Part shown: piece after piece, positions 1 through 64,000 of the stretch | Numbering within the stretch: position 1 is the stretch's first letter | Layout of the letters: each line of letters starts with the position of its first letter | Source: a virus | Taxonomy: Duplodnaviria; Heunggongvirae; Uroviricota; Caudoviricetes | Length of the DNA: 64,000 nucleotides | Reading direction: 5' to 3' (one strand) | IMG/VR virus record: IMGVR_UViG_3300014205_000201 | The notes under the pieces: model-generated | What the model was told of the DNA's origin: nothing | Database searches by the model: none | What the model saw: the letters and a program-made list of their open reading frames with translations, nothing else | Program-made: the position numbers and the translations under genes

Positions 1-3000
1 CTAAGATTGCCTGAAGTGTTAAGATGCGTTTCTTCCAGAAGAACCGAATTAGTATAAGACTTTTTGGATTGAGGCAGTTTAATATCGAACTCTGAAATTT
101 TAGCGCCCGGTACTTCCATACCAGTTTCAAACCTAAATTCTGTAACAGCGTTTTCAACGTTTGATTCTCCTGTTGAGATTTTAATAATACGCTTATTTGT
201 TCCAGCGCCGACTTCTTTGATGGCTTCAAAAGTGTTTCCTCTAGCTGCCTCCAAGTATGGATCAGCAATTCTTGTTTCTGAGAATTGTTCACCTAATTTT
301 TGCTCTAAGACAGCTTTGCGTAGAGCTTTAATATCATTGGTTGCAATTAAGCTAGTTACTTCAGAGGTTTTATTATCCCCAAATGGTCTGCCTAAGACTT
401 CGCCTAATGTTTCTGTACCTTCAAGGTTACTTCTACCGATTTCTATTTGTTGTTCAGTTAATTTCTGCGATGCAATCTTTTGTGCATAACTTAACTCGCC
501 TTTAAGATTGAAAGCTCCTGTTTTTTTTGGCTCAAATACTTTTATTTCATCAAATGAAAAGGCTCGATTACCACCACCAATTATTGCTGAGTCAGCTTCA
601 GGAGTTGAAAGAAAAGCCGCCTCAGTTTCCCGTATCTTCGCAGAAGATACCCGTTCAGTCATATCAATCAAGTTAGGTTTAGACTGAGTTCTAACTTCTG
701 GACTCTTAACTATACCAACTTCGGTTCCAACATCAACACGACCATAAGTAGTAACTTCGCCAGCTTCAGGACTAACATAACGAACATTAACACGACCTAT
801 TTCTTTAGGCAAAACATCTAATGATGTAACAACTTTACCATTTACTGTTTTTGTCGTTATAACAACATTATTATTTTCTGTCCATAAATGAAGTTTATTC
901 TGATTTTTTAGTTCACCTAACGCATAATCAACAGGAGAACCAGACAATTCAACATTTTCTCCGTAATTTGGTACTGTTAATTCTTCTCCAGTTTTAATAA
1001 TTCTATTAGTAACAAATTTTGTACGCATATTTTCAAGGTTAGCATCTGGCAAATATATTTTACGTACCGTATTTGGTTCGTTACTCCAATTCATACCACG
1101 CGCATTTTTAGATTCCACATTTTGAATGGGTGCTCTAACAATAGAACCTTCTGCTAAATTGGTCTTAGCGAAAATACCTATGCCATGTATTTCACTATCT
1201 TTGACAGCGCCAATATGATCTTTTGCCAATAAATTACCATAAGGATCGACTTCTGGAATTATTCTACCAGAAGCATCAACGCCAGCTTCAGTTTCAAACA
1301 TTGGCTTCTGATAAGTCGTAATCTTCTGTTCGCCCGATATATCCATAACTCTACCAAGCGCTAAATCATCTATACTTTTAAATTTCATAGCTTCAGCATA
1401 AGTAACCCGTTTATTAGCAACATCAACGGTAGTTAAGCGAACAGTTTTTTCGCGGCTAGCTCTAATATTAGATAAATTAGCTTCAGCCATAACATCAGTA
1501 ACAGAAGATGCGCCTTTTATTTTACCCTCATAAGGTACATCAACAATACCCTTTCTAGGTAAAATCTCAATGTTACCTTTATTAATTGGTATTTGTTCAA
1601 CTGGAGAACGCATAACAACTTCATTAAGTTCTAGCACATCACCTTTAACACCGCCAATATGAAATTTTTCTACAGCAAACTTTGGCATATGAGGCATTAA
1701 CTTTCCGCCAACTTCACCTAATCCACTAAATCCGGCGGCGAATAAAGCATTCTGCGCTACACCTTCAGGAGTAACCTGACCTGTTTGAATATATTCAAAT
1801 CCAGCACCCGCTGGAGTCATGGAAGCCGTTTGTGCACCAACTCTTCCTAAAGAGGCACCAATAACCTGTTTTGTAGATGAAGCTGCTAAATAGATTTTTT
1901 CTCCAGCAACCGCAGTTCTTACGCCTATCTGTTCTCCACCCTTAGCTATTGTAAAACCAGCAACTTTAGCGCCGGTTTGACCACCATACTTAGATAGACC
2001 CTGCAGTGTTGCTTCACCTAAACCAGCAAATATGACACCAGTTGCACCAGCCTCAATTGCTTCTTGAGGAGTTAACAGACTTTTAGAAATGTCGCCATTC
2101 CATTCCCCAGCATTGTAATAAGTGGTGCCAGTCTTCATAACTTGACCAAGACCAATACCAATAGTAGCACCTTTAGCTACCGCTGTGGCTCCCACAAATG
2201 GAGCAGTTATAGCGGCACCAAGAATTTCTAACGCTAATACTCTCTGCTCATTCGAGCGAATAACAGGTTTAACACCAAAAGGCCCCTCAATATTAATATT
2301 AGAAAACGTAAACGTACTATTCTTGTTTACTTCTTGCTGAGGAGTTGGTTTCAACGTAAACTCTAAAGCGGCACCACTTGATGATTTCGGAATATTAGTA
2401 TTAGGAATATAAGTAATATTTGGAACTTCCTTAATCGACTCAATCTGCTCCGGTTTAATACCAACAGGCACCGCATATTTACCAGAAAACCGCGTAAAAT
2501 CTTGACCTGACGCTTTAGAAGCAGCATTATAAAAACTGATGCTTTCTTTAAATGAAGAAACCTCAGATGGAGCCATATACTGAACCGTCTGAGTTTTAGG
2601 ATTATAACCAGTAACTAACGAACCTTGAGGAATCTGCTTAAGCAACTCAGGATTTTGCTGCTGAATCTGCTTAGTTAAAACATTAGACACCATTTCTTTA
2701 CGTTCATAAGTAGTATAATAAATCGTTTGACCCGCAGGTACAGTGCTTTTGTATTGTGCGGCGGCTTGCGCTGTTTTCTGTTGGATTTCTGGGCGAGTAT
2801 AATAGGGGGAGGGTTGAGGGGATTGCCTTATTGAAGCTTTATATTGTTCAGCGGCTTGCGCTGTTTTCTGTTGGATTTCTGGACGAGTATAATAGGGGGA
2901 GGGTTGCTGATTTCGTGCCTGTGCAGCAGCTATCAACTGATTTTGTCTCGCTATAGCTGCGTTATAATCCGCCAGGCTAATTTGCCCAGAAGCGTATGCT

Positions 3001-3044
3001 TGCTGAAACTGAGCCTTCTGTTGCTGTAACTGTTGGATGCTCAT
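1..3044 (-). CDS. 5'-truncated (runs off window start) large protein of more than 1000 aa: N-terminal Q/A-rich coiled coil (MSIQQLQQQKAQFQQ...), an internal tandem duplication, then a long Gly/Ala/Thr-rich region. Tape-measure-like or cell-surface structural protein.
   Basis: ATG at rc 3042-3044 read by hand. No stop and no competing ORF of 60 aa or more across 490-2755 on either strand. Composition is typical of tape-measure or fibrous surface proteins. Function uncertain. Confidence 0.55.
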   Translation of the reverse strand, partial: MSIQQLQQQKAQFQQAYASGQISLADYNAAIARQNQLIAAAQARNQQPSPYYTRPEIQQKTAQAAEQYKASIRQSPQPSPYYTRPEIQQKTAQAAAQYKSTVPAGQTIYYTTYERKEMVSNVLTKQIQQQNPELLKQIPQGSLVTGYNPKTQTVQYMAPSEVSSFKESISFYNAASKASGQDFTRFSGKYAVPVGIKPEQIESIKEVPNITYIPNTNIPKSSSGAALEFTLKPTPQQEVNKNSTFTFSNINIEGPFGVKPVIRSNEQRVLALEILGAAITAPFVGATAVAKGATIGIGLGQVMKTGTTYYNAGEWNGDISKSLLTPQEAIEAGATGVIFAGLGEATLQGLSKYGGQTGAKVAGFTIAKGGEQIGVRTAVAGEKIYLAASSTKQVIGASLGRVGAQTASMTPAGAGFEYIQTGQVTPEGVAQNALFAAGFSGLGEVGGKLMPHMPKFAVEKFHIGGVKGDVLELNEVVMRSPVEQIPINKGNIEILPRKGIVDVPYEGKIKGASSVTDVMAEANLSNIRASREKTVRLTTVDVANKRVTYAEAMKFKSIDDLALGRVMDISGEQKITTYQKPMFETEAGVDASGRIIPEVDPYGNLLAKDHIGAVKDSEIHGIGIFAKTNLAEGSIVRAPIQNVESKNARGMNWSNEPNTVRKIYLPDANLENMRTKFVTNRIIKTGEELTVPNYGENVELSGSPVDYALGELKNQNKLHLWTENNNVVITTKTVNGKVVTSLDVLPKEIGRVNVRYVSPEAGEVTTYGRVDVGTEVGIVKSPEVRTQSKPNLIDMTERVSSAKIRETEAAFLSTPEADSAIIGGGNRAFSFDEIKVFEPKKTGAFNLKGELSYAQKIASQKLTEQQIEIGRSNLEGTETLGEVLGRPFGDNKTSEVTSLIATNDIKALRKAVLEQKLGEQFSETRIADPYLEAARGNTFEAIKEVGAGTNKRIIKISTGESNVENAVTEFRFETGMEVPGAKISEFDIKLPQSKKSYTNSVLLEETHLNTSGNL
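2752..2906. repeat. Two near-identical 63-bp direct repeats with a 92-bp period inside the large CDS; each copy encodes about QPSPYYTRPEIQQKTAQAA
   Basis: ttg(t/t)(g/c)(c/a)gcggcttgcgctgttttctgttggatttctgg(g/a)cgagtataatagggggagggttg occurs at 2752-2814 and 2844-2906. Confidence 0.9.
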
Positions 3045-3079
3045 TAGTATCTAATAAGAAGTAAGCAAGCACTAGCCAT

Positions 3080-3685
3080 TTAACTTTTACCTTTGACATG
3101 CGCACATAATTTTAATATCAATTTCAAAGTACGCAATGCCTCCATTGGTGAAGCTTTGCTAACCCCTAATTTACGTGCCTCAAAAACAAAAGGATACTCC
3201 ACAACCGAACAGTATTTTTTACTACGAACAAGCAAGTCTAGCCCGAACTTAAACCCATAAACATCAATCGGATACAACAAAAACACCTGGCGCTTCACCA
3301 GGATAAAACCACTCATATTATCCTTAATCTCAAGACGAAATAATACTTGAGCAAATAAACAGTAAACTCGGCTTATCATTTCTCGACTAAAAGAATCCTG
3401 TGTGCCGCCGCCTTTGATATAGCGTGAACCAATAACAATGTCATGGCCATTCCTAGCTAACCATAACATTTCAGAGATATATTTTGGGTTGTGGCTTCCG
3501 TCTGAATCGCAAACTAAAATGTATTCGCCCTTAGATCTTTTAACCCCACACATAACAGCATACCCCAATCCTATCTCAGATTGAATCAATATCTCAAAAG
3601 GCTCAGAAACACATCGACTAATTTCAGCCATCAATGTCGGAAGAAAAGGCTCTGACCCGAAGCATGGAATAATAATAGAAAGCAT
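3080..3685 (-). CDS. family-2 glycosyltransferase (dolichyl-phosphate sugar transferase-like)
   Basis: N-term IIIPCFG..., DxD-like ILVCDSDGSH, GSRY; GT-A fold signature. Confidence 0.65.
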   Translation of the reverse strand: MLSIIIPCFGSEPFLPTLMAEISRCVSEPFEILIQSEIGLGYAVMCGVKRSKGEYILVCDSDGSHNPKYISEMLWLARNGHDIVIGSRYIKGGGTQDSFSREMISRVYCLFAQVLFRLEIKDNMSGFILVKRQVFLLYPIDVYGFKFGLDLLVRSKKYCSVVEYPFVFEARKLGVSKASPMEALRTLKLILKLCAHVKGKS

Positions 3686-3686
3686 T

Positions 3687-4640
3687 CTATGTCGCCTTAC
3701 CTACTGGAAGTAGAACTGGTAATAAAGAAAGCGCATTTTTTACTTTAGCCCAAACTTCATCAGGTTTTTTATATATGTCTTTCTCCCATAATCTTAGAAC
3801 TATGTATCCTTGCTTCCCAAGTGTATCGTTTACAATCGAATCTCTAATAAGCGCTTTAGGTTGGGTATGCCAATAGTTTCCATCAACAAATATACAAAGA
3901 TTAGGTGAAATAAAAATATCAGGAAGCCCAAACAAAGCAACATGTGTTTTAAAAATAATATTATTTGTTGTCAGAAGAGACTGCATTAATCTCTCAGGTT
4001 TGGTATTGTTACATGATGAAAACGTTTTTGCCCTTTGTTTTAATCCTTTTTCAGATTTACAATATTCAATTAATTTTTTACTAATTTTTTCGGCTTGTCC
4101 TTCAACAAATGGATGCGGTTTTCCTTTTAATGCATTGCTTATTTTCAATTTTCTTTCTGTTGAAAGAGGACTACATTTTCTGCCATTATATTTTGCTGGT
4201 TTTCTTTTTTTCCCATTAAGAGGTCTGTGCTTTCCACGCATACCATAATTTGGATATTCTTCTTCATTAAATTTTTTTCCAACATGAGCGGCGCTCAATT
4301 TTTGTTTTGTTTCCTGAGTTAAGTGCCTTCCTTTAAGTGTTTCGCCTATTTTTCTTCGCCATTCATCGTTTTTAACTAATCCTTTTACACCACTTGGTTT
4401 TCCCCTTTTCGATTCACTTAGTTTTCGCTTTGTATCTTCAGACATAGGCTTCCCCTTATTCCAACTTGGTTTTCCCATATGGGAAATTGAGAGTTTTTGC
4501 CTAGTTTCTAATGAAAATATTTTATCTTTTTTGATTCCAGCTTTATGTCCGCATATGTATTTGCATCGAGGATTTATTATTAACTGACCACAACCACAAG
4601 CGCAATATTTTTGCTTAGTTTTATCCAAGATAACAACCAC
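3687..4640 (-). CDS. homing-endonuclease-like protein: N-terminal Cys cluster, three NUMOD3 repeats, C-terminal Vsr/DUF559-like PD-(D/E)XK domain
   Basis: Repeats ETRQKLSISHMGKPSWNKG / DTKRKLSESKRGKPSGVKG / ETKQKLSAAHVGKK. C-terminal IFVDGNYWHTQPKALIRD resembles Vsr FVDGCFWH. Confidence 0.55.
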   Translation of the reverse strand: MVVILDKTKQKYCACGCGQLIINPRCKYICGHKAGIKKDKIFSLETRQKLSISHMGKPSWNKGKPMSEDTKRKLSESKRGKPSGVKGLVKNDEWRRKIGETLKGRHLTQETKQKLSAAHVGKKFNEEEYPNYGMRGKHRPLNGKKRKPAKYNGRKCSPLSTERKLKISNALKGKPHPFVEGQAEKISKKLIEYCKSEKGLKQRAKTFSSCNNTKPERLMQSLLTTNNIIFKTHVALFGLPDIFISPNLCIFVDGNYWHTQPKALIRDSIVNDTLGKQGYIVLRLWEKDIYKKPDEVWAKVKNALSLLPVLLPVGKAT

Positions 4641-4710
4641 TGAATTGCATTATATTATTACTTAAAGAAAAAATCATCTAAATATATAATTAATTGTTTA
4701 ACTGGAATTA

Positions 4711-4935
4711 TTATTGAGAGCAATATCGCTTAACCCCCAACAAAACAATAATTAAGGCAGATGGCAAAAGAACAGTTGCTTCAGCCAAATAACCATACTC
4801 CAATGCCACATCATCTAAACCAACACTAAAATAGAAGCTAGATTGATCACATAAGAAAACAAAATTAAAAATAGCTATAGCGAAAGTAACAAAAAGTGAT
4901 CCATAGAATAAATTAATCCATACTTGCTTATTCAC
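4711..4935 (-). CDS. small membrane protein (74 aa, 2 TM)
   Basis: hydrophobic ORF abutting the next gene. Confidence 0.4.
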   Translation of the reverse strand: MNKQVWINLFYGSLFVTFAIAIFNFVFLCDQSSFYFSVGLDDVALEYGYLAEATVLLPSALIIVLLGVKRYCSQ

Positions 4936-5484
4936 CTAGATTACTCCACGAATCAAAAAGAACTCCACTAACGCGGAAATCAATAATACCACTATACAAA
5001 CTATGAAAGTTACAGCAATGGTCTTCACAATTTCCGGATAAACCCCCGTAGTTTTTCGGGTAATGGTCTTTCCATCTAAATCCACAAAAACCGTTTTACG
5101 TTGCTTAAACAACTGCACCAACTTAATAGAACGCATAATAACATAAGCATAAACCGCTAACTCAACATATACAAATATGTTAATAAGACTCCACCACCAT
5201 GGCTGACCATAACTTGCAACCACAACTCCAGTATTCCACATAACATAACCAAGCCAAATCCATCCGGCACCAGGAATCATAGTTATACCAGCAACAACCA
5301 AATTATTATTAAAAATCGATGAGGGTGTGGCTACTTGAGATTTAGCATTATTATTTTCCATTATCGCTTGATTCTCGCTAGCCGTATGAACCGGTAAAAC
5401 ATTTGGTAATAATAATATAAAAAATAAAGCAATAAATATAATAGTGAATTGTTTAAAGCTGTGGAATCTTATATTATCAAACAT
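4936..5484 (-). CDS. polytopic membrane protein (182 aa)
   Basis: four or more hydrophobic helices; WWW motif. Confidence 0.5.
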   Translation of the reverse strand: MFDNIRFHSFKQFTIIFIALFFILLLPNVLPVHTASENQAIMENNNAKSQVATPSSIFNNNLVVAGITMIPGAGWIWLGYVMWNTGVVVASYGQPWWWSLINIFVYVELAVYAYVIMRSIKLVQLFKQRKTVFVDLDGKTITRKTTGVYPEIVKTIAVTFIVCIVVLLISALVEFFLIRGVI

Positions 5485-5878
5485 TAAGGCACCAACTTAC
5501 TTTGTGGAATACGCTGGAGACAACTACAATGCCGATTTTTCTTTCGGCCATGTTTAAGGCATTTATGTTTCTCGATATATTCTCTATTTAACCAAAACTG
5601 GTTTTTCTGACAGAAGTACCCGAAGTAATTAATAACTCTAGCCAACAGGACACCAATATATTATCTATCCCTAACTTGTTAAAAGCTTTGCCATCAACTA
5701 TCAGCATATAACAATGTGATAATACAGATACTTGAACCTACACAAACTAACCCAATGGAAAGCAAATTAATTGTTAAAAAAAGAATTATATCACAACCGC
5801 CAATAAATATCATAAGTAAACTAAAAAAGAGAATTATGTTAATGATTTGATTTTTAACGGCTTGCTGCATTCATATTT

Positions 5879-5902
5879 CACCAATTAGGATTAAACTGGC
5901 GG
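5879..5902. promoter_or_regulatory. IR motif variant (caccaattaggattaaactggcgg); the leftmost copy noticed
   Basis: CACCAATT-N8-AACTGGCGG. Confidence 0.4.
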
Positions 5903-5914
5903 ATTTTTGTATTC

Positions 5915-6319
5915 TTAGTCTTTTATTTTATTGTGTTGTGGAAGATTTTTATACCCTTTATTTTCAGCGAAACACTTTTGGGTACAATAAATTTGCTTTT
6001 TGCTATTAGGTATGAACAATTTTTTACAATTTAGGCAAACTTTTGGTGCCCATAGTTCACCATTCTTTCGCTCTCGGATGTGATGTATTATAGAATTTTT
6101 TTTACGATAATATTTCATTGTTCGTTCAATCTCTTTTTGTGGATTATCTATGTATTGAAAATGGGCTGCTTCTAACCTTTCCTTCTGATGCTTAATGTAA
6201 GAGCGGTGTGCAATATCTTTGCTTCTTTCTAAGTTTGCATAGTAATATTGTTTGCCACGTTCTCGCTCTGCTTCTTTTTGTTTCTCTGTCATTTTGGCGT
6301 ATCTTTCTGCGGTTGGCAT
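5915..6319 (-). CDS. basic zinc-ribbon protein, possibly a degenerate HNH (HHIRERKNG ... CLNCKK ... CTQKC)
   Basis: Lys/Arg-rich; Cys pairs CLNC and CTQKC. Confidence 0.4.
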   Translation of the reverse strand: MPTAERYAKMTEKQKEAERERGKQYYYANLERSKDIAHRSYIKHQKERLEAAHFQYIDNPQKEIERTMKYYRKKNSIIHHIRERKNGELWAPKVCLNCKKLFIPNSKKQIYCTQKCFAENKGYKNLPQHNKIKD

Positions 6320-6582
6320 TATTTATTATCATCCATTTGACGTTTACATAGTATTATCTGAATAACACGAAATCCTAACTTAGATAATTCATAATAAACA
6401 ATGTCGCCCTTTTTTAAAGAGATTATCAATGTTCTAGCTTTTGCGCGTTTAAGCGTTTCATTTAGGATTTTATTATTATTTGTTGCGAAATATTTTTCTG
6501 ACAACGGCGTTTGGTATAACAAAAAAAGAAGGTCTGTATCTTCTTTTGTAAGCCTTTTACATATTTCTAATACTTTCGTCAT
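6319..6582 (-). CDS. hypothetical protein (87 aa)
   Basis: ATGA stop/start overlap with the upstream gene. Confidence 0.4.
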   Translation of the reverse strand: MTKVLEICKRLTKEDTDLLFLLYQTPLSEKYFATNNNKILNETLKRAKARTLIISLKKGDIVYYELSKLGFRVIQIILCKRQMDDNK

Positions 6583-6588
6583 TTTATA

Positions 6589-6879
6589 TCACTGATTACT
6601 CCTCATACGTTGACTCTCAGAATTATATTCTGGTGGCGCACGAGAGATATTAGGTACTCTTAAATTTACCATATACACACCTCTATGAGGAATAAAAATA
6701 TCAGTAGTATAACTCATCAACAAACTTGCAAACGATGTCATACCATATCTTGGCTCTTTATGAATTAAAAGATATATCTCTTTATTTTCTTTTAACACCA
6801 ATTCAAGTTGTTCTATCAAGGATAAATGATTATAGTAGAACTTTGTTTTAATATCTTTTTTTATTATAGCATCGTTCAA
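6589..6879 (-). CDS. hypothetical protein (96 aa)
   Basis: co-directional packing. Confidence 0.4.
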   Translation of the reverse strand: MNDAIIKKDIKTKFYYNHLSLIEQLELVLKENKEIYLLIHKEPRYGMTSFASLLMSYTTDIFIPHRGVYMVNLRVPNISRAPPEYNSESQRMRSNQ

Positions 6880-6898
6880 TATATGTCACCCATTTTTA

Positions 6899-7363
6899 TT
6901 ATCTATCCAAACTGTCAGTATTACTTTTTCCATAATACAATTTATTTAAGAAATCATTTATTTGGTTAAATGCATCATAGGCTTGGTGTACTCTTAGTTC
7001 ATCATACTTGGCAATTATTTTTTGAATGGCGAGTATTGATTTGTTATTAGAAATATTCAATCCAGATAACAAATTATCCATCATACTAACTGCTGAAGCA
7101 TATTGTCCTTTATCAAAACATTGTGAGATATTATTTACTTGTTCAGCAACACGCACAGGCCAAAGGCTATTTTTCATTGTATGCCCACCATTGAATGTGG
7201 CAAATGGATAAAGTTGGATAAATGAAATAAATCCATCCTTTTCACTTTTCAAAATCTGGCTTGTCGGAACAACTATGTAATCACTACTAAAATATTTAAC
7301 TAAATCTTCAATCACTGTTTTGTTTGAGCAAGTTATTTTTATTGTTAGTTTTTCACTTTGCAT
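6899..7363 (-). CDS. hypothetical protein (154 aa)
   Basis: co-directional packing. Confidence 0.45.
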   Translation of the reverse strand: MQSEKLTIKITCSNKTVIEDLVKYFSSDYIVVPTSQILKSEKDGFISFIQLYPFATFNGGHTMKNSLWPVRVAEQVNNISQCFDKGQYASAVSMMDNLLSGLNISNNKSILAIQKIIAKYDELRVHQAYDAFNQINDFLNKLYYGKSNTDSLDR

Positions 7364-7513
7364 TTATTTAATCACCTATTACTTTTAATGCACTATTACA
7401 TTTTCAATTGTTTTACTATCGTAATTATCCCAATCGTGCAATTCAATATGCAATCTGTAATGACTATACACCGTAAATCTGCGCCTACAGCGCTTACATT
7501 TATAAATCACTCA

Positions 7514-7735
7514 TTATTCACCTTTCGCGATAGTTATGTCCTTTGCAAAGGCAGCCTGTTCGCCTAGTTTATAATAGCAATATTCACGGTCTGTTGTTTT
7601 ATTATGGTTAGTCACCAAATCGCCCAGTATCTTTTCCAACATATGAAACATCTCATATGCTTTTGGTTGAGAGAAATCCAAGCAAGCAAATGCATTGGCA
7701 AGTTTTCTTATCTGATTATCTGTTAAGGTTTTCAC
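7514..7735 (-). CDS. hypothetical protein (73 aa)
   Basis: overlaps the next gene start by 4 nt. Confidence 0.4.
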   Translation of the reverse strand: MKTLTDNQIRKLANAFACLDFSQPKAYEMFHMLEKILGDLVTNHNKTTDREYCYYKLGEQAAFAKDITIAKGE

Positions 7736-8025
7736 TTTTCGACACCAGCTACATTAGATTGATTTTTATTTGGACTTAAATAGAAAACATATATGGAAGC
7801 TTCATTTGGATATTCACAGAACATTAATTCTTCTAATTGACTCCTGAGAGTACATAACGCTTTGTATGCTAACTCAGCCTTTTTTTCTCCTGCTTTTGCT
7901 CTCGAATATTTATTATGGTTTTCATTATGTATATCACACATTCTTGAAACTAACTTATCATTTAACTCATACAAGTTTAACCCAATTTTCTTATAGTAAT
8001 CCATTGTAAACTTTCCTTTTTGCAT
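7732..8025 (-). CDS. hypothetical protein (97 aa)
   Basis: SD AAGGGAG 8 nt upstream; IR motif just upstream. Confidence 0.5.
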   Translation of the reverse strand: MQKGKFTMDYYKKIGLNLYELNDKLVSRMCDIHNENHNKYSRAKAGEKKAELAYKALCTLRSQLEELMFCEYPNEASIYVFYLSPNKNQSNVAGVEK

Positions 8026-8027
8026 TG

Positions 8028-8336
8028 TTATGACTCCCTTTGTTTGTCACCAGTTACAGCCAAACTGTCAGTTGTTGGCATGTGATCAATGAGATACTGA
8101 AATTTCTTACCCTCGCCCATTCCATACTGATAACCAATAAGGAATATTGTGTGTTCGCATAAAGCGCTCGAAGTAAGCAGTATCTTTCCAAAGTTTTCAC
8201 CTATCTTGATCTTGTCATCGTTTTCTGAAGATACAATTTTGAAAAAAGTATTTTGTAGTAAATCAAGTTTTGCTTTATCTGAACAAGCGTTTTTCTTGTT
8301 GTTATTGGCACAGCATTGGTCACACATTTTATTCAC
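8028..8336 (-). CDS. Cys-rich hypothetical protein (102 aa; CDQCC...C)
   Basis: co-directional packing. Confidence 0.45.
   Translation of the reverse strand: MNKMCDQCCANNNKKNACSDKAKLDLLQNTFFKIVSSENDDKIKIGENFGKILLTSSALCEHTIFLIGYQYGMGEGKKFQYLIDHMPTTDSLAVTGDKQRES
8047..8071. promoter_or_regulatory. IR motif copy (tcaccagttacagccaaactgtcag)
   Basis: then SD AAGGGAG and the ATG at 8025 on the minus strand. Confidence 0.55.
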
Positions 8337-8353
8337 CAGAATCTCGATAATTG

Positions 8354-8809
8354 TCAGATAGTTTCTGGCGCAGTTAATCCTTTAGTGCAGAATCCTTTGA
8401 CTATTCCAGTTGTTGTGTCTATAAGAGTAATTTTACCGAACACGGGCATGTAAGGTTTAAGACTATTAATAAATTGGCAGTAGCTAGAGTAATCCTTGTG
8501 GATAGTAATTAAAGTATGAAAATCGATTGCTTTTGCGACCATGAGGACAGCAGCATTATTTAGAAGAAATGTTTTAGCGTCTGGCACATCAGCGCGTGTA
8601 TTGGATATTTCTATGAATGCCATAAGGGGCAATCCAAGTTTTGCGAAGTTAGGTACACATTGAAAATCAAGAAGGCCCTCCTGCTCTATCTTTTCTCTTA
8701 TTCTTGTTACGGTAGGTTGTGATACGCCAGCTATTTTTGCTACTTGACGGTCACTACCTCTTGGGCATTTCATAAATGCATTATATACTTTTTGTTTGTT
8801 TCCAATCAT
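8354..8809 (-). CDS. Lrp/AsnC-family transcription regulator (HTH + RAM-like C-term)
   Basis: RGSDRQVAKIAGVSQPTVTRIREKIEQEGLL HTH; 151 aa is typical size. Confidence 0.65.
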   Translation of the reverse strand: MIGNKQKVYNAFMKCPRGSDRQVAKIAGVSQPTVTRIREKIEQEGLLDFQCVPNFAKLGLPLMAFIEISNTRADVPDAKTFLLNNAAVLMVAKAIDFHTLITIHKDYSSYCQFINSLKPYMPVFGKITLIDTTTGIVKGFCTKGLTAPETI

Positions 8810-8880
8810 TTCAGATACACCATTTGAATAGTTAGTAATGTAGTGCTAACTTGTATATATAATTAACGATAAAAAGAGAG

Positions 8881-9183
8881 TTATCGTTTAAAGAAACGAC
8901 TCTTATTCAATATTAAATACGTAACGGCAAAGGTAGCTATCGAACAACAAATAACCGATTCAACACCAACCCAAAGACCACCAACAGCAACCGTTCTAAA
9001 ATCGCTAAGTGCCACCGTCATATTATACGCAGAACCAAACGCCTGGTTGGTAATATCGAATATTGCAGTTTCAGTATAGAGAACTATAGCAAGTTGACCA
9101 ATACCCCAACCGTAACCATTTATGATTAGCAGCAGTAAACAAACGGCAACTAAATTATTCTTTAACTTAGAGTTCATCATCAT
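8881..9183 (-). CDS. small membrane protein (100 aa)
   Basis: N-terminal TM; ATGA overlap with the upstream gene. Confidence 0.45.
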   Translation of the reverse strand: MMMNSKLKNNLVAVCLLLLIINGYGWGIGQLAIVLYTETAIFDITNQAFGSAYNMTVALSDFRTVAVGGLWVGVESVICCSIATFAVTYLILNKSRFFKR

Positions 9184-9419
9184 TCACCAGTTTTGTTGTA
9201 ACTGTCAATCTTTCTTTCATGCCACCAAATATAGAAGCCTAAACTAATAGAAATAATTACAGCGCCAAAAATTATGTAAGGCAAAATTGATATAAGATTT
9301 AGTGGCCCAGGGCAACCTTGCCAAGTAGTACAGCTATACTTAGCTGGATTAAAGAAGCGGTCTATCTCTTCCCACCAAGTTAAGTTTGCTAAATGCTGAT
9401 GCCAAGCTTCACTCAACAT
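9180..9419 (-). CDS. small membrane protein (79 aa)
   Basis: TM helix; Trp-rich. Confidence 0.45.
   Translation of the reverse strand: MLSEAWHQHLANLTWWEEIDRFFNPAKYSCTTWQGCPGPLNLISILPYIIFGAVIISISLGFYIWWHERKIDSYNKTGE
9184..9208. promoter_or_regulatory. IR motif copy (tcaccagttttgttgtaactgtcaa)
   Basis: abuts the start codon at 9183. Confidence 0.5.
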
Positions 9420-10051
9420 ACATCACCAGTTTTATCATTTTGCAATCTAACAGATAGACAGTCTTTACGACCAGCAACAAAAGAATGTGTATGATAAGCT
9501 TTTACAAGACTAGTATTTTGTACACCTAATTTTAATTTACCAGGTGGATCAATCAACCATGGTTTTTCTTTTATTATTAAACCACGCATTTCATCTTCTA
9601 ATTGTAAATATAGTTTTTCCCTAAAGATCGGATCCTTGTTTTTCTGTGAACGATAATCAAGTAATTTCATCAAAACAATTGCCCTTTCTTTTTTCTGTAC
9701 TAAATAGGGAATGATCTTTGGCAAAATAATTCTTTGAGCATTAGGATAAAAACGTAAGTCATACCCGATTGCAGCAACTTCACCCTCTCGTTTAAAACGC
9801 ATTACAACAATATTTCCCAAACCACAAATCGAGTTTTTTATAAATTCAATATTATGTTTATTCATACTATTTATATTAACACGAGGCTCAAGTTCATAGC
9901 CACGATTACTGCCTTTCCATTTTTTTAGAAGCTTAGGGTTCTTATAATGTCTAAAGAGCATTATACATCCTTCACCATCGACCATTCCAGCGAGATACGC
10001 CCATGTCGTTTCTGGTATAGTTATATCGATTGCCATCACATATTCCACCAA
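9413..10051 (-). CDS. free-standing LAGLIDADG homing-endonuclease-like protein (paralog of 13729-14280)
   Basis: WAYLAGMVDGEGCIML matches the LAGLIDADG consensus; shares IILPKIIPYLVQKKE with the paralog. Confidence 0.65.
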   Translation of the reverse strand: MVEYVMAIDITIPETTWAYLAGMVDGEGCIMLFRHYKNPKLLKKWKGSNRGYELEPRVNINSMNKHNIEFIKNSICGLGNIVVMRFKREGEVAAIGYDLRFYPNAQRIILPKIIPYLVQKKERAIVLMKLLDYRSQKNKDPIFREKLYLQLEDEMRGLIIKEKPWLIDPPGKLKLGVQNTSLVKAYHTHSFVAGRKDCLSVRLQNDKTGDVC

Positions 10052-10448
10052 TTACAACTAATTGGTTATTTATGAATTAAAAGCTTGTGCTCACTAGCCA
10101 CATTATCATAACTGTCACTCATTCTAGAAATCTCTTCTCAGGATGTTTGCTATAATAATAGTAAATCCCTAAGAAAATAAAAGGCACAGCAATCATACAA
10201 ATATAGCCTATTGCTGATACAATAGGATTTGATACTAAATCTACCACTTGTTTGTAGCCTTGTAATGCTGACATAGTCACTTATTCTCCATCTTATCGTC
10301 TGCATTTAACGGTAAGGTCCAGTAGGCCAATAGCCAAATACCACCGCTATAACCATTATTGCAATACCAGACGCGAACATTAAAGTTAGGGGTACAAGAA
10401 CCACTCCGGCTGGACCTTGATATGCTTCTTTTATTTCATTCCAAAACT

Positions 10449-10721
10449 TCATTTTAATTCCTCCGATTTATCTGTATTACTTAACATTAGAAAAGTTAGG
10501 GGAAGTAAAGTACCAGAAAATATAATCCCCACAGTACATATTGGCATTAGGATAATAACCCATGCCCATTGAGTATTCATTATTTCTGGTTCTACCCAAC
10601 CAGGAGTAATGAAATTATTGTATTCGTTGAGGCCGATATAGCAATAAATTAAACCAATAATACAAAGGACTAGCCATATAGCTAGAAAGATTCTGGTGAT
10701 TGTTACTTTTCTATCTCTCAT
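10449..10721 (-). CDS. small membrane protein (90 aa, 3 TM)
   Basis: hydrophobic; SD GGAAGG. Confidence 0.45.
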   Translation of the reverse strand: MRDRKVTITRIFLAIWLVLCIIGLIYCYIGLNEYNNFITPGWVEPEIMNTQWAWVIILMPICTVGIIFSGTLLPLTFLMLSNTDKSEELK

Positions 10722-10821
10722 TGTTTATCCTTCCCTGTTGGTTTGTTTTTAAATAAATAATTATAGAAACATAAAATATCTCTATACCAGATATGAATTA
10801 ACTCCCAAAGAAATTCTTCCA

Positions 10822-11121
10822 TTAAGTTTCCCCTTCTGATTGTTTGTCTGAAACCGATAACAAACTTTTACGCAAAAACTTAGCTAAAGCCACTGGGGGA
10901 TTATACCATCTATAAGCGAGTTGGCTATGAGGTTCTAAATCTAATCCACCCCAAACTTGTTCATACCGTTCTGCTATCTGGATTTTTTTACATCTACGGC
11001 ATTGGCGTATTCCGTCTATGGAGTAATTAGTAAATGGTGTCTCATATTCAGTGTCTGGATATGTTATTGTTTGTGTATCGGTGCTTAATATATTCCAGTT
11101 TCTAAAGTGAAGGCAAAGCAT
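10822..11121 (-). CDS. zinc-ribbon protein (CRRCKK), C-terminus SVSDKQSEGET
   Basis: shares its 3' 20-bp repeat with the next gene. Confidence 0.45.
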   Translation of the reverse strand: MLCLHFRNWNILSTDTQTITYPDTEYETPFTNYSIDGIRQCRRCKKIQIAERYEQVWGGLDLEPHSQLAYRWYNPPVALAKFLRKSLLSVSDKQSEGET

Positions 11122-11123
11122 AG

Positions 11124-11399
11124 TTATTTTTCCTCTGTTTGTTTATCCGAAACCGATGGTGTTTTAAGAAGCCATAATCCTATACTCCCAAAGAACCCAA
11201 AAATGATCGGACCAAATACTAACAAGTTATGAATGTTCGTCATTGCTGTTTTGTATTCTGTCGGTGCATAGTCTGGTGCGGCTCCAAAGTTAGTTAAGTA
11301 AAGGGCGGTAAATAATACCGCTAATATCCAAGCTATTATCGTAGTAATTTTTATGGCTGTATGTTCTTCTCGTATTTTTGGTATGTTTAAAGTTTTCAT
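11124..11399 (-). CDS. small membrane protein; start taken at the internal Met (MKTLNIP). The track ORF extends to 11441.
   Basis: SD GGAGA and an IR motif precede the 11399 ATG; C-term SVSDKQTEEK. Confidence 0.45.
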   Translation of the reverse strand: MKTLNIPKIREEHTAIKITTIIAWILAVLFTALYLTNFGAAPDYAPTEYKTAMTNIHNLLVFGPIIFGFFGSIGLWLLKTPSVSDKQTEEK

Positions 11400-11749
11400 T
11401 ATCGTTTTGTCTCCATTTGTTCGTCGCCAGAATGGGTACAATTGTCAATTGTTTTTTTGCTAACTTCCTTACGAAAAGCCAACAAACAATAACATGCAAA
11501 GAAGCCCAACAAGAATGGTCGAGAAACAACATTCGTCATCAATACTAATAACCACACATTTGCCGGTTGAGTAACCGAAACAGGAGTTGTAGGAAAAGTA
11601 AAATAAGCATACAACCCAAATGCAGAGGGTATACTTATAATAACAATAGTAAAGACAAACATTCCAAGCCAAATATATTTCATATACGGTTGGATCTTTG
11701 CAAAGTTATTATCTTGCCATGCGCTTAACCGATTTTTAGAGACAGCCAT
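11399..11749 (-). CDS. small membrane protein (116 aa)
   Basis: 3 TM. Confidence 0.45.
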   Translation of the reverse strand: MAVSKNRLSAWQDNNFAKIQPYMKYIWLGMFVFTIVIISIPSAFGLYAYFTFPTTPVSVTQPANVWLLVLMTNVVSRPFLLGFFACYCLLAFRKEVSKKTIDNCTHSGDEQMETKR

Positions 11750-12042
11750 TATTTATTAACCTCATCGGTTTTTAGTTGCTGGCTAGCCGAATTAATCAGT
11801 AAATAAAGTGCTACACAAAACATGCAAACAGATAGCACAGGAACAGAAGCAGAAACGTAAATCAACATCACTAACTCTGTAGTTTCAACTGATGTACCTT
11901 GAACACCATTCCAAGTAACAATAAAGCTAGTAATCAGTATTATTGAGCATCCCAAAGCAATTGCAACTAAAATTAATTTGAGGAGATTCTTTTTATCCAA
12001 AGAAGCCATCTCCCAAAAATATATCTTGCAGATCTTTAGCAA
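11749..12042 (-). CDS. small membrane protein (97 aa)
   Basis: TM helices. Confidence 0.4.
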   Translation of the reverse strand: MLKICKIYFWEMASLDKKNLLKLILVAIALGCSIILITSFIVTWNGVQGTSVETTELVMLIYVSASVPVLSVCMFCVALYLLINSASQQLKTDEVNK

Positions 12043-12235
12043 ACTCTTTACCGGTACGTTTACCAGGTAATGTCTTCTGATATGCTAAGTCAGCTTGAGA
12101 ATTAAACAACTCAGGAAAATGTTTAGTGCCAAATGTAGAATTATATATAGCCACAATCTCTATGAAACTGTGGTCTTGTTTTTCCCAGAGTTTAATTGCT
12201 GTTATTCTAGCTTGCCGGTTAGTATCTTCACTCAT
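11993..12235 (-). CDS. hypothetical protein (80 aa)
   Basis: overlaps its neighbour; the start is uncertain. Confidence 0.35.
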   Translation of the reverse strand: MSEDTNRQARITAIKLWEKQDHSFIEIVAIYNSTFGTKHFPELFNSQADLAYQKTLPGKRTGKEFAKDLQDIFLGDGFFG

Positions 12236-12720
12236 TATTTTTCTTCCTCTTTATTACTGACTTTTGGGACACATTTGGCAGTTGATGTTACCCAAAGCTT
12301 ATTCTTGTTTTTATTCTTCATGAACTTTTCACGCATCGTAACAACAGCCTTCATATCTCGATGGATCTTAGCCCAAGACTCGTTATGGCATGCAGACGAA
12401 TTTGAACCGCTAATGTCATAATTCTTCTCATCACTAAAGCAATAGATAGAATGTTTACCCTCTGTTTCAGCCCAATGCAATGTTGCATCGCAGAACCATA
12501 TATCCCACTCAGGAAAAGTGTGGGCTTTATAATAATCTTTGAAAGGCATATTAACGAATACTTTACCACAGGTTTTGCAGAACACTAAATAGTGTTTACC
12601 CTCCATGGCTTGCTCAATTAGTTTTTCCATCTCAGGTTGCTTATTGCTAAGAATGAAAGCAGCCATCTCGTTTTGGTTAGCTCGTTTTAAGTCTGTGATT
12701 AGTTTATCTTTTGCGCTCAT
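12235..12720 (-). CDS. hypothetical protein with CxxC (161 aa)
   Basis: SD cctcc(rc) at 12731-12735 and an IR motif upstream. Confidence 0.5.
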   Translation of the reverse strand: MSAKDKLITDLKRANQNEMAAFILSNKQPEMEKLIEQAMEGKHYLVFCKTCGKVFVNMPFKDYYKAHTFPEWDIWFCDATLHWAETEGKHSIYCFSDEKNYDISGSNSSACHNESWAKIHRDMKAVVTMREKFMKNKNKNKLWVTSTAKCVPKVSNKEEEK

Positions 12721-12739
12721 TGTTTCTTTTCCTCCACAC

Positions 12740-12764
12740 TACCAGATGGATACAAACTGTCAAA
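12740..12764. promoter_or_regulatory. IR motif copy (taccagatggatacaaactgtcaaa)
   Basis: SD at 12731-12735, then the start at 12720. Confidence 0.5.
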
Positions 12765-12784
12765 TATTAAAAATGCTAAAATCA

Positions 12785-13033
12785 TTACCATTCAACCTCG
12801 ATTTTCTCAATTGTAGTAATAGCAGAAATAAAACATATTGCGCTAGGCAGAGTTAATATCAAAGCGGTTTGGTTCAATTTATCTGATAAACCTATAGAGG
12901 CTTTAGATTGAGTAAAGCCACTTCCGCTAATTGTATTATAGTCAGCAATCCAAACTGCCGAAATTGCAAGCGCTAACACTATCCCAAATAGTATCAGAGA
13001 GATACATAGTAATATCAAAGTTATTTTCTTCAT
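12785..13033 (-). CDS. small membrane protein (82 aa)
   Basis: TM; SD + IR motif upstream. Confidence 0.45.
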   Translation of the reverse strand: MKKITLILLCISLILFGIVLALAISAVWIADYNTISGSGFTQSKASIGLSDKLNQTALILTLPSAICFISAITTIEKIEVEW

Positions 13034-13347
13034 TCTTTTTTATCCTCCATACATACACTGCCAGATGTTGTGGAACTGGTGTCGTGAATGTTACTATATC
13101 TTCTATCGATGTCAGCTAATATCCAACCATATGTTTTATCAATATCACACATATTCAACGCGAAAGCTACAGTGATGCATAGGAGAGTTATAGCCAACCC
13201 AATAAAGATCAAAGTAGGTGGTGGTAGTATAACTATCGTTGGAATACTACATATCGATAATAGCCATCGGATGTTTCTACGCTTATCTAACTTTTTGGTA
13301 AGCGGATCATACAGATTGTGATATTCTTTTAATATCGTTTCAGTCAT
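13030..13347 (-). CDS. small membrane protein (105 aa)
   Basis: 2 TM. Confidence 0.45.
   Translation of the reverse strand: MTETILKEYHNLYDPLTKKLDKRRNIRWLLSICSIPTIVILPPPTLIFIGLAITLLCITVAFALNMCDIDKTYGWILADIDRRYSNIHDTSSTTSGSVCMEDKKE
13058..13084. promoter_or_regulatory. IR motif copy (ctgccagatgttgtggaactggtgtcg)
   Basis: SD at 13044-13048, then the start at 13033. Confidence 0.5.
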
Positions 13348-13351
13348 TTAT

Positions 13352-13729
13352 TTAAAACCCCCAGAAATAACTCGTTTTATATTCTAGTTCGTAGGCTAGC
13401 CCGTAGGTTTCGTTGAATATAGCGATGTATCCTTTGACGTTACTAATATATGCTTGATAAACTGGCATTTCAGTTGTAACTTGTCGTGTGAAGTAAACAT
13501 AATCGTCTGTGGTTTGAATAACTGTTGGGCTATTCACAACACCATCATAAACTGTATAGCCTTGAATTTGTAGATCGTGCTTTGCCTGAGCATTAACTGT
13601 ATCACGATTATTTGCAGTAGCATATATGCCGGCGAAAAGACCGCCGCATAATACAACAATAATAGTAATCATTGCGGCAAATATAACAAGTCCGCCGTAT
13701 TCATCCCAAAATCCCCATTCATGCCCCAT
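13352..13729 (-). CDS. small membrane protein (125 aa)
   Basis: TM helix after the N-terminal segment. Confidence 0.45.
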   Translation of the reverse strand: MGHEWGFWDEYGGLVIFAAMITIIVVLCGGLFAGIYATANNRDTVNAQAKHDLQIQGYTVYDGVVNSPTVIQTTDDYVYFTRQVTTEMPVYQAYISNVKGYIAIFNETYGLAYELEYKTSYFWGF

Positions 13730-14280
13730 TATTGTTTATCCTCCTTGCCAGTTAGCAGTATTGTTGGCACAGATTTTTTATACCATTTATAATGATTTGT
13801 TGAATGAGAAAATTTAGTACCATCCCAAATTGGTAAACGATAATATTTCCAGAATTGCTGTTTTTCTTGAGCCATCTCAAACAGAGCATAAAGTTCTTTT
13901 CTTCTCTGCTTTATATTTAAGTTATTAAGAACATGATTCGATTCTAAAAGATTAACCCATTCAAGATATATTTCAGCTATTTCCTTTTTCTGAATAAGAT
14001 AAGGAATAATATTAGGTAATATTATCTTTGCTTCATTTGAACGGAAACGTAGATAGTAAGTAAGAACTTTTCCGACTTCATGTTGCTCCTGTATCTTTCC
14101 CAACTTTAAAAGATATTGTAGGTCAAGCAAATTTTGTAGGTTCATATTTGAAATATTAAATTGACTCTCGCCACTTAAACGGTCTGTTCCGTTTATCTTG
14201 CGTTTACGTTGAGAGATATTAATACAACCCTCGCCATCAACAAAGCCAGCTAGATAAGCCCACACTGTTTCTGGTATCAT
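13729..14280 (-). CDS. free-standing LAGLIDADG homing-endonuclease-like protein (paralog of 9413-10051)
   Basis: WAYLAGFVDGEGCINIS; IILPNIIPYLIQKKE. Confidence 0.65.
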   Translation of the reverse strand: MIPETVWAYLAGFVDGEGCINISQRKRKINGTDRLSGESQFNISNMNLQNLLDLQYLLKLGKIQEQHEVGKVLTYYLRFRSNEAKIILPNIIPYLIQKKEIAEIYLEWVNLLESNHVLNNLNIKQRRKELYALFEMAQEKQQFWKYYRLPIWDGTKFSHSTNHYKWYKKSVPTILLTGKEDKQ

Positions 14281-14444
14281 TTTGTCAGCTTCCCTGAAAT
14301 AATTTGTATTTGGTCGCCAGTAATCTTTAGACTAACTTTTACACTCTTAGTCACTTTATCATAAACATAAACGAAGTGAGTATCAATTGTAGGTTCATAA
14401 TATGAGTGTAATCCTCTAAATCGTGCTTTAGTTTTGTCAGACAT
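14277..14444 (-). CDS. small protein; start taken at the ATG at 14442-14444 (MSDKTKAR). The track ORF uses a GTG at 14459.
   Basis: ATGA overlap with the LAGLIDADG gene. Confidence 0.35.
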   Translation of the reverse strand: MSDKTKARFRGLHSYYEPTIDTHFVYVYDKVTKSVKVSLKITGDQIQIISGKLTK

Positions 14445-14492
14445 TATTTGCACCCACACAATATTTGCTTATTAATGCTAATAAGGTTATCG

Positions 14493-14726
14493 CTACCTCG
14501 GCAGTGAATTGTCAGATTGTTTCGGATTAAGAAACTCTTGAGTAAAAATTCGTTTTATCGCTTCTGGCGCTTCGTGGTCTTTTACTATCGCGATATAAGC
14601 ATCAGTTAAAGCGTCTGCGGTAGCATGTGCATAAGTTGATCCATAGAAGCGATAAGCTGCTTTATAGGCTTGTTCTCGGAATTTCTCGGCTTCTTTATCA
14701 ACAAGTTTTTCCCAGTCGGCGCTCAT
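14493..14726 (-). CDS. hypothetical protein (77 aa)
   Basis: co-directional packing. Confidence 0.4.
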   Translation of the reverse strand: MSADWEKLVDKEAEKFREQAYKAAYRFYGSTYAHATADALTDAYIAIVKDHEAPEAIKRIFTQEFLNPKQSDNSLPR

Positions 14727-14998
14727 GATTCTACCTTCTTAATTGGTTTATCGTAATTGTTTAATGAATCAATAAGATCCCCAACTACGGTTGCAGCATA
14801 GACAGGGTTAGATGATATACGAACTAAGTATTCACGTTCTCCATTAAGCCACTCCACCATAGCCTCTTTGACTTCCGATTCAAAGAACAGCTTTTCTTTC
14901 TGTCTTCGTGTGAAGCATATATCTTCACTTCTGCGAAGTCGGCAGTATAGCCAACCCCTTCTATTTAGAATTGTCGTAAAGTTTGGTTCTTCGCTCAT
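14723..14998 (-). CDS. hypothetical protein (91 aa)
   Basis: 4-nt overlaps with both neighbours. Confidence 0.45.
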   Translation of the reverse strand: MSEEPNFTTILNRRGWLYCRLRRSEDICFTRRQKEKLFFESEVKEAMVEWLNGEREYLVRISSNPVYAATVVGDLIDSLNNYDKPIKKVES

Positions 14999-15462
14999 TG
15001 TGGTTTTCCCTCACCAGTTGGTGTAATTCTGTCAGTTGATGGAAATAGAGAATTGAATTGATCCTTCACTAATTCAAGTAACCCCTGGGCATGTTCGATA
15101 TTATACATCCCATCATCATTGAGCCATTTACGAAATGCCTCAACTTTATTGTCAGCCAGTTTGGGTTTCTCAAGATGATACTGCTTACTAAAGCGGTTTA
15201 CTATTTCATAACCATCTGCAAGCATCGCATCTAGATTAGGTTGCGCTCCTGTTGTTGTTAACTCATAAATGAAAACATTGCTAACTTGTTTAGGTGGAGT
15301 AACGGTAACTGGTTCGATAAACTCAGTGTATTCTTTTGATTGACAAAATGGGCAAACATAACTCTCTAATGTTGTTTCGCCTACTGCAAGACCTGAGCGA
15401 ATTTGTTTAGCTGTATGAACAAAGGTTTTCTTACATTCGTTATTTAGGCATTGATACTTCAT
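14995..15462 (-). CDS. zinc-ribbon protein (CLNNEC...CPFC), 155 aa
   Basis: two CxxC pairs; IR motif upstream. Confidence 0.5.
   Translation of the reverse strand: MKYQCLNNECKKTFVHTAKQIRSGLAVGETTLESYVCPFCQSKEYTEFIEPVTVTPPKQVSNVFIYELTTTGAQPNLDAMLADGYEIVNRFSKQYHLEKPKLADNKVEAFRKWLNDDGMYNIEHAQGLLELVKDQFNSLFPSTDRITPTGEGKPQ
15011..15036. promoter_or_regulatory. IR motif copy (tcaccagttggtgtaattctgtcagt)
   Basis: 13 nt upstream of the start at 14998. Confidence 0.55.
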
Positions 15463-15752
15463 TTCACTATCTCCTTAGCTTTATCACCAGTAAGTTCTGA
15501 ACTGTCGGTTACTACACCGTTTGAAGCAAAAACAGGATTATTCCTCTGAGAATAACCTACGATAGTAAAGATTATCCCAGCAAAGAGAAATATGCAGCCA
15601 CCGAGAAAAGATAGGTTCCCAATGTTCTGGAACCCGCTGCTAACTTGAGGATAGTCTAATGCTACCTGGAACGTTGCGAAGCTAGCGCCGAAAAGAAGCA
15701 AGCTACCAATCACCATTACGATTCCGCCAATCATTATATTATTTGTTTTCAT
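15459..15752 (-). CDS. small membrane protein (97 aa)
   Basis: 2 TM; SD GGAGG + IR motif. Confidence 0.45.
   Translation of the reverse strand: MKTNNIMIGGIVMVIGSLLLFGASFATFQVALDYPQVSSGFQNIGNLSFLGGCIFLFAGIIFTIVGYSQRNNPVFASNGVVTDSSELTGDKAKEIVK
15484..15508. promoter_or_regulatory. IR motif copy (tcaccagtaagttctgaactgtcgg)
   Basis: 22 nt upstream of the start at 15462. Confidence 0.5.
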
Positions 15753-16186
15753 TACTTTTGTTCCTCCACAGTTTTATTGCCAGTTGACAATGAAGTGGTG
15801 GCAGCATCTTTCTTTTCTTGTGCTAATGCATAAAGCTGCTTAGCGGCAGCAAAACAAGCTAATACCTGAACACCAGATAAATTAGCGTTATAACGTTTAT
15901 TAGGAACTACTCTGGCATCAGATGGACATGCTTGTTTAGCAACAGCCCATAAAAGATTCGCGGGCTTGGTTGGATCATGAATAACTGTGGTCTTATGAAT
16001 CTTCTCATTTAATCTATCCTCAACTTTCTTGTTTAAAGCCTTAAGATTCTTTTTAGGCAATTTTAGGAGTGCATCTACTTCTGGATTGCGAAGCTGTAAT
16101 CGCTTAACTAATGGGGCGATGATGTCTAGTTTTTCTTGTTGTTCGGCTTTAGATTGTTCACGGATAACTTCAAGGGCTTCAGTCAT
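15752..16186 (-). CDS. hypothetical protein (144 aa)
   Basis: co-directional packing. Confidence 0.45.
   Translation of the reverse strand: MTEALEVIREQSKAEQQEKLDIIAPLVKRLQLRNPEVDALLKLPKKNLKALNKKVEDRLNEKIHKTTVIHDPTKPANLLWAVAKQACPSDARVVPNKRYNANLSGVQVLACFAAAKQLYALAQEKKDAATTSLSTGNKTVEEQK
15778..15801. promoter_or_regulatory. IR motif variant (tgccagttgacaatgaagtggtgg)
   Basis: then SD GGAGG and the start at 15752. Confidence 0.45.
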
Positions 16187-16391
16187 TGTCGATTCTGTTC
16201 CTGTTTCTTTTTAGCTCGATAGACACGTTTGTCATCACGCCATTTTTGGCGTATTACTTGTTTAATTTGTTCAGGTGATAACTCCATATGTTAGCATCCT
16301 TTTTTGTCTAAGACCTTATTGTCCGAGACCGCATTTAAGGTTTGCTATCGCTTGCTTGATTTAAATATTAAAAACAATTATTACCATAAAA

Positions 16392-16595
16392 CTATAACTT
16401 CTTTGTAATCTTTACACGTTCACGCCATCGATGGATGTAATCCGCAAGCATATCATAAAGTTTTTTTGCAATGTTTGTGACGAATACTGTGAAGACAGTC
16501 ATGCATCCGAGAGTGGTGTAATCAATTGTTGACATGCTAATAGTATAGGACAAAATGTACTTAAAAAGATATTCAAATAAAAAAAGAGAAGTCAA
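16392..16595 (-). CDS. small membrane protein (67 aa)
   Basis: TM. Confidence 0.4.
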   Translation of the reverse strand: MTSLFLFEYLFKYILSYTISMSTIDYTTLGCMTVFTVFVTNIAKKLYDMLADYIHRWRERVKITKKL

Positions 16596-17128
16596 GGAGC
16601 TAACTGAACATCGTCAGTATGTGTAACAACAGTATCTCCGTTATCAGCATTTTTATAGTATTGGTAAGTAACAGTATAGTTTAGGCCAATAGCATAGTTA
16701 GCGTTGCCCTCAATTACAAAACTGTTACCATCTGAAAATAATATATGAGTATTAGATACTGATCCGCCATAGCCTGTTTGATCGTAAGTTATTACTGCTA
16801 GAGTACCTGTAAAATGACCTATTTGTATTGTAGGTGTAGGCTGTGCGGTTGGTAATCCTAAATCAATATTGTTTCCAGCACCAGAAATAAGTACAGTCCC
16901 TATGATAAGCGCTAAGGCAAAAATAGAGATAACCGCTATAATTGGAATAATGCTTATGCCAGAAGGACTAACTGAGCCGCTGTGATAGCTGTATTCTTTT
17001 GTTTCCTCTTCAATTGCTTCTTCTTCATTTTCTTGTTCTTCTTCTGGTTCTAAATCTTCTTTTGGTTTAGTAGGTTCTGGCTTCTGCTTTTGTTCTGGAT
17101 TTTTTCCAACTTTTCTTAAATCTCTCAT
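16592..17128 (-). CDS. membrane-anchored protein with an acidic N-terminus (178 aa)
   Basis: Glu-rich N-term, one TM, beta-rich C-term. Confidence 0.5.
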   Translation of the reverse strand: MRDLRKVGKNPEQKQKPEPTKPKEDLEPEEEQENEEEAIEEETKEYSYHSGSVSPSGISIIPIIAVISIFALALIIGTVLISGAGNNIDLGLPTAQPTPTIQIGHFTGTLAVITYDQTGYGGSVSNTHILFSDGNSFVIEGNANYAIGLNYTVTYQYYKNADNGDTVVTHTDDVQLAP

Positions 17129-17153
17129 AGATAAATCTCCATAAAATAAAAAA

Positions 17154-17309
17154 TTAGAGTTTATCGATAGTGACTCGAACTTTATCTTCAGCCTTAATTA
17201 AGCTTCTAGCTGCTTTAGGCACAGCTAAACGCCCATCATTACCAAAGATACCTTCAAGCACTATACGTTTCTCAGTCGCTTCAATGATTTTTACAGATTG
17301 TTTCGGCAT
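17154..17309 (-). CDS. AbrB/MazE-type swapped-hairpin DNA-binding mini-protein (51 aa)
   Basis: hand-translated: MPKQSVKIIEATEKRIVLEGIFGNDGRLAVPKAARSLIKAEDKVRVTIDKL. Confidence 0.5.
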   Translation of the reverse strand: MPKQSVKIIEATEKRIVLEGIFGNDGRLAVPKAARSLIKAEDKVRVTIDKL

Positions 17310-17554
17310 ATTTTAAACCTCAGTGTGATAAGATGTTCTCCTGTATCTTCCGCTAGCCTCCGCAAAGCCACACTTGACGGCCATGATAGGAGAGAATCAA
17401 GCTTGCATATCCAGACCTTGATGCAAGATTGGTCTTAGGCGTTGATTCCGTTTTGAGGCTGGATGCCTTTTGAATTAGCAAAGTGGACATGGGGTTCCGC
17501 CTTGCATATTTTAAGGCAACAATGTGGCAGATTGGAAGTTGTTGGAAGCATATC

Positions 17555-17812
17555 TCAGGACATCTTATCGAAGCGTTTGTATCTTTGTAGTATTCCGCGC
17601 ATGGTTTCCATTTGTCTTCTGGCTGCTTCTGGTTCAAGGAGAGGATCTTTTTGCGTGTCAACGATTTGTGTTAGTTCCAGGATTGTGAAGCATAGTTCTT
17701 CTATGGTTCTTTCAGGGGTGTTTAGTCCTGTGGTTTTTGCTAGATCCGTCAGGATAGATAAAGCTCTTGGGCTTAAATCGCCCAAGTTTATGGTTTTTTG
17801 GTTTGTAGACAT
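17555..17812 (-). CDS. hypothetical protein (85 aa)
   Basis: between the SPFH gene and the AbrB-like gene. Confidence 0.4.
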   Translation of the reverse strand: MSTNQKTINLGDLSPRALSILTDLAKTTGLNTPERTIEELCFTILELTQIVDTQKDPLLEPEAARRQMETMRGILQRYKRFDKMS

Positions 17813-17825
17813 TTGTTAGGTTCTC

Positions 17826-19250
17826 CTATACTATGTCTGAATCATATCCAGTGTTTGATCCTTTGGTTTCGGCTTTTGGTTTTTTGGTAACTGATGGGGC
17901 TGCGGTTGCAAGTTTTTCAACGGTGTCAGTTGCGTTAAGGATTGGGGATGTGTTCTTGCCAATGTTTTCTAGGATCTTGTTGATGTCTAATCCCATATCT
18001 TTTGCTACTTCGGACATTGTGCCAGCGCCAAATCCAGTTTGAGGATTAAGGATGCCACTATCTGCACCACTGTAGACTTTTATTTGCGCTTGTTTCATCG
18101 CTTCTGCCCATGCGTTTGCTTGTACTTTTTTGATTTCAACTGTTGCTTTGATTACTTCTAAGCCCATACCTGCATCGTTATATTTTTTCATTGCGTCGGC
18201 GCGTTTTTCGGTTGCGGCTGCTTCTGCAAATCCAGTGGCTTGAACTACTGCTGCGTTGGCTTCACCTTGTACTTGTTTGACTTTTGCTTCAGCTTGCCCT
18301 TTTTGATATGTTGCTGATGCTTCTCCTTCAGCCTTGGTGATTGTTGCTTGTCTGTCGATTTCGGCTTGGCCCACTGTTAATGCGCGTTCGGCTTCGATTT
18401 GTTTGGCGTTTGCTCTGGCGGTTGCTTCTTGTACTTGTAAGTCTTTTTCTTTAGCCTTTAGTTGTACTGCTTTGTCTTTTTCTTGTTCTTTGATACCGAT
18501 GGCTTCTTGTGTTGCGATTTGCGCTTCTCTGTAAGCTCTTTCGTTTGTTGCTTTGTTTACTTCTGATTCTTTTTTAGCTGTTGATTCTACGATTGTTGCT
18601 TCTTTTTCTTGTCCGGCGACTGCCTTTCGGGTTTCGGCGTTGATGATGCTTGATTGTCTTTCTTCTAAGTCATGGATGACTGTGTAGCCTTCGATATCTG
18701 AGAAGTGGATGACTTCTAATTCGATTACTTTCATGCCCCATTCGCCAAGTTCTTCGTTGACTGCTTTTTCTACGCTTTCGCTAAATTCTTTGCGTTTCTT
18801 CATAATGTCAATGATTGTGTAACCCATAGACATGTTTCGGGTGACTGCTTTGATTACGTTGCTTACATCACTGTCAACTTCTGTTAGGCTAACTTTTGTG
18901 CTGACTCTTTCTGATGCTTGAAGCGGATCGGTTATGTTTAGCCATGCTACCACATCGCCTGCGAACTTTGCCATGTTCATATCGCGTAGAGGGATGTTGT
19001 CTACTTTGATTTGTAAGTTTTCTAATGGTATCTTTGAGATTTGCTGTATGATTGGTATGCGCCAGTAGCTTGAGCCTGAATAGCCTGTGCCTTCGCGGGT
19101 ACAGTAGATGCGTCTACCTTTTGATCTGGTTACGACTACATGCGCTTCGTTAGGGGGTACTACGGTGTAGCTTGATTTTACTGCCAATAGTACGATGACT
19201 ATAGGGATTACTATTGCCAATAATGGCAAGATAATGTCTGTTTCGCTCAT
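17826..19250 (-). CDS. SPFH/band-7 (flotillin-like) membrane protein, 474 aa
   Basis: N-terminal TM, SPFH-like core, long E/A/Q-rich coiled-coil flotillin-type C-terminus. Confidence 0.65.
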   Translation of the reverse strand: MSETDIILPLLAIVIPIVIVLLAVKSSYTVVPPNEAHVVVTRSKGRRIYCTREGTGYSGSSYWRIPIIQQISKIPLENLQIKVDNIPLRDMNMAKFAGDVVAWLNITDPLQASERVSTKVSLTEVDSDVSNVIKAVTRNMSMGYTIIDIMKKRKEFSESVEKAVNEELGEWGMKVIELEVIHFSDIEGYTVIHDLEERQSSIINAETRKAVAGQEKEATIVESTAKKESEVNKATNERAYREAQIATQEAIGIKEQEKDKAVQLKAKEKDLQVQEATARANAKQIEAERALTVGQAEIDRQATITKAEGEASATYQKGQAEAKVKQVQGEANAAVVQATGFAEAAATEKRADAMKKYNDAGMGLEVIKATVEIKKVQANAWAEAMKQAQIKVYSGADSGILNPQTGFGAGTMSEVAKDMGLDINKILENIGKNTSPILNATDTVEKLATAAPSVTKKPKAETKGSNTGYDSDIV

Positions 19251-19382
19251 TTATTTTCTCTTCCGTTTATTAGGTGTAATTTAGGTATATGTACACCGCT
19301 TAAAAGGTTTTGGGTATAACAACTAAGGAATATAAAAGCAAAAGTTAAATGCATAAACCAACAAACGTTAACTTGATATATA

Positions 19383-19595
19383 ATGACCAAAGATAAATGG
19401 ATTCAATCAGTAGCCCCAACAAAAGGAGCACTCCATAAACAACTCGGCTACAGCCAAACAGAACCCATACCCAAAAAAGTATTACATGACATCGTAGGCA
19501 CCAACATAGGAAAACACAGCCATGGTCATACTGTAACGCCATTACTTAAACAACGGGCAAACTTCGCATTGAACGCACAGAAACGCCGGAAGTAA
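19383..19595 (+). CDS. hypothetical basic protein (70 aa)
   Basis: first gene of the plus-strand block. Confidence 0.4.
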   Translation: MTKDKWIQSVAPTKGALHKQLGYSQTEPIPKKVLHDIVGTNIGKHSHGHTVTPLLKQRANFALNAQKRRK

Positions 19596-19822
19596 TACCA
19601 TGTATAAGGAATACCGCTTTCCAATCCAAGACGAAACGAAAGCGCGGCGAAAACAAGAAGAACTCCAAAAAACCTACGGTGTAAAGATCCCCGCCTATAA
19701 GATTCAGACGGCTAGTGGCGACCAGTGGTTCTCGCTGGTGTATCCAGAGGGATTGCAACCAAAGGTTAAAAAACGTTGATTCACCAGTTTATTCTGATTT
19801 GTCAGTGCATGGAGAAATATAT

Positions 19823-19942
19823 ATGCAAAAACTAAATGATTTAGATGCTAAACAATATTACTGCATAAAATGCGGAACCAAAAAAGTATCTACCGAAAAT
19901 TCAGTCTGCGAAGACTGCTACCTAGATGGATACCAGAGGTGA
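19823..19942 (+). CDS. zinc-ribbon mini-protein (39 aa; CIKCG...CEDC). The track ORF 19715-19942 is probably N-extended.
   Basis: SD GGAGAA 7 nt upstream of the ATG at 19823. Confidence 0.4.
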   Translation: MQKLNDLDAKQYYCIKCGTKKVSTENSVCEDCYLDGYQR

Positions 19943-20135
19943 CACAAATACGCCGAAAACAGAAAAACCAAAAATTAGCCCCACTCAAATACGCATGGGA
20001 ACACAACACGAATTAGAACACACCAGCAGCCGAACCGTAGCTAAAAAAATTGCCATGGATCACCTAAATGAGCACCCAAAATATTACACCTACCTAAACA
20101 AGATGGAAAACCAAATGAAGCGAAAAGGTATATGA
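19926..20135 (+). CDS. hypothetical protein (69 aa)
   Basis: co-directional packing. Confidence 0.4.
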   Translation: MDTRGDTNTPKTEKPKISPTQIRMGTQHELEHTSSRTVAKKIAMDHLNEHPKYYTYLNKMENQMKRKGI

Positions 20136-20241
20136 ACGATTCAGGTTACCTAATTCTCGCAACAGTCACAGTCATCTCATGCATATTATGCTATATTGTT
20201 TGTCTACGATTATCCAAAAATAGCTTAGGTTCAAATGAATA

Positions 20242-20742
20242 ATGACATATTTTGATATTATTCGGCTAGCCGCCCTAATTGCAGTAATTGGGTATGCCGC
20301 CTGGCAAGATCACACAGTAACCATAAAGTTTGAACATAATGGTAAAATGGTTGAAGGTGGAGAAGTTAGAAATAAAACATGGCTTTATGCTCCTTTTGGG
20401 TTATGTTTAACATTTATTGCAATTTATCTTAATCCAGAAACCGCTTTAATGTCATTTCTCAGTATGGGTGCAACAATTGTTTTAGTATTAATTCTTGATC
20501 GCGTCGGCGGCATGGGAGGCGCTGATGGTAAAGCATTTCTTACAATAGCAGCCAGTATGCCACTTACACCCTTCAATATACAATTGCCAATAATGATGTA
20601 TCCGCTAGCCGTGATTTTAGTGTCAGCATTGCTGTCATTTGGGGTTTCATCAATAAAGCAGAAAAATGTGCCTATGCGTGATCGTCATGTACGATTTTTG
20701 CCTTACGTGTTTGTCAGTTTATTCATAGCATTGCTGATATGA
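20242..20742 (+). CDS. polytopic membrane protein; candidate A24-family prepilin/preflagellin peptidase (TadV/CpaA or FlaK-like)
   Basis: GGMGGADGKAFL resembles the GxGD/GGAD catalytic-Asp motif; an earlier Asp at WQDHT; size about 166 aa with 5 TM. Confidence 0.35.
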   Translation: MTYFDIIRLAALIAVIGYAAWQDHTVTIKFEHNGKMVEGGEVRNKTWLYAPFGLCLTFIAIYLNPETALMSFLSMGATIVLVLILDRVGGMGGADGKAFLTIAASMPLTPFNIQLPIMMYPLAVILVSALLSFGVSSIKQKNVPMRDRHVRFLPYVFVSLFIALLI

Positions 20743-21101
20743 TAAAACTTAAATGTAATAAGCGCCAATATGGTTGTTGAGTGATAATTAAGCCCGTGAT
20801 GTTAGCTACCAATCTCCGTTTTTGCAAGCCAATATTCTACCTTGAGTTATCTTCATTTTGGTTTTAACCTAGCTAATGGAGTGGGATATATCACTCACTT
20901 TTCACTTCTAAAAGTAACCTTTTTATGCATAAGCAAGCCATCTCTATTTTAGATAGATATGACCGGATTTAAAGAACAAGCCTCAGACATGACCAAACGC
21001 TACACAAAAGAAGTAATCGGCTCATCCAGCCCACATTTTGAACCAGCACAAGCAGCCATAAACAAAATCCCCGACATGTACGCTCCAGAAGAAAAACTCG
21101 C

Positions 21102-21112
21102 CAAACGGAGAC
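21102..21112 (+). promoter_or_regulatory. CAAACGGAGAC box, copy 1 of 3, 9 nt before the ATG at 21121
   Basis: identical 11-mer, including an SD-like GGAGA. Confidence 0.45.
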
Positions 21113-21120
21113 GCTAAACC

Positions 21121-21618
21121 ATGGGCGTAACCAGCTACCTAAAAGGCAAAGCAAAAGAAGCAATAATCAATGCAAAAGCAGAACACGCATACAACAAAGC
21201 TGAACGACTAGAACGCAGAGAACAATACAATAAAGGTTATCGTGAAGGACAATATAAACGCGGCCAAATTGAAGGCGCAGGCGGAATCACACCAGCAGGG
21301 CGACCAGCACAAGCAGGCAGAGCAAGCGGAGGCGGAACAAGAACGCCAGTAAAAGCAGCAGGAGACATCTTTGGCGGATTCGGCGGAGGCATCGGTGGCG
21401 GAATAGCATTCGGAGGATTTGGAGAAGAACCACGGCAACATGCAGCACCCCCAATGAGAGAACGAGTAATAAGCCCAAGTGGAAAAGTCACAATACGCGA
21501 ACCCTTCCAACCTAAACAAACAGCACAAAAAGCAGAAGATCCCTTCGGATCATTCTGGGGTGCAGCACCAGTTGGAAACAGTAAAAAAGAAGCAAAACAT
21601 CCGTACGATATTTTTTGA
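21121..21618 (+). CDS. Gly-rich protein (GGFGGGIGGGIAFGGFG) with a K/E-rich N-terminus, 165 aa
   Basis: preceded by a CAAACGGAGAC box; the antisense ORFs are compositional artefacts. Confidence 0.5.
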   Translation: MGVTSYLKGKAKEAIINAKAEHAYNKAERLERREQYNKGYREGQYKRGQIEGAGGITPAGRPAQAGRASGGGTRTPVKAAGDIFGGFGGGIGGGIAFGGFGEEPRQHAAPPMRERVISPSGKVTIREPFQPKQTAQKAEDPFGSFWGAAPVGNSKKEAKHPYDIF

Positions 21619-21753
21619 TTAAAAAAAGTATGCAAGCACAATACATTACTGTGCTTTACCATACTTGACTTCACTTTACATAATAATGCTTTACTTAATT
21701 ATTTAACAAATTGTAGCAAAACCTTTTAAATCTTTCTGAGCAATACTCTATCT

Positions 21754-22140
21754 ATGAGCACCTTTCAGAATGCATCACCAGAACCACGAAAAGTCTTCCT
21801 CGACCTACTCATGAAAAACGCAGACTTCTTAGGCCAATTAATGGCAATGAGCAAATACCCAGAAGCACTAGGACAAATGCTAAGAATTGCTACCGATGTA
21901 AGATTTTTGGCAACTAAAGAAAAAATTGAACCGCTATACAACAGATTAGAATATTGGGTTTATGTAAGCACCAAATATACAAATAGAGAACTGCAAGCAG
22001 CAAACCTAGAATTAAAAGGTATATTACAATCAGAGTTCTTCAGTGAACTACAACTAGGTATTATACCCACAAGTACACTAGCCACAGAGAAAAACGTACC
22101 ATCCCAAAAAGCATTAGGCGAATCAAGCAGCCATATCTAA
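21754..22140 (+). CDS. hypothetical protein (128 aa)
   Basis: BRE/TATA-like ccttttaaat about 25-35 nt upstream of the ATG. Confidence 0.5.
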   Translation: MSTFQNASPEPRKVFLDLLMKNADFLGQLMAMSKYPEALGQMLRIATDVRFLATKEKIEPLYNRLEYWVYVSTKYTNRELQAANLELKGILQSEFFSELQLGIIPTSTLATEKNVPSQKALGESSSHI

Positions 22141-22152
22141 TCCCAATCAGGC

Positions 22153-22947
22153 TTGTTATGGCAAGCCTTATATTTCTACTTTAACAAAACATATAATATG
22201 CCAATTATAAAAAATCAACGCATAGATGAAGTCCCAACAGAAGATTGGCTAACATACATAGACCTAGCGTCAAAAATAGATTATTCACAAGCCAAACAAA
22301 TACCTCCCTTTCAAAGATGGCTTTGTGCAGTATTAGCCATAGACTGGTTAACTGGAAAAAGAATAAATGAAATACTACGCTTAAAACGCAAAGACATTAC
22401 ATTCACAAAAAGCGATATAAAAATAAAATTTATGGTAGGAAAAAAACGAGCTAGAGGAAGCCCAATAGAATTACAACCTTACCAAAAAATAAGAACAATT
22501 GAACACAAAGCTATACCATACATAATCAGCTATTTAGATGATTATGACAAAAGATTAGAAAGCGATCCTGAAATAGCCCAATACATCAAAAATATGGGCA
22601 ACTATATTTTTCCCTGTCCATCTAAGCCCAGAACTAAAGTTGTTAAAACAAAATTTACAAATGGCAAAGGAGAACAAGAAGTTAGAGCTTATACCTATGA
22701 ACAGATAGGTGGATACATGAAAGAAGAAAACGCATTCTTCTGGCTACAAAAAATTAACAACCAGTTACCTCAAGAACGCCGGATTTACTTTCACTATGGG
22801 CGGCACTCAATTGGGTTACATATGGCATACCAAGGAAAAAGCCCGTACAAGATAGCGGAAATATTAGATGAAACAGTTGATGCTGCATTACAGTACACTA
22901 AGCATTCATCTGGTTACGATAATGATTGGCGAAATGAAAAGGAGTAA
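22153..22947 (+). CDS. tyrosine recombinase/integrase-like protein (264 aa)
   Basis: box I Arg (GKRINEILRLKRKDI); HYGRHS (HxxR); catalytic Tyr context LQYTKH. Confidence 0.55.
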   Translation: MLWQALYFYFNKTYNMPIIKNQRIDEVPTEDWLTYIDLASKIDYSQAKQIPPFQRWLCAVLAIDWLTGKRINEILRLKRKDITFTKSDIKIKFMVGKKRARGSPIELQPYQKIRTIEHKAIPYIISYLDDYDKRLESDPEIAQYIKNMGNYIFPCPSKPRTKVVKTKFTNGKGEQEVRAYTYEQIGGYMKEENAFFWLQKINNQLPQERRIYFHYGRHSIGLHMAYQGKSPYKIAEILDETVDAALQYTKHSSGYDNDWRNEKE

Positions 22948-22952
22948 AACTA

Positions 22953-23966
22953 ATGTCATCACCCATAAATGTCGATGTAAAAATACAAACTGAATTAAGA
23001 AAACAAAAAATTGCCAAATTACTAAAAACAGCAACACAAATGGGGGTAGTTCATACAGGATGGTCAGCTATAGATTATATGCGATATGCAGCATTGCACC
23101 ATGGGTGGGAATCAACCTGTATTTCAGGATCTAAAGGCACACTAAAATCAAACCTACTCTTACAACACGGATTAGCCTTATGGCAAGATTTCGATAAAGT
23201 CCTTGAACATTTTATTACAGATCAAGACAGACTCTTCGAGTTAATCCAATATGCCATAGATAACAAAAAATGTTTACCCTGGGTAGGCGTAGATGACATA
23301 GCAATGATTTTCCCAAAAAGCCTATACTTCAGTAAACGAAAACTATATAGCGAATTACAAAGCTGCTGGGAAGCAGTCCGCACAGTTTTCGCAAACTTCG
23401 AGTTTAGCTGCGTCATTAAAAGAAAAGTCGCTAGCTTTATACTAGAAGACATAACCTCCGACATAAGATGTTACAAACCTGTTTTCTTAGATCATGCAGA
23501 TGGAACTAGCGATTGCATAAAAAGTCACTATAGTTATAGACGCTGGCTCTGGTTAACAAACTATAAAGATCCAACCAGAGATTTAGCAAAATTAATCACA
23601 GTTGAAGAGATACCTTTTCCAGCTACTCCCGAAGCATTGATAATTGATCCTGAGTTAAAGTCAGGCACGTTCTATTCAGGAGGCAAAACTTACAAGGGTG
23701 AGGAGTTCTTTAGGGAACATGCATGTTTAGCGGGCATCGACACCACGCGCTTTAAAAAGTATTGGGAATCAAGATTAGATATAGCTGAGAAGGGCTTCAG
23801 TAGATTAACTGCTATCATGGCCGAAGATAAAGAGAAGATCAGTAAACAAACTAAACTATCTAAAGAAGATAAAGCGGAGATTAATAGAGTCAATGCTTTA
23901 AAACGATGGCACCCCGAAGAAGTACACATTCCAGAGTCTGAGTACGATAAACGTAAACCTGCATGA
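22953..23966 (+). CDS. hypothetical protein (337 aa)
   Basis: CLPWVGVDDIAMIF is Walker-B-like; no clear P-loop. Confidence 0.5.
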   Translation: MSSPINVDVKIQTELRKQKIAKLLKTATQMGVVHTGWSAIDYMRYAALHHGWESTCISGSKGTLKSNLLLQHGLALWQDFDKVLEHFITDQDRLFELIQYAIDNKKCLPWVGVDDIAMIFPKSLYFSKRKLYSELQSCWEAVRTVFANFEFSCVIKRKVASFILEDITSDIRCYKPVFLDHADGTSDCIKSHYSYRRWLWLTNYKDPTRDLAKLITVEEIPFPATPEALIIDPELKSGTFYSGGKTYKGEEFFREHACLAGIDTTRFKKYWESRLDIAEKGFSRLTAIMAEDKEKISKQTKLSKEDKAEINRVNALKRWHPEEVHIPESEYDKRKPA

Positions 23967-24020
23967 TCTCATTTTACGGATTTCGTTTTTAAAATGCGAA
24001 ATGCGAAACGACATATAGTG

Positions 24021-24044
24021 TAATTATATAATATATTATATATG
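24021..24044. repeat. AT-only tract taattatataatatattatatatg
   Basis: adjacent to the iteron hub. Confidence 0.6.
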
Positions 24045-24084
24045 TTAGCATCTGTTCGGCAGCCGTCCCGTCTGCATGTATGTC

Positions 24085-24106
24085 TTGTTAAACTATACTT
24101 TAACAA
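24085..24106. promoter_or_regulatory. perfect palindrome TTGTTAAA-N6-TTTAACAA
   Basis: the same 8-mer arms recur inverted at 24239-24255 and as TTGTTAAC at 24303. Confidence 0.55.
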
Positions 24107-24132
24107 AGGCTTAATGGGGTGTTTCCAACAAC

Positions 24133-24157
24133 TGCCAGTTCTGGGCAAACTGTCAGC
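24133..24157. promoter_or_regulatory. copy of the pervasive IR motif (ctgccagttctgggcaaactgtcag)
   Basis: CCAGTT-N8-AACTGTCAG. Confidence 0.5.
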
Positions 24158-24179
24158 GCATGGACTTATCCATACATAT

Positions 24180-24310
24180 GGGGTACTGACGGATACTGAA
24201 AAACCATAGCCCCCATGGGGTACTGGGGGATACTGTTTTTTAACAATTTGTTAAATAGGGGTACTTGCGGTTTAAAGATAATCCTTAAATCTATTCGGGG
24301 TACTTGTTAA
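24180..24310. repeat. four iterons GGGGTACT(G/T) at 24180, 24217, 24258 and 24297 (about 40-bp spacing); two carry GGATACTG
   Basis: candidate origin or regulatory hub. Confidence 0.6.
24239..24255. promoter_or_regulatory. perfect palindrome TTTAACAA-T-TTGTTAAA
   Basis: operator-like. Confidence 0.55.
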
Positions 24311-24313
24311 CAT

Positions 24314-24454
24314 ATGCCAACAAGTGACCCAGCCAAGCTAGCTGAAAAACGTAGGCGCAATAATGCGACTTATTACGCTAAGCATCATGGCGGCCAAGCT
24401 TCTCAATCGGAAGACTCGGAAGAAGATAGTGTTGCCGAGTTTTTCAGCAATTAA
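24314..24454 (+). CDS. 46-aa basic/acidic mini-protein (MPTSDPAKLAEKRRRNNATYYAKHHGG...)
   Basis: hand-translated; sits inside the iteron hub. Confidence 0.4.
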   Translation: MPTSDPAKLAEKRRRNNATYYAKHHGGQASQSEDSEEDSVAEFFSN

Positions 24455-24455
24455 A

Positions 24456-24496
24456 AACTTAGTAATTTATTGCTAAGTTTCCCCCCTATTTTTATC
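24456..24496 (+). terminator. 7-bp stem hairpin AACTTAG-N10-CTAAGTT followed by TCCCCCCTATTTTTATC
   Basis: intrinsic-terminator-like. Confidence 0.45.
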
Positions 24497-24651
24497 TTAA
24501 ATTTAGATAACGTGCTCTTAGGGTTATTGATGGTTAGCGCCGGTTTGTTTGTAGTTTTTACAATAGAGCTTTAACTTAGTTGTATTTTTTGGGCTGTTTA
24601 GGTAGCAAGGTTTTAAATACTCTATTGTACAATTTGTTCAATGTTAACAAG

Positions 24652-24662
24652 CAAACGGAGAC
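24652..24662 (+). promoter_or_regulatory. CAAACGGAGAC box, copy 2, before the ATG at 24672
   Basis: the extended GGAGACTAAAC also occurs at the hammerhead 2 cleavage product. Confidence 0.45.
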
Positions 24663-24671
24663 TAAACAATC

Positions 24672-24815
24672 ATGAACCAAAAAAGCAATATCGTAAAAAG
24701 CGAAACTCTCCCAATAAAATTATTCTATAACCCCAAGATGGTGACAGAAAAAGAATTAATCCGCGCCATTGAACACTTATATGGTGTCAGTGGTTGGGTC
24801 AAGGAGAGCGTTTAA
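24672..24815 (+). CDS. 47-aa protein (MNQKSNIVKSETLPIKLFYNPKMVTEKELIRAIEHLYGVSGWVKESV)
   Basis: CAAACGGAGACTAAAC box then ATG. Confidence 0.5.
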   Translation: MNQKSNIVKSETLPIKLFYNPKMVTEKELIRAIEHLYGVSGWVKESV

Positions 24816-24816
24816 A

Positions 24817-24990
24817 ATGGCGGTTATTGAATTTGCCAACATGGAAACGCAACGCGCCCTAGAACGATTCAGTCCATACCACAAAGAACCACCAACCCCA
24901 GTACAAAGACTCCCGAACCTCCCCGCAAAAATCGCCTATCAAAAAGTAGTCAACGGCAAACCCGTTATCACCATAATTACAAAGGAGTAA
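24817..24990 (+). CDS. 57-aa protein; the track ORF 24769-24990 is N-extended in frame
   Basis: SD AAGGAGAG precedes the ATG at 24817. Confidence 0.5.
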   Translation: MAVIEFANMETQRALERFSPYHKEPPTPVQRLPNLPAKIAYQKVVNGKPVITIITKE

Positions 24991-24997
24991 AAAGACA

Positions 24998-25132
24998 ATG
25001 ACTGAAAAAGCCTTCAAAGTTGTTTTCGAGGTTATGGTTTATTCCACCAATACTGATAACGCCATAACTATTGCCCGTAACCTAATCACAGAATATAACG
25101 AAGATGACGTAACCGCAACCCCAGAGGAATAA
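24998..25132 (+). CDS. 44-aa protein (MTEKAFKVVFEVMVYSTNTDNAITIARNLITEYNEDDVTATPEE)
   Basis: SD AAGGAG 8 nt upstream. Confidence 0.5.
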   Translation: MTEKAFKVVFEVMVYSTNTDNAITIARNLITEYNEDDVTATPEE

Positions 25133-25175
25133 CTGACAATTATCTAAGAACTGGCGAATAATGGAGAAATAAAAA

Positions 25176-25670
25176 ATGTCAACACAAATCTATCCAGAAA
25201 AAGACGCAAAAAAAGTTTGGCGATTTGAAGAATTAACGCTAAGTATCCAATGGGTAAGAGATCATTACTGTGGATATGTACGCTTTAAAGAACGTCCATT
25301 TAGAGAAAAGGGTTATGATGGTATCTTAACCTATGTGCCCGTTCATGGTGGCATAACATATGCCGATCAAGATAAGCAAGGCATGGTTTACGGCTTTAAT
25401 TGCGCACACTGTGGGGATTATACAGGCCCCGTCTATGAGCAAGCACCGGAAGGTTACAAAGTTTGGCAAGAAGACATGGTAATAGCAGAAACAGAAAAGC
25501 TAGCTAAGGGATTACTTGCTGCCGTCAAGTTTGAAAAGCGTTATTTAACTAATATCAGCAATAAAGGAAAAGCAAAGGTAATAGACGAATATCACAAAGA
25601 GTTAGGCGAGAAGTTCAATGTGGGCGATAACTTCGGGGCATCGCTTAAACTTCTAAGTGGGAGACTCTAA
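25176..25670 (+). CDS. hypothetical protein (164 aa; CAHCGDY)
   Basis: co-directional packing. Confidence 0.5.
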   Translation: MSTQIYPEKDAKKVWRFEELTLSIQWVRDHYCGYVRFKERPFREKGYDGILTYVPVHGGITYADQDKQGMVYGFNCAHCGDYTGPVYEQAPEGYKVWQEDMVIAETEKLAKGLLAAVKFEKRYLTNISNKGKAKVIDEYHKELGEKFNVGDNFGASLKLLSGRL

Positions 25671-25710
25671 CAGTAACTGCCGATTGAACATAAACCGCCA
25701 GGTGTTAAAA

Positions 25711-25803
25711 ATGAAATGTACATATTGCGGTAAAATAATGAAAAAAGAAAAAGGGAAAAATAAGTATATTTGCTCTTGTGGAACTTGGGGTGAAAAACTA
25801 TAA
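25711..25803 (+). CDS. 30-aa zinc-ribbon mini-protein (MKCTYCGKIMKKEKGKNKYICSCGTWGEKL)
   Basis: hand-translated; ends 23 nt before hammerhead 1. Confidence 0.4.
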   Translation: MKCTYCGKIMKKEKGKNKYICSCGTWGEKL

Positions 25804-25805
25804 TT

Positions 25806-25831
25806 TGCCAGTTAAGCTTAAACAGTCAATC
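25806..25831. promoter_or_regulatory. IR motif copy (ttgccagttaagcttaaacagtcaatc) overlapping the stem I 5' strand of hammerhead 1
   Basis: CCAGTT-N9-AACAGTCA. Confidence 0.5.
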
Positions 25832-25901
25832 ACCCCGATGAGCTAGCGCAAATCTAGCGAAACACGCCAAGATTATTTTATTGGTGTGTCGGTGACGTTG
25901 A
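25826..25901 (+). ncRNA. hammerhead ribozyme motif 1 (type I topology); the core has C at position 4 (CCGAUGA)
   Basis: Stem I 5' strand UCAAUCACC. Core CCGAUGA. Stem II GCUAG-CGCAAAU-CUAGC. GAAA. Stem III ACACGCCAA / UUGGUGUGU (9 bp including one G-U) with a 10-nt loop. Cleavage triplet GUC with C17 at 25890. Stem I 3' strand GGUGA-(CG bulge)-UUGA. Confidence 0.55.
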
Positions 25902-25943
25902 GATGTAAAGGACGCTAAACCCCCATTGAGGTGTAAAATAAAA

Positions 25944-26004
25944 CTCCACTGATGAGCTAGCGAGATCCTAGCGAAATACTGCACACCGTGGTATATGGAG
26001 ACTA
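25944..26004 (+). ncRNA. hammerhead ribozyme motif 2 (type I); canonical CUGAUGA core
   Basis: Stem I CUCCA / UGGAG. Stem II GCUAG-CGAGAUC-CUAGC (same helix as copy 1). GAAA. Stem III AUACUGC / GUGGUAU (7 bp, two G-U) with loop ACACC. Cleavage after UA, at 25995. Stems I and III covary completely with copy 1. Confidence 0.7.
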
Positions 26005-26011
26005 AACCGAA

Positions 26012-26344
26012 ATGATGCAAGGCGATAACATACCAAAACTCTATAAATGCGTTTATCCGCCGGAACTAGGCGGAAGGACATTAAAACAAGACAAGCTAGC
26101 AGTAGGTGAAAAATTTAATAAGGTTGGCTCATCCTTAGAAAAACATTTCCGAGATTTTGCAGAGAAAAACTTAGCGTTAATGCCTAATGCAAATTATTCG
26201 GCAGCGCGGTTTTTTAAACAAGAAATAAAGGGGAACGGTTGGGCTAGGGGAATGTATTGGAATAAGTCTTATCTATTTATCCCTATTAATGGGGCTAAGC
26301 CTAATGATTGGAGCGACTATTATTTAATTAGCTTTTTTTCTTAG
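26012..26344 (+). CDS. hypothetical protein (110 aa)
   Basis: ATG lies 16 nt downstream of the hammerhead 2 cleavage site; the post-cleavage 5' end UGGAGACUAAACC carries the SD. Confidence 0.5.
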   Translation: MMQGDNIPKLYKCVYPPELGGRTLKQDKLAVGEKFNKVGSSLEKHFRDFAEKNLALMPNANYSAARFFKQEIKGNGWARGMYWNKSYLFIPINGAKPNDWSDYYLISFFS

Positions 26345-26353
26345 GTGGCTAAT

Positions 26354-26548
26354 ATGAAAAATCTTAAAGTTGTTGGTTCGGCCTCAAGCAAAGAAGCATT
26401 AACCGCACTAATCAATAAAAAACTTTATTCGGTTAACTGGATTATAACGAAAGACAATAAACCATTTAATACCAAACTAAACAAATATCTAGAAGGTTGT
26501 TTTATTCGCCAAAAAAATAACCGTTGGCAATTACTAAAAGCAAATTAA
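26354..26548 (+). CDS. hypothetical protein (64 aa); the track start at 26345 is a GTG
   Basis: SD AGGTGG upstream of the ATG at 26354. Confidence 0.45.
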   Translation: MKNLKVVGSASSKEALTALINKKLYSVNWIITKDNKPFNTKLNKYLEGCFIRQKNNRWQLLKAN

Positions 26549-26566
26549 ATTAACAAGGTGCTAAAA

Positions 26567-26854
26567 ATGGAAACAAAAACAAAACTTCAATCTATAACAA
26601 GACAAGGCGATATTATCCTTTTAGACTTGTTATGTTTTGACCCCAATACTAAAGTATGGAATCTTGACGCAATAGCGACCCGACACGCTCAACAATATTT
26701 AGCAGCTAGAAGCCCCTTTTTAAAAGTTAAAAAGTGGGCAAAAATAGATGTACCCGGATTAGCGCAACCTTCCGACTGGCTTCAAAACTTACCAAATTTA
26801 GCACCGGCATATATCGCTAAGTTTGCCTATTGCCTACAAACTAATAAAATTTGA
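26567..26854 (+). CDS. hypothetical protein (95 aa); the track start at 26558 is a GTG
   Basis: SD AAGGTG. Confidence 0.45.
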   Translation: METKTKLQSITRQGDIILLDLLCFDPNTKVWNLDAIATRHAQQYLAARSPFLKVKKWAKIDVPGLAQPSDWLQNLPNLAPAYIAKFAYCLQTNKI

Positions 26855-27006
26855 AGAGTTAAAATACTGACTGTTAAACCTGAACTGTCAAGGCCAACGA
26901 TCAACCAATATTTTTTTATTTGTTTTTCTAAGTTTTTCCATTAAAAACATGTTGTACATTTTGTGCAAAGCTTTATTAGCAACCTTTAACACTATAAGAG
27001 TATAAC

Positions 27007-27017
27007 CAAACGGAGAC
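27007..27017 (+). promoter_or_regulatory. CAAACGGAGAC box, copy 3, before the ATG at 27027
   Basis: all three copies are followed by ATGAAC or ATGGGC. Confidence 0.45.
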
Positions 27018-27026
27018 AAACCAGAA

Positions 27027-27875
27027 ATGAACTACCGATATGAGAACGGATATGAAAACCATCAAGTAATTAATCCAACAAAAATTAACCTATCCGAATT
27101 AAAAACCGATAAAGACGTTATAGTAACATATGCAAAACTAAGTGAAGCTAGACATTTCCAAGACAGCAAAGCAACATACCCAGATCACAAACCTTATGAG
27201 AAAACACACGGCCAAATAGCCGCCGACTTAGAAGCGCAAATAGTAGATGATGTCAGACTTCGATTAGAAAAAGCTGGTTGGCATGTTCACATATTCGCTA
27301 ATGGTTCAGTACATGGCAACTGTAATGTTGAAATGTACCTTCATGCCTTCGCTGGAATGCCTGAAGTTTCAGAGGTTCCCTTTTCAAGTAATAGCAATTT
27401 AGAGCTAACAGAAACAGAGTTATTCAAAGAAGACGGTGCACTAAGAAGCAAAGAAGAAACATTAAGCCTTCTCAGAGAAAGAGTTGGAGAACCAACTCTA
27501 AATCTTAAAACGATGCTAGAGGAAAATGACATTGAAGAGGAAACCAAAAACATTATCGAGGGCATAATGGCAGCCGAAAACCTTACCGAACTGCATGAAC
27601 TAGATGAGGGAAACAGAACAATGCGAAGCGGTGAAAAGGAATTTACTTGGAGAAGAAACGATACAGAGGCACAAGAAGAAGCACAGCAATATTTAGATGA
27701 CGATGACGAACTTTGGAAAATGGCGGTTGAAGCGGGAAATACAACTTTAGGAAAAGATGACTGGAACAAAATGGTTATAGATAATGACGGTTGGGAATCT
27801 TTACTTTGCCACTATGATGGAACCTCTAACACATTAGACGATGAAAACGGAACGGTTTATTGGAGAACCAATTAA
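27027..27875 (+). CDS. acidic protein (282 aa, D/E-rich)
   Basis: CAAACGGAGACAAAC box upstream. Confidence 0.5.
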   Translation: MNYRYENGYENHQVINPTKINLSELKTDKDVIVTYAKLSEARHFQDSKATYPDHKPYEKTHGQIAADLEAQIVDDVRLRLEKAGWHVHIFANGSVHGNCNVEMYLHAFAGMPEVSEVPFSSNSNLELTETELFKEDGALRSKEETLSLLRERVGEPTLNLKTMLEENDIEEETKNIIEGIMAAENLTELHELDEGNRTMRSGEKEFTWRRNDTEAQEEAQQYLDDDDELWKMAVEAGNTTLGKDDWNKMVIDNDGWESLLCHYDGTSNTLDDENGTVYWRTN

Positions 27876-27891
27876 ACCCTTTTTCCATCAT

Positions 27892-27918
27892 TCACCAGTT
27901 ACGACTAAACAGTCAGAA
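27892..27918. promoter_or_regulatory. IR motif copy (tcaccagttacgactaaacagtcagaa)
   Basis: followed by SD AAAGGAAA and the ATG at 27931. Confidence 0.5.
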
Positions 27919-27930
27919 GGTAAAAGGAAA

Positions 27931-28095
27931 ATGAAAACAAAATTTAAACTGACAGAAGAAAAAGCAAAAAAACTAATCTCTGCTATAAACTGCGAAATAT
28001 CAGAATATAGCGGAGTTGTATCAATGGCTCCTTATGAAGAGCTAAAAGAAGAACTAGAAAACTGGATTAAATCAAGAGGTGGAAAACTTGACTAA
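27931..28095 (+). CDS. 54-aa protein (MKTKFKLTEEKAKKLISAINCE...); the track ORF 27841-28095 is N-extended
   Basis: IR motif + SD arrangement upstream. Confidence 0.45.
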   Translation: MKTKFKLTEEKAKKLISAINCEISEYSGVVSMAPYEELKEELENWIKSRGGKLD

Positions 28096-28330
28096 ATTAG
28101 AAGAGACACAAGCGCAGATAAAAGAGTTAATGGCTAACGCTCAAGAAGACATCTTAAAGAACTATGTTGAAAAAGCGTTAACCTCTGGAGCCTTAAGCGA
28201 AGACGTAACCAAAGAAGGCAATTATCTGCTAGCGAAGTTTATCATAACTGCATACTTTGACAAAGGCCCATATTCACCCCTAAACACCACACATAAAAAA
28301 GAACTAAAAAACTTAGAGTGTTTCATTTAA
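28079..28330 (+). CDS. hypothetical protein (83 aa); GTG start
   Basis: co-directional packing. Confidence 0.4.
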   Translation: MENLTKLEETQAQIKELMANAQEDILKNYVEKALTSGALSEDVTKEGNYLLAKFIITAYFDKGPYSPLNTTHKKELKNLECFI

Positions 28331-28336
28331 CATCAA

Positions 28337-28360
28337 TCGCCAGTTAAATCTTAATCGGTG
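28337..28360. promoter_or_regulatory. IR motif variant (tcgccagttaaatcttaatcggtg)
   Basis: 7 nt upstream of the ATG at 28368. Confidence 0.45.
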
Positions 28361-28367
28361 AAAAACT

Positions 28368-28583
28368 ATGATGCAAGATGAACTAATCGCACTTTACAAA
28401 AGAATTGTTGCAGAGTTGGAAAGTAACATATCCTACATGCAGACAATCAAAACCTCAAAAAATGAATGGGACTTACGGAAGGTAAACGAGTTATCAGCCG
28501 AAAACAGGGTGTTACTTCGAGAAAGAAATGACCTCGGAGAAATACTGTGGCATAGCGGAATAGATACCCGAACACTTCCATAA
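28368..28583 (+). CDS. hypothetical coiled-coil protein (71 aa)
   Basis: co-directional packing. Confidence 0.45.
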   Translation: MMQDELIALYKRIVAELESNISYMQTIKTSKNEWDLRKVNELSAENRVLLRERNDLGEILWHSGIDTRTLP

Positions 28584-28585
28584 TT

Positions 28586-28612
28586 CGCCAGTTTAAATCT
28601 AATAGTCAATCT
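28586..28612. promoter_or_regulatory. IR motif variant (tcgccagtttaaatctaatagtcaatc)
   Basis: upstream of SD GGAGA and the ATG at 28622. Confidence 0.45.
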
Positions 28613-28621
28613 ATGGAGATA

Positions 28622-28765
28622 ATGAAAAATGACAAAGAAAAAACAGATAGCTATCAAAGCAATAGAAGAATTAAAAGAATATTGCGAGGGGTATTTTCAT
28701 CCATCTTGGGTGAATACTTTAGAGCGATTAGAGAGCATGATAAAAGACTATAATGAACCACTATA
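28622..28765 (+). CDS. 47-aa protein (MKNDKEKQIAIKAIEELKEYCEGYFHPSW...)
   Basis: hand-translated. Confidence 0.4.
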
Positions 28766-28766
28766 A

Positions 28767-28790
28767 ACTGCCAGTATAACATCAGTGGTG
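28767..28790. promoter_or_regulatory. IR motif variant (ctgccagtataacatcagtggtgt)
   Basis: 6 nt upstream of the ATG at 28796. Confidence 0.45.
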
Positions 28791-29395
28791 TCTAACATGC
28801 AGAACCTAATCTTAGTCATAAAATATGACCCCGAAACAACCAACCAAGAAAAACTCAGAGACAACATAACCAACTTAGAAGGCGTGGAGTATGTCAACTA
28901 AAAAAATAAAAGAAAAAATGTTCAAAGAAATCTTGAACGCGGAAACCGGCGATTATATCACCCAGGCACAGACAGCATCCGCAATACATAAAGAAGGATG
29001 GTGATTAACATGCAGAAAGAAAAACCCAGCTTAGAAGAAATCTTAATACAAGAAGACTACCCAGAACAAGCAAAATACTTTGAAAATAAGAAAGCTAGTA
29101 AGAACTAAAAATCACCAAGTCGAACATGGTTTAATGTCTCCTAGCGTGAAACTGTGACATACCCCGAAACTTAGCGTTTGGGTACATAAAAGAATGAAAG
29201 AAAAAAGGAAATGTGAGGTGAAAAATATGGTAATGAAACAAGAGGAAAACCCCTTCTTTGACTTCGGAGAGGAAGATGTACAAGAAATAGATGACTGGAT
29301 TTGGAACGATTGGTAGGTTCCTGATGAGTTCCTGGAATGGAACGAAATACCCAAGTTATTTATTGGGTATAGAACCAAAATGGAGATAAAACCAA

Positions 29396-30244
29396 ATGCT
29401 ACAACTTAGCGTTAACCCAAGAGAAACATTAACGGCTAAAGTCTGGGAAACATGGCAAAAAGCCGGATACACAACCCAGCCCCACAGCCTAACCTGGATA
29501 GAACTAGACAACCTTACAGGCTTCTACCTAAAAACCTGCACAGCGAGAAACATAGATTACCAAGCCTTCGATTTTTTGAGCTTACTTGATTCTAAACTTA
29601 ACTACTATGAAAATCAATCCGCTATAGATGAAGCATTAGCTGGATCCTTAACTGAAGAAGAAGCCTATAAACGATATGAAGCAGACATGAATAACCAAGA
29701 ATTAAAAGAAGAAATAAAACAAATCAACGAAATCCAAGCAACAGTAATAAACAAAATAGAACAAATCCCAAACATAATACAGCTAATAGATGCCCTTAAT
29801 CAAAGCCAAAGTTTTCAATCACTCGGTAAAGCCTTATCTCCACTTATCAACCCATCAAGCACACCAATAAAAACAATGACTAATGATGGCGACCCCAATA
29901 AACCTGCACACTACACATACCATAATCAAGGGGCCGAATACTGCAAATATTGTGGAATAAAAATAGATGCCGATACCGTTAAATGTCCTAACTGTGGAGC
30001 ACCAATAAAAGAAGATAAGCCAGTAACTTTATCACAGTTAATACCAGAATGCTTCAAACCAAAAAAACCAGTAAGCTTCTTAGACGCATTCGCCGGTGCG
30101 ATGGTTACATTAATCTGGCTAGCCGTAACCTATGGAGCCTTAACCAGCGGCACAATAACATGGATAACAGTTGTTGCAGTAGCGTTTTGGTGGGCACTAT
30201 TCGTAGTAGTATTTAGAATAGTAGTTGGAGGCATACTGAATTGA
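29396..30244 (+). CDS. coiled-coil protein with a zinc ribbon (CKYCG...CPNCG) and a C-terminal TM anchor (282 aa)
   Basis: co-directional packing. Confidence 0.5.
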   Translation: MLQLSVNPRETLTAKVWETWQKAGYTTQPHSLTWIELDNLTGFYLKTCTARNIDYQAFDFLSLLDSKLNYYENQSAIDEALAGSLTEEEAYKRYEADMNNQELKEEIKQINEIQATVINKIEQIPNIIQLIDALNQSQSFQSLGKALSPLINPSSTPIKTMTNDGDPNKPAHYTYHNQGAEYCKYCGIKIDADTVKCPNCGAPIKEDKPVTLSQLIPECFKPKKPVSFLDAFAGAMVTLIWLAVTYGALTSGTITWITVVAVAFWWALFVVVFRIVVGGILN

Positions 30245-30517
30245 AGCTACTTCTTGTTGGTTTTAAGAAGATACCGCCTTTCGCCACCATCATAAAGTTG
30301 ATAGTGACCCCCTTGAGGACCAGTCTTAACAGCTTTATCGAGCAAGTACCGATCTCCAGCGCGGCTATGTTGGTATCTTCCCCCTTCAGGGCCTTTCTTA
30401 ATCGGATGATTAGGCATAACAGCAAATGTGCAGATTCAGGTTATAATATATTACCTTTAAACTGCCAAGTTATAGCAAGTCTTATTAACAAAAAGTACAG
30501 ATAAAAGAGAGAGTATT

Positions 30518-30817
30518 ATGACAGAACAACCTCAACCCCAAGAAAAACAATACAAACAAACGCCCAAGCAAAGAGCTTATTTTCGAGATAGAAGACGCAG
30601 AAATCTTATGGCTAATAAGAAATGCGATGTCTGTGGGGGACAAGCTACAACAAGATTATTAATAACTCAAAAACTATACTGCGATAAAGATTTACCGGTA
30701 GTCTCTGAAATAACTAAATTACCGCGAATAGAACAACAAATATTAGCACTTAAGGCAAGTGTAGCCTTTAAAGACTTAGGAGAATCTTTAAACAAATTAT
30801 TAGGAGTCACCCAATGA
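30518..30817 (+). CDS. zinc-ribbon protein (99 aa; CDVCGG...C)
   Basis: co-directional packing. Confidence 0.45.
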   Translation: MTEQPQPQEKQYKQTPKQRAYFRDRRRRNLMANKKCDVCGGQATTRLLITQKLYCDKDLPVVSEITKLPRIEQQILALKASVAFKDLGESLNKLLGVTQ

Positions 30818-30818
30818 T

Positions 30819-31188
30819 ATGGACAAAGTGCACTGTGTAGTTTGTGGAGAAACCAAGGGCGAAGCATGGTGTCTAGATTGCAGAATGATAAGAAACCGTG
30901 CAATCAAACAAGCAAAAACCAAAATAAAAGAGGAACAATTAAATGACAAGTTACTCTAAATGCAAATCAGGAGCACCATGCGCTTGGCATGGCGGCAAAG
31001 TAAAATTCACCAGCCATATAAGGGCTGAATACAAAATAAAACAATTAATGGAGAAAACAGCAAATGAATAATCCAAAATATCGAAAAATAATAATGTGCA
31101 AAAAAGAGGGTTTTGCAGGAACCTGCCCATGTCCTTTGGAAGAATCTTGTAAAGAATATATCCGTGAGGTGCAAAACCGTGAACGATA
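30819..31188 (+). other. cluster of at least three tiny (about 40-46 aa) overlapping Cys-rich ORFs (MDKVHCVVCGETKGEAWCLDC...; MTSYSKCKSGAPCAWHGG...; MNNPKYRKIIMCKKEGFAGTCPCP...)
   Basis: hand-translated; overlapping TAATG/ATGA junctions. Confidence 0.35.
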
Positions 31189-31260
31189 GAAGAATGATCT
31201 ATGACTCAACACATCACACATGGATAGATACATATGCAGATTACAAGGCAGATAAAAAAA

Positions 31261-31287
31261 CTGCCACTTAATTAGAAAAAGTCAGTG
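31261..31287. promoter_or_regulatory. IR motif variant (ctgccacttaattagaaaaagtcagtg)
   Basis: followed by SD GGAGAGAGAGGG and the ATG at 31307. Confidence 0.45.
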
Positions 31288-31306
31288 TAATGGAGAGAGA
31301 GGGAAT

Positions 31307-32188
31307 ATGTCAGAACAAACTTGGATAGGCTACAAAGATTTAGAACCCATCAGAAGACTCCGAAATGAGGGTAGAGAACTTATAGGAAAAACCCTAACCC
31401 TTACAGAGAAAAGAGATGGTGAAAACGTATCAACTCGTTTAGTAAACGCAAGCATCCCCATAGGTATGGTAAACCTACAAATTAGTTCACACAATCAAGA
31501 AGAAGCAGCACCCGACATAATCAACCGATTCAAAGCGACCAAAGAATACAACAAAGTCAAAACATTACTCGAAACTGAACTAACATTTCATCACAACTAT
31601 ATTCTCTATGGAGAACTTCTAAAAGAAGTAGGCCCAACACGGATAGAACCCAGACGAAAAAAACTTCAATGGATATTATTCGATGCTTGGGATTGCGAAC
31701 TAAAACGTTACATCAGCTACACACAGTTATACCAGCTAGCATACCATTACAAGATTCCAATCGTCAAAGCAGTAGACTTCTTTATTCCTACCAGTGAAGA
31801 GGAGCTAGCTAGCAAAATCGCGGCCTTAATGAAATGGTGCAAACGCCACCGGCGAGAAGGCATTGTAGGTAAAGACTATGAGAACCAAGTGTTCTTTAAA
31901 GAAAAGATAGACTTACCAAAACTGCCCAAGCTACCCAGAGATCCACAAATCCAATTACCATCAATGACACAGGAAAAGATAATTCGAGCGCTACAACATG
32001 CATACGATGAAGTGGGAGAAACTAACTGGAAAAACGTAAAAGTAGCTATGCCAATCGTAGCAAAGCATTTCTCGATAGAAGCAAAAGAACATAACTTTAG
32101 CACACCCAAAAACATGTTCCAACTATGGATGAACACCCCAACAGAACAAATTAAACCGTTGCCAGTTGAATCAGAAAAGTCAACATAA
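31307..32188 (+). CDS. ATP-dependent polynucleotide ligase (RNA or minimal DNA ligase; covalent nucleotidyltransferase superfamily)
   Basis: motif I TEKRDGENV (KxDG); motif III-like ILYGELL; motif IV EGIVGK; motif V-like KEK; 293 aa. Confidence 0.55.
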   Translation: MSEQTWIGYKDLEPIRRLRNEGRELIGKTLTLTEKRDGENVSTRLVNASIPIGMVNLQISSHNQEEAAPDIINRFKATKEYNKVKTLLETELTFHHNYILYGELLKEVGPTRIEPRRKKLQWILFDAWDCELKRYISYTQLYQLAYHYKIPIVKAVDFFIPTSEEELASKIAALMKWCKRHRREGIVGKDYENQVFFKEKIDLPKLPKLPRDPQIQLPSMTQEKIIRALQHAYDEVGETNWKNVKVAMPIVAKHFSIEAKEHNFSTPKNMFQLWMNTPTEQIKPLPVESEKST

Positions 32189-32199
32189 GGAGAAATACG

Positions 32200-32562
32200 A
32201 TGAACCTCAAAACTCAAGCTAAAACCACGTTAGATATACTCAACGAAAACTGCCAAGGCGAACAGAAACTAAAAGGCGGCAACAAAATAGACGAACAATG
32301 GATACGACTCGATATTGCACAAAGGGAACTGGATAGAGCTAAAACAGCTTACCGAGTAAAGTATGACCAAAGAAATGAATTATATTCCAAGATCACTGAA
32401 GCAAACAAAAAGGTGAGTGAGTTACTGAAACCATTACCTAAAGGGCTGAAAGATTCCACTGTTATTATGCCGATTAAAGACCTTGAAGAGTTAAGATATA
32501 TTCTTAGCGATAAAGTCCATGCGCCGACTTTTGTTAATAAATTGTCAGAGGGAAAAGTATGA
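32200..32562 (+). CDS. hypothetical protein, tandem paralog A (120 aa; ends LSEGKV)
   Basis: SD AAGGAG. Confidence 0.5.
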   Translation: MNLKTQAKTTLDILNENCQGEQKLKGGNKIDEQWIRLDIAQRELDRAKTAYRVKYDQRNELYSKITEANKKVSELLKPLPKGLKDSTVIMPIKDLEELRYILSDKVHAPTFVNKLSEGKV

Positions 32563-32903
32563 GTTTAGAATTACAGGTAAAAACAACACGGCAAGTTATA
32601 GATTCGGCGCTTGGGACAGAGAATTGGGACTTGAAAGGTTTGGGTATCACTGAGGCTAAATTTGACTTTGAAAAGCCGATGTGGATTACTCTCGATGAAG
32701 CACAGAAAAGAGAGTTTGCCCTACTAGACCAAATAATTATAGTGACAAAATTAAACGATGATAAGTTCCTAAAGATTGCAGAAGCCAACAAAGCGTTAGA
32801 TGCTTTTGAAAGTGTCTGGGGAAAGACCGCTATGTTTGGGCGGTTGCGACAAATACTTTTGACTGATGGAAATAGTTTAACAGAGGGAAAAGTCCATGAG
32901 TAA
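32559..32903 (+). CDS. hypothetical protein, tandem paralog B (114 aa; ends LTEGKVHE)
   Basis: ATGA overlap; similar to 32200-32562. Confidence 0.5.
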   Translation: MSLELQVKTTRQVIDSALGTENWDLKGLGITEAKFDFEKPMWITLDEAQKREFALLDQIIIVTKLNDDKFLKIAEANKALDAFESVWGKTAMFGRLRQILLTDGNSLTEGKVHE

Positions 32904-33000
32904 AAATCCAAACTATAAAAAGAAATGCCCTAAGTGTGGAAAGGAAGGAATTTTAGACGGTACTTTCTTTTGCGATTGCGGGTATTATGAGGAAGATTGA
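32896..33000 (+). CDS. 34-aa zinc-ribbon mini-protein (CPKCG...CDCG)
   Basis: hand-translated. Confidence 0.4.
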   Translation: MSKNPNYKKKCPKCGKEGILDGTFFCDCGYYEED

Positions 33001-33012
33001 GGGAAAACAAGA

Positions 33013-33294
33013 ATGAACACAGGTATAGATAACTTTCCAAATATAGAGAGCTTCGAGGAAAATGGCGTAGATGCTTCTGAAATCGTTAGAGAATGCAAAC
33101 GATGGCGCGAAGCTTTCCTAGCCGAGCTAACTGCTAAGTTAGCAACTGCCGACGTAAACTACTCTTACAATCCTAATCTCTATACCAAAGGACGTATCGA
33201 GGTTTTATTGGATGTGTTGGGTAGATTCAAAACGGCACTAAATAATAATCCGACTAATGCCAAAAAACAATCATTGGAGGCTAAAAAGGAATGA
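33013..33294 (+). CDS. hypothetical protein (93 aa)
   Basis: co-directional packing. Confidence 0.45.
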   Translation: MNTGIDNFPNIESFEENGVDASEIVRECKRWREAFLAELTAKLATADVNYSYNPNLYTKGRIEVLLDVLGRFKTALNNNPTNAKKQSLEAKKE

Positions 33295-33458
33295 ATCTAA
33301 AAGAGCTACAAACTAAGTTTCCCTGTTTTGGTAGAAAATTCGGGGAATTGGCTGATTGCAAAATGTGCCCAAATCCATCTTTATGCCGAGATATAAAAGA
33401 ACATCCCGAAAAATACGGGGTGCAGACTAATGCTAAAGAACCAACTGGAGGTAAATAA
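33291..33458 (+). CDS. 55-aa Cys-rich mini-protein
   Basis: ATGA overlap with the upstream gene. Confidence 0.4.
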   Translation: MNLKELQTKFPCFGRKFGELADCKMCPNPSLCRDIKEHPEKYGVQTNAKEPTGGK

Positions 33459-33459
33459 T

Positions 33460-33690
33460 ATGAAGTTCTGGAAAGTTTTTGGGTTAACGACAACAGTATC
33501 AGCAGTCTTAATGAGTGCCCTTACAGTGATATTTTATTCACAGGTTGACTTAACCTTAACATGGTATGCTATTATTTTTCCTGTTTTTACGGGTTTTATG
33601 ATTGCATTTCTATCTGATTTTGAGGAAGTTCTTGAGTGGGTGGGTAATAAACTATCGGATGTCAACAACAAATCGGAGGATCGCCCATGA
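33460..33690 (+). CDS. small membrane protein (76 aa, 2 TM)
   Basis: SD GGAGGT. Confidence 0.45.
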   Translation: MKFWKVFGLTTTVSAVLMSALTVIFYSQVDLTLTWYAIIFPVFTGFMIAFLSDFEEVLEWVGNKLSDVNNKSEDRP

Positions 33691-34019
33691 TGCCTAACAC
33701 CTATGTTAAAGTTATCCGTGATTGGAAAGCATCCGGTGGTCCTGATGTCTATTGTCCTGTTGATGTAGCCACTGGTAAAATGTATGTGGGTTTAAGTCTT
33801 ATCGGTTTTGTTCCTAAAGGTGGGATAATTGTGGGGGAGTTTGATGAAAAGACCGATACGCTCACGTTAAATAAACCAAAAGAAACAGTGGCGGGGGTAG
33901 TTGAGAAGAGGGACAACACCCTAAGTCAAAGGGAAGGCGTGGGTTCGACTCCCATCCCCCGACCATCTTCGATTAACAATCAGAAACCAACAGTTAGTCA
34001 ACGACCACAAAATATATAA
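33687..34019 (+). CDS. hypothetical protein (110 aa); its 3' third overlaps a tRNA-like element
   Basis: SD GGAGGAT. Confidence 0.4.
   Translation: MMPNTYVKVIRDWKASGGPDVYCPVDVATGKMYVGLSLIGFVPKGGIIVGEFDEKTDTLTLNKPKETVAGVVEKRDNTLSQREGVGSTPIPRPSSINNQKPTVSQRPQNI
33891..33963 (+). tRNA. tRNA-Asp(GUC)-like 73-nt element (degenerate): full cloverleaf by standard numbering but with G1-A72 and A27-A43 mismatches and A33 instead of U33
   Basis: Acceptor GCGGGGG / CCCCCGA. D arm GTTG-AGAAGAGGGA-CAAC. Anticodon arm CCCT-AAGTCAA-AGGG. T arm GTGGG-TTCGACT-CCCAT. Discriminator C then CA. Confidence 0.3.
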
Positions 34020-34042
34020 GTAGTCAACGACTATAAGGGATA

Positions 34043-34297
34043 GTGAGGAAAACAAAAATGACTGACCTAAAAGTAAACAAAATAGATCAACAAACCTTAA
34101 CATATTGCTTAACTGAAAAAGCACAATACTCTGATGAAGAGTTTCATGACTATTTCGAAGTAACCGTACAAAGAGGCAAAGTTACCACCATAAAATTTGA
34201 TGGTAAAGAAGTTCATGCACGGCATCTCTACATGTTAAGAAATCTCTTCTTAAAACTAGACGAAGAAGCCCTCACACTAAGTTATGGGGGAAGCTAA
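34043..34297 (+). CDS. hypothetical protein (84 aa)
   Basis: co-directional packing. Confidence 0.45.
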   Translation: MRKTKMTDLKVNKIDQQTLTYCLTEKAQYSDEEFHDYFEVTVQRGKVTTIKFDGKEVHARHLYMLRNLFLKLDEEALTLSYGGS

Positions 34298-34463
34298 ACA
34301 AATTGAGTGATGAGTGGACACCTGATGATGAAGCAACCTTTAGACCTCTCAAACGGAAATATGATCGCATCCACAAACGGGGCAACCGTGACAAGAAGCG
34401 GGTGCGGCCTTACAAGCCCCGAAGAGTATCGGATGGTAAAAATACGATAGGAGATGAGAAAAA

Positions 34464-34706
34464 ATGTTGGTGATATACGGATGGCGAGGAAGAAGTCCAC
34501 AAGGGTTAATGTGGCTATACAGAAATATGCACCAACAATTCTTTGGCTTCGATGTACTACCCTATCAAGAGTTCTGCAAAATGCTAAATAATGCAGCATG
34601 TGAAAACCGAACCAAACACCAGCATTCATGGCGGCTAAAATATACTGGTGAATCACTGACGGATGAATCACGTTTAACAGGAGATAATGGAAATGCAGAC
34701 AAATGA
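34464..34706 (+). CDS. hypothetical protein (80 aa)
   Basis: co-directional packing. Confidence 0.4.
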   Translation: MLVIYGWRGRSPQGLMWLYRNMHQQFFGFDVLPYQEFCKMLNNAACENRTKHQHSWRLKYTGESLTDESRLTGDNGNADK

Positions 34707-35211
34707 ACAGGTAAGAAAAAAGCATCGAGAAAACTATGCTTTAAGTAATGGTGCGTATCTGCAAGCAAATAAAAAATGGAAGGTTGAACATCCAGGTAAA
34801 GAATATGAGGCAGGTATTAACTGGATTGTTAGAAATCGGCATAAGAAAAGAGCGCAAATGATTGCTCATCGATTGATTCCCCTAAAACCCGTTTGCGAAA
34901 TATGTGGAGGAATTGATAGATTACAAAGACACCACAAAGACTATGGCAAACCCTTAGAGGTTTTAACCCTATGTAATCCTTGCCATAATGCTTTGGAAGT
35001 AATTGAGCCAGCAAAGTATAGTAATCTACCTCAATTAAGATTCTATAATGGAGTCATTCCAGTTGAAATCTTAGATAGTACCTGTGTTGGGACTGGTAAA
35101 AAGTGGCCTTGTAAAATACTTGCAACAGGAGAAGTAAAGGCGTTGCATGTTGGGCGACTTTGTTATTTACCCAAAAGACGGCTAGAAAGACAAAAGACAA
35201 CGGAGCCTTAA
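34687..35211 (+). CDS. HNH endonuclease (paralog group of three)
   Basis: CEICGG...RHHKDYGKPLEVLTLCNPCHNALE. Confidence 0.6.
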   Translation: MEMQTNEQVRKKHRENYALSNGAYLQANKKWKVEHPGKEYEAGINWIVRNRHKKRAQMIAHRLIPLKPVCEICGGIDRLQRHHKDYGKPLEVLTLCNPCHNALEVIEPAKYSNLPQLRFYNGVIPVEILDSTCVGTGKKWPCKILATGEVKALHVGRLCYLPKRRLERQKTTEP

Positions 35212-35213
35212 CT

Positions 35214-35387
35214 ATGTGGATCTGTGACGATTGCCTACAAGACGGCGATAGAGTGTTCATATTCAAAAGCCACGGGCGCTGTGAAATCTGCGGGGAAACT
35301 AAGGACTGTTGGGATGTTAACATTCACTCTGATGCTGGCATTCCGATTAGTAAATCGAAACCGATAGGAGAAAAAGACCATGAGTGA
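35214..35387 (+). CDS. 57-aa zinc-ribbon protein (MWICDDC...CEICGETKDC); the track ORF 35160-35387 is N-extended
   Basis: in-frame ATG right after the HNH gene's stop. Confidence 0.4.
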   Translation: MWICDDCLQDGDRVFIFKSHGRCEICGETKDCWDVNIHSDAGIPISKSKPIGEKDHE

Positions 35388-35562
35388 AAAGCAAAAAACT
35401 GCCGAGGAAATACGGCAAGAACTCATTAAGATTCACTGTGAAAACCAAGACTGCGATGGCTGTCCTAAAGAGTATGAGTGTGAAGAGGAAGGATTACAAC
35501 AAGAAGCTAGAGATGAAGATGCAGCTTACGAGGCGTATGACGGTGATAGCTTTGACTATTAG
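35380..35562 (+). CDS. acidic Cys-containing protein (60 aa)
   Basis: SD AGGAGA. Confidence 0.45.
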   Translation: MSEKQKTAEEIRQELIKIHCENQDCDGCPKEYECEEEGLQQEARDEDAAYEAYDGDSFDY

Positions 35563-35579
35563 TGGGAAAGCGATAAAAA

Positions 35580-35912
35580 ATGAGTGAAAGAATAATCCGT
35601 GTTAAGTCTTGTACTGAATGCCCTCATTTTGGCACCCGTTGGCACTCTAAGGAACCTACCTATTACTGCGAATATAATGTGACAGGCCAAAAGCAAGAGG
35701 ATTACGGTGAGGAATTAAACATCTTAGACTTAATCCCTCTGTTCTGTCCACTTGAAAAAGCATCACTTTGTGCTGAGCCAAAGCTTTTTGATATGCCTAT
35801 AAAGATTGACCCTTCATTAAAGAATGATGAATTTGCTTTTGAAACTGCTAAAGGTAGGCAAGTATTCAAAATTAAGTCGGATTGCGTTGAAAAGTCGGAG
35901 GGTTCCAAGTGA
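35580..35912 (+). CDS. hypothetical protein (110 aa; CTECPHFG...C)
   Basis: co-directional packing. Confidence 0.45.
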   Translation: MSERIIRVKSCTECPHFGTRWHSKEPTYYCEYNVTGQKQEDYGEELNILDLIPLFCPLEKASLCAEPKLFDMPIKIDPSLKNDEFAFETAKGRQVFKIKSDCVEKSEGSK

Positions 35913-36202
35913 GTGACTTAGAAATAGAAAAACTTGAAAGAAAATACGAGTATGAGAGACGAAAAAAAGCAGAAGAACAATACGACATAATCAACCAAGC
36001 ATACCAACAATTATTAGATAATCTATCAATCTTTGAAGCTGAAGAAATAAACCCAACAGTGGATTATTTTCACCTATTAGGCAGACATCAAGATGCTGAA
36101 AGAATCAAAGAACGCTGGATAGAACTGTTTTCACAAAGAATCAAGGAAGCCCCGTTTATTTCATCGGATGCGAACCAACAATCAAAGGAGCCAACAAAAT
36201 GA
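35909..36202 (+). CDS. hypothetical coiled-coil protein (97 aa); GTG start
   Basis: SD GGAGGG. Confidence 0.45.
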   Translation: MSDLEIEKLERKYEYERRKKAEEQYDIINQAYQQLLDNLSIFEAEEINPTVDYFHLLGRHQDAERIKERWIELFSQRIKEAPFISSDANQQSKEPTK

Positions 36203-36297
36203 GGTGCCCAACATGGTTAATTCTAGTTGGTAAGTGTTGGTTCTGTGAAAATAAACCTGAATGTAAAGCATGGTTGAATCGTAATAAAAGAGATTGA
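36199..36297 (+). CDS. 32-aa Cys-rich mini-protein (MRCPTWLILVGKCWFCENKPECKAW...)
   Basis: hand-translated. Confidence 0.35.
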   Translation: MRCPTWLILVGKCWFCENKPECKAWLNRNKRD

Positions 36298-36413
36298 AAA
36301 ATATGGTGACTTACTTTTTAGATATTCTTGCCGGACTCGGTTTAGCTTTGATTATTAGAACTGTAATTTATTATTTATTTCAAGACGAATCGGAATAGTC
36401 TGTCGGTGACAAG

Positions 36414-37160
36414 ATGAAAAATTTGTACTATTGTCTTGATTGTTTCGCTAAAATTCCTAAAGATAGTATTTTAAAAGAAGGCCAAGTATACCGATTAAGA
36501 CAGCCTACAAAATGCTATATTTGCCACAAGACATTTAATCGTCCTATTAAGTTAATGAAGTTTTCAAAAGATAGTATTAGACAAGATTATTTTAGAAAAT
36601 GTTTAACATGTGGTTTTGAAGCCAAAACACTCGATGACCTTAAACTGTTTAAACCCCGAAAAGGAAAATACTTTGCTTATGGTGTTGATGCTATCTGCCT
36701 AAATTGTCATACTGCAAAAAACATTGAATATATGAAACGCCAAAGAGAAGTTAATCCCCAAAAAAGTAGAGAGGCAGTAATGAAAAATTATTATAAAGAC
36801 CCTTCAAAACAGAGGGCAAGGGATTATTCATGGCGATTTATACAACCTGATACAAAATGTGCCGCTTGTGGCGCTACAGGTGTTCCATTACAAAAACATC
36901 ATCCTGATTATTCGCAATGGGATTTAGTGATAACACTATGTCGTAAGTGTCATGCAAAGCTTCGTAAGACTCCTAAAAAAATTAAGCCTAAATTTTCTCT
37001 TTGTAGCCAATGCCAAAATAAAACTTATCCTCCTGGTTATGTGATAACTTGGAGATGTTTAGGTCATAATGCTGATGTAAGCCCTATCCGCGAACGGTGG
37101 TTTACCTGTTCTACTTTTAAGCCTATTAATACAATCCGAAATGGGGTTCAATCAACATGA
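36414..37160 (+). CDS. HNH endonuclease with N-terminal zinc fingers (248 aa)
   Basis: CAACGATGVPLQKHHPDYSQWDLVITLCRKCHAKL. Confidence 0.6.
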   Translation: MKNLYYCLDCFAKIPKDSILKEGQVYRLRQPTKCYICHKTFNRPIKLMKFSKDSIRQDYFRKCLTCGFEAKTLDDLKLFKPRKGKYFAYGVDAICLNCHTAKNIEYMKRQREVNPQKSREAVMKNYYKDPSKQRARDYSWRFIQPDTKCAACGATGVPLQKHHPDYSQWDLVITLCRKCHAKLRKTPKKIKPKFSLCSQCQNKTYPPGYVITWRCLGHNADVSPIRERWFTCSTFKPINTIRNGVQST

Positions 37161-37303
37161 GTGAAGAAGCACCTTGGGAAAAGGCAGAAAAAAGAATAAG
37201 AAGAAAATGGTTAATTGACCAAAGTAACCGCTTCAAAAAGCAAGGCGGCGGTATAAGCATAATATCGTTTACACAACATCAATCTAAGGAGGAAAAAACT
37301 TGA
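37157..37303 (+). CDS. 48-aa basic mini-protein
   Basis: ATGA overlap with the upstream gene. Confidence 0.35.
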   Translation: MSEEAPWEKAEKRIRRKWLIDQSNRFKKQGGGISIISFTQHQSKEEKT

Positions 37304-37686
37304 GTGATGAAGCTAGAGGCGGCGTTTGGACATGGTGGTATGATTGGAGATTTTTAGCGGTCTTGGTCGCTATCGCTATTCTTATTTGTAGCATAGCTAC
37401 TGCCACAAATTATTATAATATACAATCTTTAGAAGAACACTCTCGACCTGGGGATTACTGGTATAATGCGCCAGATGGAATCTATTGGGCTTACACTGGT
37501 AATATTTTTGTTAATCAAACAGCGCGCACCGCTTATTTTACGCCCTGCCCATCTTCATCTACACAATTACATTGTGGCCCCTTTGGGTGGAATGTCACTG
37601 AAACATATGATAATCCTTACAATAATTCTGTTAAGGTAAAACTAGCCGTAATAGACAATACGATTGTTACAGTTATTCTATACTAG
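37300..37686 (+). CDS. secreted or membrane protein (128 aa; N-terminal TM)
   Basis: SD AAGGAGG; TTG/GTG/ATG starts within 10 nt. Confidence 0.45.
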   Translation: MSDEARGGVWTWWYDWRFLAVLVAIAILICSIATATNYYNIQSLEEHSRPGDYWYNAPDGIYWAYTGNIFVNQTARTAYFTPCPSSSTQLHCGPFGWNVTETYDNPYNNSVKVKLAVIDNTIVTVILY

Positions 37687-37700
37687 TGACACTGAATAAT

Positions 37701-37720
37701 TTCTGCCATTTCAGGCAGAA
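37701..37720. terminator. hairpin TTCTGCC-ATTTCA-GGCAGAA, 15 nt after the last plus-block stop, at the convergent block junction
   Basis: perfect 7-bp inverted repeat. Confidence 0.4.
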
Positions 37721-37850
37721 CCGGCAGCAAATGAACTTGTTAAATTAATCCTAATCCTTTAAACAAAAGATAAAGTCCTACCCAGAGCATAACTAAGGGT
37801 AGTATCCGGTGAAGTTTTTCTTTAGTTTCTTCTTTCATTTCTCCATACTC

Positions 37851-37879
37851 CGTCAGTTAGTGTGAAACTGGTGAATTTA
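37851..37879. promoter_or_regulatory. IR motif copy (cgtcagttagtgtgaaactggtgaattt)
   Basis: CAGTT-N8-AACTGGTGA. Confidence 0.5.
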
Positions 37880-38027
37880 TCTTGTCAGCGTCTTCAGCAA
37901 AATTCAAACCAACTTCTAACAATACAGCGGCTTTTTCTTCAATAGTCATATCATCTTGGTTGTGATCTATCAATTCGCTAATTCTTTGAATTACTCTTGC
38001 GCTTACTTCAAGTTGTAGCTTTATCAT
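37857..38027 (-). CDS. 56-aa acidic mini-protein (MIKLQLEVSARVIQRISELIDHNQDD...)
   Basis: hand-translated; IR motif just upstream. Confidence 0.35.
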   Translation of the reverse strand: MIKLQLEVSARVIQRISELIDHNQDDMTIEEKAAVLLEVGLNFAEDADKINSPVSH

Positions 38028-38029
38028 TT

Positions 38030-38437
38030 TTATGTCACCGGTTTGTTAGGAACTGGTGAATAATCAGTACAGTTAGCGCAGCAATCATGCTCAGCCATAT
38101 ACAACCCTTTGTTGCACTCTATCCATGTGCTTAATCCCTCATCTTCTTCTCGTTTGATCCTGTGTATGCAATCTCTTTTTACTGATGGAAAGAACTCTGG
38201 GTGTGTTTTAGCCCATGTGCCAAACCATTTTTCATACCATTCATAAGCAGCTTTGCCATCAACAATTATTTCGCCGTCTGTAGCAAAACTTACTGGAAAC
38301 TCTTGCTCTGCCATATCAAGTACACACCAAAGACCGGCAGTGTTAACAGATAAAGAGTGTATTTGGCCGTCATTTTCACAGCTATCTTCATGTTGTTTCC
38401 TAATATCTTTGTATAGTTTACCATCATTTTGTCGCAT
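38030..38437 (-). CDS. hypothetical protein (135 aa)
   Basis: SD GGAGG + IR motif upstream. Confidence 0.5.
   Translation of the reverse strand: MRQNDGKLYKDIRKQHEDSCENDGQIHSLSVNTAGLWCVLDMAEQEFPVSFATDGEIIVDGKAAYEWYEKWFGTWAKTHPEFFPSVKRDCIHRIKREEDEGLSTWIECNKGLYMAEHDCCANCTDYSPVPNKPVT
38035..38060. promoter_or_regulatory. IR motif copy (tcaccggtttgttaggaactggtgaa)
   Basis: CACCGGTT-N7-AACTGGTGA. Confidence 0.5.
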
Positions 38438-38439
38438 TA

Positions 38440-38694
38440 TTATTTTCCTCCATGAGTTGCCAGTTCATTGGGAACTGGTGGATAACTTAGGTTAGATCGT
38501 TCTTTTCCCTGTTCTTCAGAATAGATATTTACGTAACCTTCATCAAAGACAGCTAGTATGTAGGTTGCTTGCGATTCCGTTATGGCTTTGTTCATGTTTT
38601 CATTTAAGAGTTTTATTAGGGCTTCTCTTGATTTGTCTGCAAATTCTTTGGTGCTGAATGCCCGTATTACTCCTGCGTTAAAGGTCATTGCCAT
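38440..38694 (-). CDS. hypothetical protein (84 aa)
   Basis: its C-terminal codons contain an IR motif. Confidence 0.45.
   Translation of the reverse strand: MAMTFNAGVIRAFSTKEFADKSREALIKLLNENMNKAITESQATYILAVFDEGYVNIYSEEQGKERSNLSYPPVPNELATHGGK
38458..38481. promoter_or_regulatory. IR motif copy, near-perfect palindrome (ttgccagttcattgggaactggtgg)
   Basis: CCAGTT-N7-AACTGG. Confidence 0.55.
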
Positions 38695-38914
38695 TTATGG
38701 TTCTCCTTGTTTGGCTAAATCATAATCCAATGAAGTTATCATTCTTTTGACAGTTTCACCATTATTATCTATTCCTTTTTGTGCTGCGTTTCTAAGAATT
38801 TTTGTAAATTCATCGTAATTGTTTTCTGTTTCTTTACATGGTTTAAATTGTATTGACATAGTTCTCAAGTCAGCGTTAATTACTTATAAGATTTTATGTC
38901 AGTAACATAACATG

Positions 38915-39310
38915 CTACGGTATATGTTTTGGCGGTAGCTGTGGGATGACTGGTTTGATGCTTCTTTTGAGTTGCGCTCCAAATTTTAGGTATAGTGTGC
39001 TGCCTGGATGCGGTTCTACTTCTATGGTTGGGGCATACTGGTTAATGAGCGCAATTAAGTCTTTAACTTGTAAGGTTTTGTCTGCTAGCTCGAATCGTGC
39101 TTCAGCTAAAGTTATTCTGCCTACATTATTGATGGCGTTATCTTTGGCCATGTCTATTAGTTTTTGTGCCAAGTTGTGTGGGGTGTCTTCTGTTTCATAG
39201 ACTTTTTTGGGTTGGATGCGTTTTACCGGTTCTAGCTGTTTCTTTGCTAAATGTTTTAGGGCATCTAGCGGTGATGGTTCTAGTTCTGTCCGACAATATT
39301 TTTCACTCAT
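38915..39310 (-). CDS. hypothetical protein (131 aa)
   Basis: co-directional packing. Confidence 0.45.
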   Translation of the reverse strand: MSEKYCRTELEPSPLDALKHLAKKQLEPVKRIQPKKVYETEDTPHNLAQKLIDMAKDNAINNVGRITLAEARFELADKTLQVKDLIALINQYAPTIEVEPHPGSTLYLKFGAQLKRSIKPVIPQLPPKHIP

Positions 39311-39660
39311 GTATTGACCTTCTTAAGTAGTTTATAGAATGGAATTTCGTCTAAGGTATGGTATCTTGAATTTATTTCTCCAAAGTTTTCTGCTAGAAGT
39401 TCTTTAATTTGTTGGTGTGATAATTTGTGATAAACTTCTTTTAGATTTAATTCTCTTATTACATATGCCCCTTCATTACATGTTGGGCAACGATAGAGAT
39501 TTCTATCTTTGTTAAGACATAGGCAAGCACCATGTTCTTTGCAAGTTACTTTATTATTTTCTGTCCAGAAGATTTTGCCAGTTGAAACTGATGTTAGGCC
39601 ATTTTTCACTATTGGATTGAATTTTGGCATGTCTTTTATATCAATTAGTTTATAGTTCAT
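39307..39660 (-). CDS. zinc-ribbon protein (CKEHGACLCL...CPTC); start at the internal Met MNYKLID with SD GGAGAG
   Basis: the track ORF 39307-39723 would overlap the HNH gene by 74 nt. Confidence 0.45.
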   Translation of the reverse strand: MNYKLIDIKDMPKFNPIVKNGLTSVSTGKIFWTENNKVTCKEHGACLCLNKDRNLYRCPTCNEGAYVIRELNLKEVYHKLSHQQIKELLAENFGEINSRYHTLDEIPFYKLLKKVNT

Positions 39661-40231
39661 TTTTATTCTCTCCTGCCAAATTATTTTTATCAGTATGTTC
39701 CCATCTATTACATGACCGCCCATTTATGGATACTTTGAATCTACCACAAGATGGCCAAATCTTTTTACAGCTATCACAATGCCTATTTGCGAAGTAGGAT
39801 ACAACATCTTTTGGGGTTCCCTTTGGTATATTATCTCTATGCCATAAACCATGGCACTTTCTACAAAGGGTTGTTACTGTGAGTGGTTTGGTATAGTCAT
39901 CATGATGCCTAACTAGGTTCTCTGTTGCACCACATTTTTCGCATTTATCTTTTAGTGATGTAAATGTATAGGCATATCTTTGTGCTTTAAAATGATCCAT
40001 GTTGTTTGATCGCCATTTATAATATGATTTGGCGTAAGCGTCAGCGTGCTCTTGTCTGTATTGTCTTGCTTTCTTATGGTCTGCTTCTTTTTGGTCGGGA
40101 GTTTTTGCATCATTTTTTGCTCTTCTTTTTAAATTTCGCTTATGATTATAATCTGGATCTATCAGCATTTGTTTATGGCGATATTTTGTTGAGGCGCTGG
40201 TCATTATGTTAATGCCTCGCATTTTAAGCAT
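39650..40231 (-). CDS. HNH endonuclease (third paralog)
   Basis: CEKCGATENLVRHHDDYTKPLTVTTLCRKCHGLWH. Confidence 0.6.
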   Translation of the reverse strand: MLKMRGINIMTSASTKYRHKQMLIDPDYNHKRNLKRRAKNDAKTPDQKEADHKKARQYRQEHADAYAKSYYKWRSNNMDHFKAQRYAYTFTSLKDKCEKCGATENLVRHHDDYTKPLTVTTLCRKCHGLWHRDNIPKGTPKDVVSYFANRHCDSCKKIWPSCGRFKVSINGRSCNRWEHTDKNNLAGENKNEL

Positions 40232-40440
40232 TTGAAATTGTCTTCATACTTTTCTTGGATAGTTAAGACTTCGCAATGTTGGCATCGTCGGATAACTTGA
40301 TTAGAATTTTTTATTACTGACCGTGCAAGTGTTTGGTACACTCTACAATAAGCCTTTTGTTTTTCTTTGTTTTTGTAGGGCAACTTATTGTTTACTCCTT
40401 ATTAGTATAGTAAACCATTACCCTGATATAAAAGGGTTTA

Positions 40441-40875
40441 CTAAACCTTGTCGTGGGATGCCGAAATATCACTAACTGTCAGTTCATCAAGGGATACTAT
40501 GCCTTCTACTTCTGAGCTAATTAGCAAAGTTTTAACATTTGCTTTTTTGGCACGTTCAAGCATATCTTTGGTTCCTTTGCTGTGTTCAAGGTCGTTATGA
40601 AAAGCAACAACTAAGATAGGCTTGTGTTTATCCAGCATCATTTGGTTGCGAATTGGTCCCGCAGCTTTACCATACTTGAACCAATCAGCCTTTTCCTCAA
40701 TAACATTCATCCCTAAATCTTTAGCAAGCCAACCGCTAATTTTATCAGCGCCTCGACAGCCCCCCTCTATAATTGTTATCTGTTTAGGGTAGGTATTTAG
40801 TGTTAAAGATTGAAGGTAATGCTTTATCAATTCTACATGGTTCCAGTTTCTATCACCACAGATTAAAATTTTCAT
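40441..40875 (-). CDS. SLOG-superfamily protein (DUF2493/YspA-like)
   Basis: GGCRGADKISGWLAKDLG ... GKAAGPIRNQMML. Confidence 0.5.
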   Translation of the reverse strand: MKILICGDRNWNHVELIKHYLQSLTLNTYPKQITIIEGGCRGADKISGWLAKDLGMNVIEEKADWFKYGKAAGPIRNQMMLDKHKPILVVAFHNDLEHSKGTKDMLERAKKANVKTLLISSEVEGIVSLDELTVSDISASHDKV

Positions 40876-41474
40876 TTAATTACCTCAGTAAATTGTGTAA
40901 TAGATTGTTGTTGTCGTTGAAATAAAAGTTTTCGAGCTAACGAGTTTGCTTTAGATGATACAACTGTTGCTTTTTTCATACCAGTATTTCTTAAGAACTT
41001 ATCATAAAGACGATCATGCTCAGATTTAACTGGTGTTTGCAATTTTGGTTCATCAAGAACAGAAATGCCCTTCGCATCAGGGTAGTATGTTCCTACGCCT
41101 AAATCTTGAAAAGCTTTCCGATTTTTTATTAATTCTTTAAAGTCACAAATAAAAGCGCAAGAATAATCAAAGTAACGTGCGTAATTCTGAGTTTGTAGAA
41201 TAGCAGTTTTAACTTTATCACCTATATGTTTGACTTCAAAAGCCCAGAGTTTTCCATCTTTCCAAGCGGCAACATCTACCAATCCATAAAGGTCATGTTG
41301 GTCTAGTGATGCTACTTCTTCACAGTCATCATATCTGTTCCAGTAAAGGAATGGCATATTGTTAACATGTACTGAAGGACACCAAAACTCCATTGGATAA
41401 ACCCTGTAGCCATTACTGCTTAACCATTGGGCTAAGGCTGGGTAATCTCCAACGTAATGTTTTGGGTAAGGCAA
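40872..41474 (-). CDS. PD-(D/E)XK-family nuclease-like protein (Hjc-like core), 200 aa
   Basis: GLVDVAAWKDGKLWAFEVKH (D...EVK); ATGA-overlapped with the SLOG gene. Confidence 0.45.
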   Translation of the reverse strand: MPYPKHYVGDYPALAQWLSSNGYRVYPMEFWCPSVHVNNMPFLYWNRYDDCEEVASLDQHDLYGLVDVAAWKDGKLWAFEVKHIGDKVKTAILQTQNYARYFDYSCAFICDFKELIKNRKAFQDLGVGTYYPDAKGISVLDEPKLQTPVKSEHDRLYDKFLRNTGMKKATVVSSKANSLARKLLFQRQQQSITQFTEVIK

Positions 41475-41476
41475 AT

Positions 41477-41869
41477 CTATTTTACACCATTCTCTGACAC
41501 TTTGCCGTTAACTGTCGGTTTAGGATTTTCAATACCTGCCATAATTCTGAGGCATTCATTAGGATCATCTCTAACTGAACAATCATCTATGTCGCAAAGT
41601 TTACACCGCATTTTAGCTAAACTATATCTGAATAATCTGGAGAGCACATCCTCGTTCCAAAGCATATCCAAGAATGTTTCTACATCGTTAAGTTGAATTC
41701 TGAGTCGATGTAGTTCTTCGCTGTTCTCAAAGTAATCGACTTCCATAGCTTCGCATTCTTTTGGAATGCGCCAACTGCTGAGCATCGCGTCTCTTGAGGT
41801 TAGGGCTAAGACTTCTGGTTTGTCGCCTTTTACTGTAACAACAAATTTCTTTTCATAAGGGTAAGTCAT
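41477..41869 (-). CDS. hypothetical protein (130 aa)
   Basis: co-directional packing. Confidence 0.45.
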   Translation of the reverse strand: MTYPYEKKFVVTVKGDKPEVLALTSRDAMLSSWRIPKECEAMEVDYFENSEELHRLRIQLNDVETFLDMLWNEDVLSRLFRYSLAKMRCKLCDIDDCSVRDDPNECLRIMAGIENPKPTVNGKVSENGVK

Positions 41870-42093
41870 TGTTTTTTCTCTCCTTGTGATTTAAGTGCAG
41901 TGATTTCAGCCATGAGTTCAGACTTTTCACACAGATCAACTTGTGCCTTGAAAACAAGTTTTCCAGGAACTAACGGTATAAGCATATATGCGTATTCAGG
42001 AAATACGTGTTCTATTTGAATAATAGCGGCTGAGTGTAGTTTATGGATTTCTTTGAATACCGTGCCGTTTACTTGTTCTGTAATTAAAGTCAT
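41866..42093 (-). CDS. hypothetical protein (75 aa)
   Basis: ATGA overlap. Confidence 0.4.
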   Translation of the reverse strand: MTLITEQVNGTVFKEIHKLHSAAIIQIEHVFPEYAYMLIPLVPGKLVFKAQVDLCEKSELMAEITALKSQGEKKQ

Positions 42094-42253
42094 TTTTGTT
42101 CATTCTCCCATAATTTCTTTTTCCAACAGGCAAAACATTGTTCTTTGGTTCCATCTCTGCCAACTGTTTCATTCCATTCGAGATAAGCACTTATTGATAG
42201 CGGGTTATCGTCAAGTATTAGTAGGTCTTGAGAGTGACCGCATTTGTATTGAG

Positions 42254-42574
42254 TCATTTTTTGTCTTCTCCATGCGCCGTCAGTTTACCGATAACTGGTG
42301 GTGCCTTCGCTTTTGTTTCGAGTTTATACAATTCTACTTTAAATGGTGCTAGCTCCTTTTTTGTCCGTAGTTTTCTAAGTATTGTTTGTGCCTGTACTTG
42401 TTTGAATACTTTAGCTTCGTTTTGGAAACAGAATGCTATATTGTTGCGGTAACAACTTAATCCCTTATGGCCGCCTTTGTTAGCTAACTCTTCAGTGGCA
42501 TAACCATAACAAAGAGTATATCCCTTTTTTAATAATTCAATAATTTCTTTTACTTGTTCTTCAACAGTTCTCAA
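42254..42574 (-). CDS. hypothetical protein (106 aa)
   Basis: IR motif upstream. Confidence 0.45.
   Translation of the reverse strand: MRTVEEQVKEIIELLKKGYTLCYGYATEELANKGGHKGLSCYRNNIAFCFQNEAKVFKQVQAQTILRKLRTKKELAPFKVELYKLETKAKAPPVIGKLTAHGEDKK
42278..42302. promoter_or_regulatory. IR motif copy (ccgtcagtttaccgataactggtggtg)
   Basis: CAGTT-N8-AACTGGTG. Confidence 0.5.
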
Positions 42575-42772
42575 TTAAGAATCCTCCTTCTTTTGTTCAC
42601 CATTTATTGACTGTTTATTATCTATAGTCGGTTTGACTCGGAGGCAGCTTACGCAGTTATGCCATTCAACACCGTTGCGTACCTCTGGGGTTTTAGCGGG
42701 ATCTCGGACGTAGGGGCGGCATTGGCCTAAGCCAACATTCTTTTTGAAAGGACAAACAAGCGGCTCACTCAT
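42575..42772 (-). CDS. Cys-rich protein (65 aa)
   Basis: co-directional packing. Confidence 0.4.
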   Translation of the reverse strand: MSEPLVCPFKKNVGLGQCRPYVRDPAKTPEVRNGVEWHNCVSCLRVKPTIDNKQSINGEQKKEDS

Positions 42773-42919
42773 GTTATAACCACCTTAATTTTTCCTTCGT
42801 TCACCATTTGAACTAGGAGTTTAAAGCCCTCGTCTGGGTGATGGCGCTCTGTTTCTTCTAGGTGATCCATGAATACTAAACCGTCTGTGAATTCGGCTTT
42901 GCATTTAGGGCATATTATT

Positions 42920-43069
42920 TTACTCACTGGATTTAGCCCCCTCTGTTAAATCGGGAACATCTGATACAACCTCAACTAATGGAATGCCCTTTATATTCAG
43001 CCAAACTCTAATGTGAACTTGCTCTCCGCAACTTCGACATTGAAGCCATCTATCAAATTTATCAGACAT
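42920..43069 (-). CDS. 49-aa zinc-ribbon mini-protein (MSDKFDRWLQCRSCGEQ...). A C2H2-like GTG-start ORF (CPKCKAEFTDGLVFMDHLEETERHH) may follow it.
   Basis: hand-translated. Confidence 0.3.
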   Translation of the reverse strand: MSDKFDRWLQCRSCGEQVHIRVWLNIKGIPLVEVVSDVPDLTEGAKSSE

Positions 43070-43241
43070 TACTTTTTGTCCTCCGTTATCGGTTCATCTA
43101 CAAGTGATGCTTGATAGTCTGGGCAATCTTCACCACAAAAACGCAGATATTTTGAGCATTTATGAAAGGTTTTTCCATCATGTTCAGCTTCTGTATGTTT
43201 TGGGCAATGTAAGCGAAATAGAAGATAAGTAAAATTCACCA

Positions 43242-43640
43242 TTACTTAGAGTCCTCCGACTTGTTGGATACATCCGATTCGTAAACGTCGCCTAACTGGA
43301 ATGCTAAACAGGTAGGTGTGTTTACGTCTTGTTTGCCTTGCTCACTGAAATATTCGGGGGTTGGGCAACGTACTATTTTTCTACAGTAGCGAACGTGTTT
43401 TCGTTTACCACAGATAAAGACAGCGATAGCTAAGTTGTAATCTCCGATTGTTCGGAAAAGGTTAGAGCTATCAAAGACTTCACAGCCTAAGTAAGGAACC
43501 GCGTTTTTTATTCGAGTTTGCCAAAAGGCAGTATCTCGGCGGTACTCTACCGTTTTTGTGCCTGCCACTATTTTGTCAAAATATCGTTGGCGAATGCGAA
43601 AGACAAATTTTTTAAGGGGAGTACATGCTTGGTCGCTCAT
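43242..43640 (-). CDS. ASCH (PUA-like) domain protein
   Basis: N-term FVFRIRQRYFDKIVAGTKTVEYRR is typical of ASCH. Confidence 0.4.
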   Translation of the reverse strand: MSDQACTPLKKFVFRIRQRYFDKIVAGTKTVEYRRDTAFWQTRIKNAVPYLGCEVFDSSNLFRTIGDYNLAIAVFICGKRKHVRYCRKIVRCPTPEYFSEQGKQDVNTPTCLAFQLGDVYESDVSNKSEDSK

Positions 43641-43888
43641 TGGGTGGCCTCCGTCTTTTCTTGTACAACCGATAGTTTTAAGAAATTAGGCGACCATTTT
43701 TCGCGGTAATATTTACCTCTTCTACTTTGCCTTTCTACTGCTACAACAACACCATAAGCGTATTCGTCACCACTAAGTATTTTTAATACCTTCCAAGGCA
43801 ACACAATATCTTTAGGAAACTTGAACATCTTTCTTGCAAGTAGATTAGGCTCAACTAGAGTGCCAGGTGTGATTTGTTTAATGTTCAT
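43637..43888 (-). CDS. hypothetical protein (83 aa)
   Basis: ATGA overlap. Confidence 0.4.
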   Translation of the reverse strand: MNIKQITPGTLVEPNLLARKMFKFPKDIVLPWKVLKILSGDEYAYGVVVAVERQSRRGKYYREKWSPNFLKLSVVQEKTEATQ

Positions 43889-44238
43889 TGTTTGGCCTCT
43901 TTATCGTTTTGAACACATTTAACACTCAGTTCAATCTTGAGAACATTAAGCCACATTCGAGCATCTTTTAATGAGGAGATTTGACCCTTGAAATATGCCT
44001 GCCGAAATGTTACAGAACCATCGCCAAACGTGAAGCCTTCACCTAACTCTAACTCTGCGAAACTGTCAATAGCCCATTTGAGGCGATCTTTTGCGCTCCA
44101 TGTGGATGAATTAAGTATTTCACAGCTAAACGGATTCATCAGGGTATCTTTTTTATGGATGAGGTTGTTTATGCGTTGTAAGTGAAAGTCATTATATGAG
44201 CCTTTGAAACGGGATGTTGTAACATTCCAACTTCGCAC
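43885..44238 (-). CDS. hypothetical protein (117 aa)
   Basis: co-directional packing. Confidence 0.45.
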   Translation of the reverse strand: MRSWNVTTSRFKGSYNDFHLQRINNLIHKKDTLMNPFSCEILNSSTWSAKDRLKWAIDSFAELELGEGFTFGDGSVTFRQAYFKGQISSLKDARMWLNVLKIELSVKCVQNDKEAKQ

Positions 44239-44468
44239 ATCTAAGCCTCCTTTTTCTTTTCACGGTAAAATCTGATTAGCATATCTATTGTGTCGGACAT
44301 CGTGAATGGTTGACCAAGTGAAGCTTGAAATTCCCCGCCGAGTTTGATTAATTCGGTTTTTACTTTGTCCTCAATTCTTATGGATTCGGTCACTTTCATA
44401 CACCTTAATTCTTTATTCCCACACTTAATGCTTTGTGGTACAATACCACAGTGTGGTGTATGTAGTAT

Positions 44469-44777
44469 TTAAGATTTGGGGTTAGTTGTTAAATCAGCGC
44501 CATCCGTTTCGAATTTGCCAGACTTCCCCGATTCATCAAAAACAAAGCCATCGCGCTTTACCCATATTCTAAAACAATTTTCTACAGTGTGAGCAACTTG
44601 ATACAGCATACAGTGGTGATAGTGGCCTTTCGCTTGGTAGATGTCTGTCTCTCTTATGACTTCATCACAGGTGCATTGTAAGTCAGGGTCTAACAGTAGT
44701 ATATCCCATATGTCTTGTTCGATTGAAGCTTGAAGATACTCTTTCTCTATTTTTGTAGATATTTCTTTTAAATTCAT
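44469..44777 (-). CDS. hypothetical protein (102 aa)
   Basis: co-directional packing. Confidence 0.45.
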   Translation of the reverse strand: MNLKEISTKIEKEYLQASIEQDIWDILLLDPDLQCTCDEVIRETDIYQAKGHYHHCMLYQVAHTVENCFRIWVKRDGFVFDESGKSGKFETDGADLTTNPKS

Positions 44778-45442
44778 AATTTTGCCTCGCTTATCGGTTG
44801 TGCATGAAGCAACGAATTAGGGGCTAATTCCTGAACTAACCATCTTTTGGTTTGATTGGTCAATGTCTCTGCTATTTGTCTGTAGCAACTATCAACTACC
44901 CAATCCTCAATACGGTTAAACCTTGCATTACGGCTAACTTTTATACCATGTAAGTGAAACCCTTGATTTTCCATAGTTACATAGTGGGGATATTCCACCA
45001 ATAAATTGTCTAAATCGACTTCGATTATGCCAACACTTGAAGAAACTTCTGAGTGTTCGATAAGACCTTTAGGAATTAGGAGATAGTTATAATTGCATCC
45101 TGTGTGGATGAAGCCGTTTTTAAAGTCTGACCGTGAAACCTTTATTTCAAATCCACGTAAAATGTTATTGAATTTTATTTTCTGGTCATACTCTACTTCA
45201 CCATACTTGACCTTCTCATTTTTTTGCTCCTTATAGGGAATATATTTTTTGGATACCCCAAGAACGTCGATAATATAATGTTTGTCAGCATCGTGTAATA
45301 GGTGGTCACGCATGGTTAGTTTTATCTCTGTTGAAATAGCATAACAACCCATCTTTTTCAACATAAGAAAACCAACCTTTGTTAGTAGCGCAGTTGTTTG
45401 CCTATCAGTAAGTTTAGCTTTTTCCAGACAAGTAACGCTCAT
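44774..45442 (-). CDS. PD-(D/E)XK nuclease-like protein (222 aa)
   Basis: IIDVLGV ... GFEIKVSRSD (D...E-x-K). Confidence 0.4.
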   Translation of the reverse strand: MSVTCLEKAKLTDRQTTALLTKVGFLMLKKMGCYAISTEIKLTMRDHLLHDADKHYIIDVLGVSKKYIPYKEQKNEKVKYGEVEYDQKIKFNNILRGFEIKVSRSDFKNGFIHTGCNYNYLLIPKGLIEHSEVSSSVGIIEVDLDNLLVEYPHYVTMENQGFHLHGIKVSRNARFNRIEDWVVDSCYRQIAETLTNQTKRWLVQELAPNSLLHAQPISEAKL

Positions 45443-45951
45443 TAGTTTGTAACTCCTTTAGGTCTTTCAAAATAGAACCAAGACGTAACACTGCGCGGTT
45501 CTGTGCTGCCCTTGCGCTTTACTCCATTAGAAAAACGTACTTGGCTGCCGAACTTGGGCTTAAATGGGAAGCAAGCTAAGAAGCGCCCGTTAGAAATATG
45601 GTTGTCATTCCATTTTAATTGCAAGTTTCCTAATGGTTCAAGCACCCGCATAAATTCGTCAAATGCTTGTCTTAAATCACGCTGCCACGTTTCAGGTTCA
45701 AGTAGGCCGTATTTTTCTGCGAAGTTAAAGCCCATTGGCTTACCCTTTGAGACATAGAGCATATGCGGGAAGTCTGCAACTACTGTTCTAAATTTGCCTT
45801 CAACAAAGGGGAGGTTTTGCCAGACACAGATAATATCTGGCTTAACTTCACGGCGCTTATCCATATAGACTGTATCGGGGTCCTTCTTGTCAATCCACAT
45901 GGCGCGGAAACTTGCGGTAGCATCAAGGATGTGGGGTTGGTTAGAACTCAT
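45442..45951 (-). CDS. hypothetical protein with weak methyltransferase-like motifs (ILDATASF; VADFPHM)
   Basis: 169 aa; the motifs are only suggestive. Confidence 0.3.
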   Translation of the reverse strand: MSSNQPHILDATASFRAMWIDKKDPDTVYMDKRREVKPDIICVWQNLPFVEGKFRTVVADFPHMLYVSKGKPMGFNFAEKYGLLEPETWQRDLRQAFDEFMRVLEPLGNLQLKWNDNHISNGRFLACFPFKPKFGSQVRFSNGVKRKGSTEPRSVTSWFYFERPKGVTN

Positions 45952-46134
45952 TAGTCAATTCACACCCCGCTAAGGGATGCTTTTATTTTTTGAAAATAAG
46001 CATCCGTTAACTCTACGCTTTCCTGTAACAAAGATTCGTATTCTTGAAGTAGCTGTTGTTGCTTGCTTAGATTCTCGTTAAGTTTCTTATGAACTGGTGC
46101 TAATTGCTTTTTTAATTCTTCCATACTCATCGAT

Positions 46135-46575
46135 CTAAAACCTCCGATCTGGTTTACCTTTTAATACAAAAAGCGTAATCGGTGAAGGTGAAGTACAGGG
46201 CTTTTGAGTTCTTGCATCTATCCATCTGATTCGGCCCATTGACCTGAGTTCTGCACCGGCTTCTAACATTAGGTTAACATAGCTTTGTGTTGGCAGAACC
46301 ATTACGCTTGTTTTTCCCTTTTTGCTTTCCTCGATAGCTTTCCGCACAAACGCCGTAGGTCCATGGTTATTGAGTGCGTCTTTCTTTCGGAAAGGTGGGT
46401 TTATCCAGTTAACATTGCCCCAGGTTGCTTCTATACCGTCTTGCTTGTATGGGTAGGGGCATGGGTCAAAATCAAAATGGAACTCTGAATTTAATGGCTC
46501 GAAGATGTCTTTAGGGATTAGCCAGTATTGAGCATCATTGGAGTATTTGATTGGTGTGAGTAATTGCTGTATCAC
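46135..46575 (-). CDS. DNA N6-adenine methyltransferase, phage Dam family (PF05869-like)
   Basis: FDFDPCP ... WINPPF (NPPF motif IV); 146 aa. Confidence 0.6.
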   Translation of the reverse strand: MIQQLLTPIKYSNDAQYWLIPKDIFEPLNSEFHFDFDPCPYPYKQDGIEATWGNVNWINPPFRKKDALNNHGPTAFVRKAIEESKKGKTSVMVLPTQSYVNLMLEAGAELRSMGRIRWIDARTQKPCTSPSPITLFVLKGKPDRRF

Positions 46576-46656
46576 TGTTTACCCTCCACTGTTGGATTAG
46601 TTTCTTTTAACATTTTATTCCCGCCACTTCTACCACAACTGGTAGGGCATGGAGAG

Positions 46657-46974
46657 TTATACACCAAGATAGTACCCCACGTACACGTTTGGATCTTCAC
46701 AAAGAAGCCTACCGACAGCAAAAATCTTTCCATCAGTATCAATAGTTGTAACATTCCAACTATGAGCCTTAACTACAAAAGCATCATAACTTAAACGCTC
46801 AGTAATAGTGAACATATCAGGCGACACAGTTCTAATATCAAAGCCCTCCGCTAATAATTTTGCTTTTACGCTATCGTATGTTTGTTGGTTAGCGCTAAAT
46901 AAAAATAACGAACCACCAATTAAACATACAAAAAATATTGTCACTATTATCTTGATCATAGTAGGTTTATTCAT
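46657..46974 (-). CDS. membrane-anchored protein; start taken at the internal Met MNKPTMIKII
   Basis: avoids a 47-nt overlap with the upstream gene. Confidence 0.4.
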   Translation of the reverse strand: MNKPTMIKIIVTIFFVCLIGGSLFLFSANQQTYDSVKAKLLAEGFDIRTVSPDMFTITERLSYDAFVVKAHSWNVTTIDTDGKIFAVGRLLCEDPNVYVGYYLGV

Positions 46975-46975
46975 T

Positions 46976-47389
46976 TTAGTTCTCTCCGACTTTTTTGCCG
47001 TAACTATCAGATTGTAACCCAATGTTTAATCCTGGCGCAAACTCTAAAGGTACATCCGTGTTACACCATGAACCTGTGCTGTATGAGTATGGGTAAGGAT
47101 TTCTTTCAGCTTCTACTTTTTGAAAGTGCCATACGAAGAGGTGCGTTTTGCCGTTTGCGTAAACGTCTAAAAAGTCATTTGCCATATGGAAGTGATTAAA
47201 CTTCTTTAGGTCTTCTACTTTCATGCACCAGCAATCCGCTAGCTCAGCATAACCTATTACTTTACCTTCGCATCCAATGGCGATCTTGCCACGGATAAAG
47301 GTTTTTTGTCGCCGGATTTCCCAGACTTTTAATCTTAAAACTATTTTGCTAGCCCACGGCTCTTTTACTTTAAGGCACTTCATTATCAT
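46976..47389 (-). CDS. ASCH-like domain protein (137 aa)
   Basis: LKVKEPWASKIVLRLKVWEIRRQ. Confidence 0.4.
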   Translation of the reverse strand: MIMKCLKVKEPWASKIVLRLKVWEIRRQKTFIRGKIAIGCEGKVIGYAELADCWCMKVEDLKKFNHFHMANDFLDVYANGKTHLFVWHFQKVEAERNPYPYSYSTGSWCNTDVPLEFAPGLNIGLQSDSYGKKVGEN

Positions 47390-47733
47390 TCACCGCCAGA
47401 TTTTGTTAAACCATCAGCGACTGCTCTATCCCCCCATTTTAATGGGACATCAGATTCATCGATGTATCTTTCATAATATGGATTAAGCGCCCACCAGTAA
47501 ACCTTCTTGCGAATATCATGAGGCACAATCGACCTACCTATAGTAGATAAAGCCAAATTAGATAGCCAAAGACCGAACCCATGAATGCTTGTTTCAGGAT
47601 GACGCAAAGCTACTTCGCTTAAGCGTTCACCCGTAAGAACCAAATCTTGAAGCACCTTTGGAAAAACACCTTCACGTTTACTTGAGGCAATAAGAAGCTG
47701 CATTAGTTCCTCATCGGTCAATAGTTTTCTCAT
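47386..47733 (-). CDS. hypothetical protein (115 aa)
   Basis: ATGA overlap. Confidence 0.45.
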   Translation of the reverse strand: MRKLLTDEELMQLLIASSKREGVFPKVLQDLVLTGERLSEVALRHPETSIHGFGLWLSNLALSTIGRSIVPHDIRKKVYWWALNPYYERYIDESDVPLKWGDRAVADGLTKSGGE

Positions 47734-48032
47734 TATAGAACCACCTTCATAGTGCCAAACTTGCCAACATTAAGTTGCATTTCTCCTTTGAAGCTAGTTA
47801 CATAACCGTTTTCAATCTGTATCCAATCTCCATTCTGAACAAGATCTATTTGTTCATTCCAAAGAGTTAATTTCATTGAGTCGCCATTGCCATCTATTAT
47901 TGTGGCATCACATATCCGATAGGTTTCGTCTTTAAACCGTGACTTAACTTCTCTAATGCTACTTTTTTCTCCGATTTGAGCTTTCAAACTAACTCTTTTA
48001 GATCCATCTTGAAGTTCTTTAATTTGAGTCAT
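47733..48032 (-). CDS. hypothetical protein (99 aa)
   Basis: co-directional packing. Confidence 0.45.
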   Translation of the reverse strand: MTQIKELQDGSKRVSLKAQIGEKSSIREVKSRFKDETYRICDATIIDGNGDSMKLTLWNEQIDLVQNGDWIQIENGYVTSFKGEMQLNVGKFGTMKVVL

Positions 48033-48280
48033 TGTATTTTCTCCTTACCAGATGAGCACAAACTGGTGTCTGATGTAGCCGGTTGCCAGTTACTCCAGTT
48101 ACCTCTGGTAAAAACACATGATACACATGGTTCTTGATCTAACGGTGCAAAGTAACCGTTGCAGGAATCACAATCTTTTTCAGTCATGCTTTCGCCCCTA
48201 CTGGTTTTTGACAACGAGGGCATTTCTTTGGGTTGGGATTTCTTGCTAACCACTCGTAGCCACAAGAACATGTTTTCCAT
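48029..48280 (-). CDS. Cys-rich protein (83 aa; CDSCNGY...CVSC)
   Basis: IR motif copies at 48046 and 48083. Confidence 0.4.
   Translation of the reverse strand: MENMFLWLRVVSKKSQPKEMPSLSKTSRGESMTEKDCDSCNGYFAPLDQEPCVSCVFTRGNWSNWQPATSDTSLCSSGKEKIQ
48046..48070. promoter_or_regulatory. IR motif copy (taccagatgagcacaaactggtgtc)
   Basis: CCAGAT-N8-AACTGGTG. Confidence 0.45.
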
Positions 48281-48737
48281 CTCTCTTTAATTGAACCTGT
48301 TACCATTTTAAATCACATTACATCACTAAGTAAGGTATTTGAATATAAGCTTTGGGGTAATATGGTTGCCGCAAGTTAACCATGAACTGTCATTCAAAAT
48401 AGGAGAAGGTTGTGGCAAACGTGTAGCTTGCCACCGCAAGAACCGCAACACATACAAGGGATCTCCGACTGGTAGCTTCGCCAACCCAAGGCAATAATCA
48501 AGTCAGCGCTAAATATATAAATAATTTTCGGTACATGATAAAACTTAAATGCAATAACAACCCATGAATAGTTATGGCTGAGTCGGCAAATTACATAATG
48601 TGTTGCCCATGGAAATCTTGGGCAGGCGTTTTAGCTTCCTATTTTCAGATTCTCTTTTTTAGGAAGTTTTTCAGCCCATGAAGTATATAGAGCACATACT
48701 CATACACCTGTATGCGCTTGCAGTTTGCCGCTCAGCC

Positions 48738-49259
48738 TCAAAACATTAACCGCTTATAAACACCATACTTCTTAAACAACTTCGACAAAGCCAATAAACC
48801 ATTTAACAAACCAACATAAACACCGATAACAAATATAGATAAAACTACAGCGGGATTACTTTGAAACGATAACAAAGCTTCTGTTACACCAATAGCTTGA
48901 CTAGTTGACATGTTAGGAATAAGTTGCAGGATACCTGGATTAAAAGTTGATTGCATCACACTAAACCCATGAAACGCTGAATCTGTTGAAACCGTTGACT
49001 GAGCTATTGTTATTATGGAATTATAATAACTGGGCCACTGCTCATAAAACATAAGATAAAAAGGAATATCCTGAACCATAGAAACAGAGAGCAAAACAAC
49101 AACAATTTTTACGCAATTTAGTTTACCAAAGTAGGGCATAAACAAAGCAGTAACAATCACGTACAAAGCATAGTTGGTTACTGGTATGGGGTTGAAGAGT
49201 TTGCCTACAAAAAAAGAAGAGATAATAATTGAAAGATAAAGGATAGTTTTAGTCTTCAA
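48738..49259 (-). CDS. polytopic membrane protein (173 aa)
   Basis: five or more TM helices. Confidence 0.5.
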   Translation of the reverse strand: MKTKTILYLSIIISSFFVGKLFNPIPVTNYALYVIVTALFMPYFGKLNCVKIVVVLLSVSMVQDIPFYLMFYEQWPSYYNSIITIAQSTVSTDSAFHGFSVMQSTFNPGILQLIPNMSTSQAIGVTEALLSFQSNPAVVLSIFVIGVYVGLLNGLLALSKLFKKYGVYKRLMF

Positions 49260-49271
49260 ATTAGCCGCGCT

Positions 49272-50171
49272 CTAATATCGCCTTGGCTTAAAGAGATTTC
49301 CAATATATGCGCCCCAGTTCTGATAAATCCCACCGTATCGTGCAATCATTGTATTTGCACCTCTAGCTGGTGCCCAACCGATAAAGCTGCAAAGCGCCAA
49401 AGTATCTTTAATTTCGTAGAACTCGTTAAGCTCCTTAGTACGCACATGCCGCAGACCATGAAGTTTGAAACTATGGTCATGTTGTGGAGTTGTATCATAT
49501 TGTGCTATATCATCTGATTTTTTGAGTTTTTTATATTCTCGGTATATAATACCATTTGTTGGAGATTTTAATTGTGTATTTTCAGGTATAATTGCCAATT
49601 TACCCAACACTATTCTTACAGTATAGCGTTCTACAGGATAAGAAAATTGTTTGAAGCATCCTCTGGTTTCAATGAAGTCTAAGTAATGCTTACGGTTAGA
49701 TGGGAATAATGGTTCATTGCCTCTTTGTTGATAGTAGTTATAGATTTCCTCTGCCCATGGTTCAAACTTTTTATCAAATGGTATTGCAGCATGTCGATAA
49801 GGAACTGTTTCACCTTGCAATAAATGTTTTTTAGCTATAGGAATTTTGAAAACGGCCACTTTTTTGGGAGAGGGAGGCATCATCATCAAGGCCATAACTT
49901 GCCCCATTGACATGTTAGGGTTTGAATTAATTTGGTTTAAACGTTCGGTTTGTTCTTCTGTAGATACTGCGGCTGGGTGATATTCATCTATCCAAGCATA
50001 TCCTTTGCCAATTGTGCCATACGCTTTTTCGCCATTACAAGGTTTATTAGCAAACTCTACGGATCTACCTCCAAAAGTTAAGGCACATTTTGTGAACATG
50101 CGTACTTCAGGATCTTTTATCTGTTCAATTGCCTCTCGTATTAATTGTGGAGTTGGTTCAATAAGTTCCAT
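49272..50171 (-). CDS. tyrosine recombinase/integrase (299 aa); paralog of 55801-56979
   Basis: KLHGLRHVRTKE (HxxR) ... ARYGGIY. Shares FKIPIAKKH ... VPYRHAAIPF ... FEPW with the paralog. Confidence 0.6.
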   Translation of the reverse strand: MELIEPTPQLIREAIEQIKDPEVRMFTKCALTFGGRSVEFANKPCNGEKAYGTIGKGYAWIDEYHPAAVSTEEQTERLNQINSNPNMSMGQVMALMMMPPSPKKVAVFKIPIAKKHLLQGETVPYRHAAIPFDKKFEPWAEEIYNYYQQRGNEPLFPSNRKHYLDFIETRGCFKQFSYPVERYTVRIVLGKLAIIPENTQLKSPTNGIIYREYKKLKKSDDIAQYDTTPQHDHSFKLHGLRHVRTKELNEFYEIKDTLALCSFIGWAPARGANTMIARYGGIYQNWGAYIGNLFKPRRY

Positions 50172-50349
50172 TGTTAAGTTTTCTCCGGTTCTTCTTTTTG
50201 GAATAAAGTTAGCATTAAAAGAAATGCGTTAAAGGCCACACCGACTAATTGACCATATATTTGTGATGCTGGGTCAATGAATGCGACAAAGAAGTATCCT
50301 AAGAATATAATCAATGCAAACCCAGTTGATACGGCTAGGGCGCTATGTA

Positions 50350-50562
50350 TCATGTAATGCGTTTGGGTTTGCGCTCCTTCTTCTTTTCAATAGGTTGCGA
50401 TTTAGCGGGATATCGTTTAGCAAAACAGTCTTTATTATTAGCTACCAGAATAAGTCGGTATAAGCACCCACATGTTTTGCATCTGTAAAGAGTTCCAGAT
50501 TTAGAGTTAATTTCCTCTTTTAGTTTTGCTCCATCATGATCGCAAATTAGGCTAGCCATCAA
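50350..50562 (-). CDS. zinc-ribbon protein (70 aa; CDHDG...CKTCG)
   Basis: adjacent to the integrase. Confidence 0.4.
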   Translation of the reverse strand: MMASLICDHDGAKLKEEINSKSGTLYRCKTCGCLYRLILVANNKDCFAKRYPAKSQPIEKKKERKPKRIT

Positions 50563-50714
50563 ATCGTGTATCTTCTTTGATTCGGTTTTTTACATCTTCA
50601 GGGATAGATTGGTCGAATAATACACTACATAAAACTGACCGCTGATTTGTATTCAAATGGTTATGTCTCCTATATTTATAATCTACAATATGGCGGTAAC
50701 TTGTATAAAAAATA

Positions 50715-50741
50715 TACTGACAGTTGAAAAAGAAGTGTCAC
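50715..50741. promoter_or_regulatory. IR motif variant (actgacagttgaaaaagaagtgtcacc) in the divergent region
   Basis: CTGACAGTT half-site. Confidence 0.4.
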
Positions 50742-50814
50742 CGCATGGATGGCAAAGCTTTTAAGCTGTAACCGCTGAATATTGTATAATCTCGGAAGAG
50801 AGAGGATTGAAAGA

Positions 50815-51318
50815 ATGAACGATACAGTGTTTAGACAAAAAAGAATAGAATCTATCTATATTGATGAAGACGGAATGTATGTCAAAGCAGAAGGAAGAGA
50901 AGTCGAATACGTTGGCTTCTGGCTCCGGCTATATGGCGAACATTTCAGACCCTGTTTAAAATGCCAAACAGAACTAATAGAACTGCTAAATAACGCAGAG
51001 CTAAGTTTTAAACCAAATACCATGGCAGTCTATTTCCATCAACGAGTGGACGAAAAGAAAGACGAAATCTATTACGCCTTTGGATTACCATTCATAAATC
51101 AACTAATCAGTTATGAATGGAAACCATGTGCTACCGACCAAAAAGTTCTCAGAAACATAATCATCAAATGCAAACACTTCAGAATAGGCAACAAAGAATA
51201 CACAGACCCCGTAGAGTTCTATCGAGAGTTTGAAGTAGATGACAAGTCTTGGAAAGAACTAGAACACCGAAAACCCACCAAAGAAGAGATTGAACTAAAT
51301 AACAAAGGTGAACTATAA
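50815..51318 (+). CDS. hypothetical protein (167 aa)
   Basis: SD GAGAGAGGA; TGTATAAT -10-like box 25 nt upstream. Confidence 0.5.
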   Translation: MNDTVFRQKRIESIYIDEDGMYVKAEGREVEYVGFWLRLYGEHFRPCLKCQTELIELLNNAELSFKPNTMAVYFHQRVDEKKDEIYYAFGLPFINQLISYEWKPCATDQKVLRNIIIKCKHFRIGNKEYTDPVEFYREFEVDDKSWKELEHRKPTKEEIELNNKGEL

Positions 51319-51434
51319 TGGACAAATGCAATACAGCGCAACTGAGAGAACGCAAAATTCTGGAACATAGTTGGGCTAAAGGAATTTCTTATACTGAAGC
51401 AAAGCAGCTTATTGAAAACTTTCTAAACTACTGA
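51318..51434 (+). CDS. 38-aa mini-protein (MDKCNTAQLRERKILEHSWAKG...)
   Basis: TAATG overlap. Confidence 0.35.
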   Translation: MDKCNTAQLRERKILEHSWAKGISYTEAKQLIENFLNY

Positions 51435-51626
51435 GGGATAACTTTTGTCAGAAAAGAAATCCAAAATACAAGAGAACATCGATAGACAGGCCAAAGAATG
51501 GAAAGAAGCACATAAAGATAAACCAATTTCTAAAGGCGCTCAAGAATTTGCAGATTGGTTCGAGAAATGGGAAAACCACATCAAAACCGGTAAATTCAAA
51601 AAACCAGAAGCAAAAGAGGAATAACA

Positions 51627-52013
51627 ATGGCTGATTACATTATCGAAACCAAAGACGATAGAGTAATGATCAGCGTACTAAACAATCAAGATAAAAATCA
51701 AGAACGCATGGCAGCCTTCGCTAAATACTTCTTAGACATAATCGAAGAAAAAATAAGCCTTGACAAAATCGGCAACATCATACTACTGCACTACCCAGGC
51801 GACAACAACCAAAACAATTGGTATCCATTTAGAGTTGTACCGTTACTCTGGAAAATGAATATTATAGGAACATCCATGGCACTAGATAATCTGGTGGAAT
51901 GTTTAGGCGGAACTAGAAAACAAGCTAAGAAGATGCTTAAAGATTGCGCTGACAAAGACGCTGACTTAATTCCATTGATTGAAGAATTAAAGCTAGCTGA
52001 AATAGAGGCATAG
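51627..52013 (+). CDS. hypothetical protein (128 aa)
   Basis: SD AAGAGGAA. Confidence 0.5.
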   Translation: MADYIIETKDDRVMISVLNNQDKNQERMAAFAKYFLDIIEEKISLDKIGNIILLHYPGDNNQNNWYPFRVVPLLWKMNIIGTSMALDNLVECLGGTRKQAKKMLKDCADKDADLIPLIEELKLAEIEA

Positions 52014-52032
52014 CCCCTCTTTTTATTTTTAC

Positions 52033-52056
52033 TGCCAGTTCCAGACAAACTGGCGG
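52033..52056. promoter_or_regulatory. IR motif copy (tgccagttccagacaaactggcgg)
   Basis: CCAGTT-N7-AACTGG. Confidence 0.55.
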
Positions 52057-52257
52057 CTAGCAGTAATCGTAGGGATTACCCATCTCTATAACCTTATGCA
52101 AATACTCAAAATGTTTCCTGTGATCAACCTCATTTATCGCAGTGGCATTACATGGTGCTGGCTTACGGACACCAGCATTCAAATGAGCATCCAAATCATG
52201 CTGAGAAAAGAAAAAGACATCTTTACAATACGGGCAGCGATAAATCGTGCCAGTCAC
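52057..52257 (-). CDS. C2H2-like zinc-finger mini-protein (66 aa)
   Basis: YRCPYCKDVFFFSQHDLDAHLNA (C-x2-C ... H-x4-H). Confidence 0.45.
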   Translation of the reverse strand: MTGTIYRCPYCKDVFFFSQHDLDAHLNAGVRKPAPCNATAINEVDHRKHFEYLHKVIEMGNPYDYC

Positions 52258-52460
52258 ATAGGCACCCCCAGAATTTTAGCCACAATTTCTTCAGCGCTAT
52301 AACCGATAGCAAACATATAATCACTAAACTGTGTCTTCCACATATTATTGAAACGTTCACGATCACGCTTACTCATCCAACGAGGAATATCTATAACTTC
52401 AAAATAACCAGATGCCTTATCGACTTTTATCAAATATGCATTTGGGTACATAACAATCAC
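52254..52460 (-). CDS. hypothetical protein (68 aa)
   Basis: ATGA overlap. Confidence 0.4.
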   Translation of the reverse strand: MIVMYPNAYLIKVDKASGYFEVIDIPRWMSKRDRERFNNMWKTQFSDYMFAIGYSAEEIVAKILGVPM

Positions 52461-52587
52461 CTAAGAAATGTTAAAGGTAGACAGGGCGCTCGCCATCTTA
52501 GAATGGACTTGAGAGTGAAAGTGAAACGGGCGGCCACCCCTAACGCCTACACTAAAAAATCTAAGCAACATAACATATAACCGTTTC

Positions 52588-53547
52588 TTACTCATACAAA
52601 CTACCCAACTGCTTCAAATCACTTTTAGGTTTAGATAACTCCGCAAGATAACTGTTAAATCCCTGGATAGCTAACGTGTTTTGCTCTAAGATTTTAGCCA
52701 TACCAGCCTTCTCAAGCTCACTCTGAGTAAACGCTTTATTCACAGCATCAACTAACCTTTCAAACTTTGTAACAATATCCGGTTTAATAACATGAACCTC
52801 TAAACCTCTTTTATGACTAATATCACCCGTAACTATAACAGGCATACCAAGTTCCTTATAAGTGGTAATCATCTTATACGGCAAAGGGCGATCATAATTA
52901 TAAACATCATGAGCATCATACCAAACCACATCGTTCAAAAAAGTCTGACTTATAACTAAATCCGCAATTAACCCAGAAGCAATAAACGCATTATACAATA
53001 ATTGCTTAACTAACCCTATCGGTTCAGTAGCTTTATTTGGATTAACTAAATGAACCCGAACTCTACCATTCACCCACCACTGAATCCTACCCACCGTGTA
53101 CTGCTCTTTATCCCAAATCAAATTATGATTAACATTCTTACTCAACCGCCAACCAACCTCAACAGCCAACCCCGTAACCTCACCATAAAACTTCACCCTA
53201 CTCAAACAATCAGGAACACCAACCTCCGCAAACACCGCATGCTGACTATCAGGCTTTGAACAAACACGATTATATGAGCCTCGCCCATTTTGAGGTAAGG
53301 AACGGATGTCGGTTTTAAATTCGCTAGCATACCGCCATAATAGTTCTTTCTTTTCTTTATAAGGGATCTTTAATTCGACTGCTGCTTTCTTGAGGTATCC
53401 ACGTTTCCGTATGGTAGGATTGTCACGTAGCCATGCAAAAAGTTGGTACTTTAAAGGTTCATCAGAAAGTTTTCCTACCTTGCCCAGAACCTTACCTTCC
53501 TTACCTAGAACCTTACCTGAACTATTGGGATTTGGGTTGATAGCCAT
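52588..53547 (-). CDS. hypothetical protein (319 aa), possibly replication-associated; no motif recognised
   Basis: largest ORF of the module bounded by the two paralogous integrases. Confidence 0.45.
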   Translation of the reverse strand: MAINPNPNSSGKVLGKEGKVLGKVGKLSDEPLKYQLFAWLRDNPTIRKRGYLKKAAVELKIPYKEKKELLWRYASEFKTDIRSLPQNGRGSYNRVCSKPDSQHAVFAEVGVPDCLSRVKFYGEVTGLAVEVGWRLSKNVNHNLIWDKEQYTVGRIQWWVNGRVRVHLVNPNKATEPIGLVKQLLYNAFIASGLIADLVISQTFLNDVVWYDAHDVYNYDRPLPYKMITTYKELGMPVIVTGDISHKRGLEVHVIKPDIVTKFERLVDAVNKAFTQSELEKAGMAKILEQNTLAIQGFNSYLAELSKPKSDLKQLGSLYE

Positions 53548-53814
53548 ACGGAGACACAGCCAAGGGATTGCTTAGGGATAGTTACTTAGACATAAAGTGT
53601 TAATAAGATTTGCCATAGAATTATTTAGCGGCACTGCTAGGAATTATATCATAGCAACTCTGAAAAGAAGCAACCAATGCAGGTTTACAATCATTAGAAT
53701 ACACTTGTTTAAAATTATTATGACCTACACAAGTTCTACACCAAATAATCTTCGCTTGGCAACAATTACAGAAACCATCACTATCAGAACGACGCATATC
53801 TACATCTCCAACAG

Positions 53815-54141
53815 TTATGTTCCTTCAACATGATGCCATTCAAGAACAGGGCGATTATGACAAGTCGATCTTGAACTAGATACATAATTGCCTTTCTTCA
53901 GAAATCCTTGATGAGCTAATTCCTTAAGAATTGCACCATAAACTCGCCGATCACGCCCTAACCGAAATACACTTTCATCTAATTGATGAAGATCATCTGA
54001 AGTTATAGTTTTACGCTTTCGAGCAATAGCTCTAACGGCTAGTTTTAGATTTTCGTCTGAGGGGCACCATTCCATTAATGTTTTAAAGTTTTCTTTAGAT
54101 GGTTCCGCTTTTAATTTAATATTGATTCCTCCTGGGCGCAC
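53815..54141 (-). CDS. hypothetical protein, possibly DNA-binding (108 aa)
   Basis: co-directional packing. Confidence 0.4.
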   Translation of the reverse strand: MRPGGINIKLKAEPSKENFKTLMEWCPSDENLKLAVRAIARKRKTITSDDLHQLDESVFRLGRDRRVYGAILKELAHQGFLKKGNYVSSSRSTCHNRPVLEWHHVEGT

Positions 54142-54305
54142 TTTTTTAGTTCCACTTTTTGTTTAGCGTAATAGAATATTGGCCAAGCGATAATTGAGAG
54201 AACAGCCATAAACGGAATACAAAGTAAAGTAACGGCGGCAACTATTTGTTTTAACAGTAAACATTTAATCAACAAGATAGCGATCTCCCGTGGGGCAATA
54301 AACAA
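54111..54305 (-). CDS. small membrane protein (64 aa)
   Basis: TM helices. Confidence 0.35.
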   Translation of the reverse strand: MFIAPREIAILLIKCLLLKQIVAAVTLLCIPFMAVLSIIAWPIFYYAKQKVELKKCAQEESILN

Positions 54306-54383
54306 ATTCCCCTTTGCCTACTTGCGCGAAACGTTTTTTATAATCCCACATTTGACCGCAACCTTCGCAACATTTGCTTAACA

Positions 54384-54581
54384 TCAATAGCGCCTCGTTC
54401 GTTTAGATTCAAAAGTACAACTAGCCACATACTTACATTTACCGCAAGTTTCATGAATCTTCTTACAATATTCACCGAGGGCTTGCTTAAAATAGAAACA
54501 ACCAGAAAAATCGCGGCTAGCACAATTCATCTTAGTTAAACCATTACAATTATTAATTATAGAACAAACATTCTGAGTCAT
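54384..54581 (-). CDS. Cys-rich mini-protein (65 aa, about 10 Cys)
   Basis: CxxC-rich. Confidence 0.4.
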   Translation of the reverse strand: MTQNVCSIINNCNGLTKMNCASRDFSGCFYFKQALGEYCKKIHETCGKCKYVASCTFESKRTRRY

Positions 54582-54732
54582 AATTCTATTCCTCTAGCGC
54601 GTTCTTTAGCTTTAAATGTCCCACAATAAGTTCCTCCCATATGGTTGCAAGTGTAGCTTGTTTTAGAATACGCTTTACATGTAACTTTGTATATACATGA
54701 TTCACGCATATAATTCATACAGCCACCATCCA

Positions 54733-54975
54733 TTATGATATCCCATCCTTGTTCTTCTTCAAAGATTCATTTTCAACTCGTAAAGCTGTAACTTCTTTGC
54801 CAAGCTTTCCGTTTTCTTTAAGTAAAAGCTGGTTAGCATCAAGCACTTCTTTTAATTTTGAATTAGCCAACACCAAAGGAACCATCATTGTGTTACCACT
54901 AAAACCAGCAGCGCCTACACTGCGGATATCAGAAACTTTAACAGCTAAATTTTCAATACCTAACATATTATTCAA
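54733..54975 (-). CDS. hypothetical coiled-coil protein (80 aa)
   Basis: co-directional packing. Confidence 0.4.
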   Translation of the reverse strand: MNNMLGIENLAVKVSDIRSVGAAGFSGNTMMVPLVLANSKLKEVLDANQLLLKENGKLGKEVTALRVENESLKKNKDGIS

Positions 54976-55089
54976 CTCTCAATCTTGGACATCCAATACA
55001 TTCAGAATCAGCTATACCACTTTTGAAAAAACAAGCCTCTGGGTCAGCACAGATAAAACGACGGTTTTGTTTGATATCTTGAGATGTCA

Positions 55090-55299
55090 TTATGGTTTTC
55101 CTCCAGCAGCCCAAGCTGACAACTTAGCACAGCCATTTACATCACAGGGTTTTTCAGTTAAGCTTTTAGAGCAAACCATACATGGAACTTCAGCTAACAC
55201 ATCATCCAAATTGGGTAATTCAGTTTGAACATTTTTATATACTATTTTTGGGTAATTATCAATTAATGATTTCTGCGTATAATTAAACCTCCACTCCAT
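55090..55299 (-). CDS. Cys-containing mini-protein (69 aa)
   Basis: CMVC...C. Confidence 0.4.
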   Translation of the reverse strand: MEWRFNYTQKSLIDNYPKIVYKNVQTELPNLDDVLAEVPCMVCSKSLTEKPCDVNGCAKLSAWAAGGKP

Positions 55300-55574
55300 T
55301 TACTTTTATTACCTCAAATGTTATTTCATCACCACCCTTCAGAGATAGCAAATCAGTAACATATTTTGGGTATTGCATTCTTTTTCTTGAATCAATTTTA
55401 ATTGTAAATATATGTTTCTTAGGGTTTGTTTCGGTCATCCAAGTTACCTCTCGCTCACCCCATATTACCCCAAGTAGTATAAAAGATTTGTCATAAGTTA
55501 CTGCACTATGACTACCACAACATATTATATACTACCTATCATAAACCGAGTTAACGATAAAGAAGTGTTTTAAA

Positions 55575-55766
55575 ATGCAAGCAGAATCATATATATACAA
55601 AGGGCAAACAGCCCACCTATTCTGGTTAGCACAAAAACTAGCAACCCCAACAATCACAGAACAAGAAGCAACCGAAATAATAGAGGCCGTAAGAAAAACT
55701 AACCCAACAAGAGCCGACCAACTAATAGAGTTTAGAAACAAAAAATTGGAAGCTAGACACACCTAG
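55575..55766 (+). CDS. hypothetical protein (63 aa)
   Basis: the only plus-strand ORF in this segment. Confidence 0.4.
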   Translation: MQAESYIYKGQTAHLFWLAQKLATPTITEQEATEIIEAVRKTNPTRADQLIEFRNKKLEARHT

Positions 55767-55778
55767 CTTTCTCCATGC

Positions 55779-55805
55779 ACCGACAGTTACGATGAAACTG
55801 TCAAC
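55779..55805. promoter_or_regulatory. IR motif copy (caccgacagttacgatgaaactgtcaac); the rightmost copy noticed
   Basis: GACAGTT-N8-AACTGTCA. Confidence 0.5.
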
Positions 55806-56979
55806 AACTAAACTCCACACATAACTTCTTAATATACCGATGCCAACACTCACGAAGCTCCGCATAATTACCAGCTTGATTAGGCAACGCAACACCCCTA
55901 CCAGACCATCCAACATAGGCAACTAAATCTACACCATCAAATCCCCGATACTTCACTAATTCATCAGTACGAATATGCCGTAAACCATGAATCTTCAAAG
56001 GCTTAGGATGTGAAAGTACCTTGTATATTTGGCGGCGATAAATTTTACCATAATAATCCATTCGGTATTCAAACTCGTCAATAGATATGACCTTTAAACC
56101 TATCTTGTTTGGTGAAGTTTCAATAAGTTCATTGTATAACCCTTTCTTAATGCCCTCAAGATCTTCTTTAGATAGTAATTCATCACTCGCATCATTATAT
56201 GTATATTTTTTAATACGATAGGTTAACCCCTTAAACACAGGATCTTTACGACTAATATAATCCCAAATTTCAGCCCTACTAAAAGGAAAAACAGGTTTAC
56301 CCTTATGCATCTGAAAATATTTATAAATTATTTTTGTCCATGGCTCAAAGTCCTCTGATAAAGGTAAAGCCACTAGCCGATAAGGAGCTTCTTCACCTTT
56401 AACTAACCCATGTGTCTTCGCAATTTTGATTTTAAAAACCACAACTGGAATCCGTGTCTTCGCCTTAGTAATAGCATCTTTTATAGAGATGCTACCCTGT
56501 TGTATTGATAGCAACATTTCCAATACATCAAGCCATTGTGGATCAGGAGGCTCAGTATTATCCAACCAAGCATCATCACCGTATGGTCCATAGTTCATGG
56601 TGTACCCACTAGATTTATCAGCAGAAGAACGATTGAAAGCAATTTCACATGCCCTAGCAGCGCCACATAAATAAACAGTCATCAAATAAACACGATAACA
56701 TTCAACCTTCACGCTTTCAATAGCATGACGAACAGCCATAACTGAAGGCAAACTATGACAAGAGGAAACCACAACATCAATCTTCACTCTATCTTGCTTT
56801 CTGCAAAAAACACGGGGAATTTTAATGCGAAATAAACAAGGATACTTATACTCAGATAAAGAAGGATTAAAATTTTTACAGTTGCCACAAAGTAAAGGCA
56901 CATATTTTTTGAGGCTTGGTTTACGTCTTGGCGTATTGGACACCAAAACTAAAGTTAACGCTAACTGACTTAAATACAT
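55801..56979 (-). CDS. tyrosine recombinase/integrase (paralog of 49272-50171). An N-terminal extension of about 120 aa that is Cys-rich may be a mis-start; the Met at MNYGPYGDDAWLD is a plausible true start.
   Basis: KIHGLRHIRTDE (HxxR) ... AELRECWHRY; FKIKIAKTHG ... APYRLVALPL ... FEPW. Confidence 0.6.
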   Translation of the reverse strand: MYLSQLALTLVLVSNTPRRKPSLKKYVPLLCGNCKNFNPSLSEYKYPCLFRIKIPRVFCRKQDRVKIDVVVSSCHSLPSVMAVRHAIESVKVECYRVYLMTVYLCGAARACEIAFNRSSADKSSGYTMNYGPYGDDAWLDNTEPPDPQWLDVLEMLLSIQQGSISIKDAITKAKTRIPVVVFKIKIAKTHGLVKGEEAPYRLVALPLSEDFEPWTKIIYKYFQMHKGKPVFPFSRAEIWDYISRKDPVFKGLTYRIKKYTYNDASDELLSKEDLEGIKKGLYNELIETSPNKIGLKVISIDEFEYRMDYYGKIYRRQIYKVLSHPKPLKIHGLRHIRTDELVKYRGFDGVDLVAYVGWSGRGVALPNQAGNYAELRECWHRYIKKLCVEFSC

Positions 56980-57075
56980 ATTACAAAAATGGATATATGT
57001 CTAATTTAAAATAAAAAAAGGGAAGCCAAGTATGTACCTGAACGTTCCAAGCCATGAAGATTGTACTTAATCATA

Positions 57076-57094
57076 GGGATGCATTTTGCATCCC
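57076..57094. terminator. perfect 8-bp hairpin GGGATGCA-TTT-TGCATCCC, 15 nt downstream of the 57109-59460 stop
   Basis: no adjacent U-tract. Confidence 0.35.
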
Positions 57095-57108
57095 AAAACG
57101 ATTATTCC

Positions 57109-59460
57109 TTATTGAGGGACTCCATTAATGTATGCTACCTGATTAAATGATACGCCGTTAATTTTTGCGATTCTATCAATAGGAACACCACAAATAGTTC
57201 CGCTAAATTCCCAGTAAATAGTTACATTTTGGCTATTACTTGTAGATAAACTAAGAATATGCGTAACTTCTGTATAACTCCATGCTGTAGCACCTATAAC
57301 GGCAAGGGGAGATGATTTGGTACCTATATACACTTGAAATGTGGCTATACCGCTATTGTTTGTATAAAATGTTAGTTCTTTGACAGAGTAGCCTATATCA
57401 GTTATGTTGTTTGTGTTGTCTGAAGTTCCAAAGATTCCAAATATTTCATTATCAAGAATAGTGTAAGATATTGCGTCATATCCCCTTAATGTACTATAAA
57501 TACGTTGATCATTAAGAGTTATTTCTTCAGTGGGTGCATTTAATGAAATATAATTATCGCTAACTTGATAGGTGACATTTACATAATTTCCAGAAAATTT
57601 TAAAGGATCAAAAGTTATGTCTAATCCGTCTATACTTGTTGAGTACGCTACAGTTGTTGTCAAATTAGCGGGGTCACAATATATAGGTTGCGATTGAACC
57701 ATAGAAACCAAACTATTATTAGCCACCCAACATTGTATAGCATCAAAGTAGCTTGTTTGAGTTGCGTTTCCAACATTCAAACCTACATAGTAAACATCTT
57801 TTGTTGCTGTTCTCGTGCATGTAAAAGGTGTCCATAAAGTGTTTGTATCTGTAATAGTGACAGTTGGTGTATAATCACTTGAGCCATCTGTATAGAAGAT
57901 TTTAGCATTTATAGGTATTTGTACACTTGAGTTTGTTTTTATTCTACCCATTACTAAAATAGTGTCACCAGTCATAATTGGGTCTGAACTATTTCCCCCA
58001 AAAGTGGTATTAGTTGTTATGAATAGGTTACCCGCGCTTTCTCTTGATGCTTGTAAACAGTATTCACCTTGATAAGCTTCGGTGGTTACTATTGAATGCG
58101 TAGTGCCAGCTGGGTAATATATTCCACCGTCTGTACCTGTTTCAAAAATATAATTACCCTTGTAAGTTAGAAAAGGATTAACTATGTCAGCGCCAGTTAT
58201 GGATATTGAGGCATCGGGACTAAATCTTGATACCGTCACGGTTTGTGGATAATTTTCAGCTAAAATCACACTACTTGTTTGCTCTCCATTTATTGAAGAT
58301 AAATATGGAATTTCTTGATCAGTAGGTTCCCGTAACCGCATTATTGACATATCGGCGTTATCAAGTGAATTATCATTGAAATTAATGTATATCCAACCGT
58401 TATATATGGTTAGCCAATAGAACCCAAAAGTATCTGATGCATTTGCAATTAACGTGTACCAATTATCGTTATAAAGCAAATAAACGCCTGTTGCTCCTTG
58501 ATGCCCTACACCTCGACGGGTCGAAACAACTTGTAAATTATAATTATTATCTGAGGCAAAACCATAAAATAACTCACTTGTTGATAATTCTAAGCCTAAA
58601 GTATCATTAACGAATGAAAGTGTACTTGATGTTTGCGTTGTCATATTATATTTTATTACTTTTTCTACTTGCCCCGTTGCACCATAAACTGCGTTTTCCA
58701 TCCAGTAATATACTGAGTCACCAACAACGTTGCTTGCAGTAAAAATATTAATATCCGTTATCAACGATGAAACGTTGGATGCTAAATCTAATGAATAAAC
58801 ACCTTTAGGTGAGTCACCGCAGTTTATGAGTAACGCATTGTTTACAAAGTCGTAATTAATTGTATGCACATGGTCTACGTTATTGGAAAGGCTATAATTG
58901 TATATTTGATTAAAATTTGTGCCATTGTCTGAGCTTTGAAATACCAAAGCGTTTTTTCCAGGTAACGCACTATAGCAACCAAACCAAATGTTTAATCCGT
59001 TGTCACATACACTGGTTGGCTGCCACCATCTTAAACTGTAATCTGTAGTTAAAGCAACATTCCAAGAGACGGCGTTATCATGTGATGTGAGCAAATAGTA
59101 AGATGTAGATGTATTAGAAGTAATCATAATTACATTATTTGATGTAATATACAGATTAGTTGCTACCCCATATAATGTTGGTACTGTACCAACGGAATTA
59201 AAGGATAATCCATCTGTTGATTTATAAATTGAGTTAGTGTTAAGTAACCAAATTCCTGTAGATGTTGCCATAAAGATTCTGCTTGTAGTTGCAATATCAC
59301 CCCAACTGGAAGTTACATTTTCATAAGTTAAGAATGATGGCGGCGATTTTGGAGTTATAGCTGTTGCGGTAGGGATAAAGTTTGGAAACAATGCTATACA
59401 ACTTAATAAGATAATAAGAGTTAAACCCATAGCCAAGGCTTTTGTTTTTATTGTGTTCAT
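57109..59460 (-). CDS. large secreted Asn/Thr/Ser/Tyr-rich surface protein (783 aa) with an N-terminal signal peptide and many N-x-S/T sequons
   Basis: MNTIKTKALAMGLTLIILLSCIALF signal; beta-rich; low-complexity NxT/S. Confidence 0.55.
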   Translation of the reverse strand: MNTIKTKALAMGLTLIILLSCIALFPNFIPTATAITPKSPPSFLTYENVTSSWGDIATTSRIFMATSTGIWLLNTNSIYKSTDGLSFNSVGTVPTLYGVATNLYITSNNVIMITSNTSTSYYLLTSHDNAVSWNVALTTDYSLRWWQPTSVCDNGLNIWFGCYSALPGKNALVFQSSDNGTNFNQIYNYSLSNNVDHVHTINYDFVNNALLINCGDSPKGVYSLDLASNVSSLITDINIFTASNVVGDSVYYWMENAVYGATGQVEKVIKYNMTTQTSSTLSFVNDTLGLELSTSELFYGFASDNNYNLQVVSTRRGVGHQGATGVYLLYNDNWYTLIANASDTFGFYWLTIYNGWIYINFNDNSLDNADMSIMRLREPTDQEIPYLSSINGEQTSSVILAENYPQTVTVSRFSPDASISITGADIVNPFLTYKGNYIFETGTDGGIYYPAGTTHSIVTTEAYQGEYCLQASRESAGNLFITTNTTFGGNSSDPIMTGDTILVMGRIKTNSSVQIPINAKIFYTDGSSDYTPTVTITDTNTLWTPFTCTRTATKDVYYVGLNVGNATQTSYFDAIQCWVANNSLVSMVQSQPIYCDPANLTTTVAYSTSIDGLDITFDPLKFSGNYVNVTYQVSDNYISLNAPTEEITLNDQRIYSTLRGYDAISYTILDNEIFGIFGTSDNTNNITDIGYSVKELTFYTNNSGIATFQVYIGTKSSPLAVIGATAWSYTEVTHILSLSTSNSQNVTIYWEFSGTICGVPIDRIAKINGVSFNQVAYINGVPQ

Positions 59461-59472
59461 TCTTAACTCCTC

Positions 59473-60753
59473 CTAATATATTTCTATTAGTTGTATTGAA
59501 GATTGGAAGTGAATTGATGTGGCAATTAATGCTTCACCTACCTGTAGAACTTGATTGCCGCTTAAAGAGGGGAAATCAGCAACAAGTAAACCACTGGTTG
59601 AAGCACTAACATATAATGTGTCGCCTGCTGTCCAAGTCCATGCAGAATTTGTAATTACACCATTTTCAAGAAGTAAAACTTTGCCATCTTCAACATTGCT
59701 GTTCATTGCGAGATAAACGTAACCTTTACCCATCGTCGTTGATGTATCTGCTTTTCCAAGAGCCATTTTATTTGTTGATGAATCGTAAAAAACAACTTGC
59801 CCGACAGTTATTATTACTCCCGCTGTTTGAACAGTTAGAAGAGCGTCTGAGTCGAAAGTAAAGGTTACATAAGTTACGCCGTGTTTTACGGATACAATGT
59901 CACCGTTTGAGCAAACCGTAGAAACATCATCAATTAAAGATGTACTGTTAGTTGATGTAAAACAGATACGCCCCTGTGCATCCTCACCAGTATAATAGCC
60001 ACCATTCAAACCCTGACCAACAGACACAGTATAAGGAGAACCAACACTAGAAGAAGGATTAATATAAGCATACTCCTGACTACCATAAGAGCAAACTACT
60101 GTAACATTAACGGGGATGCTATCCATTAAGGCTAAGTTGAAGGCCACGTTTTTAAGTAGAACTTTACCGCCGCCAGACATAGCTTGCAGAGTTAGTTCCT
60201 CGATCTTTGTATAGTTAGTTGTGTAAGATGACCAAACAGTAGAACCAATACCACCAACTAGGTTATCCCAGTTAGAGCCGTTGATAGCATAGATGTTGCC
60301 ATTACTGTAATTGCCGATTAAATAATCAAAATCCGAAACAGGAGTATCAAGAATATAACCAGTAGTAGCAGTATTCATAGCACGACTAGTAGGCAAACCA
60401 ACAATAACAAAACAACTAACAGCGACAGCGGCGATTAACACCCAACTCGAAAGATGTAAAGTTTGCTTCCGTGTTCTTCCCCAATCCACACGATAACGAG
60501 CCCTAATAAAACGTGAAACAGTAAAAGCTAATAATACCCCGCCAATCACTGGTGGCACAGCATTAAGCCAAACCATATTACTCATAGCATTAGCATAGAA
60601 CAGTAAATCCATATTCTTACCAAAGGCGAAAACAAAGAGGCTAAAAATGCCCTGAGCAAGCGCAGGGATACAGATTAAAGATAAACCGAGAACTAAAGTT
60701 GAAAGGCTGCCTAACGCAAAAGGCTTCTTAACTGATAAAGACTGAGGAAGCAT
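59473..60753 (-). CDS. membrane-anchored surface protein (426 aa): N-terminal multi-TM region plus an extracellular N/S/T-rich domain
   Basis: four hydrophobic helices, then NxS/T-rich. Confidence 0.5.
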   Translation of the reverse strand: MLPQSLSVKKPFALGSLSTLVLGLSLICIPALAQGIFSLFVFAFGKNMDLLFYANAMSNMVWLNAVPPVIGGVLLAFTVSRFIRARYRVDWGRTRKQTLHLSSWVLIAAVAVSCFVIVGLPTSRAMNTATTGYILDTPVSDFDYLIGNYSNGNIYAINGSNWDNLVGGIGSTVWSSYTTNYTKIEELTLQAMSGGGKVLLKNVAFNLALMDSIPVNVTVVCSYGSQEYAYINPSSSVGSPYTVSVGQGLNGGYYTGEDAQGRICFTSTNSTSLIDDVSTVCSNGDIVSVKHGVTYVTFTFDSDALLTVQTAGVIITVGQVVFYDSSTNKMALGKADTSTTMGKGYVYLAMNSNVEDGKVLLLENGVITNSAWTWTAGDTLYVSASTSGLLVADFPSLSGNQVLQVGEALIATSIHFQSSIQLIEIY

Positions 60754-60850
60754 AGTTACCGATGAAAACTTAGCATCTATAACGATTTAAGGTTTGCTTT
60801 TAATCTGCAATTAAATATAAAACAAATATACCCCAACAATTAAAGAATTA

Positions 60851-61450
60851 GTGGTTACTTACTTGAATCCTAAATTAACCATAGTGTTGCTGGTACTAAT
60901 AGCAGCGGGTATGTTACCCTTAGCTTCAGCACAAACCATAACAACCAACCCTCAAGAAGTAACCGCAAAACAATATACTACCTACACATTCAACGACGCA
61001 TTCCTGCAATTAAACACCACTGGAACCTACCTATGGAACTGGGGAGACAACACAGACAACACCACCACCACAACCCCTCAAGCAAACCACGCATACAATA
61101 GAGAAGGAACATATACAATAACAATAGATGTAACAGCTACAATAGATTTAGGAGACAACTGGAATACATCAACTAACTGGCAACAATACATCGGCACCTA
61201 CACAAACCAAGTAATCATTCACCCCACACAAGCACAAACAATCAACCTAACAATAATCAACGATATAGGAATCTTTGCCGTACTCCCAACCATCATAGGA
61301 GCATCCGTTGTTATAATTTCTTTAGCAGCATTCCGAAACCAAAATAACCCACAAACCATCATAGCCGCAATATGCTCAGGTATAGTGGCAGTTTTCATAA
61401 CAGAAATCTGCGCCTACATCATAGTAACAGTCGCAAACATACTCAGTTAA
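60851..61450 (+). CDS. PKD-domain surface protein with signal peptide and C-terminal TM anchor (199 aa)
   Basis: YLWNWGDNTDNTTTTTPQANHAYNREGTYTITIDVTAT matches the PKD consensus (WdFGDG...H.Y...GtYtvtLtV). Confidence 0.55.
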   Translation: MVTYLNPKLTIVLLVLIAAGMLPLASAQTITTNPQEVTAKQYTTYTFNDAFLQLNTTGTYLWNWGDNTDNTTTTTPQANHAYNREGTYTITIDVTATIDLGDNWNTSTNWQQYIGTYTNQVIIHPTQAQTINLTIINDIGIFAVLPTIIGASVVIISLAAFRNQNNPQTIIAAICSGIVAVFITEICAYIIVTVANILS

Positions 61451-61480
61451 ACTTTCATCAGACCAATAACAACCGGCAGT

Positions 61481-62257
61481 CTATTTGTCGCTGATATAAG
61501 AACTACCAACGGTGTTCATTTCCATATGTATGCCGAAACTAAGTAGCGCCGCATTGTCAGTGTATGTATCCGAAGGCGAAGTTGCATTACGGTATAATCT
61601 AAAAGCGATCTGGCTACCAATCGTTAATCCTGTTCCGCTAATAGTTGGGAAGTTTGTTAAGATATGAGTCCAAGACGTACCCGTAGTTGCCGCCGAAACG
61701 CTGATAGTTACGGGGGCGCTATAGACACCTGTAACTTTTACAACGCTGTATTCAAGATACCAAGTAACGTTGCCTGCTCCCGTTGTGGTGGCCATCCAAT
61801 GAACATGAGGATGTAAATCGCTTCCTTCCATGTAACTATGCAACACTTCGCCTGACCCATAGACCTCGTTAACTTGAGTGGCACCATTAAATAGTAACCC
61901 TTCAATAGCCCCAGAAGCAAATATGACCCCCTGCGTTGGAGCAAGGTTTGCACTTTTCGCTAAACTTAAAGCTGGAAAGTTTAAGTCATCCCAACGAGTT
62001 GGAACCAAAGAACCATTAGATGCGCCAATAGGAACCGCTGAGTTTATCCAGTAAGTGCCGTTATAAACTAAAACCTGATTATTACTCGGTGAAACAATAA
62101 CAGTATCGTTCAAATCATTCAAACCTAAATCAACAGCAATATCGCTAGCTTGAGGAAGAACCGCACCAACAGCTAAAGCAATAATAGAAATAGCAACCGC
62201 AATAAGAAGCAACGGATTCAACTGACTCTGATTATCCTGACTCAAATGGATACACAC
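61481..62257 (-). CDS. N-terminally anchored extracellular protein (258 aa)
   Basis: signal/TM LLLIAVAISIIALAVGAV; beta-rich. Confidence 0.45.
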   Translation of the reverse strand: MCIHLSQDNQSQLNPLLLIAVAISIIALAVGAVLPQASDIAVDLGLNDLNDTVIVSPSNNQVLVYNGTYWINSAVPIGASNGSLVPTRWDDLNFPALSLAKSANLAPTQGVIFASGAIEGLLFNGATQVNEVYGSGEVLHSYMEGSDLHPHVHWMATTTGAGNVTWYLEYSVVKVTGVYSAPVTISVSAATTGTSWTHILTNFPTISGTGLTIGSQIAFRLYRNATSPSDTYTDNAALLSFGIHMEMNTVGSSYISDK

Positions 62258-62282
62258 CTAACACTAACCTAATAGCACTAAG

Positions 62283-62930
62283 TTAGCATTTAACCTTATG
62301 CTTATCAGACACTTCAACACTAACTGGTGGAGCATGGAGAAGTTTAGTGAGCACTTCTTTGTATGGTCCGCGATGGTTGATCTTGCCTTTTTTAATTATC
62401 CATTCTGGATGTGCCTCTAGAACGATACCTTGTCTAACCCAATCATTGGCGATAATTAAAGCCGCTTTTGCATCGGTATTGTAACATAACCAATCTAACC
62501 CGTTAGTAGGAAACTCATGATAAGATTTCAAGCGAAAATCCTGTGGCACTTTTACTTGCTTCTGCCCTAAAGGTCTATGCCAAACAATTTGGCCGAGTAA
62601 ACGTTCTGTTCCATGAATCGTGTAATACTCAACTGATTTTGTAGAAACTTGTTCAAGTTGTGCCAATTCTTCTTCAGGATTATTTACAACATGTAAACCT
62701 ATCTCATGCTGAGAACCACTTAACAATGCAAGCATTTCATCATCTGGAAGCGCATGAATGTTAAAGAACCACATTGCTTTCACTTCAGGTATAGAATTAT
62801 TAATTAAATCAGCAAGCATTTTAGCATAAGCCAAATAACCACGTTTAGTTCTCCAACCTAGATAAGTGTAAAGAAAACTTTTAGCCCTAGACGGATAAGG
62901 ATAATCTACATCAATACGCAATTTAATCAT
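62283..62930 (-). CDS. hypothetical protein, possibly a carbohydrate-modifying enzyme (215 aa)
   Basis: ATGA-overlapped with GT2; His-rich motifs HEIGLH and IHGTERL. Confidence 0.35.
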   Translation of the reverse strand: MIKLRIDVDYPYPSRAKSFLYTYLGWRTKRGYLAYAKMLADLINNSIPEVKAMWFFNIHALPDDEMLALLSGSQHEIGLHVVNNPEEELAQLEQVSTKSVEYYTIHGTERLLGQIVWHRPLGQKQVKVPQDFRLKSYHEFPTNGLDWLCYNTDAKAALIIANDWVRQGIVLEAHPEWIIKKGKINHRGPYKEVLTKLLHAPPVSVEVSDKHKVKC

Positions 62931-63742
62931 TAAGCCATTACCTTATGATAAAGCTTCGATACCAATCGGCGGGGATACCAAGGATATGCATGACGGCAAC
63001 TCTTCTTATAAGCCTCATTAATTAATTGATGAGGTACATCAAGCGCTTGTAATCTTAAACGGAGATAACGCCAAAGCAATTCAAACTCTTCACGCTTCTG
63101 AGTAAAAGAACCCGCCTTATTATGAATCCGATAAAATAGCAAAGGCTCATCTACAAGCCTCCATTGCAACCCAGCTATAACCGTATCCAATAAAAAGATA
63201 AGATCTTCTCCATGACGAAGCGATCCCTCAAATGTAACTTTATCAAATATCCATATAGGCAATATAATGCTGCTAAAATTTACATACATATTCTTTTCAA
63301 GCGCCCATTTAATTATAGAAGTTCGACTAAAATCTGGTGGTCTAAAGACATGTTGAGATTCTAACAGACTATTGCATTGATAATAACTTGTATATGTTGC
63401 AGTATTGGGTTTAACTAAAGCTAAGGAATGCTCAATAAAAGTAGGCGCATAACAATCATCAGCACTCAAATAAGCGATATAACTAGTCCTAGCGATATTC
63501 ACGCCTTTTTGACGCGCCATTCCAATTCCGCCATTAAATTTTGATTTATGAATTTTAATGATGGAATAACCAGTTTTATTAATATAATCTTCAACAACCT
63601 GAACCGTGTTATCTGTACTACCATCATCTATGATAATAACTTCGCCAGGTTGAACAGTTTGATTTCTAATACTCTCTAATGTTTCAACAATATATTTCTC
63701 AGCATTATATGCCGGAATGACAACGCTTATTTTAATTGACAT
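62930..63742 (-). CDS. family-2 glycosyltransferase
   Basis: VVIPAYNAEKYI ... IIIDDGSTDNT (classic GT2 N-terminus and DxD). Confidence 0.75.
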   Translation of the reverse strand: MSIKISVVIPAYNAEKYIVETLESIRNQTVQPGEVIIIDDGSTDNTVQVVEDYINKTGYSIIKIHKSKFNGGIGMARQKGVNIARTSYIAYLSADDCYAPTFIEHSLALVKPNTATYTSYYQCNSLLESQHVFRPPDFSRTSIIKWALEKNMYVNFSSIILPIWIFDKVTFEGSLRHGEDLIFLLDTVIAGLQWRLVDEPLLFYRIHNKAGSFTQKREEFELLWRYLRLRLQALDVPHQLINEAYKKSCRHAYPWYPRRLVSKLYHKVMA

Positions 63743-63915
63743 AAAACTTCCCTACTTGTCTTCTCTATAGTTCTAGATAATTTAGTCTTCAGCCCTCTCA
63801 CTATCTTTAATGGAATATCATAATTAACAGTTCTGAAACTATTATTGAAATTAATAAGAAAATGCTGAAGCTCCAAATCATGACATGGAACTATAGAACC
63901 CTTATCAAAAATCAA
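63727..63915 (-). CDS. hypothetical protein; possibly the 3' part of a longer gene that starts beyond the window end
   Basis: overlaps the GT2 start. Confidence 0.3.
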   Translation of the reverse strand: MIFDKGSIVPCHDLELQHFLINFNNSFRTVNYDIPLKIVRGLKTKLSRTIEKTSREVLCQLK

Positions 63916-64000
63916 AAGATTTCTATCAAAATTTATAGTAGCACAATCTTGATCTGAATATCCTAACCGTGATAACCATACTTGTGTCTCTAACCAACGT

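Follow-up and report, generated by a model that had tools for sequence, protein, structure and literature searches.

Two layers in the probable control region behind a "DnaA-like" ATPase gene: a conserved candidate origin and an exchangeable repeat cassette

Introduction

Does the gap of about 700 bp at positions 23,967 to 24,671 serve as a replication origin, as a regulatory switch or as both, and which of its repeats and palindromes would belong to which function? The question arises for a stretch of 64,000 nucleotides (here called the window) of an uncultivated, virus- or plasmid-like element, whose intergenic control region this gap probably represents. An archaeal host is suggested by the lineage of the adjacent ATPase, by an archaeal-type Ssb-like OB protein and by BRE/TATA-like boxes. 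The replication of spindle-shaped and related archaeal viruses and the role of their "DnaA-like" ATPase are still unsettled, even in SSV1 and ATV, and the family studied here offers a fixed single-copy DNA element that is tied to such an ATPase gene in about 20 divergent genomes. The family, with contigs of up to 87 kb, is undescribed, and none of the phage, plasmid, IMG/VR and species-genome collections searched contains it. Neither the region nor the ATPase had a match among phages (megablast) or plasmids (tblastn), and likewise nothing turned up in IMG/VR or the GTDB species genomes when the 22-bp palindrome described below, the type-B mini-protein and the ATPase were used as queries.

The first-pass annotation, made from the letters alone, had called the gap a "master regulatory region or origin", in which iterons would be the repeats of an origin and the 337-aa protein encoded next to them would act on them. 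The general description is borne out, and the assignment of the repeats to that protein is not. Comparison with about 24 related metagenomic loci resolved the region into two layers, of which the first is fixed in order and position and the second is present in about half of the family. In this study, we describe both layers, weigh the functions that may be ascribed to them and compare them with the closest known systems.

Organization of the region and the flanking genes

Among the gaps between ORFs of at least 60 aa, the one holding this region (802 nt) is the largest of the window, as had been claimed at the outset, because an apparent gap of 2.2 kb (490-2755) is in fact a 932-aa open frame running off the window. 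The features listed in the first pass were found where they had been placed and well above chance, except that the pure A/T run reported as 24 bp measures 23 bp (24021-24043). The region starts at the stop codon of the ATPase gene, which is preceded by two further genes:

21754..22140, + strand: p128, a four-helix-bundle protein with a conserved disordered tail
22153..22947, + strand: short tyrosine recombinase (Pfam Phage_integrase, 8.6e-8)
22953..23966, + strand: 337-aa RecA-fold P-loop ATPase of the ATV ORF286 / PHROG 11254 and 5484 "DnaA-like" type

The ATPase carries a deviant Walker A motif (G59-x-K-G-x-x-K65-S) and a Walker B motif (DD114-115), both of which are invariant in the family. 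All 32 family ATPases tested matched phrog_11254 (best E=5e-14), and 31 of the 32 matched phrog_5484, annotated as "DnaA-like replication initiation protein" (best E=1e-14). An AlphaFold model (pLDDT 88.6) found ATV ORF286 as its best match in BFVD (E=3e-12) and RecA in the PDB. Matches by tblastn were confined to bicaudaviruses and monocaudaviruses (ATV, ATV2, SMV3/4) and one Microviridae record (E=0.5); in the search against phages, ATV appeared at E=5e-4 with the limit set to 10, and the same search with a limit of 1e-3 returned nothing. In Pfam the family had no match at a relaxed threshold, and specifically none to Orc/Cdc6, the fold being RecA/Zot-like; the orc1/cdc6 AAA+ gene that accompanies archaeal oriC-type origins with ORB repeats has no counterpart next to the region. 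The family comprises at least 76 ATPase homologues. Scanning of 107 ORFs of the window for HUH or Rep_trans nucleases (E<=0.01 to 1e-4, a range that very divergent ones could escape) gave none. The p128 gene lies just upstream of the ATPase gene, or of the int and ATPase genes together, in most family loci; its product was modelled as a candidate DNA binder, and the four-helix bundle was uninformative, with no significant fold match.

The downstream end of the region holds a terminator-like structure and the promoter region of the next operon, both read from the sequence:

24455..24495, + strand: AT-rich hairpin AAACTTAGTAAT/ATTGCTAAGTTT (24455-24480), then CCCCCCTATTTTTAT; terminator-like, with the C-run and the T-run kept in the related locus L027
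24556..24671, + strand: promoter region of the 24672 operon
24556-24568 / 24620-24632: 13-nt inverted repeat in this promoter region
24611-24618: TATA-like TTTTAAAT
24641-24651: ATGTTAACAAG
24657-24660: SD GGAG

The terminator-like hairpin had been noted in the first pass, as had the half-site TTGTTAAC (24304-24311), whose reverse complement lies within ATGTTAACAAG. Half-sites of the form TTGTTAAM occur six times in 576 bp (about 0.11 expected, P ~2e-9). The cumulative GC skew, which had been proposed as a check, has a shallow local minimum at 23630 that is confounded by gene strand. Nothing was found that ties the 52588-53547 protein, which had been named as a possible partner, to the 700-bp region.

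A fixed element downstream of the ATPase gene

In about 20 distinct loci the stop codon of the ATPase gene is directly followed, regardless of the next gene, by the same order of elements, namely a tandem 7-mer, an AT box, a GCCNCC box and a palindrome whose arms are separated by 6 bp. We designate this arrangement layer 1 (23993-24106):

23993..24006, + strand: tandem 7-mer, AATGCGA twice; relatives have an equivalent pair of other sequence at the same position
24009..24049, no strand assigned: AT box, by family comparison a diverged copy of the consensus ACATATA..ATAAGTAATTAC
24059..24075, + strand: small hairpin GCAG-ccgtcccgt-CTGC bearing the family-wide GCC(N)CC box
24085..24106, no strand assigned: palindrome TTGTTAAA-CTATAC-TTTAACAA, seen in the sequence and in relatives

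The tandem 7-mer and the AT tract had been regarded as accessories of the repeats; instead these two, together with the GCCNCC box and the spaced palindrome, are the parts that are conserved with the ATPase gene. The AT tract is conserved in sequence across the family, beyond mere AT-richness. A profile running from the AT box to the GCC box gave one match per locus in 443 kb, and in a leave-one-out test the expected position gave the top match in all 15 loci, 12 of them at E<0.01; the window's own AT box was a weak match (E=0.23), and two held-out loci (L037 and L038) matched the AT-box profile at E=0.5-1.5. Layer 1 is a better candidate than the repeat array for an origin or another single-copy cis site, and the AT box in it is a candidate for the DNA-unwinding element of an origin or for a unique promoter.

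Several other functions of the AT box were considered. A rolling-circle nick hairpin, as in double-strand origins of the SNJ2 or pT181 kind (nick hairpin and bind repeat), was rejected because the box folds no better than shuffled DNA (z-scores of -0.24 to +1.23 in five loci, not significant) and no nuclease gene was found. A small RNA with a C-rich, anti-SD-like loop was dropped because no consensus structure was found in the region; the sole Rfam match was a tRNA. Neither the AT box nor the pervasive inverted repeat can be read as a sigma-70 promoter, their -10 matches being poor; promoter-like sequences of this type numbered 40, a modest excess over the mean of 29.8 (sd 5.1) in shuffled sequences.

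A different explanation takes the whole region as a transcriptional switch, in which layer 1 would combine the terminator of the ATPase gene with an unusual and strong promoter that drives downstream early or regulatory genes, the palindrome and the 7-mers serving as its operator. TATA-like octamers within the AT box, followed by a T-run 30-40 nt later in several relatives, are compatible with it, as are the BRE/TATA-like boxes of the element's other promoters and the use of TTTAACAA as the apparent TATA box of the mini-gene (see below) in L004 and L037. In SSV1, moreover, the T5, T6, Tind and Tlys promoters and the F55 sites are packed into one control region (PMC9608457). However, the AT box occurs once per locus and is unlike the element's other promoters in sequence, it stays at the ATPase stop codon even where the next gene has a TATA box of its own (L007, L008, L010), the T-run would stop any transcript after about 35 nt in several loci, and no conserved RNA structure was found. 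We therefore regard a purely transcriptional role as doubtful.

The palindrome of layer 1 invites comparison with the core sites of tyrosine recombinases, which have inverted arms around a centre of 6-8 bp. Its 8-10-bp inverted arms and asymmetric 6-bp centre fit this geometry, a possible user is encoded 1.1 kb upstream (22153-22947), and other relatives have a recombinase gene inserted right beside layer 1. The three closest relatives, which share the int-ATPase arrangement, have an identical palindrome, with CTATAC or its reverse complement GTATAG as the centre. The region might then partly be a recombination locus, with 24085-24106 as a dif/lox-like site of multimer resolution or integration. 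The idea that the TTGTTAAA palindrome is limited to the clade with int upstream was nevertheless rejected: palindromes of the same geometry and other sequence are found family-wide, in most loci at a distance of 15-25 nt downstream of the GCC box; their arms differ, the spacer measures about 6 bp, and they also occur where the recombinase gene is elsewhere or not seen. Covariation with the recombinase could not be shown in the loci compared, the 22-bp palindrome had no exact copy in 185,579 GTDB species genomes, so that no attB was found, and a dimeric regulator explains the palindrome equally well. A recombinase site is accordingly rather improbable.

The repeat array and the mini-gene

The second layer (24130-24454) comprises a repeat array with its palindromes and a short gene:

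24130..24165, + strand: copy of the genome-wide inverted repeat (AACTGCCAGTT..AAACTGTCAG), then an SD-like ATGGAC
24180..24305, + strand: repeat array with GGRTACT sites at 24180, 24191, 24217, 24227, 24258 and 24297
24210..24229, no strand assigned: palindrome CCCCCATGGGG, a hairpin CCCCCA..TGGGGG with flanking A5 and T6 runs
24239..24255, no strand assigned: second palindrome, TTTAACAA-T-TTGTTAAA, between repeat sites 4 and 5
24271..24291, + strand: putative TATA-like boxes of the mini-gene (TTTAAAGA, CTTAAATC), read from the sequence
24314..24454, + strand: mini-gene for a 46-aa protein, supported by 11 database homologues and the codon pattern

The first pass had pointed to a copy of the pervasive inverted repeat, to the perfect palindromes at 24085-24106 and 24239-24255 and to a fourfold GGGGTACT, all of which we confirm, the inverted repeat at 24130-24156 and the four copies with starts at 24180, 24217, 24258 and 24297 (spacing 37/41/39). 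The window contains six copies of GGGGTACT against 0.87 expected, a number reached in none of 100 shuffles. A second half-site follows each of the first two copies, as had also been noted (GGATACTG at 24191 and GGGATACTG at 24227), which brings the array to six GGRTACT sites in 140 bp (Poisson P ~1.5e-13 relative to the rest of the window). Sites 1/2 and 3/4 form tandem pairs 10-11 bp apart. GGRTACT is absent from 24500-24671, and the rest of the window has two isolated copies, both in coding sequence. In all loci compared, the repeats are restricted to one region per locus. L004 has two repeat copies just ahead of the next BRE/TATA box and is alone in showing repeats at a neighbouring promoter. 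A core of the CCCCATGGGG type, as in the palindrome at 24210-24229, recurs in the arrays of L011, L030, L037 and L022, and a shorter CCCATGG occurs twice in L005.

The 46-aa mini-ORF noted in the first pass is a real conserved gene, in which conserved residues are often encoded by different codons, indicating conservation at the protein level. The protein is basic in its N-terminal part (KRRRNNATYYAKHH) and has an acidic C-terminal tail with aromatic residues at its end. Of its earlier description as RHH or bZIP-like, the RHH part is unsupported: there is no Pfam match and there are too few hydrophobic residues for a globular fold, hence for a folded RHH domain, and the likeness to a bZIP basic region is one seen by eye. 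No Pfam or PHROG family was matched at E<0.01, the best matches being noise, a relaxed Pfam threshold added nothing, and neither a recognizable DNA-binding domain nor sequence similarity to anything annotated was found.

The position of the sites resembles that of operators. A gap of 4 nt separates site 5 from the TATA-like boxes of the mini-gene, which lie downstream of it, and site 6 is placed between the boxes and the ATG. In seven of eight cassettes the last repeat is located at most 13 nt upstream of a TATA-like octamer of the mini-gene, as read from the sequence. The mini-protein is most likely the binder of the repeats, a role that could instead fall to a protein encoded elsewhere.

Exchange of the cassette among relatives

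The window and L027, which stem from the same sample, share 79% identity in the ATPase, 82% in Int and 70% in p128. Their homology breaks off at about 24165, just after the inverted-repeat copy, and is restored where the mini-gene ends. In the interval, the window has GGGGTACT repeats and L027 has TGTCTTAA, and the mini-proteins, of 46 and 43 aa respectively, cannot be aligned. The closest pair of ATPases thus goes with unrelated repeats. Among the relatives, four repeat types were distinguished; each occurs in two independent loci and is accompanied there by a mini-protein subtype of its own. L037, fetched through its mini-protein, had been predicted beforehand to carry GGGGTACT repeats as in the window; this prediction failed, and the locus has GGGGTAGGACA repeats like L031, which has the same mini-protein subtype. 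In a permutation test on eight loci, with repeat types assigned by the analyst, repeat type followed mini-protein identity (p=0.009) and not ATPase identity (p=0.09). L028 and L033 have repeat arrays, and a mini-gene was not detected in them. Judged from these comparisons, the repeat array and the mini-gene behave as a swappable cassette. Exchange between two relatives from the same sample suggests that coexisting elements are under selection to differ in their type of immunity or incompatibility.

An iteron origin bound by the ATPase, as first proposed, is not supported, since the array tracks the mini-ORF and not the ATPase. About half of the family loci have no array and no mini-gene, yet the ATPase gene and layer 1 are kept, and the array can therefore not be the essential origin of the family. 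This also bears on a modified form of the proposal, in which the array would be a classical origin and the mini-protein its specificity factor, like lambda O (with its four iterons) or a plasmid Rep. The acidic aromatic tail would then recruit the RecA-fold ATPase or the host replisome, the AT box, with its pure A/T run of 23 bp at a distance of 130 bp from the first repeat, would melt, and cassette exchange would alter replication specificity or incompatibility rather than immunity. Recruitment peptides are typically acidic tails with terminal aromatic residues, which the tail of the mini-protein resembles, and binder and sites are also exchanged jointly at lambdoid origins, a pattern repeated here. 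The uniqueness of the repeat cluster in the genome, the nearby AT-rich box and "DnaA-like" ATPase gene and the lack of any other recognizable replication protein in the window likewise favour this form. Against it stand, besides the loci lacking the cassette, the architecture of the sites, which are 8-9 bp long and spaced by 37, 41 and 39 bp, unlike iterons (at least three direct repeats, each about 17-22 bp long, that keep helical phase), their operator-like position next to the TATA-like box of the mini-gene and the improbability of an initiator of 46 aa that lacks a fold. On balance, we think it unlikely that the array is the origin.

The gene order of ATPase, repeats and small basic protein and the single-copy repeat cluster specific to each element also recall a partition system, in which the array would be a centromere-like site, the mini-protein an adaptor and the ATPase the motor. 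This is very improbable: the ATPase has a RecA/Zot-like and not a ParA/MinD fold, its Walker A motif reads GxKGxxKS and not KGGxxGK[ST], and the cassette is missing in half of the loci that retain the ATPase.

Proposed function of the two layers

The explanation that we prefer, with a probability of about 0.5, is that the control region combines a conserved single-copy candidate origin with an exchangeable operator cassette that acts as a specificity module. Layer 1 would be the place where the conserved machinery of the element acts, most likely a replication origin in which the AT box is unwound and the variable repeats confer specificity, and less likely a packaging or recombination site. 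The mini-protein would bind the GGRTACT repeats and control its own promoter, as may be deduced from the sites on either side of its TATA-like boxes; transcription through the region, and possibly also the activity of the origin, would thereby be gated. By virtue of this gating, the cassette would be the specificity determinant of the element (immunity or incompatibility), analogous to F55 of SSV1 and its repeats.

A bolder proposal, which we hold to be a long shot, makes the mini-protein a new type of minimal sequence-specific binder, whose tail recruits the ATPase to the AT box in a modular, hitherto undescribed origin-recognition system of large spindle-virus-like elements. A lone basic helix, similar to a bZIP basic region without the zipper, would read tandem and inverted 8-bp sites, and the exchangeable cassette would set replication specificity.

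Repeats and mini-proteins exchanged in nature, side by side with a fixed element, make the family a source of short DNAs and peptides with which binding can be assayed, and of a defined fragment to be sought in read-depth or replication assays.

Comparison with known systems

The adjacent ATPase resembles ATV ORF286, its SMV3/4 counterparts and PHROG 11254 / 5484 in profile, fold and tblastn similarity, and differs from that group by an identity of about 22-24% over the P-loop core and by its deviant Walker A motif. The region downstream of ORF286 in ATV was checked and lacks a layout like that of layer 1.

Origins located directly downstream of a replication gene are known from the archaeal elements SNJ2 (PMC13107129) and pRN1 (PMC4234260). 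Like the Rep-Arvir ori of SNJ2, layer 1 has a conserved element and a non-conserved inverted repeat immediately 3' of a replication-associated gene, and the orf56/orf904 replicon of pRN1 (small repressor, rep gene and essential downstream region) likewise includes a small regulator in the module. In contrast to these systems, the window encodes a RecA-fold ATPase and not a Rep_trans/HUH nuclease or a prim-pol/SF3 helicase, its AT box forms no stable hairpin and a nuclease was not found in the window.

With the immunity and origin modules of lambdoid phages and the iteron/Rep modules of plasmids, the region shares the exchange of sites and binder as a cassette between close relatives coexisting in one community. 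It differs from them in protein type, in the length and spacing of the sites and probably in the host domain, and the cassette is optional here.

The closest parallel to the cassette is offered by SSV1, in which the repressor F55 recognizes copies of an 11-nt motif in its own promoter and in those nearby, and the control region has also been proposed to hold the origin (PMC9608457). F55 is described as a transcription factor with demonstrated binding, whereas the mini-protein is a predicted binder with no recognizable fold; the F55 motifs are unrelated in sequence to the repeats of the window, and these repeats are not found on the promoter of the neighbouring operon. What the two have in common is a tiny protein (55 aa in the case of F55 (Tlys), with repeats in the Tlys, Tind, T5 and T6 promoters) beside copies of a motif on its own promoter, all within one control region of a virus or virus-like element carrying a "DnaA-like" ATPase.

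Sequence features of the hub

The non-coding region 23967-24671, termed the hub, starts at the stop codon of a gene for a RecA-fold ATPase. All features that the first-pass annotation had named are present, with a single correction in length: the pure A/T tract measures 23 bp instead of 24 bp. The hub is indeed the longest span of the window free of ORFs of 60 aa or more; a gap of 2.2 kb near the left end is only apparent, since an open frame of 932 aa occupies it and runs past the window edge (1-2755, minus strand). The ORF tool omits this frame, so that the region seems non-coding. The proposed check by cumulative GC skew yielded a local minimum at 23630, but a shallow one.

Features of the hub
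23993-24006, tandem duplication of AATGCGA
24021-24043, pure A/T tract
24059-24075, small hairpin containing a GCC(N)CC box
24085-24106, spaced palindrome made of TTGTTAAM half-sites
24130-24165, copy of a pervasive inverted-repeat motif
24180, 24217, 24258 and 24297 (starts), GGGGTACT copies of the repeat array
24191 and 24227, GGATACTG and GGGATACTG
24239-24255, second palindrome made of TTGTTAAM half-sites
24271-24278, TTTAAAGA
24314-24454, mini-ORF (46 aa)

GGGGTACT occurs six times in the 64-kb window compared with 0.87 expected copies, a number attained by no shuffle. Since the first two array copies form tandem pairs with GGATACTG and GGGATACTG, respectively, the array comprises six GGRTACT sites within 140 bp (P ~1.5e-13). 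TTGTTAAM half-sites are similarly concentrated, with six in 576 bp versus about 0.11 expected (P ~2e-9). A tiny upstream ORF of three to four codons (ATG GGG TAC TGA, 24178-24189), located after the hub copy of the pervasive motif, enters the first repeat, and equivalents are found in relatives with other repeats (L027, ~3482-3496; L028, ~7920-7934).

The pervasive motif, CTGACAGTT-N7-10-AACTGGTGAAT-n-ATGGAG, is an inverted repeat followed by a Shine-Dalgarno-like ATGGAG and lies upstream of at least 15 genes, whose true start codons follow 8-11 nt past ATGGAG. Further copies are located, for example, at 25133-25165 (+), 9150-9192 (-), 15019 (-) and 8055 (-), in upstream regions within 12235-12785, and upstream of 38030 and 55532; those at 25813, 27900, 28345 and 28593, all on the minus strand, oppose the annotated gene direction. 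The motif could form an RNA hairpin masking the ribosome-binding site or serve as the site of a global regulator.

The element and its ATPase

The window belongs to a metagenomic contig of 87 kb (JGI 3300037067, Ga0378408_0000526). At normal thresholds, phage and plasmid collections contained no nucleotide or protein relatives of the window. The ATPase (22953-23966, 337 aa) has 76 homologues, all metagenomic (termite gut, sediments, landfill), with an invariant but deviant Walker A motif (GxKGxxKS) and a Walker B motif. In the PDB, its confident AlphaFold model (pLDDT 88.6) matches RecA, FlaI and the Zot N-domain; the best match among viral models is ORF286 of Acidianus two-tailed virus (ATV; E=3e-12), whose RefSeq name is "DnaA-like replication initiation protein". 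Of 32 family members tested, every one matches phrog_11254 and 31 match phrog_5484, which bears the same name. Relaxed tblastn recovered ATV, ATV2, SMV3/4 and one unrelated Microviridae record (E=0.5). The same ATPase search of the phage collection gave no match at a limit of 1e-3 and ATV ORF286 at E=5e-4 with a limit of 10; negative results of this search at strict limits are to be read with care. The SSV1 counterpart, ATPase B251, is a core gene product "implicated in replication and packaging", without proof (PMC9608457). Given these profile, fold and tblastn matches, the most likely identity of the element is a large virus or plasmid belonging to the spindle-virus ATPase lineage. The element is probably archaeal; the host, like binding, regulation and origin function below, is something we infer from sequence. 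A search for the host in IMG/VR and in 185,579 species genomes gave no match.

Among 107 ORFs scanned, no polymerase, primase, helicase, Rep nuclease, terminase, portal or capsid family was detected, while a tyrosine recombinase, Band-7, Peptidase_A24, an archaeal-type Ssb-like OB protein, methyltransferases, homing endonucleases, glycosyltransferases and an RNA ligase were found. Many genes are preceded by GGAG Shine-Dalgarno sequences and by (A/C)(C/G)(C/G)TTTTAAAT boxes, which appear BRE/TATA-like. The Peptidase_A24 protein, a small prepilin-peptidase-like membrane protein unusual for a virus or plasmid, is kept across the element family (window, 20242-20742; L004, 6811-7275; L033, 9476-9901; L035, 11332-11817). 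A tRNA-Asp(GTC) gene lies at 33891-33964 (ARAGORN; Rfam 31 bits). In most family loci the ATPase gene neighbours that of p128 (21754-22140), a four-helix bundle for which no fold match was found and whose tail (FSEL.hGIIPTSTLP...SSRI) is strongly conserved and predicted to be disordered.

A conserved site behind the ATPase gene

In nearly all of about 24 distinct related loci retrieved for comparison (designated L004 and so on), one common series of elements lies directly behind the ATPase stop codon; in the window it corresponds to 23993-24106. It opens with a tandem pair of a 7-8-nt word that varies between elements (AATGCGA in the window, ATGCTCA in L034, ACGTTCA in L014, AAGGGTC in L033), followed by a sequence-conserved AT box (~ACATATA..ATAAGTAATTAC..TATA), the GCC(N)CC box about 20 nt further on and, 15-25 nt past the latter, an inverted repeat with arms of 6-11 bp and a spacer of about 6 bp. 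The inverted repeat again differs in sequence (TTGTTAAA-ctatac-TTTAACAA in the window, TTACCTATTA-ttcaag-TAATAGGTAA in L035, TTTACATTT-ctatgc-AAATGTAAA in L031). The site is kept in loci that continue with a repeat array and mini-gene as well as in those where a gene for a recombinase (L007, L008, L010) or for a LAGLIDADG protein (L013, L015, L020) lies downstream. The spot right after the AT and GCC boxes is an insertion hot spot, with tyrosine recombinase genes in L007, L008, L010, L012, L019 and L034 and LAGLIDADG homing endonuclease genes in L013, L015/L016 and L020/L021. The L034 contigs, about 24 kb long and recurring in more than 50 sequencing runs, may represent a complete small genome of the family, which would help to define the core gene set and to map the origin.

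A profile from AT box to GCC box matched once per locus in 443 kb searched. In leave-one-out tests, each of the 15 loci had its top match right behind the ATPase gene, 12 of them at E<0.01. The window copy is diverged and matches weakly alone (E=0.23), yet is the top-scoring position in 64 kb. Folding of the AT box as single-stranded DNA was no better than that of shuffled sequence, the region gave no consensus RNA structure, and ATV has no region comparable to the hub.

This site ranks first as a candidate origin (probability ~0.4), because its layout, a conserved element plus variable repeats directly downstream of a replication-associated gene, matches the experimentally defined archaeal origin of SNJ2 (PMC13107129) and likewise that of pRN1 (PMC4234260), although these use other proteins than the ATPase. 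Alternatively, it may be a unique promoter-operator or a packaging site. The palindrome 24085-24106 could also be a tyrosine-recombinase core site, whose geometry it fits; the three closest relatives share its sequence, the centre reading either CTATAC or the complementary GTATAG, but no exact copy that could serve as a partner site was found in the 185,579 species genomes scanned.

Repeats and mini-gene as an exchangeable cassette

The mini-ORF has counterparts in L004, L005/L017, L011, L022, L027, L031 and L037 and 11 database homologues. As conserved residues are often encoded by different codons (9 of 24 between L031 and L037, 12 of 19 between L005 and L022), it is a real gene. No version matched a Pfam family; in all of them the N-terminal half is basic and the tail acidic, with aromatic residues at its end. 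Each cassette locus carries a specific short repeat, restricted to the interval between the conserved site and the mini-gene, and four pairings of repeat and mini-protein recur in independent loci.

Pairings of repeats and mini-proteins
GGGGTACT, MPT.DP.K..YY..H: window, L011
GGGGTAGGACA, ..KLREKWRRNKA..: L031, L037
TGTCTTAA, ..ERRKETN.RYY..: L027, L004
GGACA, MP...KHS.E.R..: L005, L022

For L037, fetched via its mini-protein, GGTACT-type repeats had been predicted from closeness to the window mini-protein; this prediction failed, as L037 carries the repeats of L031, which has the same mini-protein subtype, and pairing by subtype was thus recognised post hoc. About half of the family loci lack both array and mini-gene, and L028 and L033 have arrays with no detectable mini-gene.

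The window and L027 (Ga0378408_0090775) come from the same JGI sample (3300037067) and share 79% identity in the ATPase, 82% in the recombinase and 70% in p128, but have different cassettes. Their DNA homology spans the conserved site with its palindrome and the pervasive inverted repeat, stops at about 24165 and restarts at the end of the mini-gene; repeats and mini-proteins in between are unrelated. Such coexistence is the pattern expected of heteroimmune or compatible variants. In a permutation test on a small sample of eight loci, with repeat classes set by inspection, repeat type was associated with mini-protein identity (p=0.009) and not significantly with ATPase identity (p=0.09). The initial proposal of iterons as origin repeats recognised by the neighbouring ATPase thus found no backing; recognition by the ATPase is argued against, as is a role of the repeats as the essential origin of the family.

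Interpretation and comparison with known systems

We favour reading the array as a set of operators for the mini-protein. In seven of eight cassettes the last repeat lies at most 13 nt upstream of a TATA-like octamer preceding the mini-gene. The window has 4 nt between the end of site 5 and TTTAAAGA, and site 6 is located between TTTAAAGA and the ATG. The mini-protein would target its own promoter and perhaps affect passage through the region as well; array and mini-gene would form a specificity module that related elements exchange. By analogy with lambda-O-type or plasmid-iteron-type origins, the cassette may set replication specificity. The fold of the ATPase speaks against a partition site. 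For an operator set with its own mini-protein, the nearest described analogue is F55 of SSV1. This protein of 55 aa binds an 11-nt motif that recurs in its own promoter and in neighbouring ones, within a region formerly put forward as the SSV1 origin (PMC9608457).

Follow-up and report, generated by a model that had tools for sequence, protein, structure and literature searches.

We found two predicted type-I hammerhead ribozymes in tandem (HH1 and HH2) upstream of a gene at 26012, and a third (HH3) further downstream, in the 64,000-nt stretch of DNA analysed here (the window), all three on the strand of the surrounding genes (Table 1). We consider it probable that these are genuine hammerheads within a polycistronic RNA, which they would cut into separate units of the operon. 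Two features of the locus are unusual, namely that the HH1-HH2 pair encloses no gene and that the SD of gene 26012 lies inside the 3' strand of HH2 stem I.

Table 1. Ribozymes, their parts and neighbouring features (positions in the window; paired strands are separated by a slash)
Feature	Position	Strand	Description	Basis
Phage_integrase family gene	22153-22947			family match
DnaA-like PHROG	22953-23966			PHROG match
30-aa CxxC..CxC mini-ORF	25711-25803	+	TAA stop 26 nt before HH1	
Copy of palindromic intergenic motif (..RCCAGTT-N8-AACWGTCA..)	25800-25829	.	families D1, D2, I1, I7; directly 5' of HH1	
HH1, type-I hammerhead, variant core	25830-25895	+		sequence, descriptor scan, R1, MFE fold
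HH1 stem I	25830-25834 / 25891-25895	+	TCACC / GGTGA, 5 bp	
HH1 core	25835-25841	+	CCGATGA (CCGAUGA); C at position 4 is base 25836	
HH1 stem II hairpin	25842-25858 (25842-25846 / 25854-25858)	+	GCTAG / CTAGC, 7-nt loop CGCAAAT	
HH1 GAA	25859-25861	+		sequence
HH1 stem III hairpin	25862-25889 (25862-25870 / 25881-25889)		ACACGCCAA / TTGGTGTGT, 9 bp including one G-U	
HH1 predicted cut	after C25890 (C17)	+	GUC site	sequence
HH1-HH2 spacer	25896-25943	+	48 nt without a gene; contains just the start-stop ATGTAA at 25903-25908	
HH2, canonical type-I hammerhead	25944-26000	+		sequence, descriptor scan, R1
HH2 stem I	25944-25948 / 25996-26000	+	CTCCA / TGGAG, 5 bp	
HH2 core	25949-25955	+	CTGATGA (CUGAUGA)	sequence
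HH2 stem II hairpin	25956-25972	+	GCTAG / CTAGC, loop CGAGATC	
HH2 GAA	25973-25975	+		sequence
HH2 stem III hairpin	25976-25994 (25976-25982 / 25988-25994)		ATACTGC / GTGGTAT, 7 bp including two G-U	
HH2 predicted cut	after A25995 (A17)	+		sequence
SD GGAG	25997-26000	+	within 3' strand of HH2 stem I; 11-nt spacer to ATG 26012	
Gene 26012	26012-26344	+	110-aa ORF	called gene in public assemblies
29-aa ORF	29227-29316	+	TAG stop shares 1 nt with HH3 stem I	
HH3, type-I hammerhead	29316-29376	+	3.4 kb downstream of the pair, beyond the first-pass annotation; GGUUC CUGAUGA GUUCC-UGGAAU-GGAAC GAA AUACCCAA..UUGGGUAU A (cut) GAACC	descriptor scan, R1
HH3 core	29321-29327	+	CUGAUGA	sequence
HH3 predicted cut	after A29371	+	24 nt before ATG 29396	
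RNA-ligase-family gene (PF09414)	31307-32188	+	in the + strand block of the ribozymes; adjoins a tRNA gene	

The first-pass annotation had described a full hammerhead architecture in both copies of the tandem pair, and every part that it listed was found on the + strand where it had been placed, as were the canonical core of HH2, its predicted cut site at 25995, and the SD that follows, with the ATG at 26012 located 16 nt past the predicted cut. In all three ribozymes stem II is followed by GAAA (G12-A13-A14 and the A15.1-U16.1 pair), U16.1 closes stem III, and position 17 is a base other than G (C25890, A25995 and A29371). The topology is that of type I, with loops closing stems II and III and an open stem I, and the lengths of stems I, II and III are 5, 5 and 9 bp in HH1, 5, 5 and 7 bp in HH2 and, by the descriptor scan, 5, 5 and 8 bp in HH3. 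A strict descriptor (core CYGANGA, GAAA, H17, and minimum stem lengths of 5, 5 and 7 bp) returned three motifs in the window, each of them on the + strand, against none in 1000 dinucleotide shuffles; the expectation for a much laxer descriptor was 0.16 to 0.38 per window. Moreover, a covariance model (R1) seeded with other metagenomic hammerheads and including no sequence of the window gave 60.1 bits for HH2 (E 1.4e-16), a score that is not fully independent because the seeds were retrieved by patterns taken from the HH2 core and stem II, together with 44.4 bits for HH1 (E 1.6e-11) and 31.8 bits for HH3 (E 1.8e-7), the next match reaching 16.4 bits. Both three-way junctions are present in the minimum free energy structure that RNAfold predicts for 25800-26030, and the energy of this 231-nt region is not below that of shuffles (z = -1.09), a z that is uninformative for a small ribozyme.

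At gathering thresholds, Rfam 15 reported no hammerhead in the window (RF00163, RF00008, RF02276, RF02275, RF02277 and RF03152), and the model-based support for the pair comes from R1 instead. The best sub-threshold Rfam match was Hammerhead_3 at 29296-29353, over HH3 (27.9 against a threshold of 48.5 bits), followed in the region of HH1 and HH2 by Hammerhead_II at 25855-25966 (17.6 against 37 bits) and RAGATH-1 (17.2 against 56.3 bits), and the matches obtained in E-value mode were partly in a wrong, permuted register. The same models also missed every type-I hammerhead in ten other loci. The failure reflects the limited sensitivity of the models, and reaching their thresholds does not define the ribozyme class. 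The Rfam models at curated thresholds miss a whole type-I intercistronic subfamily, and routine annotation therefore overlooks such ribozymes.

By their sequences, HH1, HH2 and HH3 belong to a large family of intercistronic hammerheads of phages and mobile elements. A query made of the core, stem II and GAAA retrieved 23 other loci, all 23 with a complete type-I architecture, in which stem III forms a hairpin, a UH site is present and stem I usually measures exactly 5 bp; when the query was limited to the core and loop II, stem II covaried in 13 of 16 loci. In the family alignment (A3, for which the MAFFT seed alignments A1, containing HH2, and A2, misaligned, were dropped), 98.7% of the cells are paired, compared with 24-34% in controls with slid partners, and double changes occur in 11 of the 14 pairs. 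In the 35 unique family members compared, stem I adjoins the upstream stop codon, with no nucleotide between the two in some 15 of them, and an SD and a start codon follow 20-39 nt past the cut; HH3 conforms to this geometry, as does HH2 on its downstream side. Each of the three ribozymes has the unpaired A that invariantly precedes the 5-bp stem I in the family, and HH2 also fits the conserved loop II, CGARAYU, two features that might take part in a tertiary contact between stem I and loop II of the kind that makes cleavage fast. These hammerheads can be densely clustered, with five within 3 kb in one locus (L018) and two on either side of a 65-aa gene in another (L009), and in both loci the hammerhead and its leader are repeated almost verbatim at successive gene boundaries. 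One family member was located in a Brunnivagina genome.

HH1 differs from the canonical hammerhead core by a C at 25836 where U4 is expected. Of 200 unique well-formed motifs, 26 have the C4 core and the remaining 174 have U, counts that are biased because, like the count of pairs below, they come from loci selected by pattern. Among the C4 motifs, 20 are type I, and across these each stem position is filled by several kinds of pair; C4 ribozymes also share gene-flanking arrays with U4 ribozymes. Stems I and III of HH1 resemble those of a C4 sub-lineage, (A)UCACC-CCGAUGA...ACACCC..GGGUGU-C-GGUGGU, present in four loci (L097, L100, L128 and L132). Since C4 recurs in this way, and since a U4C change is documented as active in vivo, we file the predicted HH1 as a core variant and not as a canonical hammerhead. 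The caution of the first-pass annotation, which held that C4 may lower or abolish the activity of this copy, was reasonable; on the other hand, well-formed phage hammerheads repeatedly carry C4 as a natural variant, and for this reason HH1 is more likely to be functional than had been implied, and is probably active, perhaps slowly. It follows from the same count that descriptor searches demanding U4 under-count natural hammerheads. A link between C4 and a GCAAA loop II, two features that HH1 shares with L046, was considered and rejected, because GCAAA occurs mostly with U4 (15 motifs) and with C4 in just one motif beyond these two, and because C4 occurs mostly with GARA loops.

HH3 could be followed across related elements. 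Its orthologues occupy the same position in L046, L047 and L050, and in degenerate form in L045, preceding in all four a Zn-ribbon gene of 46-76% identity. Stem I is conserved among them, stem II covaries in three versions (GUUCC:GGAAC, GUUCU:AGAAC and GUCUU:AAGAC) and stem III differs in at least three versions. The degenerate L045 orthologue combines C4 with a broken stem II, and HH3 has been lost in L048 and L049. For the first-pass annotation, homologous elements without stem covariation would have spoken against the ribozymes; what we observe in the HH3 orthologues is covariation of stems II and III. The same annotation had taken the different stems of HH1 and HH2 for textbook covariation. 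They do differ between the copies and remain paired, but a comparison of two paralogous copies is not proof in itself, and the support from covariation derives from the family alignment and from the HH3 orthologues.

The arrangement of the pair has so far no parallel among the loci collected. The predicted cut sites of HH1 and HH2, at 25890 and 25995, are 105 nt apart, in agreement with the distance first reported, so that the spacer and HH2 up to A25995 would form a 105-nt fragment were both ribozymes to cut. The gap of 48 nt is the smallest among 66 same-strand adjacent hammerhead pairs from the pattern-selected loci, the next-closest being 172 nt, and HH1 lacks a downstream gene of its own, which every other adjacent pair examined has. 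The palindromic intergenic motif that had been described as overlapping the first ribozyme only adjoins it; about 20 copies of this motif are listed in the element, on both strands. No Pfam family matched the 30-aa mini-ORF upstream of HH1. Orthologues of HH1 and HH2 were sought through the flanking genes and none was found. Gene 26012 has just two diverged homologues (85% and 50% identity), neither with an upstream hammerhead, a relative of the 164-aa gene (L001) has no hammerhead either, and neither ribozyme occurs in L050, a syntenic relative of 79 kb. Because of these homologues and of L050, the pair is dispensable for gene 26012. The ribosome-binding region of this gene, GGAGAC(T)AAAC-N-ATG, recurs at 24657 and 27012 (repeats D6 and D14).

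HH2 and HH3 bound a block of about ten small genes (26012-29316), and no + strand terminator-like site was found between 24229 and 33580. The element also encodes HNH and LAGLIDADG endonucleases, and its phage and integrase neighbourhood is like that of the hammerhead clusters of Perreault 2011. Searches of deposited phages and plasmids by megablast and tblastn gave no match to the element, and HIP1 is absent from the window, which thus carries no cyanobacterial signature.

We hypothesise that this uncharacterised, phage-like mobile element is transcribed as a long + strand polycistronic RNA carrying HH1, HH2 and HH3, each of which would fold during transcription and cut its own backbone, HH2 after A25995, HH3 after A29371 and HH1 after C25890, the last probably at a lower rate, given its C4 core. 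A compact ribozyme body bearing a 2',3'-cyclic phosphate would be left at the 3' end of the upstream RNA, and the downstream mRNA would start with a 5'-OH end located 16 nt from the start codon at HH2 and 24 nt from it at HH3. At HH2, the cut and the subsequent dissociation of the 5-bp stem I would expose the SD GGAG in its 3' strand. The operon would in this way be split into the upstream genes, the block 26012-29316 and the genes from 29396 onward, and the stability and translation of each unit could be uncoupled from those of its neighbours. The most likely function is that the ribozymes divide a polycistronic RNA, as it is being transcribed, into units that are stable and translatable independently of one another; we infer here the catalysis, the polycistronic transcript and the effects on mRNA stability and translation. 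A more speculative extension, to which we give little credence, would make the gene-less pair a device and not a relic, in which a cleavage-gated ribosome-binding site and a delayed HH1 cut would act as a protein-free timer for 26012-29316. HH2 stem I would keep the SD GGAG locked up to the moment of cleavage, a second, delayed cut would come from the slower C4 ribozyme 105 nt upstream, and the 105-nt RNA released, with its 5'-OH and 2',3'-cyclic phosphate, could become circular or remain as a small RNA.

It is possible, though we lean against it, that only HH2 (and HH3) work and that HH1 is the decaying relic of a hammerhead-gene-hammerhead cassette from which the gene was deleted, with no 105-nt RNA produced. 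The 48-nt spacer with its ATGTAA can be seen as a deletion remnant, and HH1 is both the sole ribozyme without a downstream gene and part of the most closely spaced of the 66 pairs; yet it has the preferred GUC site and three perfect stems, of 5, 5 and 9 bp. C4 stands where most motifs have U, and U4C 'considerably decreases activity in vitro', but a viroid carrying this change works in vivo (PMC3088659), C4 hammerheads are numerous, with covarying stems and normal gene-flanking positions, and the stems of HH1 point to the C4 sub-lineage described above. Moreover, its loop II, of the GCAAA type, belongs to a normal class, as the 15 U4 examples attest. The broken stem II of the C4 orthologue of HH3 in L045 suggests decay, and the absence of both ribozymes from L050 is compatible with it. 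A different role for the gap between the ribozymes, very improbable in our view, is that the excised 105-nt RNA (25891-25995) is itself the purpose of the pair, as a small RNA or as a product circularised or re-ligated by an RtcB-type ligase of the host or by the RNA ligase of the element itself, resembling viroid-like or retrozyme circles or a ribozyme-bounded 'intron'. That this pair alone encloses no gene would be in line with such a purpose, but the spacer matched nothing in Rfam and has no conserved relatives. The PF09414 gene lies in the same + strand block, but ligases of this type require 5'-phosphate and 3'-OH ends, no kinase/phosphatase was found among the proteins scanned, and the gene adjoins a tRNA gene, tRNA repair being the usual role of phage RNA ligases. 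Tandem ribozyme pairs do surround RNAs of 186-399 nt in RNA viruses (bioRxiv 10.1101/2024.05.16.594327), and spliced or circular products have been raised as a possibility for clustered phage hammerheads, but Perreault et al. sought such products and found none (PMC3088659).

The hammerheads could also be selfish or neutral modules of cassette boundaries that move with small genes by recombination and cleave without selectable benefit, which we consider unlikely. Their patchy presence (HH3 lost in two relatives and degenerate in a third, HH1 and HH2 lineage-specific) and the near-verbatim repeats at successive gene boundaries in L009 and L018 would fit such modules; against them, the position of HH3 has been kept over 46-76% protein identity with compensatory stem changes, and the tight, recurrent geometry of stop codon, stem I and SD suggests integration with gene expression. 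It is extremely improbable that the motifs are chance look-alikes, permuted type-II or type-III hammerheads, or coding sequence of a minus-strand 64-aa ORF (25826-26020). The sub-threshold Rfam matches to Hammerhead_II and Hammerhead_3 and the mechanical presence of that ORF could be read in this sense, but the observed architecture was never reached in the shuffles, and the R1 scores and the complete architecture of all the related loci contradict it. A type-II reading across HH1 and HH2 was ruled out because stem I cannot form (GGUGA and CUCCA do not pair), and a type-III reading of HH3 because a G would fall at position 17. The minus-strand ORF has a TTG start, matches no family and was left uncalled by gene callers on public contigs.

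We return to the cutting of a polycistronic RNA as the preferred reading. The roles of bacterial and phage hammerheads have been described as 'largely elusive' (2019 review, PMC6765202). This locus does not settle them and offers a compact test case, with a canonical ribozyme that holds the SD of the next gene in its stem I, a C4 variant 105 nt upstream, and HH3 kept, lost or degenerate in relatives. In RiboJ-like synthetic insulators, derived from the sTRSV hammerhead, a hammerhead placed before the ribosome-binding site removes the upstream RNA and makes expression independent of it, which is the insulating function proposed here; RiboJ is engineered, on a type-III-derived scaffold with an added hairpin, whereas the elements in the window are natural and type I. 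HHphage of the haloviruses HF1 and HF2 likewise lies a few nucleotides before a start codon (13 nt, compared with 16 and 24 nt here), and its cut falls on the mapped 5' end of the mRNA (PMC3088659), but it is an unusual variant, dependent on high Mg2+, at the transcript start of an archaeal virus, and ours are standard type-I motifs between cistrons. Type-I hammerheads also stand just before ORFs in the 5' UTRs of chrysovirids and fusarivirids, where cleavage is required for translation initiation and where tandem pairs enclose small RNAs (bioRxiv 10.1101/2024.05.16.594327); these are eukaryotic RNA viruses with cap-independent translation and RNAs of 186-399 nt against 105 nt, and no homology is implied. 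The core substitution of HH1 is that of the viroid U4C hammerhead, which is weaker in vitro and sufficient in vivo for infectivity (PMC3088659, its reference 30), a single viroid variant in contrast to at least 26 DNA-encoded phage and metagenomic C4 hammerheads. The clustered prophage hammerheads described in 2011 flank genes near integrases and cleave in vitro, and processing of polycistronic RNA was proposed for them (PMC3088659). As in those clusters, several same-strand hammerheads, alike in core and in their three stems, lie on either side of single genes or short blocks of unknown function in a presumed polycistronic transcript, with an integrase-family gene nearby, and the role proposed is again the processing of long phage RNAs into gene-length mRNAs; the differences are the gene-less 48-nt pair, the SD in HH2 stem I, the C4 in HH1 and Rfam scores below gathering for all three. 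We regard the predicted HH1, HH2 and HH3 as well-supported new examples of phage intercistronic hammerheads, a type known since 2011.

Three predicted type-I hammerhead ribozymes, numbered 5' to 3' as HH1, HH2 and HH3, lie in the window, and we consider that they would most likely act as co-transcriptionally self-cleaving processing sites between cistrons. The first-pass annotation had set out a hammerhead layout for the first two at 25826-26004, and the sequence matches it exactly in both. With a strict descriptor (core CYGANGA, GAAA, a non-G cleavage-site residue H17, and stems of at least 5, at least 5 and at least 7 bp) we found 3 motifs, all on the plus strand, and 0 in 1000 dinucleotide shuffles; a much laxer descriptor gives 0.16 to 0.38 expected per window. 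A covariance model seeded with 17 hammerheads from other metagenomic and viral contigs, and no window sequence, scored HH2 at 60.1 bits with filters off (E 1.4e-16; partly circular, since the seeds were retrieved by patterns from the HH2 core and stem II), HH1 at 44.4 (E 1.6e-11) and HH3 at 31.8 (E 1.8e-7), the next-best window match reaching 16.4 bits. This circularity does not extend to what stems I and III contribute, nor to the HH1 and HH3 scores.

Features of the window and of comparison loci (L-numbers: loci fetched from public collections)
Feature	Position	Strand	Detail
HH1	25830-25895	+	TCACC / CCGATGA / GCTAG-CGCAAAT-CTAGC / GAA / ACACGCCAA-GATTATTTTA-TTGGTGTGT / C / GGTGA
HH2	25944-26000	+	CTCCA / CTGATGA / GCTAG-CGAGATC-CTAGC / GAA / ATACTGC-ACACC-GTGGTAT / A / TGGAG
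HH3	29316-29376	+	type-I hammerhead absent from the first-pass annotation; from descriptor scan of whole window, both strands
Prepilin-peptidase-like gene	20242-20742
Integrase-family gene	22153-22947
DnaA-like PHROG	22953-23966
RNA-ligase-family gene	31307-32188	+	PF09414, E 3.7e-13; same plus-strand block as ribozymes
tRNA-Asp(GTC)	33891-33964	+	same plus-strand block as ribozymes
HNH and LAGLIDADG endonucleases	elsewhere in window
Palindrome copies (examples)	8050, 9187, 15014, 19784, 24135, 25133-25165, 25800-25829, 27887-27915, 28331-28361, 28580-28608, 32162, 37871, 38460/38478, 42298, 52035/52053
Long-loop II hammerhead, L007	2782-2843		Brunnivagina elsteri scaffold
Long-loop II hammerhead, L021	1219-1305	-
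Long-loop II hammerhead, L017	1470-1541	-
Group I introns, L030	11878-12101, 12694-12946	+	Rfam, gathering score
Type-II hammerhead, L035	5683-5747	-	Rfam, gathering score; strand of the L035 type-I hammerhead
Type-III C4 hammerhead, L055	about 3380-3520	+	directly upstream of tRNA-like sequence (GTATCTTAGCTCAGTTGGTTAGAGC...)
Type-I C4 loci (examples)			L097, L100, L102, L104, L108-L110, L116, L120, L121, L128, L132, L140, L142, L145, L146, L148
Type-III C4 loci (examples)			L055, L095, L107, L113, L127, L130

The cut positions and ribosome-binding geometry read in the first pass also hold: cleavage is predicted after C25890 in HH1 and A25995 in HH2, 105 nt apart, and the post-cut HH2 RNA is predicted to begin UGGAGACUAAACCGAA-AUG, with GGAG within the stem I 3' strand and the ATG at 26012 opening a 110-aa ORF (26012-26344). 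Both three-way junctions are present in the MFE structure (RNAfold, 25800-26030). HH3 shares one base of stem I with the TAG stop of the preceding 29-aa ORF, and its predicted cut lies 24 nt ahead of the ATG at 29396 of a Zn-ribbon gene (29396-30244). All three motifs fall within a plus-strand gene block at about 20.2 to 37.7 kb, and no plus-strand terminator-like sites were found from 24229 to 33580. In the cleavage activity, transcript structure and expression effects that we infer, the upstream RNA would carry the folded ribozyme at its 3' end, closed by a 2',3'-cyclic phosphate, and the downstream mRNA would begin with a 5'-OH a few nucleotides ahead of the SD. At HH2, the SD would become accessible once the RNA is cut and the 5-bp stem I falls apart, and cleavage at HH2 and HH3 would free the intervening 26012-29316 block as a separate unit.

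Related hammerheads were found in public collections with a query of core, stem II and GAAA only (CTGATGAGCTAGC-N5-9-CTAGCGAAA), which yielded 1 viral, 1 genomic and 21 metagenomic loci. Beyond what the query specified, all of these have a stem III hairpin with A15.1-U16.1 as its closing pair and a non-G at position 17; stem I is mostly exactly 5 bp, and each has an unpaired A immediately 5' of stem I and the loop II consensus CGARAYU. With core and loop II fixed and nothing else, 13 of 16 loci were complete hammerheads, among which stem II takes five different sequences; the other three were one chance coding match. Of the cells in the MAFFT alignment of the family, 98.7% are paired; sliding the partners brings this down to 24-34%. 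Double changes occur in 11 of 14 pairs. Across 35 unique members, stem I sits against the stop codon, mostly TAA, of the preceding ORF (a 0 nt gap in about 15), and an SD and start codon lie 20-39 nt past the cut. Arrays are common, such as the two hammerheads around a 65-aa gene in L009. Large same-strand type-I arrays occur in L246 (up to ~9), L197 (5), L018 (5 in 3 kb) and L180, with 230-700 nt spacing and one ribozyme ahead of almost every small gene. Three further hammerheads with a GCUAG stem II (L007, L021, L017) carry a long loop II complementary to the stem III loop (in L007, CCUGAC with GUCAGG), which suggests a putative loop II-loop III pseudoknot variant.

Several rival explanations could be considered. 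That the motifs are chance matches, or of another register, might be argued from Rfam, with which the first-pass annotation had proposed to check them: Rfam 15 gives no hammerhead at gathering score in the window and sub-threshold matches only in E-value mode. The permuted-register matches among these were rejected because stem I or H17 fails. None of the type-I hammerheads of ten other family loci was recovered by the same models, and HH3 covaries in homologous elements, the comparison that the annotation had looked to; HH1 and HH2 lack orthologues, which leaves this comparison inapplicable to them. The 110-aa ORF has few homologues, none with an upstream hammerhead, and the syntenic 79-kb relative L050 has neither HH1 nor HH2. 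The Zn-ribbon gene has homologues at 46-76% identity, and the HH3 position holds a hammerhead in L046, L047 and L050, a degenerate one in L045 and none in L048 and L049. Stem I is conserved in these orthologues (GGUUC/GAACC), stem II covaries (GUUCC:GGAAC, GUUCU:AGAAC, GUCUU:AAGAC) and stem III occurs in at least three sequences. This uneven presence could also be read as that of selfish modules at cassette boundaries, a less likely reading set beside the family's recurrent place between a stop codon and an SD.

The pair itself invites two other explanations, namely that HH1 is the relic of a deleted cassette, or that the functional product is the 105-nt fragment. Among the 66 same-strand adjacent hammerhead pairs of all fetched loci, HH1-HH2 is the closest, with a 48-nt gap; the next-closest has a 172-nt gap holding a small gene, and cuts 228 nt apart. 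The HH1-HH2 spacer contains the start-stop ATGTAA (25903-25908) and nothing more, so HH1 is without a cistron of its own. The CCGAUGA core of HH1 (C4, with C in place of U at core position 4) is also found in the HH3 orthologues L046 and L045, and pattern scans of IMG/VR gave unique well-formed C4 hammerheads, 23 with GARA-type loops (types I and III) and 1 further with a GCAAA loop, as well as 15 U4 hammerheads whose loop II is of the GCAAA type seen in HH1. We rejected a covariation of C4 with a GCAAA loop II on these counts. C4 occurs in 26 of 200 unique well-formed motifs from all fetched loci, counts that are biased because the loci were pattern-selected. The type-I C4 motifs (n=20) show several pair types at each stem position and C17 in 19; most C4 motifs combine loop II UGARAAUU with a GUC site, and C4 motifs share gene-flanking arrays with U4 ribozymes. 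Stems I and III of HH1 resemble one C4 sub-lineage. Within this biased sampling, the C4 core turns up repeatedly as a natural variant in phage contigs, and our open-access literature search found no description of natural CCGAUGA hammerheads. With the U4C change, activity in vitro drops considerably, but a viroid that carries it is still infectious in vivo (Perreault et al., PMC3088659). We conclude that HH1 is probably a working, possibly slower variant rather than a dead copy. HH2 is the only case, among the family members examined, in which the stem I 3' strand is the SD itself. A ribosome-binding region GGAGAC(T)AAAC-N4-5-ATG is common to at least three window genes (24657-24680, 25997-26020, 27004-27032), and its copy at HH2 doubles as that strand.

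The element is a phage-like mobile element known from metagenomic assemblies only; the deposited phages and plasmids searched gave no match to the window. Phage RNA ligases usually serve in tRNA repair, and no kinase/phosphatase was found among the window proteins scanned; a connection of the RNA ligase with hammerhead products is speculative. A palindrome of the approximate form (CTCCAT-N5-)RCCAGTT-N8-AACTGKYR(-N5-ATGGAG) pervades the intergenic regions, with ~20 copies on both strands; CCAGTT is counted 68 times where about 26 would be expected. One strand of the palindrome looks like TTGACT-18-AATTAT, but most copies in the plus-strand block would face antisense, which makes a promoter role doubtful; it might instead form an RNA hairpin or serve as the operator of a dimeric protein. 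The NheI palindrome GCTAGC, which is also the sequence in stem II of HH1 and HH2, has 29 copies (~7.7 expected), GATC is scarcer than expected (105 against ~219), and HIP1 was not found in the window.

Polycistronic RNA processing, the role that we propose for HH1-HH3, was also proposed for clustered prophage hammerheads (PMC3088659). Hammerheads of all three topologies, in clusters, in prophages near integrases and with core variants have been known since 2011 (PMC3088659), and a 2019 review still called the roles of hammerheads in bacteria and phages largely elusive (PMC6765202). HH1-HH3 add examples to the kind described in 2011 and form no new category. Modest additions to that kind are a tandem pair with no gene between its members, an SD that lies within stem I, a C4 core that recurs, and the failure of Rfam to pick up these type-I hammerheads at gathering score. 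Synthetic ribozyme insulators do functionally the same job as that proposed here for HH1-HH3.

Follow-up and report, generated by a model that had tools for sequence, protein, structure and literature searches.

A single, damaged tRNA-derived sequence just downstream of a homology break in a circular 87-kb replicon

The locus and its replicon

The tRNA-like sequence described here (GCGGGGGUAGUUGAGAAGAGGGACAACACCCUAAGUCAAAGGGAAGGCGUGGGUUCGACUCCCAUCCCCCGACCA, 75 nt including its tail; 33891-33965, + strand) lies in a 64,000-nt stretch of the IMG/VR virus record IMGVR_UViG_3300014205_000201, which was analysed as a whole and is referred to as the window. The genes upstream of it overlap or abut one another and have ribosome-binding sites of the GGAGG type. 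An RNA ligase gene (31307-32188, + strand; PF09414, E = 3.7e-13) belongs to the same gene block, 1.7 kb upstream, and the block ends with a small open reading frame (ORF; 33687-34019, + strand), the start of which overlaps the stop codon of the preceding ORF (ATGA) and is preceded by GGAGG. The tRNA-like sequence lies within this last ORF, on the coding strand, as an earlier, preliminary description made from the sequence letters had placed it. The first part of the ORF is a conserved stretch of about 63 codons (33687-33875, + strand), while the remainder is a non-conserved read-through tail (33876-34019, + strand) that crosses the tRNA-like sequence and ends with the first in-frame TAA (34017-34019). 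The next gene (34058-34297, + strand; gene call from L002) begins with an ATG, and has the Shine-Dalgarno sequence GTGAGGA at 34043-34049. A gene for an HNH-type endonuclease (34687-35211, + strand; phrog_2340 endonuclease, E = 2.1e-11) follows 0.7 kb downstream of the tRNA-like sequence, and is one of several homing-endonuclease-like genes in a mosaic region. For the two genes that flank the tRNA-like sequence, no relatives were found in IMG/VR.

Thirty bases 3' of the tRNA-like sequence begins a block in which an 11-nt direct repeat, TAGTCAACGAC (33995-34005 and 34021-34031, + strand), flanks a TATA-like sequence, AAATATATAA (34010-34019). A pattern search of the window recovered two exact copies of the repeat and one with a single mismatch, compared to 0.65 expected; the mismatched copy is at 24947-24957. 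The repeat and TATA-like sequence together are the probable promoter/operator of the gene at 34058-34297, a role suggested by the spacing between TATA box and start codon in archaea, and such a promoter block, being 3' of the tRNA-like sequence, would make the latter the last element of the upstream transcription unit. The sole TATA-like sequence 5' of the tRNA-like sequence, TTAAATAA at 33867-33874, was considered as an archaeal promoter for the latter and set aside, as it would probably be too close, at about 17 nt from the 5' end. No oligo-T run was seen 3' of the tRNA-like sequence in the sequence read. With neither promoter nor terminator of its own, the tRNA-like sequence is therefore likely to be co-transcribed with the upstream genes by read-through.

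Assemblies of this genome in JGI, ENA and Logan data, which come from several runs, are 100% identical, and the JGI sample was from a landfill leachate well (bioRxiv 10.1101/2024.05.30.596742). The two longest contigs, JGI Ga0378408_0000526 (87,133 bp) and ENA k141_2474516 (87,147 bp), have permuted start points, and the coordinates of a gene common to both are offset by 6,599 bp. The name of the ENA contig points to MEGAHIT with k = 141, and if both contigs have terminal overlaps of typical size they reduce to the same length (87133 - 127 = 87147 - 141 = 87006). We take the replicon to be a closed circle, or a circularly permuted genome, of 87,006 bp. Coordinate arithmetic shows the window to be positions 14165-78164 of the JGI contig, reversed, which places the tRNA-like sequence mid-genome. 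About 93% of the genome was scanned (the window plus L003 and L006), and no other tRNA or tRNA fragment was found there.

Most genes of the replicon have no known relatives. The recognisable ones specify the PF09414 RNA ligase, a PF00589 integrase beside a DnaA-like initiator, a Band 7 protein, glycosyltransferases, DNA methyltransferases, and several HNH, LAGLIDADG and NUMOD3 endonucleases. No capsid, terminase or portal genes were recognised in the window and its flanks using Pfam and PHROGs; relatives that carry the ligase gene encode portal and tail proteins and, by reading of translated ORFs, one of them encodes PrimPol-like and XPF-like proteins. The RNA ligase has 210 homologues, one of which is named 'ATP-dependent RNA circularization protein' by JGI, and its sole match in the phage database is Caudoviricetes sp. 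vir521, the host of which is given as Methanofastidiosa. The ligase match, the genes of the relatives, the archaeal-looking ends of the tRNA-like sequence and the Shine-Dalgarno-led genes all point to an archaeal virus or plasmid. Ten relatives reached through the ligase gene had neither synteny with the window nor a tRNA. In every one of the 11 relative loci compared the gene neighbourhood was different, often with DNA methyltransferase or HNH genes next to the ligase gene, which appears to move between archaeal-type viral genomes.

The window is also rich in homing-endonuclease-like genes, found at 3687-4640 (-), 9413-10051 (-), 13729-14280 (-), 34687-35211 (+), 36414-37160 (+) and 39650-40231 (-). 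The set is unusually large, and comprises NUMOD3 plus Vsr, LAGLIDADG (weak), and four HNH-type ORFs, three of which have the motif HH..Y..LC..CH in common.

The cloverleaf and its lesions

When run on the whole window, ARAGORN reported a single gene, a tRNA-Asp(gtc) at 33891-33964. The Rfam tRNA family, RF00005, matched 33891-33963 end to end (model positions 1-71) with 31.0 bits, exceeding its gathering score of 29 (E = 0.017 in a search of 64 kb, both strands, against 4227 families). ARAGORN made no call in any of 100 dinucleotide-preserving shuffles of the window (6.4 Mb altogether), and the G+C content of the tRNA-like sequence is 0.60 compared to 0.36-0.40 in its surroundings. Because of the ARAGORN call, the Rfam match, the absence of calls in the shuffles and the raised local G+C, the sequence at 33891-33965 is tRNA-derived, and a chance fold is excluded. 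The cloverleaf that had been proposed at 33891-33963 is confirmed, and the details given for it in the preliminary description (a T arm GTGGG-TTCGACT-CCCAT, a D loop with GG, the anticodon GUC, and three defects, G1-A72, A27-A43 and A33) are all visible in the ARAGORN drawing.

From its 5' end on the + strand, the structure consists of the acceptor 5' strand (33891-33897), U8 A9 (33898-33899), a D arm with stem GUUG/CAAC and a 10-nt loop containing GGG (33900-33917), an anticodon arm with the four-pair stem CCCU/AGGG (33919-33933) and the loop AAGUCAA (33923-33929; anticodon GUC at 33925-33927), a 5-nt variable region (33934-33938), the T arm (33939-33955), the acceptor 3' strand (33956-33962), and a tail that ends with ACCA at 33965. 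A canonical cloverleaf has stems of 7 bp (acceptor), 4 bp (D), 5 bp (anticodon) and 5 bp (T). Here, the D and T stems have all of their pairs (4/4 and 5/5), the acceptor stem has 6/7, with G1 opposite A at 1:72, and the anticodon stem has 4/5, with A/A on top and an arm of 15 nt compared to the usual 17. ARAGORN could fit this arm only by omitting nucleotide 26 and counting A/A as the pair 27:43, while the Rfam alignment retained just three of the anticodon-stem pairs and skipped the remainder.

The anticodon loop has A32, A33 and A37. A pyrimidine at 32 followed by U33 is near-universal in tRNA anticodon loops, U33 being universally conserved, and of the expected combination of Y32, U33 and a purine at 37 only the purine is present. 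In the ARAGORN numbering the discriminator is C, while reading the tail as A-CCA makes it A. A tRNA-Asp would be expected to combine GUC with G73, a major identity element for AspRS, and only the GUC is found. The 3' end reads CCCCCG-ACCA, and resembles CCCCCGC-A-CCA from which C72 has been deleted. The cloverleaf has a folding energy of -23.3 kcal/mol compared to -25.7 for the minimum-energy fold, and a fold z-score of -0.58 means that the sequence folds no better than its own shuffles. In an identical scan of 44 reference tRNAs, cellular and viral, taken from the loci compared in this analysis, scores ranged from 41.7 to 72.4 bits, making the 31.0 bits of the tRNA-like sequence the lowest of the 45.

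The tertiary positions are all intact (U8, A14, G15/C48, G18 G19, A21, T54 Psi55 C56, A58), and so is the top half of the molecule, which has a 6-bp acceptor helix, the T arm with its loop, the tertiary positions of D and T arms, and ACCA as an encoded tail. Together with a G+C of 0.60 in a background of 0.39, this would fit either a recent capture or selection on the top half. A tRNA pseudogene is recognised by lesions at positions required for function combined with a depressed score, and both were found here, the damaged sites being the 1:72 pair, the anticodon stem, position 33 and the discriminator. The description of the sequence as a degenerate tRNA is thus borne out. Charging with Asp and decoding are both unlikely, and the sequence can be regarded as in effect a tRNA pseudogene. 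Damaged tRNA copies are a known kind of feature in viral genomes. Viral tRNAs are often low-scoring, and changes in the anticodon loop can be adaptive in phages (PMC10264068).

Insertion point, source and the attachment-site question

The 110-aa product of the ORF has one homologue among 5.8 billion proteins, P0002 (78 aa, contig L001), which is 73% identical over 63 aa. The similarity covers the first 63 residues only, and the C-terminus of P0002 bears no resemblance to the tail of the ORF. At the DNA level, homology between the window and L001 ends at about 33873-33877, some 15 nt 5' of the tRNA-like sequence. There is no tRNA on L001, where the next gene begins at the stop codon of P0002, and this contig is the sole truly syntenic empty site. 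The end of homology just 5' of the tRNA-like sequence indicates that the latter was probably inserted into the 3' end of the gene, or replaced it, and thereby removed the original stop. Imperfect, A-rich direct repeats that flank the insert were considered as a target-site duplication and rejected as too weak.

Shuffles gave a probability of about 0.13 for the frame to remain open by chance through the tRNA-like sequence and 54 further bases. With a probability of this size no selection for the ORF overlap need be invoked, and the overlap of ORF and tRNA looks incidental. At 75 nt, a multiple of three, the tRNA-like sequence is in frame, a 1-in-3 event. For annotation, the 110-aa ORF is best entered as a conserved gene of about 63 aa followed by a tail that arose by accident, and 'tRNA-Asp' marked as probably a pseudogene, unfit for host prediction or as an att site. 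No tRNA was present in any of the 11 related loci (L001, L008 and L143-L151, together about 125 kb). These loci are mosaic, have no more than single genes in common with the window and in no case keep the neighbouring genes, and since gene order at the site is not preserved, the absence of a tRNA from them is weak evidence.

Searching with a degenerate pattern for the T arm and acceptor 3' strand gave at least 120 metagenome matches, plus 12 matches in 11 IMG/VR loci. The matches listed were overwhelmingly archaeal tRNA-Leu genes of the form GCGGGGG...GTGGGUUCGAAUCCCA[CU]CCCCCGCACCA; many had introns, and a few were Asn, Met or Cys. Over the T arm, acceptor and tail, the matching archaeal tRNA-Leu genes read GTGGGTTCGAATCCCA[CT]CCCCCGCACCA. 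Blocks of 11 and 12 nt in the element are identical to those of many archaeal tRNA-Leu genes, from which it differs by 1 nt and by the missing C72. The C that the element has in its T loop was seen in none of the (at least 120) metagenome matches listed and in none of the 12 IMG/VR matches. Likeness to the tRNA-Leu matches drops to chance level 5' of the T arm. After CCCCCG, half of the matches listed continue with CACCA, compared to ACCA in the element. The similarity of T arm, acceptor and tail to archaeal tRNA-Leu argues for a cellular source with an encoded CCA and a later loss at position 72, and on the simplest reading the ancestor would have had G1-C72, A73 and an encoded CCA, with C72 then removed by a 1-nt loss.

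Other comparisons were less specific. Among 189 full tRNAs in the compared loci, the nearest was a viral tRNA-Leu(UAA), the likeness being confined to the acceptor and T arm. In 50,697 phage records, blastn found generic T-arm matches only, and a gapped-pattern search of IMG/VR for class-I tRNAs with the same acceptor found only unrelated Gly and Glu tRNAs. The body of the tRNA-like sequence is of class I (4-bp D stem, 5-nt variable loop, GUC) and its ends are Leu-like. Because the T arm, acceptor and ACCA tail resemble an archaeal tRNA-Leu that lacks C72, the 'Asp' label must be considered weak, as it would depend on the damaged arm. L135 hinted at another reading, in which what looks like the anticodon arm would be the variable arm of a class-II tRNA-Leu that has lost its anticodon arm; this was dropped because a 3-bp stem resemblance is all that supports it.

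The exact 21-mer from T loop to G71 is absent from IMG/VR, and in 185,579 GTDB species genomes it occurs once, outside any tRNA gene. This occurrence, at 2515-2535 (-) of the Dehalococcoidia MAG contig DAOULY010000008.1 (L009), consists of an orphan 3' fragment of a tRNA, ...GTCGTGGGTTCGACTCCCATCCCCCGCTCCA, that lacks a 5' half. It was rejected as the source, being surrounded by ordinary Dehalococcoidia chromosomal genes and having neither an integrase nor an Rfam family.

The preliminary description had also put forward an attachment-site relic or attP core, pointing to three tyrosine recombinases on the element. These are indeed present, at 22153-22947 (PF00589; the nearest, 11 kb from the tRNA-like sequence), 49272-50171 (15 kb away; of a family that conserves R..HxxR..W..Y, with no Pfam or PDB sequence match) and 55801-56979 (a paralogue of 49272-50171). 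The target of such a core would most plausibly be an archaeal tRNA-Leu gene with near-identical T arm and acceptor, and archaeal elements do integrate into genes of this type: in IMGVR_UViG_3300033161_000031 (L133), a 3' fragment of an archaeal tRNA-Leu(CAG), about 66 nt long, occurs at 130-195 and again, as an exact repeat about 9.2 kb apart, at 9318-9383. This repeat is, to judge by its arrangement, a textbook att pair marking an integrated element. Archaeal tRNA-gene att sites of this kind, including the SSV type, resemble the present case in the tyrosine recombinases, the T arm and acceptor (close to tRNA-Leu) and the location inside an ORF; the SSV-type attP lies inside the integrase ORF. 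They differ in that the element has a whole cloverleaf, no duplicate and no adjoining recombinase gene, that no exact host match was found, and that its 3' end is damaged.

Several of these differences weigh against an att role. Att fragments such as those of L133 are 3' parts of tRNAs only, whereas the element has the complete cloverleaf including the 5' acceptor strand and D arm. An att relic would be expected in or beside an integrase gene, and every recombinase gene is at least 11 kb away. A second copy was sought in the window, with a 30-mer allowing up to 3 mismatches and with blastn-short, and nothing of 13 nt or longer was found beyond chance; a relaxed Rfam scan (E <= 5) detected no tRNA fragments near the recombinase genes or elsewhere in the window. 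Nor is there a junction with host DNA, as all assemblies are the identical circle of about 87.0 kb, and a circle of 87,006 bp has no element ends. The exact 21-mer is missing from IMG/VR and from the tRNA genes of the 185,579 species genomes, and the element's T-loop base from all of the matches listed. Finally, identity with a functional host tRNA could extend only over the stretches free of damage, and integration would give such a tRNA a 3' end without C72 and rebuild a broken tRNA. An attP core or att relic is accordingly improbable, and what little probability it keeps comes from the short cores of 11-12 nt in common with archaeal tRNA-Leu genes.

Decay or function

A working, if non-canonical, virus tRNA-Asp(GUC), processed from the operon transcript and used in translation, would explain why ARAGORN calls the sequence and Rfam scores it above the gathering score, why the tertiary positions and T arm are all canonical, and why the tail is ACCA. 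As an extension, the A32 A33 loop might resist host anticodon nucleases, and the RNA ligase encoded 1.7 kb upstream might repair the tRNA; phage tRNAs have been proposed to evade tRNA-targeting defences via mutations in the anticodon loop (PMC10264068). Against this stand the four-pair anticodon stem and loss of U33, the unpaired G1, a discriminator of C or A rather than G73, a score below all 44 reference tRNAs, and an acceptor and T arm that are Leu-like rather than Asp-like. The ligase, moreover, is widespread in relatives without any tRNA, which means that ligase and tRNA-like sequence are not a conserved pair. A tRNA that functions in translation seems unlikely. Should the sequence prove functional, an uncultivated archaeal-type virus would be shown to have a rare gene of tRNA type, which might offer a way into the study of virus-host conflict over tRNAs in archaea.

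Like the tRNA genes and pseudogenes of viruses and phages, the sequence lies in a dense viral operon without a promoter of its own, near homing-endonuclease genes, and is found by standard tRNA finders. Unlike usual viral tRNAs, it is the sole one in about 93% of the genome, scores at the detection limit, lacks a 1:72 pair, has A33 and an anticodon stem of 4 bp, runs in frame within the tail of an ORF, and belongs to a replicon from an archaeal-type gene pool. Encoded tRNAs are probably less often reported in the archaeal-type virus gene pool. The phage tRNAs proposed to evade anticodon nucleases (van den Berg et al. 2023, PMC10264068) are similar in having a loop that departs from the cellular consensus and an RNA ligase nearby, but in the element the changes strike U33, shorten the stem and lose the acceptor identity. 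A bolder proposal built on this likeness, is that selection keeps the sequence as a remodelled tRNA (intact acceptor/T minihelix with ACCA, altered A32 A33 loop, shortened stem) which, in concert with the RNA ligase encoded upstream, shields an archaeal virus from tRNA-cleaving host defences, as a nuclease-resistant replacement or decoy. This is speculative and has little probability; if true, it would to our knowledge be the first such counter-defence in archaeal viruses.

It is also conceivable, if somewhat less so than a working tRNA, that the tRNA-like sequence is kept for a non-decoding role, either as a signal at which cleavage by RNase P/tRNase Z generates the 3' end of the preceding message, or as a decoy for host factors that bind tRNAs. 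The acceptor/T minihelix, T loop and ACCA are intact while the anticodon arm is damaged, the sequence is at the exact end of the transcription unit, just before the repeat-flanked TATA-like box, and no oligo-T terminator follows it. In the intact acceptor/T minihelix, the CCA-like tail and a position at the 3' end of a longer transcript, it is like RNAs of the mascRNA type and the 3' tRNA-like structures of plant viruses. Unlike these, which are examples from eukaryotes and their viruses, it is unconserved in relatives, being found in none of the 11 loci. If it were cut at its 5' end, the ORF before it would lack a stop codon; the lesions, three or four in number, cannot establish a non-random pattern, and we know of no precedent in archaeal viruses for a tRNA-like processing signal or decoy.

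The best explanation, to which we assign a probability of about 0.58, is that of a lineage-specific, captured tRNA of cellular type that has lost its decoding and identity features and become a pseudogene, the top half of which might still suit RNase P/tRNase Z. A local event, either insertion or replacement, that struck the 3' end of the small conserved gene would have brought the tRNA-like sequence into this lineage, at the same time removing the gene's original C-terminus and stop codon, after which the ORF would read through the insert to the next in-frame stop, consistent with chance. The decoding half and the identity positions would then have been damaged, giving the present lack of a 1:72 pair and of G73, the 4-bp anticodon stem, and A32 A33, while the minihelix might still be recognised by RNase P, tRNase Z or a CCA enzyme. 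That the sequence is tRNA-derived, damaged, a singleton, and preceded by a homology break just upstream, in a circular replicon, is what the analysis shows; capture as its origin, co-transcription and the loss of decoding function are what we infer from this. The setting is uncommon and contains nothing surprising, and a functional reading is not required by the findings.

Two further features of the window were recorded. At 29296-29353 (+), directly upstream of the ORF 29396-30244, there is a match to the type III hammerhead family RF00008, sub-threshold at 27.9 bits compared to 48.5 (E = 0.09 for the window); it has the core CUGAUGAG...CGAAA and stems I and II, with a weak stem III and a doubtful cleavage-site context. 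A 69-nt direct repeat (2748-2816 and 2838-2906, - strand), with copies 94% identical and 90 nt apart, is located in a gene that extends beyond the left end of the window and specifies a 1522-aa protein; it probably encodes a protein repeat.
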